From the NCBI GenBank assembly GCA_964016885.1, contig OZ024741.1, positions 374,542,001 through 374,606,000 of the forward strand: a DNA stretch of 64,000 nt, given 5' to 3'. Shown in pieces: positions 1 to 64,000 of this stretch; within the stretch, counting starts at the first letter, position 1; the number at the start of each line of letters is the position of its first letter. The translations under genes and the position numbers were made by a program. This DNA is from Eledone cirrhosa. Taxonomy: Eukaryota. Under the pieces are notes generated by a model. It made no database searches and was not told where the DNA came from. It saw nothing but the letters and a program-made list of their open reading frames with translations.

Positions 1-3000
1 TCTGATTATGTGTTGTATGTGGTCCTAGACGTGTGAATTATCTGATTATCTGTTGTATGTGGTCCTAGATGTGTGCATCATCTGATTATGTGTTGTATGT
101 GGTCCTAGATGTGTGTATTATCTGATTATGTGTTGTATGTGGTCCTAGACGTGTGAATTATCTGATTATCTGTTGTATGTGGTCCTAGACGTGTGTATTA
201 TATGATTATGTGTTGTATGTGGTCCTAGATGTGTGTATTATCTGATTATGTGTTGTATGTGGTCCTAAACGTGTGTATTATCTGATTATGTGTTGTATGT
301 GATCCTAGATGTGTGTATTATCTGATTATGTGTTGTATGTGCTCCTAGACGTGTGAATTATCTGATTATCTGTTGTATGTGGTCCTAGACGTGTGTATTA
401 TATGATTATGTGTTGTATGTGGTCCTAGATGTGTGTATTATCTGATTATGTGTTGTATGTGGTCCTAGACGTGTGTATTATCTGATTATGTGCTGTATGT
501 GGTCCTAGACGTGTGTATTATCTGATTATGTGTTGTATGTGGTCCTAGATGTGTGTATTATCTCATTATGTGTTGCATGTGGTCCTAGATGTGTGTATTA
601 TCTGATTATGTGTTGTATGTGTTCCTAAACGTGTGTATTATCTGATTATGTGTTGTATGTGGTCCTAGACGTGTGTATTATCTGATTATGTGTTGTATGT
701 GGTCCTAGATGTGTGTATTATCTGATTATGTGTTGTATGTGGTCCTAGATGTGTGTATTATCTGATTATGTGTTGTATGTGGTCCTAGATGTGTGTATTA
801 TCTGATTATGTGTTGTATGTGGTCCTAGACGTGTGTATTATCTGATTATGTGTTGTATGTGGTCCTAGATGTATGTATTATCTGATTATGTGTTGTATGT
901 GGTCCTAGATGTGTGTATTATATGATTATGTGTTGTATGTGGTCATAGACGTGTGAATTATCCGATTATCTGTTGTATGTGGTCCTAGATGTGTGTATTA
1001 TCTGATTATGTGTTGTATGTGGTCCTAGACGTGTGAATTATCTGATTATCTGTTGTATGTGGTCCTAGATGTGTGTATTATCTGATTATGTTTTGTATGT
1101 GATCCTAGATGTGTGTATTATCTGATTATGTGTTGTATGTGGTCCTAGACGTGTGTATTATCTGATTATGTGTTGTAGGTGGTCCTAGACGTGTGTATTA
1201 TCAGATTATGTGTTGTATGTGGTCCTAGATGTGTGTATTATCTGATTATGTGTTGTATGTGGTCCTAGACGTGTGTATTATCTGGTAATGTGTTGTATGT
1301 GGTCCTAGATGTGTGTATTATCTGATTATGTGTTGTATGTGGTCCTAGATGTGTGTATTATCTGATTATGTGTTGTATGTGGTCCTAGACGTGTGTATTA
1401 TCTGATTATGTGTTGTATGTTGTCCTAGACGTGTGTATTATCTGATTATGTGTTGTATGTGGTCCTAGACGTGTGTATTATCTGATTATGTGTTGTATGT
1501 CGTCCTAGATGTGTGTATTATCTGATTATGTGTTGTATGTGGTCCTAGACGTGTGTATTATCTGGTAATGTGTTGTATGTGGTCCTAGATGTGTGTATTA
1601 TCTGATTATGTGTTGTATGTGGTCCTAGATGTGTGTATTATCTGATTATGTGTTGTATGTGGTCCTAGACGTGTGTATTATCTGATTATGTGTTGTATGT
1701 GGTCCTAGACGTGTGTATTATCTCATTATGTGTTGTATGTGGTCCTAGATGTATGTATTATCTGATTATGTGTTGTATGTGGTCCTAGACGTGTGTATTA
1801 TCTGATTATGTGTTGTATGTGGTCCTAGATGTGTGTATTATCTGATTATGTGTTGTATGTGGTCGTAGACGTGTGTATTATCTGATTATGTGTTGTATGT
1901 GGTCGTAGACGTGTGTATTATCTGATTATGTGTTGTATGTGGTCCTAGATGTGTGTATTATCTGATTATGTGTTGTATGTGGTCGTAGACGTGTGTATTA
2001 TCTGATTATGTGTTGTATGTGGTCGTAGACGTGTGTATTATCTGATTATGTGTTGTATGTGGTCCTAGATGTGTGTATTATCTGATTATGTGTTGTATGT
2101 GGTCGTAGACGTGTGTATTATCTGATTATGTGTTGTATGTGGTCGTAGACGTGTGTATTATCTGATTATGTGTTGTATGTGGTCCTAGATGTGTGTATTA
2201 TCTGATTATGTGTTGTATGTGGTCGTAGACGTGTGTATTATCTGATTATGTGTTGTATGTGGTCGTAGACGTGTGTATTATCTGATTATGTGTTGTATGT
2301 GGTCCTAGATGTGTGTATTATCTGATTATGTGTTGTATGTGGTCGTAGACGTGTGTATTATCTGATTATGTGTTGTATGTGGTCGTAGACGTGTGTATTA
2401 TCTGATTATGTGTTGTATGTGGTCGTAGACGTGTGTATTATCTGATTATGTGTTGTATGTGGTCCTAGATGTGTGTATTATCTGATTATCTGTTGTATGT
2501 GGTCCTAGATGTGTGCATCATCTGATTATGTGTTGTATGTGGTCCTAGATGTGTGTATTATCTGATTATGTGTTGTATGTGGTCCTAGACGTGTGTATTA
2601 TCTGATTATGTGTTGTATGTGGTCCTAGATGTGTGTATTATCTGATTATGTGTTGTATGTGGTCCTAGACGTGTGTATTATCTGGTAATGTGTTGTATGT
2701 GGTCCTAGATGTGTGTATTATCTGATTATGTGTTGTATGTGGTCCTAGATGTGTGTATTATCTGATTATGTGTTGTATGTGGTCCTAGATGTGTGTATTA
2801 TCTGATTATGTGTTGTATGTGGTCCTAGATGTGTGTATTATCTGATTATGTGTTGTATGTGGTCCTAGACGTGTGAATTATCTGATTATCTGTTGTATGT
2901 GGTCCTAGACGTGTGTATTATACGATTATGTGTTGTATGTGGTCCTAGATGTGTGTATTATCTCAGTATGTGTTGTATGTGGTCCTAGATGTGTGTATTA

Positions 3001-6000
3001 TCTCAGTATGTGTTGTATGTGGTCCTAGACGTGTGTATTATCTGATTATGTGTTGTATGTGGTCCTAGACGTGTGTATTATCTGGTAATGTGTTGTATGT
3101 GGTCCTAGATGTGTGTATTATCTGATTATGTGTTGTATGTGGTCCTAGACGTGTGAATTATCTGATTATCTGTTGTATGTGGTCCTAGACGTGTGTATTA
3201 TACGATTATGTGTTGTATGTGGTCCTAGATGTGTGTATTATCTCAGTATGTGTTGTATGTGGTCCTAGATGTGTGTATTATCTCAGTATGTGTTGTATGT
3301 GGTCCTAGACGTGTGTATTATCTGATTATGTGTTGTATGTGGTCATAGACGTGTGTATTATCTGGTAATGTGTTGTATGTGGTTCTAGATGTGTGTATTA
3401 TCTCATTATGTGTTGTATGTGGTCCTAGACGTGTGTATTATCTGATTATGTGTTGTATGTGGTCCTAGACGTGTGTATTATCTGGTAATGTGTTGTATGT
3501 GGTCCTAGATGTGTGTATTATCTGATTATGTGTTGTATGTGGTCCTAGACGTGTGTATTATACGATTATGTGTTGTATGTGGTCCTAGATGTGTGTATTA
3601 TCTCAGTATGTGTTGTATGTGGTCCTAGACGTGTGTATTATCTGGTAATGTGTTGTATGTGGTCCTAGATGTGTGTATTATCTGATTATGTGTTGTATGT
3701 GGTCCTAGATGTGTGTATTATCTGATTATGTGTTGTATGTGGTCCTAGATGTGTGTATTATCTGATTATGTGTTGTATGTGGTCCTAGACGTGTGAATTA
3801 TCTGATTATCTGTTGTATGTGGTCCTAGACGTGTGTATTATACGATTATGTGTTGTATGTGGTCCTAGATGTGTGTATTATCTCAGTATGTGTTGTATGT
3901 GGTCCTAGATGTGTGTATTATCTCAGTATGTGTTGTATGTGGTCCTAGACGTGTGTATTATCTGATTATGTGTTGTATGTGGTCCTAGACGTGTGTATTA
4001 TCTGGTAATGTGTTGTATGTGGTCCTAGATGTGTGTATTATCTGATTATGTGCTGTATGTGGTCCTAGATGTGTGTATTATCTGATTATGTGTTGTATGT
4101 GGTCCTAGATGTGTGTATTATCTGATTATGTGTTGTATGTGGTCCTAGACGTGTGAATTATCTGATTATCTGTTGTATGTGGTCCTAGACGTGTGTATTA
4201 TCTGATTATGTGATGTATGTGGTCCTAGACGTGTGTATTATCTGGTAATGTGTTGTATGTGGTCCTAGATGTGTGTATTATCTGATTATGTGTTGTATGT
4301 GGTCCTAGATGTGTGTATTATCTGATTATGTGTTGTATGTGGTCCTAGACGTGTGTATTATCTGATTATGTGTTGTATGTGGTCCTAGATGTGTGTATTA
4401 TCTGATTATGTGTTGTATGTGGTCCTAGATGTGTGTATTATCTCAGTATGTGTTGTATGTGGTCCTAGATGTGTGTATTATCTCAGTATGTGTTGTATGT
4501 GGTCCTAGATGTGTGTATTATCTTATTATGTGTTGTATGTGGTCCTAGACGTGTGTATTATCTGATTATGTGTTGTATGTGGTCCTAGACGTGTGTATTA
4601 TCTGATTATGTGTTGTATGTGGTCCTAGACGTGTGTATTATCTGATTATGTGTTGTATGTGGTCCTAGACGTGTGTATAATCTGATTATGTGTTCTATGT
4701 GGTCCTAGATGTGTGTATTATCTCAGTATGTGTTGTATGTGGTCCTAGATGTGTGTATTATCTCAGTATGTGTTGTATGTGGTCCTAGATGTGTGTATTA
4801 TCTTATTATGTGTTGTATGTGGTCCTAGACGTGTGTATTATCTGATTATGTGTTGTATGTGGTCCTAGACGTGTGTATTATCTGATTATGTGTTGTATGT
4901 GGTCCTAGATGTGTGTATTATCTGATTATGTGTTGTATGTGGTCCTAGACGTGTGTATTATCTGATTATGTGTTGTATGTGGTCCTAGACGTGTGTATTA
5001 TCTGATTATGTGTTGTATGTTGTCCTAGACGTGTGTATTATCTGATTATGTGGTCCTAGACATGTGTATTATCTGATTATGAGTTGTATGTGGTCCTAGA
5101 CGTGTGTATTATCTGATTATGTGTTGTATGTGGTCCTAGACGTGTGTATTATCTGATTATGTGTTGTATGTGGTCCTAGACGTGTGTATTATCTGATTAT
5201 GTGTTGTATGTTGTCCTAGACGTGTGTATTATCTGATTATGTGTTGTATGTGGTCCTAGACGTGTGTATTATCTGATTATGTGTTGTATGTTGTCCTAGA
5301 TGTGTGTATTATCTGATAATGTGTTGTATGTGGTCCTAGACGTGTGTATTATCTGATTATGTGTTGTATGTGGTCCTAGACGTGTGTATTATCTGATTAT
5401 GTGTTGTATGTGGTCCTAGACGTGTGTATTATCTGATTATGTGTTGTATGTGGTCCTAGATGTGTGTATTATCTGATTATGTGTTGTATGTGGTCCTAGA
5501 TGTGTGTATTATCTGATTATGTGTTGTATGTGGTTCTAGATGTGTGTATTATCTGATTATGTGTTGTATGTGGTCCTAGATGTGTGTATTATCTGATTAT
5601 GTGTTGTATGTGGTCCTAGATGTGTATATTATCTGATTACGTGTTGTATGTGGTCCTAGATGTGTGTATTATCTGATTATGTGCTGTATGTGGTCCTACA
5701 TGTGTGTATTATCTGATTATGTGGCCTAGATGTGTGTATTATCTGATTATCTGTTGTATGTAGTCCTTGATGTGTGTATTATCTGATTATCTGTTGTATG
5801 TGGTCCTAGATGTGTGTATTATCTGATTAAGTGTTGTATGTGGTCCTAGATGTGTCTATTATCTGATTATGTGGTCCTAGATGTGTGTATTATCTGATTA
5901 TGTGTTGTATGTGGTCCTAGATGTGTGTATTATCTGATTATGTGTTGTATGTGGTCCTAGATGTGTGTATTATCTGATTATGTTTTGTATGTGGTCCTAG

Positions 6001-9000
6001 ATGTGTGTATTATCTGATTATGTGTTGTATGTGGCCCTAGATGTGTGTATTATCTGATTATGTGTTGTACGTGGTCCTAGATGTGTGTATTATCTGATTA
6101 TGTGTTGTATGTGGTCCTAGACGTGTGTATTATCTGATTATGTGTTGTACGTGGTGCTAGACGTGTGTATTATTTGATTATGTGTTGTATGTGGTCCTAG
6201 ATGTGTGTATTATCTGATTATGTGTTGTATGTGGTCCTAGACGTGTGTATTACCTGATTATGTGTTGTATGTGGTCCTAGACGTGTGTATTATCTGATTA
6301 TGTGTTGTATGTGGTCCTAGATGTGTGTATTATCTGATTATGTGTTGTATGTGGTCCTAGACGTGTGTATTATCTGGTAATGTGTTGTATGTGGTCCTAG
6401 ATGTGTGTATTATCTGATTATGTGTTGTATGTGGTCCTAGATGTGTGTATTATCTGATTATGTGTTGTATGTGGTCCTAGACGTGTGTATTATCTGATTA
6501 TGTGTTGTATGTGGTCCTAGACGTGTGTATTATCTCATTATGTGTTGTATGTGGTCCTAGATGTATGTATTATCTGATTATGTGTTGTATGTGGTCCTAG
6601 ACGTGTGTATTATCTGATTATGTGTTGTATGTGGTCCTAGATGTGTGTATTATCTGATTATGTGTTGTATGTGGTCGTAGACGTGTGTATTATCTTATTA
6701 TGTGTTGTATGTGGTCGTAGACGTGTGTATTATCTGATTATGTGTTGTATGTGGTCCTAGATGTGTGTATTATCTGATTATGTGTTGTATGTGGTCGTAG
6801 ACGTGTGTATTATCTGATTATGTGTTGTATGTGGTCGTAGACGTGTGTATTATCTGATTATGTGTTGTATGTGGTCCTAGATGTGTGTATTATCTGATTA
6901 TGTGTTGTATGTGGTCGTAGACGTGTGTATTATCTGATTATGTGTTGTATGTGGTCGTAGACGTGTGTATTATCTGATTATGTGTTGTATGTGGTCCTAG
7001 ATGTGTGTATTATCTGATTATGTGTTGTATGTGGTCGTAGACGTGTGTATTATCTGATTATGTGTTGTATGTGGTCGTAGACGTGTGTATTATCTGATTA
7101 TGTGTTGTATGTGGTCCTAGATGTGTGTATTATCTGATTATGTGTTGTATGTGGTCGTAGACGTGTGTATTATCTGATTATGTGTTGTATGTGGTCGTAG
7201 ACGTGTGTATTATCTGATTATGTGTTGTATGTGGTCGTAGACGTGTGTATTATCTGATTATCTGTTGTATGTGGTCCTAGATGTGTGCATCATCTGATTA
7301 TGTGTTGTATGTGGTCCTAGATGTGTGTATTATCTGATTATGTGTTGTATGTGGTCCTAGACGTGTGTATTATCTGATTATGTGTTGTATGTGGTCCTAG
7401 ATGTGTGTATTATCTGATTATGTGTTGTATGTGGTCCTAGACGTGTGTATTATCTGGTAATGTGTTGTATGTGGTCCTAGATGTGTGTATTATCTGATTA
7501 TGTGTTGTATGTGGTCCTAGATGTGTGTATTATCTGATTATGTGTTGTATGTGGTCCTAGATGTGTGTATTATCTGATTATGTGTTGTATGTGGTCGTAG
7601 ACGTGTGTATTATCTGATTATGTGTTGTATGTGGTCGTAGACGTGTGTATTATCTGATTATGTGTTGTATGTGGTCCTAGATGTGTGTATTATCTGATTA
7701 TCTGTTGTATGTGGTCCTAGATGTGTGCATCATCTGATTATGTGTTGTATGTGGTCCTAGATGTGTGTATTATCTGATTATGTGTTGTATGTGGTCCTAG
7801 ACGTGTGTATTATCTGATTATGTGTTGTATGTGGTCCTAGATGTGTGTATTATCTGATTATGTGTTGTATGTGGTCCTAGACGTGTGTATTATCTGGTAA
7901 TGTGTTGTATGTGGTCCTAGATGTGTGTATTATCTGATTATGTGTTGTATGTGGTCCTAGATGTGTGTATTATCTGATTATGTGTTGTATGTGGTCCTAG
8001 ATGTGTGTATTATCTGATTATGTGTTGTATGTGGTCCTAGATGTGTGTATTATCTGATTATGTGTTGTATGTGGTCCTAGACGTGTGAATTATCTGATTA
8101 TCTGTTGTATGTGGTCCTAGACGTGTGTATTATACGATTATGTGTTGTATGTGGTCCTAGATGTGTGTATTATCTCAGTATGTGTTGTATGTGGTCCTAG
8201 ATGTGTGTATTATCTCAGTATGTGTTGTATGTGGTCCTAGACGTGTGTATTATCTGATTATGTGTTGTATGTGGTCCTAGACGTGTGTATTATCTGGTAA
8301 TGTGTTGTATGTGGTCCTAGATGTGTGTATTATCTGATTATGTGTTGTATGTGGTCCTAGACGTGTGAATTATCTGATTATCTGTTGTATGTGGTCCTAG
8401 ACGTGTGTATTATACGATTATGTGTTGTATGTGGTCCTAGATGTGTGTATTATCTCAGTATGTGTTGTATGTGGTCCTAGATGTGTGTATTATCTCAGTA
8501 TGTGTTGTATGTGGTCCTAGACGTGTGTATTATCTGATTATGTGTTGTATGTGGTCATAGACGTGTGTATTATCTGGTAATGTGTTGTATGTGGTTCTAG
8601 ATGTGTGTATTATCTGATTATGTGTTGTATGTGGTCCTAGACGTGTGTATTATCTGATTATGTGTTGTATGTGGTCCTAGACGTGTGTATTATCTGGTAA
8701 TGTGTTGTATGTGGTCCTAGATGTGTGTATTATCTGATTATGTGTTGTATGTGGTCCTAGACGTGTGTATTATACGATTATGTGTTGTATGTGGTCCTAG
8801 ATGTGTGTATTATCTCAGTATGTGTTGTATGTGGTCCTAGACGTGTGTATTATCTGGTAATGTGTTGTATGTGGTCCTAGATGTGTGTATTATCTGATTA
8901 TGTGTTGTATGTGGTCCTAGATGTGTGTATTATCTGATTATGTGTTGTATGTGGTCCTAGATGTGTGTATTATCTGATTATGTGTTGTATGTGGTCCTAG

Positions 9001-12000
9001 ACGTGTGAATTATCTGATTATCTGTTGTATGTGGTCCTAGACGTGTGTATTATACGATTATGTGTTGTATGTGGTCCTAGATGTGTGTATTATCTCAGTA
9101 TGTGTTGTATGTGGTCCTAGATGTGTGTATTATCTCAGTATGTGTTGTATGTGGTCCTAGACGTGTGTATTATCTGATTATGTGTTGTATGTGGTCCTAG
9201 ACGTGTGTATTATCTGGTAATGTGTTGTATGTGGTCCTAGATGTGTGTATTATCTGATTATGTGTTGTATGTGGTCCTAGATGTGTGTATTATCTGATTA
9301 TGTGTTGTATGTGGTCCTAGATGTGTGTATTATCTGATTATGTGTTGTATGTGGTCCTAGACGTGTGAATTATCTGATTATCTGTTGTATGTGGTCCTAG
9401 ACGTGTGTATTATCTGATTATGTGATGTATGTGGTCCTAGACGTGTGTATTATCTGGTAATGTGTTGTATGTGGTCCTAGATGTGTGTATTATCTGATTA
9501 TGTGTTGTATGTGGTCCTAGATGTGTGTATTATCTGATTATGTGTTGTATGTGGTCCTAGACGTGTGTATTATCTGATTATGTGTTGTATGTGGTCCTAG
9601 ATGTGTGTATTATCTGATTATGTGTTGTATGTGGTCCTAGATGTGTGTATTATCTCAGTATGTGTTGTATGTGGTCCTAGATGTGTGTATTATCTCAGTA
9701 TGTGTTGTATGTGGTCCTAGATGTGTGTATTATCTTATTATGTGTTGTATGTGGTCCTAGACGTGTGTATTATCTGATTATGTGTTGTATGTGGTCCTAG
9801 ACGTGTGTATTATCTGATTATGTGTTGTATGTGGTCCTAGACGTGTGTATTATCTGATTATGTGTTGTATGTGGTCCTAGACGTGTGTATAATCTGATTA
9901 TGTGTTCTATGTGGTCCTAGATGTGTGTATTATCTCAGTATGTGTTGTATGTGGTCCTAGATGTGTGTATTATCTTATTATGTGTTGTATGTGGTCCTAG
10001 ACGTGTGTATTATCTGATTATGTGTTGTATGTGGTCCTAGACGTGTGTATTATCTGATTATGTGTTGTATGTGGTCCTAGATGTGTGTATTATCTGATTA
10101 TGTGTTGTATGTGGTCCTAGACGTGTGTATTATCTGATTATGTGTTGTATGTGGTCCTAGACGTGTGTATTATCTGATTATGTGTTGTATGTTGTCCTAG
10201 ACGTGTGTATTATCTGATTATGTGGTCCTAGACATGTGTATTATCTGATTATGAGTTGTATGTGGTCCTAGACGTGTGTATTATCTGATTATGTGTTGTA
10301 TGTGGTCCTAGACGTGTGTATTATCTGATTATGTGTTGTATGTGGTCCTAGACGTGTGTATTATCTGATTATGTGTTGTATGTTGTCCTAGACGTGTGTA
10401 TTATCTGATTATGTGTTGTATGTGGTCCTAGACGTGTGTATTATCTGATTATGTGTTGTATGTTGTCCTAGATGTGTGTATTATCTGATAATGTGTTGTA
10501 TGTGGTCCTAGACGTGTGTATTATCTGATTATGTGTTGTATGTGGTCCTAGACGTGTGTATTATCTGATCATGTGTTGTATGTGGTCCTAGACGTGTGTA
10601 TTATCTGATTATGTGTTGTATGTGGTCCTAGATGTGTGTATTATCTGATTATGTGTTGTATGTGGTCCTAGATGTGTGTATTATCTGATTATGTGTTGTA
10701 TGTGGTTCTAGATGTGTGTATTATCTGATTATGTGTTGTATGTGGTCCTACATGTGTGTATTATCTGATTATGTGTTGTATGTGGTCCTAGATGTGTATA
10801 TTATCTGATTACGTGTTGTATGTGGTCCTAGATGTGTGTATTATCTGATTATGTGCTGTATGTGGTCCTACATGTGTGTATTATCTGATTATGTGGCCTA
10901 GATGTGTGTATTATCTGATTATCTGTTGTATGTAGTCCTTGATGTGTGTATTATCTGATTATCTGTTGTATGTGGTCCTAGATGTGTGTATTATCTGATT
11001 AAGTGTTGTATGTGGTCCTAGATGTGTCTATTATCTGATTATGTGGTCCTAGATGTGTGTATTATCTGATTATGTGTTGTATGTGGTCCTAGATGTGTGT
11101 ATTATCTGATTATGTTTTGTATGTGGTCCTAGATGTGTGTATTATCTGATTATGTGTTGTATGTGGTCCTAGATGTGTGTATTATCTGATTATGTGTTGT
11201 ACGTGGTCCTAGATGTGTGTATTATCTGATTATGTGTTGTATGTGGTCCTAGACGTGTGTATTATCTGATTATGTGTTGTATGTGGTGCTAGACGTGTGT
11301 ATTATTTGATTATGTGTTGTATGTGGTCCTAGATGTGTGTATTATCTGATTATGTGTTGTATGTGGTCCTAGACGTGTGTATTACCTGATTATGTGTTGT
11401 ATGTGATCCTAGATATGTGTATTATCTGATTATGTGTTGTATGTGGTCCTAGATGTGTGTATTCTCTGATTATGTGTTGTATGTGGTCCTAGATGTGTGT
11501 ATTATCTGATTATGTGTTGTATGTTGTCCTAGATGTGTGTATTATCTGATTATGTGTTGTATGTGGTCCTAGACGTTTGTATTATCTGCTTATGTGTTGT
11601 ATGTGGTCCTAGATGTGTGTATTATCTGATTATGTGTTGTATGTGGTTCTAGACGTGTGTATTGTCTGATTATGTGTTGTATGTGGTCCTAGACGTGTGT
11701 ATTATCTGATTATGTGTTGTATGTCGTCCTATACGTGTGTATTATCTGATTATGTGTTGTATGTGGTCCTAGATGTGTGTATTATCTGATTATGTATTGT
11801 ATGTGGTCCTAGATGTGTGTATTATCTGATTATGTGTTGCATGGGGTCCTAGATGTGTGTATTATCTGATTATGTGTTGTATGTCGTCCTAGACGTGTGT
11901 ATTATCTGATTATGTGTTGTATGTGGTCCTAGATGTGTGTATTATCTGATTATGTATTGTATGTGGTCCTAGATGTGTGTATTATCTGATTATGTATTGT

Positions 12001-14363
12001 ATGTGGTCCTAGACGTGTGTATTATCTGATTATGTGTTGTATGTGGTCCTAGATGTGTGTATTATCTGATTATGTGTTGTATGTGGTCCTAGATGTGTGT
12101 ATTATCTGATTAAGTGTTGTATGTCGTCCTAGACGTGTGTATTATCTGATTATGTGTTGTATGTGGTCCTAGATGTGTGTATTATCTGATTATGTATTGT
12201 ATGTGGTCCTAGATGTGTGTATTATCTGATTATGTATTGTATGTGGTCCTAGACGTGTGTATTATCTGATTATGTGTTGTATGTGGTCCTAGATGTGTGT
12301 ATTATCTGATTATGTGTTGTATGTGGTCCTAGATGTGTGTATTATCTGATTATGTGTTGTATGTCGTCCTAGACGTGTGTATTATCTGATTATGTGTTGT
12401 ATGTGGTCCTAGATGTGTGTATTATCTGATTATGTATTGTATGTGGTCCTAGATGTGTGTATTATCTGATTATGTGTTGCATGGGGTCCTAGATGTGTGT
12501 ATTATCTGATTATGTGTTGTATGTCGTCCTAGACGTGTGTATTATCTGATTATGTGTTGTATGTGGTCCTAGATGTGTGTATTATCTGATTATGTATTGT
12601 ATGTGGTCCTAGATGTGTGTATTATCTGATTATGTATTGTATGTGGTCCTAGACGTGTGTATTATCTGATTATGTGTTGTATGTGGTCCTAGATGTGTGT
12701 ATTATCTGATTATGTGTTGTATGTGGTCCTAGATGTGTGTATTATCTGATTATGTGTTGTATGTCGTCCTAGACGTGTGTATTATCTGATTATGTGTTGT
12801 ATGTGGTCCTAGATGTGTGTATTATCTGATTATGTATTGTATGTGGTCCTAGATGTGTGTATTATCTGATTATGTGTTGTATGGGGTCCTAGATGTGTGT
12901 ATTATCTGATTATGTGTTGTATGTGGTCCTAGACGTGTGAATTATCTGATTATCTGTTGTATGTGGTCCTAGACGTGTGTATTATCTGATTATGTGTTGT
13001 ATGTGGTCCTAGACGTGTGTATTATCTGATTATGTGTTGTATGTGGTCCTAGACGTGTGTATTATCTGATTATGTGTTGTATGTGGTCCTAGACGTGTGT
13101 ATTATCTGATTTTGTGTTGTATGTGGTCCTAGATGTGTGTATTATCTGATTATGTGTTGTATGGGGTCCTAGACGTGTGTATTATCTGATTATGTGTTGT
13201 ATGTGGTCCTAGACGTGTGTATTATCTGATTATGTGTTGTATGTGGTCCTAGACGTGTGTATTATCTTATTATGTGTTGTATGTGGTCCTAGACGTGTGT
13301 ATTATCTGATTTTGTGTTGTATGTGGTCCTAGATGTGTGTATTATCTGATTATGTGTTGTATGTGGTCCTAGATGTGTGTATTATCTGATTATGTGTTGT
13401 ATGTGGTCCTAGATGTGTGTATTATCTGATTATGTGGTCCTAGATGTGTGTATTATCTGATTATGTGTTGTATGTGGTCCTAGATGTGTGTATTATCTGA
13501 TTATGTGGTCCTAGATGTGTGTATTATTCGATTATCTGTTGTATGTGATCCTAGATGTGTGTATTATCTGATTATGTGTTGTATGTGGTCCTAGATGTGT
13601 GTATTATCTGATTATCTCTTGTATGTGGTCCTAGGCGTGTGTATTATCTGATTATGTGTTGTATGTGGTCCTAGATGTGTGTATTATCTGACTATGTGTT
13701 GTATGTGGTCCTAGATGTGTGTATTATCTGATTATGTGTTGTATGTGGTCCTAGATGTGTGTATTATCTGATTATTTGTTGTATGTGGTCTTAGATGTGT
13801 GTATTATCTGACTATGTGTTGTATGTGGTCCTAGATGTGTTTATTATCTGATTATCTGTTGTATGTGGTCCTAGACGTGTGTATTATCTGATTATGTGTT
13901 GTATGTGGTCCTAGATGTGTGTATTATCTGATTATGTGTTGTATGTGGTCCTAGACGTGTGTATTATCTGATTATGTGTTGTATGTGGTCCTAGACGTGT
14001 GTATTATCTGATTATGTGTTGTATGTGGTCCTAGATGTGTGTATTATCTGATTATGTGTTGTATGTGGTCCTAGATGTGTGTATTATCTGATTATGTGTT
14101 GTATGTTGTCCTAGATGTGTGTATTATCTGATTATGTGTTGTATGTGGTCCTAGATGTGTATATTTTCTGATTATGTGTTGTATGTGGTCCTAGATGTGT
14201 GTATTATCTGATTATGTGTTGTATGTGGTCCTAGATGTGTGTATTATCTGATTGTGTTGTATGTGGTCCTAGATGTGAGTATTATCTGATTATGTGTTGT
14301 ATGTGGTCCTAGATGTGTGTATTATCTGATTATGTGTTGTATGTGGTCCTAGATGTGTGTATT
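1..14363. repeat. 40-bp tandem satellite array (~360 copies, runs off the window start)
   Basis: Unit TCTGATTATGTGTTGTATGTGGTCCTAGAYGTGTGTATTA repeated continuously with scattered SNPs and a few ~9-bp deletion monomers; abrupt end at ~14363. Confidence 0.99.
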
Positions 14364-14495
14364 TTTAGGATCTCAATTACCGGTTAACGTTTCAATTACC
14401 GGACATACTTGCACTCCTGCTCACAGCTGCGGTCAGACTACAGTTATGCTGTCTGCAAGCTCATTCAAATGCATTCACACTGGCTGTCTCAAAGA

Positions 14496-14590
14496 CATAC
14501 AAATATAGCTTATAAAACTTACCAAAATAAAGAGCCCCCCAGCTCCAAACGTCCCCCAGGGGTGCATATGCCCCCCGTTGAGAACCTTTG
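14496..14590 (-). mobile_element. Terminal segment of a hAT (Charlie/Buster-like) DNA transposon or MITE
   Basis: Ends ...CCCCCCGTTGAGAACCTTTG (reverse complement CAAAGGTTCTCAACGGGGGG, Charlie-like TIR); about 95 bp homologous in inverted orientation to 58267-58421. Confidence 0.65.
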
Positions 14591-14609
14591 ACCCACATGA
14601 TAAAGGGAC

Positions 14610-16255
14610 TTTTATTTATTCAACAAATTTCAATTCGGTTATATAATATTTGCAATAACAAAAAGGAAAAAAGGACAAAAGTTAAATAACAAAAGTAAGG
14701 AAAAGGTTTAGGGGAAGGGAAGGGAGAAAGGCAATGTTTAAATAAAAGAAGAGAGGAAAAAAACTGTGTGGAAACTTAAGAAGGAATACTAAACAGTACT
14801 AAAAAAAACAAACAAATCCTCGTTTAAAACAGTAAAGAAAATGTAAAGGAAGGCGTGAACAACCGAGCCAACACCATAGCAAAAGACAGCAGAGAGGGGT
14901 ACTGGGCAGCCTCTCTAATGACTTTTGAGGCAAGCCAGCACACTCGCAGCGTTGCATTGGGTGAAGCGCCCTCGTGAGATTCGCCAGTTACCTCTATTAG
15001 GTGAGCCGCCAGTGAAGAGAGGAACCTCGCAGTCAGCGGCCCGACTCCCCCGAAGGTCTCGAAAGCCACAGGCTGAAAAAGGTAGCTGGCTGAAAGATCA
15101 GAGTATTTGAGGGTCTTACTCCGCTCGGCTGCGGAAGCTGTGGCTCTCATCCTAACCGCAGCATCCAGGATGTGGGAGAGAGCAAAAGAGTCACTAACAG
15201 TGATGTCTCAGACAAGGCACCTGCCTCGCTACCAGGGGCACAGGGTAAGGCTGTCAGGTCTTTTGCCGTCACTGCTGGACAACCCAGATGGTTCCAAGAC
15301 TGAGGGGATATTCACCCGGGCAAAAGCTCTCTTGAGGATGAGGTTTAGCTCTGTGTGACGTGGAGGCCTGTCGAGTCAAGGAGTTTGCGGCATTGGCACC
15401 TTAAACCCATGCACATGCCAGCTCCCACTCTGAGGGCGATGGAGACACGAAGTTCGTCCAGGCTGAGTAAGCCACCGACGTTGGCCACGGGTAGGGCATC
15501 AACCCAGTCGCCTGAGTATTTGGCGCTGGCGGATAGTAAGTGGCATCTTGCAAACTGATCTGACTGGACGAAGAGGGAGTCAAAGGTGGCCTTCGAACAT
15601 ATGCTGTCCCAGGTTCTCTGACTTCAACTGTCCTCCACCTTCTCAGGAAGATACAAGCCCAACTCACTCCATTGCTGGAGAGCTTCACCCAACTTCCTGC
15701 TGGAACTAGTCCATGTTGGAGAGGAGAGGATGCTGCTCACCAGGGTGGAGCAAGCGTAGGTGGAGGAAAGGAAGCAGGGGAGAGAGGGACGAACACTTAC
15801 GAAGACCAAGACCCCCAAATCGCTTGGGCAACGCAGCCTGATCGCGGGACTCTGGAGAGAGTCTAACATTGATCAAGCATTTGAGTCTCTCGAAGATTAG
15901 CTCGTGGAAGCTTTGGAGGTAGGACGGAAATCTGTGAGAGGGGCTGACCCTGAGCAGATACAGAAGCTTAGGAATAGATAGGTAGTTCCTGAGTATGAAG
16001 AAACCTTGATGAGGTTCGATAACCTCAATATTCTTCAGCAGCTGCTCAAGGCCAACCATCTTCGATTGGAAGATTGACTCGAAGGCAAGGTCTGTGATTG
16101 GGGCTCCTAAGGAGCACCAAGCCAACGGGGGAGGGAGTGCGATGGAAGGGAAGGACTCTGCAAACAGGTCGATTAGCTGTTGGTGTTGAGAAACCGGGTG
16201 GTTGAGGATCCAGAGCTCACATTTGGAGCTATTGACCTGGAGACCCAGCGGCCAT
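14610..16255 (-). mobile_element. 5'-truncated, decayed CRE-clade non-LTR retrotransposon (RT C-terminus, zinc knuckle, restriction-like endonuclease)
   Basis: Minus-strand translation gives LGAPI, LRNYLSIPKLLYLLR, QAALPKRFGGLG, SGDWVDALP, CQC..H, PRHTELN, EPSGL..DGKRPDSLT..PW*RGRCLV*DITV, AERSK..KY, FQPVAFETFG. It has stops and frameshifts, and a T-rich 3' UTR ending in AATAAATAAA near 14610. Confidence 0.8.
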
Positions 16256-16260
16256 ATATA

Positions 16261-16570
16261 TCATCATCATCATCATCATCGTTTAACGTCCATATTCCAC
16301 GCTTGCATGGGTTTGGACGGGAGTTTTCCCACTTGAGGCAAGAGTGGTTGTCTTGCTCGCATAGGACTGTCTGGCGGGTTTTCTACGGCTGGATGCCCTT
16401 CCTAACACCAACCACATTTACAGTGTGGAACTGGGAGGTTTTTACCGTGTTGCCTACACGGCCACATTACAGCGTGGACTGTGTGTTTTTTTGTCGTGAC
16501 ACCTACACGACTTCATTTGTTTCGGGCTGGATGTTGTGGTACCAACATAACTTTACATTGAAAGGGGTGG
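16261..16570 (-). mobile_element. SINE/LINE-tail-type dispersed repeat with (GAT)n tail
   Basis: Highly similar inverted copy at ~35490-35810 and shorter copies at ~40925, ~44165, ~56485 and ~58420; shared tail GGACGTTAAACGATGATGAT. Confidence 0.7.
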
Positions 16571-16576
16571 TATATA

Positions 16577-16608
<32 letters not shown>

Positions 16609-16633
16609 TAGAATTGGAGCTCTGAAATAGCAA

Positions 16634-17010
16634 TATATATATGGATGTATATATAATGTATTTTGCAATACACTTTATGCTTAATTAAAAGCATTTTGAA
16701 GACCGAAAGCTATTGTTTTAAAGTAGTGACAAATTCACTCACTTTGATCTCAGCAAACAGGGGAGATAAGCCGACAAGACTTGTTTCGCTTTGGTTGAAG
16801 CATATCAAGGCCAACTACCCCACCTGCTTACTGAGATCATTGATGTTATATTCTTATAGAAATCTAGTAAATAACCAGGAGCTGATTTGCTGAGATCAAA
16901 GTGAGTGAATTTGTCACTACTTTAAAACAATAGCTTACGGTCTTCAAAATGCTTTTAATTAAGCATAAAGTGTATTCCAAAATACATTATATATATACAT
17001 CCATATATAT
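16634..17010. repeat. Long inverted repeat (~125-bp arms) in (TA)n, with a hammerhead-like motif in the spacer; probable Penelope-like remnant
   Basis: Arm 16634-16757 is a near-perfect reverse complement of 16886-17010. Confidence 0.85.
16769..16812 (-). ncRNA. Variant hammerhead ribozyme candidate (U3-A8 core, position 9 = U)
   Basis: Minus strand GGCC-UUGAUAU-GCUU(CAACCA)AAGC-GAAA-CAAG(U)CUUG-UC/GGCU: all three stems and a GUC cleavage triplet are present, but the core is non-canonical. Confidence 0.4.
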
Positions 17011-17317
17011 AGATAAATCTACCAAGAGTTTACGGTAGTGTCCAATCCGTATGAAGAACTATATTTAGAAAAAAAGATGAAATCGAAAATGCAACTGGAG
17101 TCTTATTTAAAAAAATATATATATATTTATTTGGTTCCTTTACCGGTTTCGCAGTTCTTCTGCTTTTCAAAAGTAGAGTTGAGATGGAGGGTCTGTTGCA
17201 ATTTTCGATTTCACCTTTTTTTCTTTATACTTTCACTCGTGTAGGACACCTCGGTTATTTTTCATTTTGTAAAAAAAACCTCACTTTCTAATATATATAT
17301 ATACATGCATTACGTCA

Positions 17318-17440
17318 TATGCAGGGTAACACTATACTACACAATTTGTACTATAAATATTTTATCTGTGATATTACCTGTTATACACGGGGAGGGGTAT
17401 ATTATAGTACACATTTTGTAGTATAGTGTTACCCTGCATA
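17318..17440. mobile_element. Small MITE-like foldback element
   Basis: TATGCAGGGTAACACTATACTAC...GTAGTATAGTGTTACCCTGCATA; imperfect inverted arms of about 40 bp. Confidence 0.6.
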
Positions 17441-17444
17441 CGGA

Positions 17445-17493
<49 letters not shown>

Positions 17494-17533
17494 GATATTA
17501 AATAAATGGAAACTATATTTATAAAACCATATT

Positions 17534-17599
17534 TATTTCATTATATATATTTCAGGGATATCATATTAAAAATATGGTATGCCTTCTTCAGACAAAATA
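17534..17599 (-). ncRNA. Minimal type I hammerhead ribozyme (Penelope-like element type)
   Basis: Minus strand UAUUUUGU-CUGAAGA-AGG(extended hairpin)CCU-GAAA-U(AUAU)A-UA/AUGAAAUA: 8-bp stem I (2 GU pairs), intact core, palindromic minimal stem III. It is flanked by inverted repeats at 17491-17520 and 17674-17704. Confidence 0.65.
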
Positions 17600-18539
17600 C
17601 AATAAACAGTCTTATAAATAGATAGATTTGACATACCTTACAACTTCAACTTCCATTTAAAAAGTTGATTTGGTAAATATAGTTTCCATTTATTTAATAT
17701 CGTAAATATACTCCAAATACTTGTTGAGTGCTTTTATATCAGTTATAAATATTTACTCGTTGTAACCCAACAATTTAAATAAAACTTTGCATATATATAT
17801 ATATATATATTTAATACATTAACAGAGAAAGCTTTAAGCAATACTCCCACCGACTTCCGTCTCACTCAACAAACATTAGGATATACCTTAGTATAATCCC
17901 AATTATACGTTTGGGGTGCTAACTATACGTATTTTGCGGATAGCCAGTTATATTATTTTATATGAGACATAATTAAATACATCCCTCTTTCCAAACGATC
18001 GTTTCATTATAAGTTTTCTACAAGTTGTGAAAATAATGTCCAGGTTATGTAGAAGCCTACACATAGTCTATAGGAATATATAGGTATATATGAATCCGTA
18101 ACTCCTGAGGGAGTCGCAAGGGTGCCGTATTGACGTTTCTAGTGCATTTTTTAAAACCTGGCGTCACCCATCTCCTCACAGGCAACATTACGTCATACGA
18201 AAAATGTCAAAATTAAGAAACAAAAATGTTTGTATATAATTATTATAAATGCCATCACTTTTGAAGATACAGATACACTAGTGTTTTATTAATACTAAAA
18301 TGACATCAATTTTTATCAGATTTAATCCAAATCGAACTAATAATTCCTTCATTTTAATATTAACGTCCTTTTCAACTTTTTTCTTAAAAATAGTAAAAAT
18401 AAATATAATAATAATAATAATATCTAATGGAAAATCCCAGAAAAAAAAATAAAACGGCAACCTAACGTACAGCAATGTCTAGTCAGGCCACTGTCCAAAT
18501 ATTTACTTATCTTGCGAAATGAATGGAGGCAACAACCAG

Positions 18540-18810
18540 TTTGGGATAGGAGATAGAGAAAGTAAGAGACAGACGTAAGAGTGAAGTGATAGAATGATAG
18601 ATAGACAAACAGAGAGATAAAGATAAATAGATAGATATACAGGAAGATAGATATGTTTCTTTATTGATATAGAAAGACATATAGATAGATAGAGAAAGAG
18701 TAAAAGATATAGAGAGTGAAAGAAAAGAAAAAAGAAAGAAAACCTGTAAGTGAATGTAGAAAGAGAGAGAGGGAGAGAAAGGCTAAGACAGAGAGAGAAA
18801 GCAGAAGAGT
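18540..18810. repeat. Purine-rich (GA/GATA) low-complexity tract
   Basis: Degenerate AGAG/ATAG repeats immediately upstream of the putative promoter. Confidence 0.7.
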
Positions 18811-18829
18811 GTAGTCGACTCCCCGGTAA

Positions 18830-18852
18830 CGACCTTGAGCTTCCATATAAGG
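18830..18852 (+). promoter_or_regulatory. Putative pyruvate kinase proximal promoter motifs: ERR-like site and CArG/TATA-like box
   Basis: CGACCTTGA (reverse complement TCAAGGTCG, near the ERRE TCAAGGTCA) at 18830-18838 and CCATATAAGG (CC[A/T]6GG) at 18843-18852, in a locally CpG-rich patch. Confidence 0.35.
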
Positions 18853-18874
18853 AAAGGACGCGGTGATTGTTAAG

Positions 18875-19030
18875 AGCGAAGGTCGTTTAAAACGGGTGAA
18901 GGTTGTCTTCCTCTGCTACCACCACCACTACTAATATTACCACCACTACTAATACTAGCTCTGCTGGTTGTCGCACTCATCACTCCACACCACATTATCA
19001 CTTTTCTCCTTTCTACTGTTAACCATCAAG
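18875..19030 (+). other. Putative non-coding first exon (5' UTR) of pyruvate kinase
   Basis: ATG-free unique sequence after the promoter-like motifs, ending in the donor AAG|GTACTT at 19030/19031. The first coding exon starts with ATG directly after an acceptor, so an upstream exon is required. The start coordinate is approximate. Confidence 0.4.
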
Positions 19031-19817
19031 GTACTTATATTATGCTTCATAATTCTTATTAACCTATCTAAAAAAAAAAAAGAAAATATATTCTTTTACA
19101 GGCAATGTATAATTTCAAGTTTATAGACATCTCTGTGCTGTTTCTTTCCAATACCTAATTCTATTGATGACATTCGATTTATTCTTCCCGTTTATTATTA
19201 TTTTCTTCTTCATTTTGAATGTTTTCAATTCCTGACGTTATTTTAAATTTTCAATGTATGTTTAATTTTTGTTTTTATCTTTGGGATATTTATTATTTGT
19301 TTAAACGTGTATTTAAAGCTGCTATAATTGTATTGCAGTGTAGTTATATATAAATATATACACAAGTTTAAACGATTTATAAAAAAAAAAAGGGGTATAT
19401 ATCACTTGAGAAAACAATTAGTATTTTGTACATATATATATATATATACAGAGCAAATAATATATAAGAAAATATACATACTTCAATGTGGTAACAAGTC
19501 TACGAGATATATATATATATCTATATATATATATCTATATATATATCTATATATATATAATGTCTACTTCGTTAATATAAGCGTAATATGTATTTTTTTT
19601 ATGTAGTTAGCGAGCTTTAAAGTCGCTACACTAACGAAGATGCTTTCATACCAAACCTTTAATTCTAAACAATTATTAACATTTTATACAGATTATCACA
19701 CGGACAGTTAATTATATTAGCTTCATACGCATTTATTTCCAAGATATTTTAAGAGATGGTCCGTCTTATACGGACCTCCTAGAAATATATATATGTTATT
19801 CCGGGTTAAACCACAAT

Positions 19818-19870
19818 AAGCTTCCTGATGATTTCTCACGAATGAAACAGTTCTAGTCCTGTAGAAGCTT
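19818..19870 (+). ncRNA. Type I hammerhead ribozyme candidate (copy 1)
   Basis: AAGCUUC-CUGAUGA-U UUC(UCAC)GAA U-GAAA-CAG(UUCUAGUC)CUG-UA/GAAGCUU: perfect 7-bp stem I, intact core, 4-bp stem III, GUA cleavage after 19863, U-U at the base of stem II. Confidence 0.65.
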
Positions 19871-19909
19871 TTCTACAGGACTAGAACTGTTTCATTCGTA
19901 TGAAATTAG

Positions 19910-19961
19910 GACATTCCTGATGATTCCATACGAATGAAACGGTTCTAGTCCTGTAGAAGTC
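19910..19961 (+). ncRNA. Type I hammerhead ribozyme candidate (copy 2)
   Basis: GAC(A)UUC-CUGAUGA-UUCCAUACGAAU-GAAA-CGG(UUCUAGUC)CUG-UA/GAAGUC; 92 nt downstream of copy 1, with a weaker stem II. Confidence 0.5.
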
Positions 19962-20487
19962 ATTATATATATAATATATAATATATATATATAAAGTATG
20001 TGTAGACTTAATTATGTCCTGATGTAAAGAAAAACTCAAAAGACAAGTGTAGTTCTAGTCATATATATGTATTGTCTTTTAATGTGAAAAAGGAAAGACA
20101 GTAATGTCATGGTTGGAAACCTTGTTCAATCATGATTGACTATACAGCTGCCACAATTTATTAAAGCAACCGTTATTATGCAATTTACCTCAATATTGTA
20201 ACTATTTCCCATACTTCTAATGGCTGTAACATTGTGCAAATTTTCGGTTTTTGTCTCCGATTATAATCCAAGAGGTCATTTGTTTTCGCATCGTTTAAGT
20301 CGTGGATATATGTCTATATATATATATATATTTCTTTCTCCTCGGATGATGATCGTATTAAGTGTTTTCCTTTTCATGTTATTCATATATATTAAATAAC
20401 ATTACAAATTGTTTATAATTCTTACAGAATGAAAATATAAACACATATAATAAATACAATTAATTATTGCTAGGAACCTCACAAATA

Positions 20488-20605
20488 TAATTGTTTCTAC
20501 TTTAGGCACAAGGCCAGCAATTACCCAGTGCATTACTGGTACTTTATTTTATCGACCCCGTAAGGATAAAAGGCAAAGTCAACCTCGGCGGGATTTGAAC
20601 TCAAA
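20488..20605 (-). mobile_element. SINE fragment (family with TTGCCTTTCATCCTTACGGGGTCGATAAAATAAAGTACCAG core)
   Basis: Homologous copies at 23460-23578 (+), 28020-28225 (+), 30165-30385 (-), 54680-54800 (+) and ~59020-59080 (+). Confidence 0.75.
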
Positions 20606-21194
20606 TCATGCTAAAAAATTACATTCTTCTTCCCCCTCAATTAGCATTTCTATTTCAGCGTATATTTCACTAATTTCAGTCAGAACAGTAAGACTGAAAT
20701 CATTAAGGTTTTTTCACGTGCTTCTCTTGATGAAATAGTTAATGAGAAAATTGTTTATTAAAATGGCAGCTTAATATATATTATTGTTAAACAGATTTAA
20801 CAGAAAAAAAAGGTGTTGCTCAAGAACTATTTTTCTCGTTCTTAAAATAGTCTTCTACCTGACCATCCCATAAATTTAATGAAGTATTTAAAAAACCCCT
20901 TTAAATCTAATTATGAAACGTGTTTAATTTATAAAATGAACAGCATTAAGTTATATTCGTATATCAGCTGGGTTGGACAATTTAAAACATTTTGTATATG
21001 TATGTGTTTATATATAATATATATATATAAATTCAAATATTAACAAAAATAGATATTCTTGTGATCAATAAAATGTTATTATACATATTTCAGAGGTACT
21101 TGAATCAGGTTCAACAGTACGTCCTCAGCAGATAAAATGATACATGACATACCCTGACATGTTAGATGGTTAAGATTTAATCAGTGTGTGTGTC

Positions 21195-21225
<31 letters not shown>

Positions 21226-23459
21226 ATCTATATATGTGTGTGTGTGTGTCTCTCTCTCTATATATATATATATAAATTAGCGAGAATCGCATTTCGGCTA
21301 GTGGAAATTAGCGAAAAACAACTTCCGAAATGTCTGGTAAGCGCTCGATAGATACAAGTCTACTAGAGCAATAAACATACGTTAAAAAGGTCATACACAC
21401 AGACGATGGTTAAACCATTAACCGCAAAGCCCCCAAAAGCGAGCAAGTGTGTATCTGTGTATGCATGCGTGTATAAATGTGGATGTTCAAAAGATGGTCG
21501 AAAAGTGGTTAATCACTTGCTGAGTTTAACGTAAAAAAAAAAAAAAAAAATTGTTAATAATTATGCAGTTTTAATTAACATTCCTCCAAAGCCAATAACT
21601 TAAATGTTTTTTGGACTTAGTTGAATACATATATTATATTCTTACTTTCTACGGTATGTGTTTGAGAGCATTAGAATTTGATGTTTTTATATTAGCATTG
21701 AAGATGGTAACGATTTTTTTTCTGGATAGATCTAAATCTGCTAGTGGAAAGCTGAATGACTTTCTCACGACATAAGATATATTTTATTAGTTTCTAGTTT
21801 TTTTGAATTTTTATTTTATTACGTGGTGGTAGCAAGAATCCCTCAGAGCTGGACAGCATGTCTTCAGACCCCCCCCCCCTTAAGCAAGTGTTTCGTTTAT
21901 TAACGAAATACACACATCTGTTATAATATGACAGTTTTGAGTGCTACCTTTTACAACACCTGTTACCGTTGTTTATTTCACTAAATATCTTATTTCTCTA
22001 TCCTATTGCTGTTCTACAAAAACTATATATTATCTCATCCTTCGTCTTCGGTAGATGTGCAGGAAGTTGTGTATCTTCGTTTGTTGTCGTTTTCGAATCC
22101 GCCAAAGAGGGATTTTAACTGTTTGATAAGTAGTTGGAGGCGTGACTAACTTATAACGATTAAAAAAAAGAAGAAAGTTTTTAATAACAAAATCCATTGT
22201 AAAACAAAACAAAAGAAAACGCGTGACTTCCTTTGAGTCTACCTAAGACGAAGGTTAGCTCTATTACTTAAAACATCTGTATAGTTTTGTTATGAGTATT
22301 CGGTGTGACATAGTTGGTATTTTCGTCGCACTATTCAAGTATAACAACCGGTATGAATGTCAAGTTCAAGATTTTTTTTGTCACTCTAGCTGTCGTTACT
22401 GGAACTTGCAATAGATTTAACCCTTTCGATATCAAAACGCCCCGTTTAAAAAAAAGTTCACATAATTATATTATCTTTCGTAATACTATTTATGTAAGAA
22501 CTATTTGTCGAGCAATGTTCTAAAATCCTAGCTTAATAATGAAAAAGATATATTAGTAAATAACCCCGCATGAATTATAATTATTTTCAAAATTATTTGA
22601 AACACAGGCAAAGTTTTTTTTCAGTAGAAATATGGTAACAAAAGATTTAGTTACTGACTCGTTTCGAAATAACGCCTTGTATCTCTTCTTGAATGTATAT
22701 ACAATGCCTTTTATAATGAAACTCTGGATGAACAACCTATTTTGATAAAACCTGTAAGATCAAAGCTACCTAGTCTACTTTTTCTTGTTTAGGAAAGTAA
22801 GTTAGACTGTAATCTGAATGCAATTTGCACAAACATGCATGACGAAGTACAAAGTAAATACCTTCTGTTGAGAACAATTATTTTACAACTAAATCTACTT
22901 TCTAACATTAAGATTATGGCGTGACTGGTATTTAAGAGTATCCTGTGTATTGTTGGTGGTTGAAAAAGTTGTGTGTTATGAACACAATTACTTAAAGCTG
23001 TTTGTACTCACGACCACTACACCGAACTCAGTAAAACTATTTATTTGCTATTTTGGATAAATTTCTAAGATTTTTATTTTTAATCCTTTGTAGCTGTAGA
23101 TATGTCACAGTCAGCTGCAGGTAGTAAGTAGATTTCATAGACAACAGTTTAGAAAAGTATCTGTTCTTAGAGAAACCATTCGTGTTGTAGAGTTGCTGGT
23201 AAAGACACTTAACAAGATGCTAATTTTAGCTCTTAGTATCATCATTCTTCTATCTTCATGGAAGCACGTCTTGTTCTTGTTTTATGTATATAAATTTTCA
23301 GTATGGTGTTAATGATTTTTGTTGTTTGTTTTTTAATGCAATATTTTTGGAAAATTGAATCTCACACATTAAATGTAACTGGACCATTAAAAGGAAATCT
23401 ATTGTCTTGTCATATTGTTTCATATTTTGCTGTGGGTATTATTATACATAATTATTTGG

Positions 23460-23578
23460 TGTTCAAATCCTGCCGAGGTTAACTTTTGCCTTTCATCCTT
23501 ATGGGGTCGATAAAATAAAGTGCCAGTAATACACTGGGATAATTGCTGGCCTTGTGCTAAAAGTAGAAACAATTATTT
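23460..23578 (+). mobile_element. SINE fragment, inverted relative to 20488-20605
   Basis: Near reverse complement of the 20.5-kb copy. Confidence 0.75.
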
Positions 23579-24169
23579 GGTAAAGCCCAATTTTGCTCAT
23601 ATTGGTTTGCTTAATTGGAAATGGGCATCTATCTATAAAAAGCTAACCTTTCATAGACTATGAACTATTGATTTTTTTTTTTTTATTTTTTTTATTTTTT
23701 TTTATTAGCTCAATACTATAGTACACTTGGAAGGATTAACTTAACTGATAATTAATGTGCATTGTTGATAATTGCCAATATGGCTATCTAAACTCAACTC
23801 TACTTTGTAGCTCCTTTCTTTTTCAGACAAGGTCATCACAGTAATATTTTTAGTTTCAAAAGAAGCTGGTATTATGCAGCAAGCATTTTAAAGCTATTTT
23901 CTTACTAAATCAGCAGTTACCCATGTTGACACCATAGCAAGTTTCATGCATATCATATACTCCTTTTTGAGCCAGTGTTTTATGGCTGAATGCCCTTACT
24001 AGCACCAACCCTTCTAGCTACTTCTCATGACATGCTGGGATGCTGTCTGCCTATTCTAATTCAGATGATATATGCAATAAAAAAATTATTTCTATCAACA
24101 TTTTTTTAGCATGCCTTAATAGGAAGGGAATCCTTCATAGCTAGCTTTTTTGCATCCTCTTGGACTAAA

Positions 24170-24485
24170 TGATTGTAAACACCCCCTTCAGTCACGAATG
24201 ACCATGAGGTTTGCACCTAGAAAGTTTCCTTCCGAGGCACAAGTCCAGGCAAGGTTGTTTGTGGAAGACCAGTAGTTGCCCATGCATACCAGTCACCGAT
24301 GTTGTCCAAGGGAAAGGCAAATGCTGATACAGCAGTGATGTCGCAACTCATTTCTACAGCTGAGTGAACTGGAGCAACATGAAATGTTTTGTTCAAGAAC
24401 ACAATGTAAAGCCTGGTCTGAGAATCAAACTCCCAACCTCGCGATTGTAAGCCCGGCGCTCTAACCACTAAGCCATGCGCTTTCA
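24170..24485 (-). mobile_element. tRNA-derived SINE
   Basis: Minus strand begins with a tRNA-like head GCGCATGGCTTAGTGGTTAGAGCG...GTTTGATTCT (A and B boxes), then TTGCTCCAGTTCACTCAGCTG. Related copies at ~41180-41315, ~50215-50405 and ~62040-62260. Confidence 0.75.
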
Positions 24486-24889
24486 CTGGTATAAGTAGAG
24501 CAATAATAATGATATAGTCACCTATAGTTTTTGGCTGTGCAGAAATTCTGGCAATATTTTTTACCTTTTCTCCATTTAATGCTGTATGTAGTGTAGACAA
24601 GGAATATAAGATGTTCAGTAATGAATTTCATTACATGATTTTCAAATTCTTTGTTTCAGTATGTGAACAAAAAAATCTGCTTCATTCTCTGAAGCCAGAT
24701 GAAAAACAGGTGACATCAAATGTTGAATGCTTATTTAATTGCAAAATTAAATTTTGTTGACTTAGGTATGTCTCTGATTATGAAGTTCACTTTGGAGCCA
24801 TGTTATTTTAGGCTCAGTCCCATTATGTGGCACTTTGGGAAAGTGGCTTCTACTATAGCCCTTTGGCCAACTAATGTTTTGTTGGAAAT

Positions 24890-25650
24890 TGTTACCTAGA
24901 TGAACAAATTAGCAATGGTGGTGGGTGCTCTGAAAGTATAGTAACTAGAATAGGATGAAAAAAAGTTCAGGGAGCTACTACACCTGCTCGCAACAAAGGG
25001 ATTGTCTGAGTGAAGGATAGATTTTATTATGCCTGTGTACAAAGTGTAATGTTGCATGGTAGATGGATATGGGCATTACAGTTGTATGGAAGTTAGAAAG
25101 GTTAGCTTTCTCTGCTGGATGTGTAATCTTAGTGTGCAAATGAAATGATTACACAGACATGGATGCGAGATGTATATGCATGATGATCGAAGAGGAACCA
25201 GGAACTTGAAGTAGAAGTTAGCTGCAGAAAACTTGGGCAGAAGTGGTGAAAGCTGATCTCAGAGCGCTGAGCCTAACGGAGATGATGACAAATAAAGGAA
25301 AGATGTGCTGGATAGATCTTGTTTAACCCATGCAAGCATGGAAAGGTAGATGTAATAATGGTGGTACACATGCACATATGTGTAATGTTAATGTGTGAGA
25401 ACGACAGCATGGATGAACTGAGAAACGAGGCATAAGAACAATCAGTTGTATTGGGCAAGAGAGGAGACTACAATGGTATGGACATGTGATGCATATGCAT
25501 GATGATCACAGTTGAGGGAAGCTGCAGTAGAAGACCTGGGCAGAAGTAGTGAGAACTGATCTTAAATCACTGCATCTCAGAGAGATGACAAAAGAATGTG
25601 ATGAGTTGAGAAATGTTGTACTGAAAAGTACCCATCCAACCTATGCAAAT
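24890..25650 (+). mobile_element. Decayed RTE LINE 3' fragments
   Basis: Similar to the 3' part of the LINE at 34880-35410 (ISNGGGCSES..TRIGWKKFREL, WYGHV). Confidence 0.65.
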
Positions 25651-27134
25651 GTGGAACAGCAAACCTAAACTGATTGTGTGTGTGAAGGCACATGATGTAA
25701 TTATCGTGCTGGGTTATTTTAAGTCACAAATTCAATTATTGAATTGGGCTGCACATTATGTCCTTGAACAAGACACTTTATTTCTCCCTGCTCCAGTCCA
25801 TTTGGCTAGCAAAAATGGGTTGTATCCATAATTCAAGAGGTCAGCCATGTCACATATTGTGACACCAAAACTCCATAAGATTTACTATATTTAGGGTACA
25901 TGTCTGTGGAAGGCTCAGCAATTTACGTGTTAATTTTATGAGCAGGCAGCTCCATTGATTAAATCAACTGGGCCAATTTGGAAACAAAGGAAGTCCTACA
26001 ACAAAAATATTTGTGTGTGTGTGTACCTGTTGCTGTAAACATAGTGACATTTTTATGTTCCCCCATAAACAATATCTTGGAGCCTAGCAGTTAAATGAAT
26101 ATTAGTGGCGTATACCATTCATTAAAAAATTAACATACGTATTGGTGCCAGGAAAAGCATCTGGCTGTTGAAAGCCTGCTTCAAATAGTAGTCTTGTTTC
26201 AACATATGCAAACATGGAAAAAAATGGATGTAAAAATAAGGATGATGTCCATTTATTCTTCATCAGGTGTACCAGCAACTGACTTTTTTTTTTGGCTAGA
26301 AGCAGTATCAACAGCCCATTAATTTCATTTGTACTATGTCCCAATAACCTTCATGTAGTTAAGTCAAAATTTTAATATTTTCAGAATATTTACTCTAGGA
26401 AAATTGGACTACAAAATAACTTCTCATGAAAATTGTCCATTCATCCAATATTCTCGTAAACGTTTAATTTTTTTTTCCGGCCAACCATTGTTGATGAATT
26501 GTTTAGTTTGAATAATATTGCTATCGGACTTCATGGTTGATACAGTTTCTTTAGGTGTACTCTGGCATTTCATCAATAGTTTGTATTTCAAAGATAGATA
26601 GAATATGGTTCTTACAAATTTTGTTAAAATCATAGTTAGGTCTGATCAGCAGTCTGGATAACGTATCAGTATTTTTGTGTTGTTTAGATCCTTGATATGC
26701 AACAAGAGTTTTAAGGCTAGTTTCCTTGCTAAAGTAGGAGTTTACCTTGCAGGGCTCTGAGTGGCTTAATCATAATCATCAGTCCTTTTTGAGGCAATAT
26801 TTTATGGTGCTGCCCTTTCTGCCACCATCTCTTTTATGAAATTGGACACTGTCTGTTGACATCGTCTCCTGACCAAGGAAATGTTCACTGAAGGTGAATG
26901 AATGTGAGGCATCTTCTTGAAGATGTAATTATACTTCAAAAGTTGGAAAGTTTAAATTTTAGAGGAAACCTTTAAAATGTGAGACTTTGTTTGAAAGAAC
27001 CAAGTGGTTTTGGGCGGGATGCTATCAACAGGGTTAAACTCTGTGATCTTAGTTACTTGCCATTTTAACTTGTCAAAGCTAGTTTGACAACCAACTACAT
27101 ATATGAACGATATACTCTTCTTGGATTCCCAAGT

Positions 27135-27745
27135 GTGACCAGCCAAGCTCTTGAATGTTATCCAACCATCTTGCTTGGAGTCTACCCCTGGGTCTCTTGT
27201 CGGTTGGTTTTATCCGTAAAATCTGTCCAGCGATTCTTTCCTGAGACATTCTAACCACATGCCTGTAGTATCGGAGCTGTGACTTCTCAATTCGGAGAAG
27301 TAGCAGTTCTTTCTGGAGTGACTCTCTGAATTATGTACTTTGGGCGATGTTACTCCAAAGACCCTTCGAGGAGTCCTGTTTCGGCCGCTTGTATTCGCAA
27401 TTGTATTGGTCATTACCCAAGTTTCATGACCATAGTTAAGGGTTGGCACGAATACTGAATTGAAAATAGTGAGTTTACATTTTATGTCTACCTCCTTTCT
27501 TCTGATTACTGAATGATGAAGCTGGTGCATTACTGCAGCAAATTTTGCAATTCTTGCACTTAATTCAGCCTCCTGCCTTCCATCACTTGTGAACACGTCC
27601 CTGAGATACTTGAAATTCTCCACCTGCTTCAGTGGAACTCCATTCACATGTAGAGTGCACTGTGCAGGCTTTCTTGAGAGGACGAGTGTCTGTTTTTGCA
27701 GCATTGATTTTCATTCCAGCCATGCAGCACTCAATATCAAACCTA
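27135..27745 (-). mobile_element. RTE-like LINE 3' fragment (second family)
   Basis: ORF 27210-27704 contains LKQVENFKYL, ELSARIAK and FVPTLNYGHETW; nucleotide-similar to 53290-53760. Confidence 0.8.
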
Positions 27746-28509
27746 TCAATATTATATAAAAGTACAATATTATTTGGCATATTCTGAATGTTTGTGTAAT
27801 GACATTCCAAACAAATACTGATTACTTCATTCATATTTTTTGGAATCAATTTTTTTTAATATTTTATTTTTATTTATTTTTCCATTGATAATCTTGTACC
27901 AGAGATGTTAATAATATAGCCAAGATAATTGACTGCTTTAACCAATTAAGTATTGTTTCTAAGTTATTTAAATGTGAAGATATTATTCAGATGGTGCTAC
28001 ATACACAATGCTTTATTCCTGGCAGTATTGGTAGAGTGTGGACAACATGCTTCACAGCATAGTTACAGCCCTTTATGTTCTGGGTTCAAATCCCGCCGAG
28101 GTTAGCTTTCTCTCATCCTTACGGGGTTGATAAAATAAAGTAGCAGTCACTCACTGGGGTCGATTTAATCGACTTTCTCCTCCCCCAAAATTGCTGGCCT
28201 TGTCTAAATCAGAAATCATTATTTGATTGGCTAAACACAGCAGGGACTCTATAAATTCTGAATGGCATACATTTGTATTTATATGTTGAAAAGTCTATCT
28301 AGTGGGCCTTCACAGTGTGCATGATTGCTTCTTTCGCTCCTTTTACCCTTGTGTGTGATGAGCTTTTGTCAAAATTGAAAGGGACTGAGAACACATCCAA
28401 GCAGTGACAATCAGCACAGCTCAATCACTTTAACCAGTTGCTTCCACTGTACCATTCAGTACTGTTTCAGTTCTTTTACTAGTTTATTTGAAAATGGCAA
28501 TGATCGGGT

Positions 28510-29160
28510 CGGTCAGTAAATATTGGTACTTATTTTTCACAAAGTTGGCTTAAAAACCATTGATGATTACATGAATATGAAACGGAAAGATAAAAGCAAA
28601 ATTAAGTAATGAGAAAAGGGGAAAGGGGTGAAGAAAGGCAGATCTGGCTGCATAAGTAGAAGAAAGGACTATAAATGCCATAAATGAGAGGAAAAAGGAA
28701 AAAGCAAGGACTCTTGGGCCACAGAAGAAAGGGAACAGGAGAGGGTGTTTGGACTCTAGGGTGGGGCAGTGTTTGGGCTGTTCCCTGTGGACAATGGCCA
28801 GCAATACCTGCAACAGCCACCTACCTTGCAGGGCTCCTTCCTCAGTCAGGCTGCCGACGTTCCACACTTGCGGAGATCTCTGCAATACGGGATCCAAGGA
28901 TGCCCGCGGTCTCGATGGCAACTAGTGCGAAGAGGAAGCGGCTGGACAAGTCTCAGTATTTGTCTTCCTGTCCACTGCATTGCAGGCTGCAGTACTGGGG
29001 TTTGTGGTTGAAAATGACTAAGTTGGAGGTGGAGAATGTGTCACAACTTGAGGCATCCCAGATGAGAGATTTACCTTCTTCGAATGGGAATGGTGTAATT
29101 CCATTGGGGCGCTTGCCGTCTGTTCGGTCAAGGCCTGCTGGTTCCAGTATGTAATGGAAA
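28510..29160. repeat. Unclassified dispersed repeat
   Basis: Inverted homologue at ~48500-48790 (ACAATGGCCAG..CAACAGCC..GGGCTCCTTCCTCAG) and a direct fragment at ~49395-49450. Confidence 0.55.
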
Positions 29161-29212
29161 TGGTAAAAAGAATTTAGTAAATATTATTGTAGTAATAGTC
29201 ATTCTCTTATCT

Positions 29213-29372
29213 TAACCTCTTCAGTGCTGTAGAGATAACTCGTCCTAACATGTTTGAATTTTTTTCCAAAAGTTCATAACTTCAAAGCTAGATGGCGTTG
29301 TCAATCAAAATAGTCATTTTACTGAAAAAAAAAAAACCTGGCTGTGTAAAATATGTGGCAGTCAACAGTTTA
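29213..29372. mobile_element. MITE-like dispersed repeat
   Basis: Homologous to 47780-48023 (ATAACTC.TCCTAACATGTTTGAA, AAAGCTAGATGG, GCTGTGT..AATATGTG.CAGTCAACA.TTAA). Confidence 0.55.
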
Positions 29373-30389
29373 AGCTGATGTCTCAGCTTTGTTGGCCATA
29401 GAACTTTGTGTGTAAATATTTCATTCTTGGTGGATAGTCACACATGGTTGAATTGTGGCTTATATTTTCATGAATCAGACTATAATTCAAAATAAGTGAG
29501 ACATGAACCGTCGGTTTATTCTTATTCAAATCAGTTGAATTATCAATATTCTAAACAATCAGTAATTTTATTCAGCCTAGATATGTGTGGCATATTGAAT
29601 GATTTTTAACCAGTTCGTTCTGAATAAATTTGAGCTCATTTCAGAATTAATATCAACAATTTCAAAATGTTGTGGTTCTTTTATTCTTTTATTGGTTTCA
29701 GCCATTAGACTGTGGCCAGAAATGATGTGAAGTTTCATCTTTTGGTGTAAATATGACAATGTCTTTACCAGAATGATATTTTAAGCATAATCTTCAAATC
29801 TGAAATCTCATGCCAATGATCCCATCTTATGAATGATCAGTTCTCATTAACCTTTTTGTTACCAACTCTACAAAACTATTTGTCTTAAAATGTATATATT
29901 CATCTAAAAAACCTATTATAATTTTATGCAATAACCTTTTAGTTATGTTACAAATATGAGCTTGATGATGAGTTATTTTGCTAAATCACTTCAAATTCTT
30001 AATTATTTGAAAATCATAGGGGCAGTGTCTTTCATAGAAATACAATAACATAAGTGTGCTTAGATTAGTGACTTATATACATTGACATATACTAGACATA
30101 AGAATAATACTAGTATTAGATATATTATTGCAGAAAACATTTAGTTTAGAATCTTTTGATAGAAATTTCATTTCTACTATAGGCACAAGACCAGCAATTT
30201 GGGGAGGGGGTGGGGGGGATTGACCAAATCGCCCCAGTGCATTACTAGTGCTCTATTTTATTGACCCCGTAAGGATGAAAGGCAGACTTAACCTTGGTGG
30301 GATTTGAATTCACAACATAAAGGGCCATAACTCTATGCTGCAAAGCATGGTGTCTGATGCTCTACCGATACTGCGAAGCCACCACCCTA

Positions 30390-31023
30390 TCTATATATAT
30401 AAAGTTGTATTTCTGTTTGTTTGTTTGTTCACGAACTACTCCTGTGGTTTTGGAGATAGATACTATAACCATATATATTCTGAAACTACATTGCCCAGGG
30501 TACTTGGATAAGTATATTTCATTTTAATCAAAGGGTTCCCTGGGGGCACAAACCCCCGCTGAAAATTTTTTCCTTTCGATTTATATGAAATTTAAACCAA
30601 AGGTAAATGACGATATGTCTATTAACAAAATTTCAGCAAATTTCAATAATAAGACACCCTAATGGGGATTAAACCCCCTATTAAGGTTCTCTGGAGGCAC
30701 AAACCCCCGCTGAAAATTTTTTCCCTTTGATTTATATGAAATTTAAACCATAGGGAAATGACAAGGTGATGCTTATTCACAAAATTTTGAATTGATATTT
30801 TGATAAAAATTATTTACAAGAAACAATAAGATTTAATAATGTAATTTTGATTTGATATATTACAAAATAATGTTTTCCAATTTTTCATGCATTACATTTT
30901 ACATTGAGTAATATTGAAATGCAGAGTTTTTCTCCATAAATTATATTACTGATTTAAAATCAATCATCATTTTCTTACAAAAAAAAAGTATGAAATGCAG
31001 CAAGGCACGAGTAATTCTGCTAG
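30390..31023 (+). mobile_element. Non-autonomous Helitron
   Basis: A|TC 5' end (TCTATATATATAAA) followed by (GTTT)n, internal ~149-bp direct repeats (30535-30610 and 30684-30760), 3' CTAG|T at 31020-31024, no TSD. Confidence 0.7.
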
Positions 31024-32418
31024 TATATATATAATATTGATGACCAGGAGTGAATGTTGCTTAAGTGCCGTGTGCAACTTATCTCCTGGTGTGACCTAGA
31101 CACGAGCATATACAGTCATTATATTTAGGCACAATGAGCTGACACTATTTGTTGTAGCTACATACGTTTCATTTCAATGAATTAAAAGAATTTTGAAGGA
31201 TTTACTAAAATATTTATTTCATTATTACGATAGTAACTTAACATATATTTCCTATTTAAAACTGTTGGAAGATTTTAATTTAAGTAGGAACTGTTTAAAA
31301 TGGGTAGTTTTGTTTCATAGAACCAAAGCTGGTTTTGGTTTGGGTTGGTTTCAAATGGACTAACACTGACATGCTTAGGATGGTTTGAGGTTTTGAATCA
31401 GTAATTCTTCTAGAAGTTGGTATTCAAACATGACAGTCAGCAAAAAGATACAAAAAAGAAAGTTATAATACTGCTGCATAGATAGGTGCATGTGAAATAC
31501 ATGTGAAAAATGTATGGGTGGGAGAGGGGGAGGTAAAATAAAATGTGTTATGCACTTAAACCTAACTTGACATGTTTCTATTCTGTTAACTATGTCATTA
31601 TATATACATACTTGGTTAAAATATCTCTAGTAGATACAGACAGCGTGTGAATGGTTGGCTGGCTGCTTGGTTGGTATCAGCATGAGAATTTAATGATAGA
31701 GGCAGACTAGGAAATTTGAAATATTATTTTTTTTTTTAAATTCCATATAGTTGGTCAAAAGTTTTAAATATTTTCTATTAACTTCATGGATTCTAACACT
31801 TGTATTTCTCCCAACTTTAATTTCAGTGTTGGATGGGTAGTGCCTGTTGTAAAAGTGCAGTAAAGGTGCATCTATTTTACTTGATGTTTTGTTAAGCAGA
31901 TTATAAATAACATCAACATTTTTAACCCTTTCATTGCAAACTACTTTTCAAAAGCATAATGATTATAGTCCCAAATTTTAGAAATGGTCTGTTAAAGCAA
32001 CGACCAGGAAAGACTAATAATATTGTAGTATGTTATGTTACCAGATGTCATATTGTATGTTATGATGCTAGATGTCACATTGTTTTATCATTTCTGATAG
32101 CTTAACCATTCTAAAAATCTTACATTATGAGTTATAACCATTTTCTTCCCTTGTGGCAAAGATACAGCCATGGTCGTGTGGTTAAGGAATTTGCTTCACA
32201 GCCTCTGCTTTTGAGTTTTCACTGTGGCACCTTGAGCATCTTCTATTATAGTGTCAGGTTGACCAATGACTTATGAGTGAAATTTGATAGACAAACTGCA
32301 TGAACACCCACCTTGTGGGTATGTGTCCCCTCCTGTTAATATCGCTTAATTAAACAAATTCTATATCTAGACTTACTGTATCCTGAGTTAAAATCCTGAA
32401 TTTGTTTTAAATTTTTCT

Positions 32419-32449
<31 letters not shown>

Positions 32450-32919
32450 GGGTTATATTCATGCCCCTCCCCCGAAATGTCTTATTTAATCAAAATAAAT
32501 CAATATCTAGTTAAGCTCACCAGCTAAACAAATAGATGAAATTTGTAGTTTCAGTATTCTATTTCTGACTTTGTAGCTTAGGAGGGAGCAGCAGTGCTCA
32601 TAGCTGTTTCTTTGAGATAAGAAAGATTGTCATCATTGATGTTGTGCTTAAACTGCTACAAGTCCATTCCTTTGGGAAAGAATAAGCCTGAAGGGATGTT
32701 CTGAGTATAGTGGTTAGTTTGGGGCTTGCATGAGTTGGATTCAGCATGGCACGAGGCTAGCAAGCTTCGAGGAATGGGCAATTTTAAGGTAGAAGAAACT
32801 GAAGACTAGAGGGGCTAGTTTTTGAAAATAGTGAGTGACTTTAAACTGATTAAATTTTTAATTGTGTATGTTTTTGTTTGTGTTTAGCAAGTGGTTATAT
32901 CGTAAAACACTATTTAATT

Positions 32920-35410
32920 TATAATTGTCACTGATTAGTTAGTGACCTCATAGTCAGGACTAGACGTACTCGACAACAGAGGACTACCCTGAGGAGAAGA
33001 ATATGGAAGTTAAAGGACCCCACAGCCAGTAACAAATTTAAAAGCATATTACTTGATGCTTTTGACAGTAAGGAAGAGCAATTAGAGACATACAATATAA
33101 AGGAACAATGGGAATTCCTGAAAGTTAACCTGCTGAAGGCAACAGATGAAATCTGTGGCTGGAGCAGACCTATAGACAGGAGAATAACTTGGTGGTGGAG
33201 GAGTCAATCAAGGCCAAAAAGCAGGCTTGGAAAGCATGGAGGAATGGGGGAAGTAGAGAACACTATCGAGTGGCCAGGAGAGAAGCTAGGAGACAAGTGT
33301 ATTTTGTAAAAAGGGAAGCAGAGGAAAGAAAGTTCAAGCATGTTCTACGTGAGGACCAAAAACGTGAGGTGTTCAGGATTGCAAGACAATGTGTCAAGGA
33401 AAACTGATATTGTCAGGGAGAAGTGTGTCCGTAATGACGATGGTGTACTTGCCATCACTGATGCTGATAAGAAGGTAGCTTGGAAGTGTCACTACGAGAG
33501 ACTACTAAATGAGAGTAAATGGGAAAAGGATAGTCTGCCCCAAATCGATTCAATAGAGGGACCAGCTGTGCAAGTTAAAGGTAGTATAATAAGTAAGGCA
33601 ATCAAAGATATAAAGACAGGCAAGGCAGCTGGGCCTTCGGAGATAGTTACTGAAATGCTGAAAGCATCTGGAATGGTGGGACATACTATAGTCACCCTGA
33701 TGGTAAACCAAGTAATACAGAATGGGATCATACCAAATGACTGGCATAGCAGCATCATCATCATTAACTGCTACAAGGGTAAAGGAGATGCTCTAGATAG
33801 AGGAAACTATAGAGGCATTAAATTAGTTGACCAGGTCATGAAGGTCACAGAAAGAGTTATAGCACAACTAATCAGAGCAAATTGATCTAGATGAAATGCA
33901 GTTTGGGTTTGTGTCGGGTAAAAGTACCATAGATGCTCTTTCCCTTGTATGACAACTATAGGAGAAGTACTTAGCTGAAAGTAAAGCCCGATACTTAGCT
34001 TTTGTTGACTTGGAGAAAGCCTTTGACAGTCCCCCGCTCCATTATCTGGTGGCCTCTTAGAAAACTAGGTGTTGATGAATGGCTTGTGAGAGCTATACAA
34101 GCCATGTATAAAGAAACAGTCAACAAGGTTAGAATTATATAGTGAAGAATTTAGCGTAAAAGTTGGTGTTCATCAAGGTTCTCCCCTTAGCCTCCTCCTA
34201 TTTATTATTGCCCTTCAGGCTATAACAGAGGAGTTCAAGACCAACTGCCCATGGGAACTCCTATATGCAGATGATCTGTCATAGCTGAATCGATGGCAGA
34301 ACTAGAGAAGAAATTCCAAACATGGAAGCATGACCTAGAATCAAAATGCCTTAAAGTTAACTTGTCTAAGATTAAAGTTCTAGTATGTAGAAAGGAAAAT
34401 AGGTACCCTCTGGGAAATGGCCATGCTCAGTGTGTAGGAAAAGAGTAGGCAAATGCAAACTATGGGTACATAAAATGCAAACTATGGGTACATAAAATGC
34501 AAACTATGGGTACATAAAATGCAAACTATGGGTACATAAAATGCAAACTATGGGTACATAAAATGCAAACTATGGGTACATAAAATGCAAACTATGGGTA
34601 CATAAAATGCAAACTATGGGTACATAAAATGCAAACTATGGGTACATAAAATGCAAACTATGGGTACATAAAATGCAAACTATGGGTACATAAAATGCAA
34701 ACTATGGGTACATAAAATGCAAACTATGGGTACATAAAAGATGTAGTGGGATCACAGGTAAGCTATCTAAGAATGTAGATTTTATGTGGCCGGTGCTCAG
34801 GTGCAATAAGTAGCAAGTGCCCACAGGATGCAAGCTCCTTCTATTACCCAGATGCTTCTATAGAAATAGTGGACACTTTCCGTTACCTGGGTGACAAAAT
34901 CAGCAGTGGTGGTGGGTGCTCTGAAAGTACAGTACCAGACTCGGAACAGGATGGAAAAAGTTCAGAGAGCTTATACCACTATTGGCCGCTAAAGGTTTCT
35001 CTCTAAAAATGAAGGGCAGATTGTATGATGCTTGTATACGAACAGCAATGTTACATGGCAGTGAGACATGGGCTTTGTGTGGAGGAACGAAGCACGCATG
35101 CTCCGTTGGATGTGTAATAAAAATATACGCGAACGGCAAAGCATAAAAAGGAACTAAGTGAGAAATTAGGAATAAGAGAGATCAGATGCTGTTTACTCGA
35201 GAGAAAAATACGTTGGTATGGTCACGTGATGCACATGAAAAACGACAGCTGTATAAAAAAGTGCAGGGCGATCAAAATTGATGGAGTAGGTAGATCCAGA
35301 AAAACCTGGGACGATTTGATAAATTCCAACCTTACACACTTACACCTCTCTAAGACAATGTTACTGGACCAAGATCTTTGGCGCTACGCAGTAATACAGA
35401 AGACCCGCCT
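32920..35410 (+). mobile_element. Decayed, 5'-truncated RTE-clade LINE (reverse transcriptase pseudogene)
   Basis: Motifs KTGKAAGPSEI, YKGKGDALDRGNYRGIKL, QFGF, FVDLEKAFD, GVHQGSPLS, LLYADDL (~34258-34278), a Cys-rich insert (WPCSVC..CKLWVHKRC), FRYLGD and WYGHV; multiple frameshifts. Confidence 0.92.
34451..34739. repeat. 22-bp minisatellite, ~13 perfect copies
   Basis: (AAATGCAAACTATGGGTACATA)n inside the LINE. Confidence 0.97.
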
Positions 35411-35489
35411 TGCCTATGTACATAGCGAAACCTACAGTCAGTAGGCACCTCTTAACCAAATATACACCCCCATCCCACTACCCCTACTT

Positions 35490-35812
35490 CACCCCCACCA
35501 ACAGCACCCTCTCTGTAAAGTTATGTTGGTACCACAACATCCAGTCCAAAATAAATGAGGCCGTGTAGGCGTCGCGACAAAAAAAAACACTGTCCATGCT
35601 GTAATGTGGCCGTGTAGGTAACACGGTAAAAACCTCTCAGTCCACACTGTAGACGTGGTTAGTGTTAGGAAGGGCATCCAGCTATAGAAAACCTGCCAGA
35701 TAGTCTTATACGAGCAAGACATGGTCTCCTGATCAATCTTGCCTCAAGTGGGACAATTCCCATCTAAACCCATGCTAGCGTGGAAGATAGATGTTAAACG
35801 ATGATGATGATA
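35490..35812 (+). mobile_element. SINE/LINE-tail-type repeat (same family as 16261-16570)
   Basis: Reverse complement of the 16.3-16.6-kb copy, with a (GAT)n tail. Confidence 0.7.
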
Positions 35813-36397
35813 GTTAATGCTAACAATTGCCATTGTTTTACCATGCTGGTGCACAGGTTTGACTGGACTACTGTACAACATATTGCCACTTCTGTCAATC
35901 ATATTAATAAAGAATAGTAAACAAAGGGTGTAGGTTGGAACCATAAAAGCCAATTTGATCATGAGGAAAGGCATCAGCAGTAGTTTGGTTGGTGGATGTG
36001 GATCACTGGTTGTTTTTTAGCTCTCTGCTTTAGTTGGTTTTAGCTACTCAGATGCCAATTTTCAGCAGTCTTTTGACAAGTTTTAATGACATTGAAGATT
36101 TTTTTTTTTTCCAATTGAAATGATTTTGTCACAAGATTGAGACATTAATATTAAAAAAGTATTTTGTAGAGAAATATTCAATCTTTTCAAAGGGATAGAT
36201 GGTGGGGGTATATGGCTATTTAAAAGTATTTTTGTTGTAATTATAAAATTTACATTAAAAATTTTTTATTTGCATTTCAAATGTTAATTTTATAGAATAT
36301 ATTTCAAATGTTAATTTTATAGAATATATTTCAAATGACAGCTGTTAATCTTAGTTTGCTTTGGTTAGGCAGTTGTGGAGGTATGGTAGGAACCATA

Positions 36398-36545
36398 CCT
36401 TCTTCTTCGCCCACTTATTCCTGAGAGGGTCGTGGAGGCAGTCCTGAAACACCCCTTCCACTGGGTCCTGTCAAAAGCAACTGTCCCCAACTGATCCGGC
36501 TGGTTCCTCAAGCGTGACCAACCAAGCTCATGGATGTTATCTGAC
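36398..36545 (-). mobile_element. 3' end of the second LINE family, (GAA)n tail
   Basis: Reverse complement matches 53720-53872. Confidence 0.65.
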
Positions 36546-36764
36546 TGATATTCCTCTTTTCAGTTGTCACATCTTGGATGTTTTGTTTGATCTAATGAGA
36601 GAAGGAGGATCAAGAGTCTTGTCTGTTCCTGATTGCATTGACACCTAAAACCCTTTGCAAAAGCATCATACTATTGGCTCTGCCTCTTCACTGCCTTACC
36701 CAATTTGATAGGCATGTATTGTAACTCCAAGCCACAATTTTGTTTTGATCTTTGGTTAGAAAAC

Positions 36765-37760
36765 ATTCATCATCATACGTCCGCTTTTCCCTGCTTGCAA
36801 GGGTGGGATGGGTCCTCTTCAGTACAGCATCTCTCCATTTCTCACGGTCCCTCGTCATCTCCTCTGTGACCTTCAGCGATCTGAGGTCAGGTCTCACCAC
36901 CTCTGCTCATGTTTTTCGTGGTCTTCCTCTATTGCGTCTTCCTTCCGCTGGGATTTCTTGGCACTTCTTCACCCAGTGGTCATCTTCCATGCGCATCACA
37001 TGGCCATACCAATGCAGTCTTCTCCCCGCACACTACAGTTCATCCCTCTTATACACAGTTTCACTCTCAACTTGTCCATGCTTGGTCGTTCACTCACATT
37101 GACATTGCACATCCATCGGAGCATGCTTGCCTCATTTCTCTCCAGCCTTCGCATATCCTCCGCAGTTGCTGCCTATGTCTCACTATCATGCAACATCATG
37201 CATCTCTCACAGGCATCATACAACCGACCTTTCGTTGTCAACAGAGGAAGCATCTCCCAAAACTTCTTCCATCCTGTCCTTATTCTAGATACTGTAGCCT
37301 CGGAGCATCCTCCTCCCTTGCTAATCTGATCACCTAGATATCGGAAGCTATCAGCCACCTCTTTAGATCCTACCTGCATTTGAAAAATGTGCCTATCACT
37401 GACACTTCTATCAATTTTCCTTGAACATCTACTACATATGAAGTTTTCCCTTCCTGTTAGTTTGCTTGCTATCCCACTAGACCTCTTGCGTACCCAAGAT
37501 CTGCATTGTGTACATTCTATAGAGTTTATGCCAACCCCTTTTCTATATATCGAACATGGTCATTTTCTCTGATGGAATCAGTCTTGTCCTCTTTCCTTAT
37601 CAACACTTTTGTCTTTGCTAGGTTCACTCTGTTCTCTTGATTCCAACTGCTGTTTTCATAGCTAGAATTTATTCTCTAGTTCCTCTACTGATTCTGCTAT
37701 AAGTACCAGATCATTAGCATAGAGAAGTTCCCATGGGCAGCCAGTCTTAAACTCCTCTGT
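36765..37760 (-). mobile_element. Decayed RTE LINE 3' portion
   Basis: GCPWELLYAND, DSFRYLGDQISKGGGCSEA, RIRTGWKKF, WYGHV and a (GAT)n tail; related to the 32920-35410 element and inverted to it. Confidence 0.88.
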
Positions 37761-38569
37761 TTAAGATTGGTTTAAACCCCCCCCCCCCCCCCCCGTCCCA
37801 TTTTATGGGCAAAAATCCAAACCCTGTTTATAAGTTGAGGCAGCTAATCCTAATTACATTGTTTAGATGGCAAATATAAGCTGACCCCCCCCCCCCCCCC
37901 CCCCCCCCATCGTTTTGCCTTTTTTTTTTTTTTTTGTCACAAATTGGGCTTATATTTGAGTATATATGATACTTTAAAATAATTGTGTATTATAGAACCA
38001 GCAATGTTTCAGGCAGTTTGATATCAGAATGGTTAAGCTATTGGTGATGAAACTATGTTGACATTTATAGATATACAATACTAGTTAATATTTGTTAATA
38101 TACAATACTAGTTAATATATACAATAATAGTTAATATTTGGTGGCACTGAACATATCAACATAAGATTTAGACAGTGAAATATCTGCATTGAAAGGGTTG
38201 AAATATTTTTAGTTTATTTGTATTGTTTAAAAAATAACATCTTTTAAGATTTGTTTGAATTGTGGAAAAAATGTTGCTTTCATGATGTTGAAGCTGTTGT
38301 TGTTTAGCCCTAATTGAACAAGCATATGATTACAGGTACCAACTGTGACCATCCTACCTTTATTTTCAGTTATAGATCTAGGACCACATTATCTGATGTC
38401 TTTATATAAAATGAAGTGAAATTTGGTTGCTGTTTATGTACGACCCCATTGAAGTTCTCTCATTGGTGGTGTTGTTGAAGTAATATATTGTAAAAGTTTT
38501 TCTGTTTTATTTATCATAAACATGACTATCCAAACTGGAGGTAAAATTGTAATTGTATTTTTATATCTT

Positions 38570-38633
<64 letters not shown>

Positions 38634-41600
38634 CATTTTTTTTTTTTTCACATGAGTTACTAACATTTAGTTCATAATGGTGGATGGCAAAATCAGTACA
38701 GTGCTAGACAAAATAGCTTATTTAGTTTCATCTCATTGTGTTTGTGTTCAGATTCTGTGGTTATCAGTTTTGCCTTCCATACCTCTGTGGTTAATAGAAT
38801 AAATATCAGAAATCTACTGAGCAGTCAACTCCATCACTGCTCTTTACACTTATAGCTTTGTGTCAATGTTAGTGGTTGTTATACCAATGGTACAGTCTTG
38901 GCTACTGGAACTCAGTTTACTTTTAGAATATCGATTTTATTTACTAGGTTTAATAATCTTGACAATAGGAATTCAGTTTATTCATGGAATATGACTTTAT
39001 TCTCTACTTAGCGCTTGATAATTTGAATTAAGTTCCTTTATAGAATATTGACTTTATTCACTAGTGAACACTCTTGACAGACATGGATTCCAAAACTTTT
39101 TTCAATGTTTTTGAGACTTAGTGCTTAATGAAAAGTATAATTAGCATTGAGGCATTAATTTCCATTTTCTCTCAACGGTGTCTACTTAGTAATTATTTAA
39201 ATAAACATCCCCCTCTTATAAGATTTCAATTTTTGTTAGTTTCATTGTTTAAAATTGGTCCTCCTTACTTTCTTCCTATCATTGCATGGGAAGTTTTATT
39301 TAGAAACGGTTTCAATATTTCCCAATTAAAAAAAGAGACTATTTGTTTCTTTAAAAAATTGTTTGTTGCAAGTTATCTCTTAACTACCAACTATATTAGC
39401 AGAATCCTATTACCATATAAGGCAAAGCAAAAAATTGTACACAAATTAGTTGGTAGTTATATTAGATCTGTGTACTTTTGTTAACATAACGCTTTGCTTA
39501 TATTAGTATAAAATTGAGTGCAAAATGTATCGACCCTTTTGTTACCATCTTTCTAATGAAAGACGGTACCTGTGCTTTTCAAATAATTTTGAAAATAATC
39601 AAGAATTTAAAAGGATTTAATAACTTTTTCATTAAGTTTCTTAAAAAGAATTATGATGGCAAATTTTTAGATAAATATAAACACTTTAAATAGCTTTGTA
39701 ACATAGAACCAATGGTGGTTTCAGACTGTTTGATATCAAAAGGCTTAGTAACATCAACAGTTAGACTTATATGAGAATGAACAAAGATTTGAGGAATGCT
39801 TAAATTGCCAATTTTCTTTCAAACTCTTACTTGCTGCCACCTGGTGGTCTGTTGCTTTGTGTTTTGTTGCAAGAATGTTCGTGGACAAACATTGCCTGGG
39901 TACTGTTCTTTGAATTATAGTTGCTTTTAAATTTCTATTTGCTGTAACATAGTATTTGTCTCTGTGTACCAATTATCTCCAGTTTGTAATTGATGTATCT
40001 TTTCTCCCATGTCTTGATTGCTTTTCTATTTACCTCAGATATTTAGTGGTGGATATTCTGCTGTAAAAATATATTCTATTACAGTGTTAATTTGATATTT
40101 GTAAATGGATTTTGCTTTGTATTGTTTTGATTTCTAATTGTATTTTTGTTTGTTTTTCTATCCCTAATACTCTAGTTTTAGATAGTTTTCCCCTTCATTT
40201 CTTACATATTTTTATGTATTCTCATCTTTATATCTTGACTGATTCTATGTCAAAGTATTTATTTTGTATGTTTTGTTTAATATTTTTAATTATAGAAGGT
40301 TGTGGGTTTGATTCCTGGACTGGGTGATATGTTGTTCTTGAGCAAGATGTTTAATTTCACATTACTTTTCATTATGTGTGTGTGTGTGTGGGGGGGGGGG
40401 GGGGTCTATAATTAAGAAACCTCAAATGGGATACAGCCTCATACGAGGTCAGCAAAATCTTCATAAGTTTGAGCTGTAAATTTCAAAATATTTTTTGTTT
40501 TTAATTAGTTTTGATTATCTAGTAATTTTACAATTCTCTTTTATCATAAACAATTTTATTGTTATTGTTATTGTTATTATTTTTCCATGTATTTTAGTTC
40601 ACTTTTGAAATTAGTTTTAATTTTAAATTCTCATTAGTTTTGTGTTGTTCAAAACTTTAATTAATTTTAGTATTAGACTAGTTGTTTGATACTGAAATAT
40701 TTATTAATTCATCAGTTTTTTTTAAAAAAATTTTGTTATCCTTTCATAATATTCCTTTCATTTCAGGTTATAATTTATTAAATTTGTAACCCATTAACTT
40801 TGAACTTTAATCTTTAACACTGTCGGTGACATATGCGACAATAGAGTAATCTCCCTTTAATATATAATGCAGTATCGAGGGAAGAAATTCATAATTTCTA
40901 GTGTTAAAGGTTAAAATGTGGTTAGTCATCATCATTATTTTACGTCCGCTTTTCCCTGCTTGCAAGGGTGGGACGGGAACTGATTTTGGCTTGATTTCTA
41001 CAGCTGGATGCCCTTCCTAACACCAACCTCATTTACAGTGAGTGCTGGGTTTTTTTTTTTTTTTTTTTTTTTTTCCGTGGCGCCTACATGTCCACTTTAG
41101 TGTGGGCTGGGTGCTTTTTTACCGTGACACCTCCACGACCACTTTTGCACTGGAATGATAGGGAGCCCTAGTCCTATCATCTCGTTTCTACAGCTGAGTA
41201 AACTGAAGCAATGTGAAATAAAGTGTCTTGCTCAAGGAAACAACACATCACCCGGTCTGAGAATTGAACTGACAACCTTTCAAGCCCAATGCTCTAACCA
41301 CTAAACCGTGCACCTTCATAGTGTATTTATTTTTTAAATGCAATTCTGTTAGTTTCTTTTTTCTGAAAAACTTAATGTTACAGAAAATATTACTGAATTA
41401 ATCAGGAACAAGTATATTATTTTTAACTCAAACTGATCTTTCACTAAAGCATTGAGACAGTCAACCCTTTTAATACCAACCAGCCCCAAATCACCTGTTT
41501 TTAAGATAATGAGCCACCCATTTTAAAGGGTTTTTATTTAAATTAAAACCTTCCAATATAATTTGAAGGAAGAATTTGTTACAAATGCTATCATAAAGAA

Positions 41601-42392
41601 ATAACTTTTGTAAATCCCTCTGAATGTTTTAATAATTCATTGGAATGCAGTGTTTCATTAGAAATATGATCACATTTTATTTCCAGTTGGTCGTGGTATA
41701 TCGATGTATACAGGTTTTACCATAACATTTTTAGCTGTTGTAAATGAGCCCACACCCTACCCCATTATCTGTTAACATCAAAGGTATAAAAATAGAACAG
41801 TACATTGTAGGTTGTGAGTAGACTATTGTAAGTAGTGATAATTCTATTAGTGATTAACAAAATGCCAATACAACAGACTGAGACTTTTAAAGTAATTTAA
41901 AGCTTTTCACTAACAGTTCAGTCTGTAGATGTTTTAAAAACTTTTAATTTCAGACACCATCTCATGGAGACCTGGTGGCTGGTTGCATGTATCATAGTTT
42001 GAAGTTCAATCTCTTAGTGGCCTTATTTTATATCCTGTCTATGGATTTGCTGTTATCAAATATCCATCTTTCTTAGATATTATGTTACCAATGTTATCTT
42101 AAAGTTAAAATGTCACTCATTGAAACTATAGTGTATACTAGTTGTGGTCTCTTTTTGAATTGGTAGAACCTAATCAGGCTTAACGAGAACATGCATATTC
42201 ATCATCATCACTCGTCGACTACTGTCGAGATGATGGATCTCACTCTCGTGCCCCAGAATTCCCTGTCCCCCATCGCTGCCCCCAGGCAGCATATTACTGA
42301 TCTAGACACAGGCTTGTGTACAGCTGGTAATAAGCCCAGTAGGGCCATTTCATGTAGGGTCATTTCAACCTGTTCATTAAACATTTTAGTAA

Positions 42393-43267
<875 letters not shown>

Positions 43268-43463
43268 ATTCCATGAAAGTATCTTGGTCAGCCTATGAAC
43301 TTTTCAGCCAACCCTCATATATATATATATATATATATATAACGAAGGAGTTGTGGTGAGGAACCAGATGGACCATAACGCACCAGAGTACTCAATACTT
43401 AGAAATAGTCCAGAAATAGCCGTGGAAATGGCTTGATCTTTGCTGTCGGAGTCATACTTTTTC

Positions 43464-43497
<34 letters not shown>

Positions 43498-43721
43498 TAA
43501 TATAACTGTAATTTTGCCTCCTGTGTTTTGTTTCATTTATTAACTATACATATAGCTATGTCCTGTACATGGATACACTTAATTGTAACAAAATAAAATA
43601 AAAACAAAAAAGCTAAAACTTGAAAGCCCCATATCAACTGGCCTACTCAATGCCTCTCTATATTTGGGCTTGTCTACACATACAAATGAATAATTAACTT
43701 ATTAATATTCTATTTTTTCAG

Positions 43722-43790
43722 ATGGCTCAGCTGCTTGCCCAACCAGGTGCTGGTGAATTGCAAAGAATCCATTCCTCACCCTTTGGACTG
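43722..43790 (+). CDS. PKM: Pyruvate kinase coding exon 1 (MAQLLAQPGAGELQRIHSSPFGL)
   Basis: TTTTTTCAG|ATG acceptor and CTG|GTAAGT donor; 69 nt, phase 0, in frame with the next exon. The N-terminus is not conserved, so confidence is lower. Confidence 0.75.
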
Positions 43791-46700
43791 GTAAGTATTT
43801 TAATATTGAATAAAATATTTGCTCTTTGTCATTTATACTTTTGAATAAAGTAATTACAGCAAAATATAAAATCTATTTAGATTTGTTTATAGTTAATTTT
43901 TATAGAGAAAATTCAATTTGCAATCCTGAAGTATAAAGCTTGTTTTGATTTAGCCATTGTATGTATATTTTTATTCTGTATTTTCATGGTGGCATGGCCT
44001 GTATTAGTTTAGAATACACCATCTTTCTAGGTATCTCCGACCTAAGTCTTATTTTTGAGTAATTATTGGACTTGACTCCTATGATAGCAAACCGTAAATG
44101 GTTTTGATACAAAACTTATGCATACAGGCAGGTAAGCATGCAGGCAGGTAAGCATGTATATATTGCCATCCTCATCGTTTAACATTCATTTTCCACACAT
44201 GCATGGGTTAGACGGGTTGTCATGTTATGAGACAAGTCAGGTCTGGAGACCTCATATGGATCTATATTTAGGCTTGGTTTCTATGGCTGGATGCCTATTT
44301 TAACACCAAGCACATTAGTGTGGACTGGGTGCTTTTTATCATGGCACTGAAATGGTGAACTGAGTGTTTTTAGTTTGTCTTCAGCATGACCATCTTACAG
44401 TGTGGGCTGGGCATGTTTTGTCATGTCACCAACATGATCACCTTACAGTGTAGACTGAGTGCTTTTTCTTGTCTCTAACACTACCAGCATGACCACATTA
44501 CAGGTTGGACTTGGTCCTTTTGCAGTTGTCACCAGATCAGTGAACAGGGTGGACTTTGCTTTTTGTCATTGTGGGAGAAAAGATGTCGAGCATGTCCAAC
44601 TTTCATGAGTTGAGCAGGTTATGTATATCAAGAATGGGTGGGGGCAGGTAAGCAAGTTCAACATTGATTAGGTGTGTGGGATATTTTAGCATGTATGGTG
44701 CATGTGATATTTAGCATGAGTGGATGTGGTGGAGATGGTTGGTGCAAACTAGTGTGTACTCATGTTATTTTATTTTGTGCACATCGGAAAGTAGGTTTTC
44801 TGCAGTACTGCATGATGCCACATCTCCTTTGTGAGGTTTAATTGGGCAAGGTCAGCTTTTATTACTTCATCCAAGTTTTCATAGGTCTTTTTTATAGTTA
44901 CTATCGACTTTGAGCTCCTTGCACCTTTTTATACAGCTCTCATCCTTCATATACATCACATCTCCTGTACACTGCATCTGACCTCTCATGTGCCTAGTTT
45001 CTCTCTGGGGTGGGGGTGAGTGAATTTAATGTTTTTCCATATGCTGGCATAGATTGGACTAGGCTTAGATGTGAAATTCTACAATTGGATGCTCTTCCTG
45101 ATGCCAACCTTCACGTGCTTTAAGTATATATGTGGTGAGCAGCAGCATATCTCTTTACAGAATGTAAACAACCAACTACAATGTTGCAGAGCGAGGGAAA
45201 GAGGGACCATTATTTGTAGAAAGGGAGTTGTTTTATATTAAATTCCTACTTGTAATTTTGATATTGAATTTCTGTTTCTACAGTCTGATCAGCTTTAGTT
45301 TTTATTTTTTTTAATGTTCTGTGCCATGGTATACCTCAATATATTATGTGTGGCTTTATTTAAAAGAAATGGTTATCTAGAAAGAATTGTTATGACAAGA
45401 AAATATAAATGCATGGGTTTTCTTCTTCATTCGTATTGCTTTTATTTTAAAGATCTAGTTATCTCAGCAACTGATTTGTTTTGACAAAATATGAATGCAT
45501 GTTGACAAATACTGTACCCAATCCTCTCACTTCCTGAAGGTTGGCATCTATTTCTTCTCCAAGTGATAAAAGCTGACCTTGCCCAATCAATCCTCACAAA
45601 GGAGATGACATAGGATCAAGATCTTTGGTGTTATGCTGTACTGCAGAAGACCTGCCGTCCCATGTTGACAAAATGAAATGAAATAAATATGTAGAGGACA
45701 CAATAGTTTGCACCAATCTCCTCACTCTCCCTAATCTTAATATGCTGCTCTCACCAGCTAAATATCCCACTTACCTCATATAAGCAAAACCTGAAACCAT
45801 ATCACCTGACCTGAATTGTGTCATAATGTGACAACCCATCTAACCCATGTTAGCCTAGAAAATAGATGTTAAATGATGATGATATGTTCTTTTAGTGGCT
45901 ACTGAATTAGTTACAACTATAAATGTATCGTAATTTACTCCACTAGTGGTTTTACAATTAATAAACTATAATTGTATAATTAGTGTGCTTCTATGTAGAT
46001 ATAAGTATATACCATAACTGTATGATTTGTGTGTGTGTTTTGGGGAAGACATGGGTTTTCTAAGCCACTGGGGAGGCAGCCCATCTAAGAGAGCAGTAAT
46101 TTTGAATAAATACAACTGCATAGGGTAGAGGTAGACTCTACATAGTGAAAGTAACCCATCTAGAAGAACACTCTGAATAAAAACTGATATAGTTTAGAGA
46201 GCTTCTAAGTTTTGGCATACAAACTCTCTAGTGCTGGTGGTATGATATTTACTTAGTGCATTCTGTAAAATGGATGGTATTAGGACATCTGGTGAAAGAA
46301 ACCATGCCAAAATGGAACATATTTAAGCAAGATGTGGCTTCTGGTCTGTAGTCGGATAGTAACTCCGATTAAGTACCAACTTGGACTGTAATAACTCATC
46401 CAACCCATGCCAGGATGGTAAAATAATTGCGTGCGTGTGTGCGCATGCACGTGCACACAACTTTCAGAATTGTGAGTATAGGAATTATGTGCTCTCAACT
46501 AAATACATTTTCAAAACAAAGTTGCATTCATACTTTACAGATTTTATTTGTTGAAACCATTCTGTTGGGGGTAGGGAATCAAAAGAAATGTAAAAATTCA
46601 GAATAGATAGAATAAGGAAAAAAGAGTTGACATGTTAGGTAGATGTATACTATTTTGTGTATATGTATATGTACGCACATGCACACACTCTCTCTCGCTC

Positions 46701-47108
46701 TCTCTCTCTCTCCAGCTCGCTCTCACTCTTGCTCGCTCTCTCTCGCTCTCTTTCTCTCGCTCTCTTTCTCAAAATATTCTGTTCATGGCATCAGGAAAGC
46801 ATTATATATAATAAAATGTTTAAAATTGAAATAGTTGAACTTTTGTACACTCAGAAATTTCACTGACACTCCATACTGCTCCCCCTCCTCACACTTCCAT
46901 CAATCTGTTGAGGGGGAAAGGGTGTTCTAATTTATCACATTGGGAACCACTTTGTTTAATAGCTGCAGTTTGTAAATTGATCATTCTGTTAGTGGTAATC
47001 AGCCTTGCCACCCAGAGCTTTCTGCTACGGTGGAAAGGATGAAAAATACAATATATTCTCATGTTATTTATTGAACGTTTTGCAATGAAAGACGTATATC
47101 ATTTTCAG

Positions 47109-47250
47109 CCTGGCAGTGAACTTCAAACAAATGTGCATTCACAACAACTTCAGGCAGCTTGTGCCAGATCTCAGTTGGAACATATGGTGGCATTAGATAT
47201 TGATTCTGAACCATGTCATGTTCGTATGAGCGGAATCATCTGTACTATAG
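47109..47250 (+). CDS. PKM: Pyruvate kinase coding exon 2 (PGSELQ...[10 protein letters not shown])
   Basis: AG/GT borders, 142 nt; LEH..LDIDS and IICTIG motifs. Confidence 0.95.
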
Positions 47251-50200
47251 GTAAGTGTTTTTTGTTTTAATTTTTAAACTGTTATCAATAATGCTAAAGA
47301 TAAACTGTTTGTACCAGTTGGCAGGTGTATTGACAAGTTGCAGCTTTGTTACCAATAGAATTGCACTACAACACACCACCACATAGCATATGGATATGCT
47401 GTGTGGTTAATATCCTGTTGTTTTGTTGTTATTGCTACATCAGGTGCATGTCATGAAATTGGATCGATGTGGTTGAGCAGTTGAGTAATGATTTCACTTG
47501 GTCAAACATTGACAATTAAAGTTTAGTAAATTTAAGTCTTGATGGTTTTATAAATTTTGTTGAAGGAATCATTTATTTGATAAGGGGTTTCATTTCTATT
47601 AGTGTTTTTGTCTGCTTTTTCATGTCTACAGGAGTACTTTATTTGACTTATTCAACTATTATTTGTAGTTAGCTGCATTGTAGCAATTTATCAAGGGTAA
47701 AGACTCCTTTTCGGTAATAGAAATTTACAAAGCCAATGAACTTAGAACTATTTGTTGAATGTTGGAACAGAGTATTCTTTAACTTCTTCAGTGCCATAGA
47801 TGATGCATTGTATGCATTCTGGTGACACAGATGCGATAACTCATCCTAACATGTTTGAACTCCTTTCCAACATTTCATAACTTCAAAGTTATGAACTTGT
47901 TTCCAACAAAGCTAGATGGAGTTACTTTATTTATTTATCTGTTACTGAGAAAAAAACCAAAACAAAAAAAAAACCTGGCACAGCAACTGTAGCTGTGTTA
48001 AATATGTGACAGTCAACATGTTAATGGTGAAAACGTTAGTAGGAAGCAGTAAAACAGTCATGAAGAGATTTTGATTGTAGTAGTGTTATTAGATCGAGTT
48101 TGTAAAGTTCCAGAAGTTAGACTTTGATGGCTTGATAAACTACAGGCAAGTGGTTATTGGTTCATCTCAGTGCTGAAAACCACAGTAGGCTTTAAAAGAA
48201 AACACCCTAGGGAATGTTCTGTGTATTAAATACAATTTTTATAGCATGTAATATCAAAATTATCCCAGCAATTAATAGAGAAAATCTTAGAATAAAAAGG
48301 GTAACTCCAATAAAATCAATGAATTGAAATCTTTAGAAAATATAGAATTTGTATTATGGTTTTTCTATATTTTCCAAAAAACTTTTTGATTTTTATTGGA
48401 GTTATTTCTCTTGCTTTTCTTTATAGATTTCAAGTCCCTGTTTACTGAATGTATTAGATAATCTAAATTTATTGAAGTTTTTCAATTCATTATATTCCTC
48501 TTTGCACCAGTCACCATTGAGACTTGGTGTCCTTGGACCCTGTATAGCTGACTTCAATAAAATCAGAATGACAGCAGCCTGTCTGAGGAAGGAGCCCTAT
48601 GAGGTGGGAGGGCTGTTGTACAGTGTATCACTGGCCATTGTTCACGGCAATACATTTGCCATTTTATCTGCAGGGTGCAGCTGAAACACCACTCTGACAT
48701 AGGTGTAGTCTGTCTCCCCCTTTCTTTCATTACAATCCTAGCCCTTTCCCTCCTTTTCCTCTCATTTAAGCACTTTTCTTGTGTTTTCTTCATTTATTGT
48801 TTCTAAATCTATATTAGATATATAAGACCCTACTATAACTGCTGATTAATTGGCAGGCAGTTAACTTAACAGATCAAGTGGAACTTGCTTGCCTATTGTT
48901 TCAAGTACTAACTGGAAATGTGCAGACTAGCAATTTGATTTATCACATGTAAGACTGTGAAAGCATGACGGTTTCTGGTGTTGGATACTGAGGAGTACAT
49001 TGGACTGTTCAAAAGCTCTCAAATAAGAGTTCTACTTGCTTTCTTTAATGGGTTTGCCAAATTTGTCTTTTAAAGAGTTCAGTGCAAATTGATTTACTAA
49101 ATTCACATTTTACTGTCAGCTGTGTTTAGGTATTAATATATCAAACATAAGTGTGTGTGTGTCCTCTCTCAAAAACATTGCTGTGTAGAACAGCCAGTGA
49201 CATCTGCATTAGCCACTCTAATTTATATGGGGTTCCTTCAAGTGAGATGCACACCTCCCAATTTTATGGAATAAAAATTCCCAGTTCAAGGACTGAGGAC
49301 ACTGGAAGCCTCTGTGACGACTAGCACAAAAGGGAAGTGATCGGTCAAATCCTGGTATTTGAATATTTCCCCTCCCTTCTCTGCTTTACAGAGGGCAGTT
49401 ACTGGGTTTCTGGTTGAAGCACCAAAGTTGTAGATAGAGAATGTCACAGTAAAAATAACTACACTGAAATTTTCAAGATAATATTTTATGTAAGAAAGGA
49501 AGCAGGATCAGGCAAAAATGTAAAATTTGATGTTGACAATATTCTGATGACAATAATTGCAGTTTCACTTTACAATAAATTCTTAAAGATCAGTAGAAAA
49601 CAATATTTTAATCTTACTGAGGCTTAAAAATTTTGATTATTAAAGAAAATATGGTTTAGCACCTTTAAAATAAGGACTTCATGAATTAGAAATTTACAAT
49701 GAGACCTGCTTATGATAGGCTAATATTTGAAAAAACTTCAACAAACCCATTCTTCATACATTTTCAGACATGTATAAAGTACATTTTTCTGGGAAAATGC
49801 ATATAATTGTATGAAGAAGAGTTAGTGATACAGAATTTGAGAGGTTGGCAAACAATTTTGGATTAAGTAACAGAAAATTGGTCCCTCAGATGCAGAACTG
49901 AAATGCTGCAGATATCCTTTAGGCGAAGATGCATATAGATTGATCTACACTAATCAAATTCTGAACATTGATTTTATAATGATTATTAAGGTGATACAGT
50001 GTTACTTGCTGTTGGACAAAGACAACCTGATTAGAGTTTCTAAAGTCTTACATGGATGACGTAAAGAGCTGCCTTTGATTGACAATATATACAGCAACAA
50101 ACAACCACCAATGGATACCATTGAAGTTAAAAGTAGCAAACTTTAATTTTGGAGAGATTAGAATTCTTCTTGCAACTGATGTGTTGGGTGGATGTGAAAA

Positions 50201-50570
50201 AAAATACAAGAATATGGTGTGGCCTAGTGGTTAAGATGTTGGACTTAGCCATAATGTTGGGGTATCAATTCCTCATTTGAGCAGTACAGTGTTTTTGAGA
50301 AAGATACTTCATTTTACATTGCTTCAGTTCACTTGACTGAAACAAAGAAAGAGTACTATTAGCAGTAGCTGGGAGGTGACCACTGCAACAAATTGGTATC
50401 CAGTCCAAAGGTTTTTTTTTTTTTTCTTTTTTTTTCTAATAGGACTGGAATCTTTTTCATTGAGCCCCCCCGCACACACACAAAAAAACCCTCTTGTGTG
50501 AGGCCAGCTAAACCTACTTAGGTGTGCGCTGTAACAAAATATGAATATGTAAATTTTATCTAATTTATAG

Positions 50571-50662
50571 GTCCAGCTTGCAAAGACGTGGAAATTCTGA
50601 AAAAGATGATGATTGAAGGGATGGATGTCGCCAGGCTTAATTTTTCTCATGGATCATATGAA
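50571..50662 (+). CDS. PKM: Pyruvate kinase coding exon 3 (PACKDV...[11 protein letters not shown])
   Basis: 92 nt, RLNFSHG motif, phases match. Confidence 0.97.
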
Positions 50663-50765
50663 GTAATATAACATCTACTTTTAAACCTTTATCTCTTCAA
50701 ATATTCATTTTAGTGATTGTATTTATGATTATATTTATATATGATCTCTCTCTCTCTCATGTTTG

Positions 50766-50803
<38 letters not shown>

Positions 50804-51121
50804 TCGGTCATTTTAATGTCTGCTTTCCCTGCTAGCAACAGTTACAACCACAGTGCCATACCAGGGATGTAAGTTTTGTTGGCCCTCCAGACTAATGTAA
50901 CTTACACACCTGGTATGGCGCTGCAGTAGTAATTGGCTTCAATAATTATATTAAAACTCTATGGACTTGAGTTGCTCTATACCTTGGATATCTTTACCAA
51001 ACTCTGAACTATTAAATATATATACAAGGTATCCCCAAAAATGTATACACACTTCAACAGTATTCTAATAAATATTGCCTGTATAGGTAATCAGTGTATA
51101 TACATTTTTTGGAAGCTTGTG

Positions 51122-51164
<43 letters not shown>

Positions 51165-51806
51165 TGTCCAACCTTTGCTAACATGTAAAACTTAGGTTAA
51201 GTATGTGTCTGTGTGTATACATATGTATATATGTGTAATATGCACAAACACTGAGATGCTCCAAAATGTTTAGAGCTTGATTATAAAATAAGTATTCTTT
51301 TATCTTATTAAGTTGGATAGAAAATGTTTGGAATATTGATAATTAGACATATACACATGCACACTTCTTACAAATATTATGTTTTATATTTATGAAATTA
51401 AGAGAAGTCTTCAGTGTAAAATTAGTGATTAACTTCAACTCAAAATATTGTTAACTCTTTTGATACCAGCCCACCTAAAACTGCCTCTTGTTCTGTACAA
51501 AATCGTTTATTTTAAAGAGTGTTCCAAACACTAACTTAATAAGACAGTTATATTAAATCCCTCTAAATTGTTTTTTTATTTTGAAAATCATAGGCAGTGT
51601 CTTTCATGAGGACCATGGTCATGAAAGGATTAAGGTTTCATTGGTTGGTTGAAATGCTTGAGATTTTTTTTTTTCCTGCATGAATGAATATTGAAAATGT
51701 ATATTTTCATATTTTATGTTTCACTGTAATCTTATTTTGTTAAATCTATCATGTACAAATAGAGAGAAATATTTATTTTTTACACCTGAAAATTTCTTTG
51801 TTTCAG

Positions 51807-51926
51807 TACCATGGTGAAACTATTAAGAATGTGAGAGAAGCTACCCAAAAGTTTGATAAACCAAAAATCATTGCTATTGCACTGGATACAAAAGGCCCTG
51901 AGATAAGAACTGGTCTTCTGAAGGGT
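51807..51926 (+). CDS. PKM: Pyruvate kinase coding exon 4 (YHGETI...ALDTKGPEIRTGLLKG)
   Basis: 120 nt, DTKGPEIRT motif. Confidence 0.97.
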
Positions 51927-52312
51927 GTAAGTTTGAAATATGTTCTTTGTCAGAGCAAATTCCTCATCTTTTGTGGCATACTTAACTCTTTTGATATCCT
52001 CTAGTTTTAAACTGACCATTTTTTAAAAGTAAAACCTTTCATCATAATTTTACCTAAGAACTCTTAGTTATGTTCCATATACCAACTTAGCAAAACATTT
52101 TTTTACTAAGTTCTTCCAAATTCTTGATCATTTCAAAATTAATTCAAACACAAGGCCAGTGTTTCATAAGAAATATAGTCCCTAAATGTTTAAATTAATT
52201 TCTAAGGAAGTAATGGAAAGATTAAATGATACAGTGATCTTTTCCTTTTTTTTTCTAATTGATATTTGGTTTGACATTTCTTAATGATTTTAATACCTTA
52301 AAACTGTTTCAG

Positions 52313-52499
52313 GGAGCTTCAGCTGAAATATCTTTGAAAACTGGAGGAAAAATAAAGATTACAACAGACTCTAATTTTGCTGAGAGTTGTGATGAAAATA
52401 TTTTGTATGTTGATTACAAAAACATTACCAAAGTCATGAAAGTAGGATCTCGAATGTTCATTGATGATGGCTTAATTTCTGTGGTTGTTAAGGAAATGG
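52313..52499 (+). CDS. PKM: Pyruvate kinase coding exon 5 (B domain)
   Basis: 187 nt; YVDYKNI and FIDDGLIS. Confidence 0.97.
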
Positions 52500-52794
52500 G
52501 TAAGATATATTCAACATCATTAAGATAATCTCAGAATTGCATCTGAGTATAGAGAAGTATTTTGATGGAGTGTTAGTGCCCCCCAAAAATGCATCCACCA
52601 CACACACTGTAAAGTTGTAGTGCTGGTGCCATGATAAAATGTACCCAGTACATTCTGTTAATGGGTTGGTGTACCCAGTACACTGTAAAATGGTTAGCGT
52701 TAGGAAGGGCGTCCAACCGTGGAAATCGTGCCTAAAATAAAATGAGAGCCGTCGGCCAACTAATGCCTTGTGAGGAAATTTGGTAGAATGAAAA

Positions 52795-53872
52795 CTGAAC
52801 CTAAGGCCACAAGAGAAGGTATTCTCTGGCTGACTTGTGTGTGCTGAGTGGTCTGGATCTCTGGAAAGTCAGTTGGGAGTGATAATCCCGATTTTTAAGT
52901 GACGAGAGATTGCTCCAATTATAGATGGATCTCCTTAAGCCTCCTCGGTAAAGTCTGTGTTTGGCAAAGAGTTGTAGAGAGATTGCCGGGTCCAAGCTAA
53001 CTGATGAACAATGTGGTTTTCGCCTTAGACGCAGCACATCTGACCAAATATTTACACTGCAGCAGGTATTCGAGAAACCATGGTAGTACTGCCAAGAGGT
53101 ATATTCTTGCTTTGCAGACCTTGAAAAGGCATGAGACTATGTTCCACAGGACCTGTTGTGGTAGGTTCTGCAGGAGTATAGGATCGATAGTCAGCTTCTT
53201 GTCCTGATGTCTGTATATGAATACTGTGAAAACTGAGATACTCGTCCTCTCAAGGAGAAGTTCAATTGTCTTGGGGCCATGTGCCATGTTCACGAGTGTT
53301 GGAAGGCAGGAGGCTAAATTAAGTGCAAGAGTTGCAGGAACTGGTGCAGTAATGTGCAAACTTCAGCATCCTGTAATTAAAAGGGAGGTAGGTGTAAAAA
53401 CCAAACTCACTATCTTCAATTCGGCATTTGTGTCAACCCTAACCTATTGGTCATGAATCTTTGGTAATGACTGAAAGAATTCAATTGTGAATACAAGCAG
53501 TTGAAATGGGGTTCCTCCAAAGGGTCTTTGGAGTAATGTTACTCGATAGTGCGTAGCTCAGAGATTAGTGAGTCACTCCAGAGCTGCTACTTCTCCGAAT
53601 TGAGAGATCACAGTTCCGGTACTATGGGCATCTGGTTAGAATGTCTCAGGGGAAAGAATCGTTGGACAAATTTTATGGTCAAAACCAACTAGCAGGAGAC
53701 TGAGGTAGACCCTGAGCAAGATGGTTAGATAACCATCCATGACCTCGGCTGGTCTCGTATGCGGATCCAGCCGGATCAGTTAGAAATGGTTGCTTCTGAC
53801 AGGACCCACTGGAAGGAGTTTTTGAGGACTCTGCTCCCATGACCTACTCAGGAATAAGTGGGAGAAGAAGGA
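52795..53872 (+). mobile_element. Internally deleted RTE-like LINE in a pyruvate kinase intron
   Basis: NYRWISLLSLLGKV, DEQCGFR, DLEKA, STLTYW and a (GAA)n tail; homologous to 27135-27745. Confidence 0.8.
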
Positions 53873-54216
53873 AACTGTGTGGCTTGTGGGCTTGTTCGTG
53901 TGTGTGTGTGGGGGGGGGGGTTACTTTAACTATTATAATCATTAGAGTGAAGTTAATATAGTTATAAGTTAACATTTATTGCATGATCATTTAACATTAG
54001 TTTTCTCTTTCTCTTCTTAACCAGGCTATTAAAATGGTGAAATAGACATTAAAACCTCTTAAAATTACAGATTCTTTTTTTAAATTCATATAACTAGTAC
54101 AAGGATTAAAAAGTTAAGGCAATTTTGTTAATTTGATATTAAAGATATATTTCATTTTTTTTTTTGTGTTTTGGTTTTATAAAACCCAGATTAAAATTGG
54201 TTGTTTAAAATTGTAG

Positions 54217-54359
54217 GTTCTGATTATATGGATTGTGAAATTGAAAATGGTGGTGATCTTGGTAGTAAGAAAGGTTGCAATTTGCCAGGAATTCCTGTAG
54301 ATTTACCTGCTGTGTCAGAAAAGGACAAACAAGATTTGCTATTTGGTGTAGAACATGGT
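54217..54359 (+). CDS. PKM: Pyruvate kinase coding exon 6 ([25 protein letters not shown])
   Basis: 143 nt, AG/GT borders. Confidence 0.97.
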
Positions 54360-54469
54360 GTACGTAGAAATTAAAAAGTTTTTCTTTGCATTTTCAGAAA
54401 TTGTTTTTGAATATTAGTGTTTTATAAGACTTCCTCATTTTCCATTGTTTTTTTTTTAATTTTAATTAG

Positions 54470-54597
54470 GTTGATATGGTATTTGCTTCTTTTATAAGAA
54501 GTGCTGATGGTGTTCAAGAAATCAGGAAAGTTCTAGGAGAGAAAGGAAAAGATATTAAAATTTTTGTGAAAATTGAAAACCACCAAGGAGTGAAAAA
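54470..54597 (+). CDS. PKM: Pyruvate kinase coding exon 7 ([10 protein letters not shown]...KIENHQGVK)
   Basis: 128 nt, catalytic KIEN motif. Confidence 0.97.
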
Positions 54598-55060
54598 GTA
54601 ATTATTTATTATTGAATTTGAGGATGGTTGATTGGTAGAATTGTGAGAGATGTACAATAATGCTTTGCATTATTGTCTCTGTTATGTTCAAATCCCTCCA
54701 AAGTTAACTTTGCATTTCAGCTTTTCTGGGGTTGATAAAGTACCAGTTAAGTATTGGGGTCAATTGACTTGACCTCCCTTGAAAAATTGCTGGTCTTATC
54801 ATCTTTGTTTTTACAATTTTTCCACACTTGCATGGATTAGACAGGTTCTTTTCAGCACAGCATCTCTCTACATGCCGCATTCCTTTGCCATCTCTTTGCT
54901 CAGGTCTTTCTTGATCTACCTCTATGATGACTTCTTTCCTGGCATTCTTCACCCAGAGTGCCTAAATTTGAAATTGATTTAGAATTGAATTTTATCTTGT
55001 TTTTTTTTTAAAATTATTTTTCATTGAAAGTCTTTGAATGTTTCATTACTTCTGTTTCAG

Positions 55061-55211
55061 CTTTGATGAAATCTTGAAAGAAACTGATGGTGTTATGGTC
55101 GCACGTGGTGATTTGGGTATTGAGATTCCTCCTGAAAAAGTGTTTCTAGCTCAGAAGATGATGATAGCTAAATGCAATAAAGCTGGAAAGCCCATTATTT
55201 GTGCCACTCAG
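55061..55211 (+). CDS. PKM: Pyruvate kinase coding exon 8 ([12 protein letters not shown]...ICATQ)
   Basis: 151 nt, ARGDLG motif. Confidence 0.98.
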
Positions 55212-55218
55212 GTGTGTA

Positions 55219-55255
<37 letters not shown>

Positions 55256-55270
55256 TTATTTATCTATTAA

Positions 55271-55390
55271 TTTATTATAGAAATTACTTCTACAGGACTA
55301 GAACTGTTTCATTTGTAAGAATTCAGGACTTTCCTGATGATTTCTTATGAATGAAAGTTCTAGTCCCATAGAAGTTATTTCTATAATAAA
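55271..55390. repeat. Intronic inverted repeat containing a degenerate hammerhead of the 19.8-kb family
   Basis: Arms TTTATTATAGAAAT.ACTTCTA..GGACTAGAAC and GTTCTAGTCC..TAGAAGT.ATTTCTATAATAAA; CTGATGA at 55334, GAAA at 55353, stem III damaged. Confidence 0.75.
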
Positions 55391-55931
55391 ATGAATATGC
55401 CTATACTCCAACATATTGAGTACCAGTTTTGACAGTGGTTGCCTCTCAATTTACATTGGGATCTTAGACATAAATATATAGATAATTGGTGTCATTTTCA
55501 TTACATAGTTACTTGTATTATTGAGCAATTGAGGTTCTATACTCACAGTTCATTGGTTAAAGAGACCATTCTTGATCTTGTGTTGTAGCTTTAATCCCAC
55601 CCACATTTGGGTGCCATTAAGTAGAATCTAGTCTGTTGCAAACATTCAGCTAAATCTCTGAGGTCAGCTTCCTCCTTTTCCCCCACCAGTCTTAGAGACT
55701 CTGAAAAATATAATGGATGTGGTTTTCCATATTCTTGATTAAGTTACAAAAAATAAATCCTATAACAATGTATTTCTAAGCTTACACAGGTTATACAATG
55801 ATTTATCTTGCCTCAGTAATGCCTTGAGTAGATATGCAATCTTGCTAACACAATTGTATGTAAAGATGAGTAAGTATTGTTATTGGCCATTACCTGATAT
55901 TTTCATTACAATTTTCAATTTATTTTATCAG

Positions 55932-56084
55932 ATGTTGGAAAGTATGGTGAAAAAACCACGTCCAACGCGAGCTGAAGCTGGTGATGTTGCCAATGCTGTT
56001 CTTGATGGTGCAGACTGTGTTATGTTATCAGGAGAAACTGCCAAAGGTTCCTACCCATTGGAGGCTGTCCGTATGATGGCGAAA
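55932..56084 (+). CDS. PKM: Pyruvate kinase coding exon 9 ([24 protein letters not shown])
   Basis: 153 nt, conserved motifs. Confidence 0.98.
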
Positions 56085-57097
56085 GTATGTGTTCAGTTCT
56101 CATTAACTACTCTTTATATATTTGTATAATCAAAATATACTAAGTTATTTTTCATTTTATAAATTTTAACTTTTACCATTAAAAAGCATTTACTTAGCTT
56201 TGATGTTTATTTCGCCATGTTAGGTGGTAGACTTAATCCACCTTCTTGTTTAGCACAACCCCTTGTATTTAGCTTCAAATAGACTTGAACTGTGTGAGTA
56301 TAATTAGGCTAACACAGAGCTTCAGTTTATCTAACGGGATGGACTGTATCTTAAGCTGTCACTTGATCTAGAAACACCACTTGGATCTTGAATTCAGTTT
56401 GTTGCAAGTTTTTGAACCCAGTCTCTCATTAGAGAATGACTCAATATCTTGATGTGCTGTTGATTCCTACTACAGCAACCCATGTCATCATCATCATCAT
56501 CTTCGTTTAACGTCCATCTTCCACGCTAGCATGGGTCAGACGGGTATTTGGTTTATTCCTACCCTCACCCCCACATCATCATGGAGGCTCTGTAGGATGG
56601 TCATGGATGTTGCCTTTCCTCTTTTCAATGACCCATTAAAAAAATGTTCATTTGTCATATCTTGTGTGTATTCAGTTTACAATAGGTACACCATGTCATA
56701 ATAGGTGACTCAAAGAGTTGGTTCTAAGTTGGTTCTCTCCACAAAAAGGACCCCTAATAATGAGTATTACCTGTGGTGGAGCCCCACATGCTTTACTCTT
56801 GCTTAACTGGGAAAAATGTCCTTTAAGCACTGGTTGTATCTTTTTGAAGAAACAAACATCATTTCCTACTTTTTCTGACTACTTCTCCAATATCAGGTCT
56901 GTTTTTTAAAAAGCTATTTATGTAAAAAAGAAAATTTTTGTTCACTAAATGTTCTCATAATAATAATAATAATAATAATACAAGATGTCAATACTAGAGT
57001 GTAATTATGCTATTTTCAAAGTTAATAAATGTTAAATACCTGTTATAATTCTTGTTATATAATTATTACTATTATTTTATAAATACTTACCTTAAAG

Positions 57098-57264
57098 ATT
57101 GCCCGTGAAGCTGAATCTGCTGTGTTTCATAGTCATTTGTTTGAAGAACTCCGACGTCAGACACCAACACCAACAGATGCTACTCACACTGTTGCAATTG
57201 CAGCTGTTGAAGCTTCATTCAAGTGTCATGCTGCTGCTATCATTGTTATTACAACAACTGGAAG
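57098..57264 (+). CDS. PKM: Pyruvate kinase coding exon 10 (IAREAE..LFEELRR..EASFKC..ITTTGR)
   Basis: 167 nt, equivalent to vertebrate PKM exon 9/10. Confidence 0.97.
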
Positions 57265-57508
57265 GTTAGTAATTCAAAGAAAGTTTAGTGATTTATAGAA
57301 GTGAAGAAAAGGTTTTGGACCGATTCATATATAATGAAATAAATACTGATCAATGGAATACTAGACTTGTGGTTGACTAAAAACCTTGAAAACTTTGCTC
57401 CCAGTGTGGCTGCAGTCCAACTACTGAAACCAATAAAAGAATACTTTGAAAATCACTGACAGTCATAAGTTTTGCAACTTATATTCAATATTTTTCTTCA
57501 CTTTCTAG

Positions 57509-57627
57509 GTCAGCTCATCTTATTTCTGCCTATCGTCCACGTTGTCCGATCCTTGCTGTAACTAGAACTGCCCAAGTTGCTCGCCAGGCTCACATGTATA
57601 GAGGAATTATTCCAATTTATTATGAAG
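57509..57627 (+). CDS. PKM: Pyruvate kinase coding exon 11 (SAHLISAYRPRCPILAVTR..ARQAHMYRG)
   Basis: 119 nt, phases match. Confidence 0.97.
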
Positions 57628-58266
57628 GTAAGTTAACACTTCAAATAAATAGTATTAAGTTATGTCAGATATGTAATGGATTTGTGTTTACCCTTAAAGT
57701 TTTTACTACTTTTAGTTATCACTAACACAAGCCTGTTTAAAAAGTATGTGAATAAAGTACAGAGGTAAATAAGGAAATTACTGAATTTTTAAATAAAAAC
57801 AATTATCAATTAAAGAATGGGTATCCTGGTTTTCTATGTTAATTTCTCCATGCTGGCAAGGGTTGGATGAGATGGTGTGAGGCAAATTTTTTACAACCAG
57901 TTGCCCTTCTTGATGCCAACTTTTAGTCACCTCTTACGACATGCTGGGAAACAACCTATCCTAAAAACCAGGATATGCACAGCCTGCTGTGGCTTACTTG
58001 GGTAAGGTACTTAAGGACTTAATCCATCACTCAGTTTAATATCACCACCGGGCGCATGAGTGTCTTTTAGTGGAGTCTACTCTTAGAAGCATTTAGATGC
58101 AGTCTCTAGCTAAATAATTTAATATATATTTTAGTAGTTTGAGTTTTATGGGTATATGAATATAAAATTTGTGATACAAGTATTTCCCTGCCAAAATGAT
58201 TATAAAATATTGTATTAGGTTTGGAAGTTTCCAGTTAAGAGAGCTATCAAATTTCATAACCTAGAT

Positions 58267-58421
58267 CAAAGGTTCTCAACGGGGGGCATATGCACCCCCA
58301 GGGGGGCGTTTGGGAGTAAGGTCGCATTAGGGGGGGGGGCTGCTTTGTAGCTGGGGGAGGGGGGTTAGGGGGCGCTGGAAGGCTCTTTATTTTGGTAAGT
58401 TTTATAAGCCATATTTGTATG
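58267..58421 (+). mobile_element. hAT (Charlie/Buster-like) transposon end, truncated by a SINE tail
   Basis: CAAAGGTTCTCAACGGGGGG preceded by ACCTAGAT (nnnTAnnn target type); homologous to 14496-14590. Confidence 0.65.
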
Positions 58422-59801
58422 GGAAAATTCACGTCCAAACCCATGCAAGCGTGGAAGATGGACGTTAAACGATGATGATACAATAGGCATATAATGAACT
58501 CAAATAAAACTAGACTAGTGAGGTTTGTTGACAAACATTAAAAATGTAAAGACGATGACTGTATAGTTGGCTCATAAATGTTCTCGAAAATGCTGCAAGA
58601 CATAAGCAGTTAGACTTAACAATTTCAACTATTTCTGCAACTAAGGGGAAATGTTTTTTAAATTAGGGATATAGTACATTTATATATAGGGTTTTAACTT
58701 TAGAAAATTTTAGTTCTTTTCCACTCATAAGTGAACCCCTCCTTAAAACAATAGGCATTTAATTTTAGTTAATTATTTAATAAAATTGGATATTAAATAA
58801 AACTAACTAAACTTTCATGCACAATTATCAGTTTGGTTGAATTGTCAAAGGATATTAATAGGTACTAAAGAGGTGTTATCACTTTCACATCATTAAACTA
58901 TTTCTTAATTTATCTAAATAGATGATCATAAGGGTAACATTTTGAATTTTAATTTTCTTTTTCACATAAATTTGAGGCAGCAAGTTGCCTTGTGGTGCTT
59001 GTTCTGGCTCTTTGTACGCTGGATTCAAGGTCAACTTTGCTTTTCACTCTTTTTTGGGGTTGATAAAATAAAGTTGAAGTCCAGGGTGATAGGTTGGTGC
59101 TGGTCTTGAGTGACTTTAGTGGAGTTAGTTCTGTTGGATGAATTTGGGCCATTTCTCTGTTTTGAGGATACCTTCCTCCTTGACTAAACAGTTAATTTCT
59201 TTTTTATTTTAGCAGTTTAAATTTAAGTAAATGTATAATTTTAATGCTGTTAGTGGTGTATTTGTCATCTGATTTGAAAGTGTAGATGTTTCTGTAATAC
59301 TTATTTCATGTTTGTTTCATGTTACTTTTAAAAGTTTTCATTAAATGATTTTTTTTAAAAATTAAACAAGTTTAAATTTATATATCTATTTAATATAATA
59401 GAATATTTGGAAGGGAACATTCCAGCTTTTCTAAATGTTTATAGTATAATTTATATTTTGAAAATCGACTTCCATTAGAAGTTTCATCTTAAAAATTGTC
59501 ATTATCATAACTAATAACATTTTCATTCATCTTAAGTTCAATTTCAAAAGGTTCAGATTTTTCGAAAATAAGTTTACCTTAAAATTTTGTACAAAACAAA
59601 AAAAAAAACTACTTTAAATTTCAACTACTCATACAGTTGTTAAAAAACACCCTTTGTGTGCTGTCCATTGTTTTATTTTGCCTATGCCTGTGTTGTTTTA
59701 TACATATTTGCATGAATTTGATTATTTATGAAATGAAACAGTTGATGCATTTGCTTCTAAGCATTTCTAGGTCTTATGCTCTGTTTAAATTTCCTACACA
59801 G

Positions 59802-60010
59802 AGAAAAGAGACAGTCAGTGGACTGAGGATGTTGATAAGCGCATTCAAAGAGCTCTGGAAGCCGGGCATGAACATGGGTTTATCTTCAAGGGAGTTCCCC
59901 TAGTGATTGTGACTGGCTGGAAATCTGGTTCGGGCTTCACTAACACGCTGAGACTTATCAATGCACCTGGCAAAGATGAAACTGCTCCTATTATGGCCAG
60001 TCATTCTTGA
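59802..60010 (+). CDS. PKM: Pyruvate kinase coding exon 12 (WTEDVDKRI..VTGWKSGSGFTNTLR..ASHS*)
   Basis: 209 nt, FBP-binding loop motif, TGA at 60008-60010; total CDS 1680 nt. Confidence 0.96.
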
Positions 60011-60970
60011 ATGATGTGATTTTGATGATGTTGGGTTGTCATTTGTTTAGAGACTTGCTTATAGAAACTCTTGTTTCAATTAATTTAGTGACCTTTATTT
60101 CTTTCCTCTAGAGAATAACAGATGCTCACCTGCCTTCGATAGGTGCCAACTTTGTAGTATTAAATACAATAATAATTTACTTTATAATATGGAAACTCCT
60201 TTCCATGAAAATATAGAATATTTGTAGATTTAAGTGACTATGGTCATACATTTTCAACTACCTCTGCAGCTACAGTTGAAATATAATTATTGGAGCCTTA
60301 GTTTCTCAAAATTTCAACTAATACTATATTAATCATGATTATACCAATTTCTTTTTATTTACTCTTATTGAAGCTGAAAGTTTTCCTAAACGTTCGTGCA
60401 AGAGGATCTTTTATTGATAAAAATCAATTTATTTTTAAATAATCAGAATTTAAAAAAAATATCTGAAAGAAAAGTAATACTTTTCTATGTATAAATATTT
60501 TTGTTGATATAACAGTAGTTGAAGTTGAAAAAAAAATAATGCCTATATTGTTTGTAAGTATTAATATTTAGAAATTGATATTTTATTGTATCAAGTATTT
60601 TTCTTTGATTCAGTTCTTTTTCTTAAATGGGACCAGAATATATAAAAAAATGTTCGTGCAGACTTGATATTTTAGCTGCTTGGTTCCCTATCTAAACTCT
60701 TGTGCACTAAAATACTTCATTGTATTTTAGTTGAATCATGTAATACAAATTTACTTCGAGATGCAGTATATTTGAAAGCTTTAATATAATAAATCTTTAG
60801 TTTAATGATATCCGTGAAGTTAACCGGTATTCATATTTCAATTATCTCATATATTTAATACTCATAAAACTAACCCTATACAATTTGTCAACATTTAATT
60901 ATCTCTCAAAAGTTACTCATTAGAATATTTTCTATATCTTTTAGTTTATGATTTTGATATTTTAGGAATG

Positions 60971-61004
<34 letters not shown>

Positions 61005-61075
61005 TTTTATCATCTATAAGTGTTTCAACGAATTATAGATTTGTTTGTGTTTAAAATGGTTTGTGTTAAATTGTT

Positions 61076-61081
61076 AATAAA
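61076..61081 (+). terminator. Probable polyadenylation signal of pyruvate kinase
   Basis: AATAAA followed by a U/GU-rich downstream element; an alternative AATAAA lies at 60788. Confidence 0.5.
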
Positions 61082-63389
61082 TGTGTGCAAATACCTTTTT
61101 AGTCGTTTTTGTCATTTATCCCTTATATATTTCACCTTTTTTTCCTCTTCGAAACTCTTGACAAAATACTAATCTCACTTTGAAATCTAACTCCTGCTTG
61201 AAAGTGCTTTTGGATAAACCTTTCATTGGCTGACATTTAATTTAACTTTGGTTAAGGAATTGGTTACTGGTTTCTTTTTCAAAATTTTCTCAGAATGCTT
61301 TAATTTTCTGCTCTATTCAACCCTGCTTTCCTTTTTTCTAACTATTGATTTCTTATCTAGTTGGGCATATTTAAAATCTTGCAATGTATTCTAGGGTGAA
61401 AAGTAATCTTAAGCTAGGTCTTTGTGTGTGTTCTTTCTTTCTTTTATTTAGCAAAGTCTGTAGAAGTTTGAAAAGTGGGGAATTTTTAAGACTCTTAAAT
61501 GTTATGATTCATTGTTTAGTTTTGCTTTTTACAAAGATAGTGGGCTGATGAAAAAATATGTACATATGGGCAAAAGTATGGCTGTGTGATTTAAAAAAAA
61601 ATTGCTTCTCAAGCATGTAGTTTTAGGTTTGAGCACACTATATTCCTTGAACAAAATTTGGTAGACAGAAACTATGCAGTCATGGGAGGTAACTCAATAG
61701 GTGAGCTCAGTCATTTGCTAGATAAAATGAAGACCAAACTAGGGTTAATAAAATTGATTGAAACACTTGGTGATGCCCAGCATTGCTGCAGCTCAGTGAC
61801 TGAAATCAATAAAATATGTATATTGGTTGTGGACTTCGATTGCCAAATATTAAGTTGTAGGCTGAATGGGTGTTGAGATAAAACTAAACATTTGTAGAAA
61901 TAGGTTTCAGAAGCTGTATTTCAAAATTCATTGATAGAAGTATTCTAATATCTTATTTATGGAGATTCACTAAGAAAAATGTGTTTGGAGATTACAAATC
62001 TAATGACAGTTTAAAACTAAAATAAAATTATTGCTTTGTATCATAGTGATGGTTAAGTGTTGATACCCTGAATGGCTGACACTTTGTCCTTGAGCAAGAC
62101 AGTTCATTTCACCTTGCTCCAGTTCACTCAGCTGAAAAAAAAATTAATACCAGCAGCGGTAGTTGGGGTTTAACCCTGCATTAAACTGGCACCGTGTTGA
62201 GTAGGAGAGTTTTATACTTCATGACTAAAATTGGGATAAGCACTGATCTGATGAGTTTCTGTGCATGAGACAAACTGTTAATGTTTATGATAGTAAAACT
62301 TGTATTAGATTAAATGTCTTGGGTAGTATAATTTCGCTGCTTTATATTTCTGGAGTTTGAGAAAAAATTTTCTAAATGTTTTGGAAATTAAAAAAAACAT
62401 TTGTTTTTTTCATTAAAACTGTCTTTTATTTGAAATTAATATATTAAAGATTTCTTCCTTATTTGTTATATGCATTTCCTGGTAATTCATTATGTGGCTA
62501 ACAATAGTATTGTGTTTCATGAGAAAAGTGGTTTAAGTCATGAAAAACAATATACAAAACAAGGCTGTTCTTGTCTCATCTTTTTGATTACATTACACTT
62601 TGTGTATAAGACCAGATATCTTTTGCTGTTCTGAGTTTTGGATCTAAGGATCACTTGGTAAGTCATTTCACTCATTCAATCATTATTTTACATATTTGTG
62701 TATCATTTTTACATTCATGGTGATCCTTCTTTCATACAAGATGGTAGTACACATGGAAGCAGTGGCAAAATATTTTAAATTACTTTTTTCATTGGCATTG
62801 ATCTTTTCAAGATTTATATATATATCATTTAAAAAAAAAAGGTCTAAATTCATACTTTGTGAAATATATACATGTCTTAAGGTATTTTAAAGTACCCTTT
62901 AACAAAAATAAATTGCTCCTATTTCAAAGATATGTATATATTGGATAATTGTACTGGTTTATGAAGTGGAATTTGCTATCAGAATCGTTTATAACTCAGC
63001 TTTTGCTGTCCTACATTGTTGTGGTTACACATCTGGTTGCTATAGGAATATTCTTGGTAGATTATCAGTGAACTAATATTTAATTTTATAAAGCATTCAA
63101 TTCTCATTTGAATAACGTACTTTTATGTTCAGTTAACTATGTTCTGCAATAGTGAAGTATTGTGAAGAGGTAAAATACATTTGCTGAGGTATTTCAATGT
63201 TAGCATTAAAAATAGTGGTTCTGATATAAAATCATTGCTGGTGGATTTTTATATGTAGTTGCTTTATTTGAAAAATTAAGAGTAATATTCAAGGATAAAA
63301 TACTTCTTACAAAAAATTGGAAGTCAATTTTTTTATGCTATTTTCATTTGAAATATTACCAAAACCGTAAAATTATTCACATAGAATAG

Positions 63390-63432
<43 letters not shown>

Positions 63433-63463
63433 GTTAAAAGCTGTACAGAAAAGATAAGGATGT

Positions 63464-63498
<35 letters not shown>

Positions 63499-64000
63499 TA
63501 ATTTCATTTAAACAAATGATGATTGCATTTAGAATAATCGATCCCTGTTAGAGAATACAATATAGAGTATTGTGTATTTGTGTTATAGATATAGAAGTGT
63601 GCAGTATGAACAGATGTAACATTGGAGTGATTAGTATAGAAACTTCCAACCCAGATAGTTAAACATTTCCTCATGATTATATAAAGAGTTAAGTGGTCCA
63701 TATGTCACCATCTATCAAATGGTTTAACTTTATTCAGAGTGGCAGCTAAGTTGAGTTTACCATCATTTTCAATTATATAATTTAGTTTATTTGTAAAAAC
63801 TTGTTAGATATGTCAATTGTATAGTTATATTAAATCATTTCACAGGAGTATTTAACCCTTTCATTACAGTATTTCTATAGAAAGACTGTTGTTTATTTTA
63901 TTTTTAAATAATTCTGAAAATAATAATTTGGAGGAATTTAGTAATATAACTAGTTTTCTCATTATTTATCTGGTGTAAGGTTCTTACATAAAATTATGAT

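What the first reader, a model, noticed from the sequence alone, without database searches (positions are those of the whole stretch)
19818..19961. Tandem sense hammerhead ribozymes with a built-in antisense copy in the putative first intron of pyruvate kinase
Seen: two + strand copies of CUGAUGA...GAAA with stems I and III and a GUA cleavage triplet (predicted cuts after 19863 and 19955, 92 nt apart). Between them (19871-19906) is an inverted partial copy that can pair with either ribozyme. Known: type I hammerheads occur in Penelope-like elements and metazoan retrozymes, and tandem cleavage releases monomers. Inferred: folding competition between ribozyme and hairpin could gate co-transcriptional cleavage of the pre-mRNA about 800 nt after the putative first donor, or release a 92-nt RNA. 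The dsRNA would also be an ADAR substrate, so editing might tune the switch. It may equally be an inert transposon relic.
Basis: partly seen in the sequence, partly recalled or inferred. Interest (0 to 1): 0.75.

Follow-up and report, generated by a model that had tools for sequence, protein, structure and literature searches.

The report
Stacked Penelope transposon stumps with hammerheads
The two hammerhead-ribozyme motifs and the mirror-image copy between them are real, but they are end fragments of a Penelope-type jumping gene with more than 12,000 pieces in this genome, likely stacked in one TA repeat by chance and predicted to be mostly shut off by the hairpin, so they are likely debris and not a pyruvate-kinase switch.

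Summary
In detail: sense motifs with C3 at 19825 and 19917, an inverted arm at 19871-19913, GUA cut sites after 19863 and 19955. The motif lies in the terminal repeat (pLTR) of a Penelope-like retroelement with Hydra-clade protein motifs. One 30-nt pLTR word has 12,506 exact matches in the genome. Head-to-head 'antisense + sense' stumps are the family's usual insertion product (66 of 139 sampled copies), and a second one sits at 55268-55470. Copy 1 (subfamily A) and the palindrome (subfamily B) come from different subfamilies, joined at a 5-nt microhomology. Folding puts copy 2's hammerhead fold at about 1e-9 or less, so release of a 92-nt RNA is unlikely. Copy 1 can fold in only about 1% of molecules. 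The 'first intron' is unverified: the first PK coding exon is 27 kb downstream. Side result: copy 5' ends pile up at the ribozyme's 5' edge, about 31 nt after a conserved TATA box, not at the cut site, so the template is likely uncut RNA starting at the ribozyme. The scan has found such octopus stumps, and this start-site pattern, before on other DNA.

The parts
19785..19794 (.). Left (TA)n target flank
   Evidence: the family's 3' ends abut (TA)n in most loci
19795..19819 (-). Inverted, internally deleted 3' terminus of the pLTR
   Evidence: blastn of a natural pLTR copy hits 19810-19785 at 92%; the same junction type is seen in L046 and L060
19819..19870 (+). Hammerhead motif copy 1, subfamily A (loop II UCAC); stem I 19818-19824/19864-19870, core 19825-19831, predicted cut after 19863; begins at the family's 5'-end hot spot (-6 from C3)
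   Evidence: 1,067 exact genomic matches to the subfamily pattern
19871..19875 (.). 5-nt microhomology (TTCTA) joining the subfamily-A stump to the subfamily-B palindrome
   Evidence: read from the sequence against the A continuation and B inverted arms printed
19871..19913 (-). Inverted arm, subfamily B (loop II AUAC); its own CUGAUGA core has lost 3 nt
19911..19964 (+). Hammerhead motif copy 2, subfamily B; core 19917-19923, C.A mismatch in stem II, G.U in stem III, bulged stem I, predicted cut after 19955; palindrome centre 19912-19914
   Evidence: 419 exact matches to the subfamily pattern; 89 sites with the exact palindrome-centre pattern
19965..19995 (.). Right (TA)-rich flank
55268..55470 (.). 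Second, more decayed head-to-head stump of the same family, in a PK intron just after the exon ending at 55212
47073..47244 (+). First recognisable pyruvate kinase coding exon (context only), about 27 kb downstream of the finding
   Evidence: later PK exons at 50552-56069 by PF00224

Best explanation
This is a stack of three truncated ends of a very abundant Penelope-like retrotransposon whose terminal repeat carries a type I hammerhead motif, and it is likely inert debris and not a host switch. How it likely arose: (1) SHOWN: the motif lies in a ~630-nt terminal unit that runs straight into an RT + GIY-YIG ORF with Hydra-clade motifs. (2) SHOWN: short copies mostly begin at the 5' edge of the hammerhead and often carry an inverted copy there. 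(3) INFERRED: that edge is the element's own transcription start (a TATA box lies 35-37 nt before C3 in three subfamilies), so reverse transcriptase copies an uncut RNA to its first base. The mirror arm is then made by snap-back priming or by joining two cDNAs primed on opposite strands; I cannot tell which. (4) INFERRED: a subfamily-A stump and a subfamily-B palindrome landed in the same TA tract and were fused through a 5-nt microhomology, giving sense/antisense/sense. (5) PREDICTED: in any RNA the 36-bp hairpin traps one copy at all times. Copy 2 cannot fold as a hammerhead, and copy 1 can in about 1% of molecules, so little or no cleavage and no 92-nt product.
For: pLTR-ORF linkage in L160 and L161. 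Of 30 loci picked by this element's endonuclease end, 12 have an inverted pLTR piece within 1.5 kb upstream and 3 a sense piece starting 1.1-1.3 kb downstream, against 2 of 30 downstream hits for an unrelated PLE family, besides the query locus. GIY-YIG weak hits, E 0.005 and 0.02, below cut-off. Atlas neighbours are HTH_animal/RVT_1 clusters at 0.93-0.97. Copy numbers are 12,506, 1,067, 419 and 426 for four patterns, with reversed-pattern controls 0. An inverted arm at the hammerhead's 5' edge is seen in 26 of 69 A and 40 of 70 B copies. With an anchor 75 nt downstream of the core, 33 of 70 5' ends fall at -12..+4, 0 of 70 at -13..-94, 12 of 70 extend beyond -94, 25 of 70 fall at +8..+74, and only 3 of 70 at the cut site +/-1. 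Folding. Inverted 5' pLTRs, palindromic junctions and pLTR TATA/Inr motifs are published (PMC3846280; PMC8557442). Metazoan PLE hammerheads cut poorly or not at all alone (PMC4209133; PMC11167929).
Against: The sense/antisense/sense triple is rare: the window was the only one among 342 loci held (many were only ~500 nt long and the scan needed near-exact words). Copy 1 matches the commonest subfamily-A sequence with an intact 6-7 bp stem I, so it is not visibly decayed. The hammerhead fold looks conserved in the family (92% of cells paired, one compensatory pair in stem I, loop II varying over a constant stem), so the parent motif is probably functional. Both sense motifs lie on PK's strand. 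Nothing here tests transcription, cleavage, editing or conservation of this insertion in other species. Energy models ignore tertiary contacts and proteins, and a PLE hammerhead has been shown to cut when its protein is present (PMC11167929).
Confidence: 0.9

Rival explanations
1. Co-opted bistable switch: the hairpin first traps copy 1; when copy 2 is transcribed it takes over the antisense arm by branch migration, freeing copy 1 to cut the PK pre-mRNA, possibly tuned by A-to-I editing.
For: The two hairpin states differ by about 0.8 kcal/mol. Copy 1's fold probability returns to 0.005 once copy 2 is present, against 1e-8 to 1e-30 in between. The triple was seen once in 342 loci. The upstream 18795-19060 stretch is single-copy apart from a simple repeat and has a CArG-like box and a donor-like site.
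Against: All parts are ordinary family debris. Near-equal energies follow from near-identical copies. With over 12,000 fragments, about one per 240 kb, and a second stump in the same gene, a hit in a long PK intron needs no selection. Stem II lacks the usual G10.1-C11.1 pair. No transcript evidence links 19030 to PK.
Confidence: 0.03
2. Retrozyme-like unit: tandem hammerheads release a 92-nt monomer that circularises and spreads.
For: Two sense motifs lie 92 nt apart. Animal retrozymes are proposed to derive from PLE pLTRs (bioRxiv 10.64898/2026.07.22.740005, abstract and introduction read).
Against: The copies belong to different subfamilies and are not a head-to-tail array. The 92-nt interval is a single long hairpin (-53 kcal/mol) that includes copy 2's core, and P(copy 2 hammerhead fold) is 1e-9 alone, 5e-12 in context and 1e-37 after a first cut. 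The genome search finds the 94-nt palindrome, not the 92-nt cut-to-cut unit, as the repeated piece.
Confidence: 0.01
3. A passive by-product with a small side effect: a relic, but if transcribed the 36-bp hairpin is edited by ADAR or feeds small-RNA pathways, or copy 1 cuts at a low rate, without selected function.
For: A stable 36-bp duplex is unavoidable in either state. Heavy A-to-I editing of repeats in coleoid cephalopods is recalled knowledge, not from a call.
Against: No RNA data on this locus. It is compatible with the best explanation and differs only in degree.
Confidence: 0.06

Closest known systems
Insertion units of endonuclease-positive Penelope-like elements: pLTR with adjacent inverted 5'-truncated copy (PMC3846280, passages and Discussion read; PMC8557442, passages read)
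   Same: Head-to-head inverted arms, palindromic junction, (TA)n target, TATA/Inr-like motif in the pLTR, pLTR running directly into the ORF.
   Different: The window is a three-arm chimera of two subfamilies. The junctions are concentrated at one point (about -6 from the hammerhead's C3), which I did not see reported in the passages read.
Hydra clade of PLEs (PMC8557442 section 11 and supplement rows read), including Hydra-1_Obim
   Same: Short single ORF, C-terminal GIY-YIG, DKT motif, CxCX5C linker, CxxC and CxH motifs, (TA)n insertion, hammerhead present; the N-terminal SMKNIPIP also occurs in Hydra-1_Ajap.
   Different: RWR in place of RWK. The hammerhead listed for Hydra-1_oBim has a different sequence, and three short words of this family's pLTR were absent from the supplement, so this is a different family. 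No tree was built.
Minimal and variant type I hammerheads of metazoan PLE pLTRs (PMC4209133, parts 1-2 of 4 read)
   Same: Type I topology, full core, pLTR location, mostly solo dispersed copies, opposite-strand pairs near each other, palindromic word (CUAG) in loop III.
   Different: Stem II is short (3 bp) and lacks G10.1-C11.1; stem III is longer (4 bp with an 8-nt loop); stem I is 6 bp.
Non-LTR retrozymes of animals (bioRxiv 10.64898/2026.07.22.740005, part 1 of 5 read)
   Same: Two sense type I motifs close together; PLE origin.
   Different: Not a head-to-tail tandem repeat; an inverted arm separates and blocks the copies.

Membership tests
Type I hammerhead ribozyme | Core CUGANGA ... 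GAAA and an NUH triplet | tested here: met
   Both sense copies, GUA triplet; the inverted arm's core is broken
Type I hammerhead ribozyme | Three helices with open stem I | tested here: inconclusive
   Copy 1: all 14 modelled pairs are Watson-Crick, but P(fold) is only ~0.01. Copy 2: C.A mismatch in stem II, P ~1e-9
Type I hammerhead ribozyme | G10.1-C11.1 pair closing stem II | tested here: not met
   U.U at this position in nearly all family copies
Type I hammerhead ribozyme | Match to Rfam hammerhead models | tested here: not met
   No hit at gathering score or among 20 hits at E<=10
Type I hammerhead ribozyme | Stem covariation among relatives | tested here: inconclusive
   45 copies: 92.3% of cells paired (1/500 shuffles); only 2 pairs with a double change (248/500), one being a C-G to A-U change shared by 5 subfamily-C copies, i.e. 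one event; loop II varies over a constant stem
Type I hammerhead ribozyme | Self-cleavage | not testable with these tools
   Needs an in vitro assay or RNA end mapping
EN+ Penelope-like element pLTR | Unit flanks an RT + GIY-YIG ORF | tested here: met
   L160, L161, L069; 15 of 30 endonuclease-anchored loci have a pLTR piece within 1.5 kb
EN+ Penelope-like element pLTR | Inverted 5'-truncated copy next to the sense copy | tested here: met
   66 of 139 copies have it at the hammerhead edge
Hydra clade PLE | DKT motif, CxCX5C linker, CxxC and CxH motifs in the endonuclease, (TA)n target | tested here: met
   Read in translations of L160, L161, L069 and L114 against section 11 of PMC8557442
Hydra clade PLE | RWK motif | tested here: inconclusive
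   RWR at that place
Hydra clade PLE | Groups with Hydra RTs in a phylogeny | not tested
   Reference proteins were not available to the alignment tools
Non-LTR retrozyme | Head-to-tail tandem units, each with a complete hammerhead | tested here: not met
   Two subfamilies separated by an inverted arm

The most novel reading that the evidence does not exclude
In this Hydra-type family the hammerhead is the first 45 nt of the element's own capped transcript. The genome's thousands of palindromic stumps would then be a map of the PLE transcription start and show that head-to-head junctions come from a sense template, a point left open in PMC3846280. The window holds two such starts (19819 and 19911). 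The bolder reading, a co-opted PK switch, is put at 0.03 under rivals.
Probability: 0.6. Interest if true: 0.42.

Novelty: new member of a known kind. Interest (0 to 1): 0.16.

Why it matters
For this locus, little: it is one of thousands of fragments, and the result mainly warns that hammerhead-plus-antisense motifs in cephalopod introns are expected transposon debris. The family-level pattern matters more. The role of PLE hammerheads and the origin of their inverted ends are open questions. Here 5' ends cluster about 31 nt after a conserved TATA box and avoid the cut site, which makes 'copied from uncut, capped, sense RNA' directly testable by CAGE or 5' RACE. If the switch reading were true (about 3%), it would be a transposon-derived ribozyme gate on a glycolytic gene.

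Tried and rejected
Rfam scans found no hammerhead; the miRNA hits below gathering score reflect only the hairpin. A Neptune-like PLE next to one copy (L066) looked like the parent but has its own 3' end and no matching hammerhead: of 30 loci, only the query locus and two others carried a piece of the unit; rejected. MITE reading (fixed DNA-transposon palindrome): rejected because junction spacers differ from copy to copy (20 different spacers in 22 B copies that kept the junction word) and the arms are pLTR ends. Splice-acceptor reading of the hot spot (AG at -6/-5 in subfamilies A and C): disfavoured because copies keep the AG, share no upstream exon, and subfamily B lacks it. Extra-G (cap copy) signature: 11 of 27 A copies that lack parent sequence and keep the A at -6 have G at -7 where the parent has C, but inverted arms supply G there, so this is suggestive only. 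RNA: a run search with the last PK exon gave 24 rows, 4 holding half the words or more. Contigs of 4 runs laid on the putative first exon (18790-19330) covered only simple repeats, which proves nothing either way. No reads were laid on the finding itself, so its transcription and editing stay open. Pfam did not recognise the RT segments. Dropped rows: L034 (same locus as L033); 4 of 49 segments left out of alignment A1 because their upstream sequence did not look parental. Break points are approximate: subfamily-A parents were used, so C copies read about 5 nt short, and some diverged copies break early. Literature: 4 searches showed no paper on octopus hammerheads or on junction clustering at the start site; subscription papers are not covered, bioRxiv supplements are closed, and only the PMC8557442 supplement was searched.

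Full report
Observation. The region 19818-19964 holds two sense copies of a 46-nt motif, 91% alike and 92 nt apart, and between them an inverted arm 94% complementary to each over 36 nt. Cores start at 19825 and 19917 and the GUA triplets predict cuts after 19863 and 19955. The strong folding of the whole region (z -11.85) comes from the inverted repeat; each motif alone is no more stable than shuffles. Rfam returns no hammerhead at gathering score or at E up to 10. Stem II is 3 bp behind a U.U opposition; copy 2 also has a C.A mismatch there and a bulged stem I, and the inverted arm has lost 3 nt of its core.

It is a high-copy repeat. The host genome is 3.0 Gb; I infer an octopus from its make-up and from earlier scan notes on the same genome. 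A search with 19800-19970 gave 1,929 candidates; the 40 scored were dominated by matches to 19871-19964, i.e. antisense arm plus copy 2 as one palindrome. Exact-pattern counts are 1,067 for the copy-1 type, 419 for the copy-2 type, 89 sites for the palindrome centre and 12,506 for a 30-nt word near the unit's 3' end; reversed-pattern controls were 0. A second stump lies in this window at 55268-55470, inside a PK intron.

It is a Penelope pLTR. Walking out from copies defined a unit of about 630 nt that starts in TG/TA microsatellite and ends 3' at a fixed point followed by (TA)n. In L160 and L161 the unit runs straight into an ORF with RT and GIY-YIG endonuclease segments (GIY-YIG E 0.005 and 0.02, below Pfam's cut-off; Atlas neighbours HTH_animal and RVT_1). 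Of 30 loci chosen by the endonuclease end, 12 have an inverted pLTR piece within 1.5 kb upstream and 3 a sense piece beginning near the downstream edge. An unrelated Neptune-like family gave 2 of 30 besides its query locus. The ORF shows DKT, CxCX5C, CxxC and CxH motifs and (TA)n targeting, which define the Hydra clade in PMC8557442 (section 11 read); it has RWR for RWK, and its hammerhead differs from the one listed for Hydra-1_oBim (supplement rows). No tree was built.

Anatomy of the window locus. (TA)n, then an inverted, deleted pLTR terminus (19795-19819), then copy 1, then the palindrome, then (TA)n. Copy 1 has loop II UCAC and stem I AGCUUC/GAAGCU (subfamily A). The inverted arm and copy 2 have loop II AUAC (subfamily B). 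They meet at TTCTA (19871-19875), which is both the continuation of A and the start of the inverted B arm. So the 'tandem' is a chimera of two insertion products, by deletion between neighbours or a template switch (inferred). This triple was found only in the window among 342 loci held, by a near-exact word scan, many loci being short.

The antisense arm is routine. It abuts the hammerhead's 5' edge in 26 of 69 A copies and 40 of 70 B copies, with spacers that vary from copy to copy. Inverted 5' pLTRs and palindromic junctions are published features of these elements (PMC3846280, passages and Discussion; PMC8557442 passages), and opposite-strand hammerhead pairs were noted in PMC4209133 (parts 1-2 of 4).

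Where copies begin. Among 69 A copies, 33 lose parent homology at -5 to -9 from C3, 9 between -10 and -69, and 27 extend further; that pattern required bases to -5, so I repeated the test with an anchor 75 nt downstream of the core. Of 70 copies, 33 break at -12..+4, none at -13..-94, 12 extend beyond, 25 break at +8..+74, and 3 at the cut site +/-1. An even spread of the 58 breaks over -94..+74 would put about 6 in the first interval (my arithmetic). A TATA-like box starts at -37 to -35 in subfamilies A, B and C although the spacers differ, which places a start near -6, the first base of stem I. Inference: the template is uncut RNA beginning at the ribozyme, and the mirror arm forms where copying ends. 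Both snap-back-like and overlap-like junctions occur, so snap-back priming and joining of two cDNAs remain open; a PLE protein extends both target strands in vitro (PMC11167929 passages). I reached this before looking at earlier notes; notes on other genomes (two described as shark) say the same, and they are unreviewed leads, not support.

Is the motif a ribozyme? In 45 copies chosen for parental upstream sequence, 92.3% of cells pair (1 of 500 shuffles as high), but only two pairs show a double change, one being a single subfamily event; loop II varies over a constant stem. This is modest support for a conserved fold in the parent. The usual G10.1-C11.1 pair is missing. Published metazoan PLE hammerheads cut weakly, only as dimers or only with the element's protein, and one was dispensable for insertion in vitro (PMC4209133; PMC11167929 section 3 part 2).

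Could it work as proposed? In the energy model copy 1's full fold reaches about 0.01 only while the 3' end is at 19870-19875, falls to 2e-8 by 19880 and to 1e-30 by 19910, and returns to 0.005 once copy 2 is made. Copy 2's fold is 1e-9 alone, 5e-12 in context and 1e-37 after a first cut. The two hairpin states differ by about 0.8 kcal/mol. So a 92-nt product is very unlikely, a dimer of the two copies is blocked, and only weak cleavage at 19863 remains possible. The model omits tertiary contacts, proteins and kinetics.

Gene context. PK's first recognisable coding exon is at about 47073-47244, with later exons from 50552. The stretch before 19030 is single-copy apart from a simple repeat and has a CArG-like box at 18843, so a non-coding first exon is plausible, but no RNA evidence confirms it, and no reads were laid on the finding.

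Verdict. A real, non-random feature; a new family member of a known kind; likely inert (0.9). The switch reading is about 0.03 and the retrozyme reading 0.01. The scan has reported such octopus stumps at least 8 times, one in this genome. Interest 0.16.

Noticed in passing
G000:C2:374625850-374629320 (about 20 kb past the window's end): Three PK-domain exons on the minus strand: a second pyruvate kinase gene facing this one tail to tail.
   Followed up: no
window 55268-55470: Second head-to-head stump of the same PLE family, about 56 nt after a PK splice donor.
   Followed up: partly
window 1-14363: A 40-bp satellite, 361 copies, 94% matches.
   Followed up: no
window 18843-18852 and 19030: CArG-like box, TATA-like word and donor-like site in single-copy DNA; a possible non-coding first exon of PK.
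   Followed up: partly
L032, L068, L102, L120, L134, L163 flanks: Several unrelated minimal hammerhead families with longer stem II occur by chance in the fetched flanks, so the genome holds many PLE hammerhead families.
   Followed up: no
L066:5000-7600 and L070-L099: A young Neptune-like PLE family (1,616 candidates, top copies 98-99% identical) with no matching hammerhead motif within 1.5 kb of its endonuclease end.
   Followed up: partly
L275, L277, L279, L280, L282, L288, L311, L336: Subfamily-C copies lose similarity to the subfamily-A parent at about -147, preceded by an (A3-5T)n tract: a second shared boundary or a subfamily-specific upstream region.
   Followed up: no
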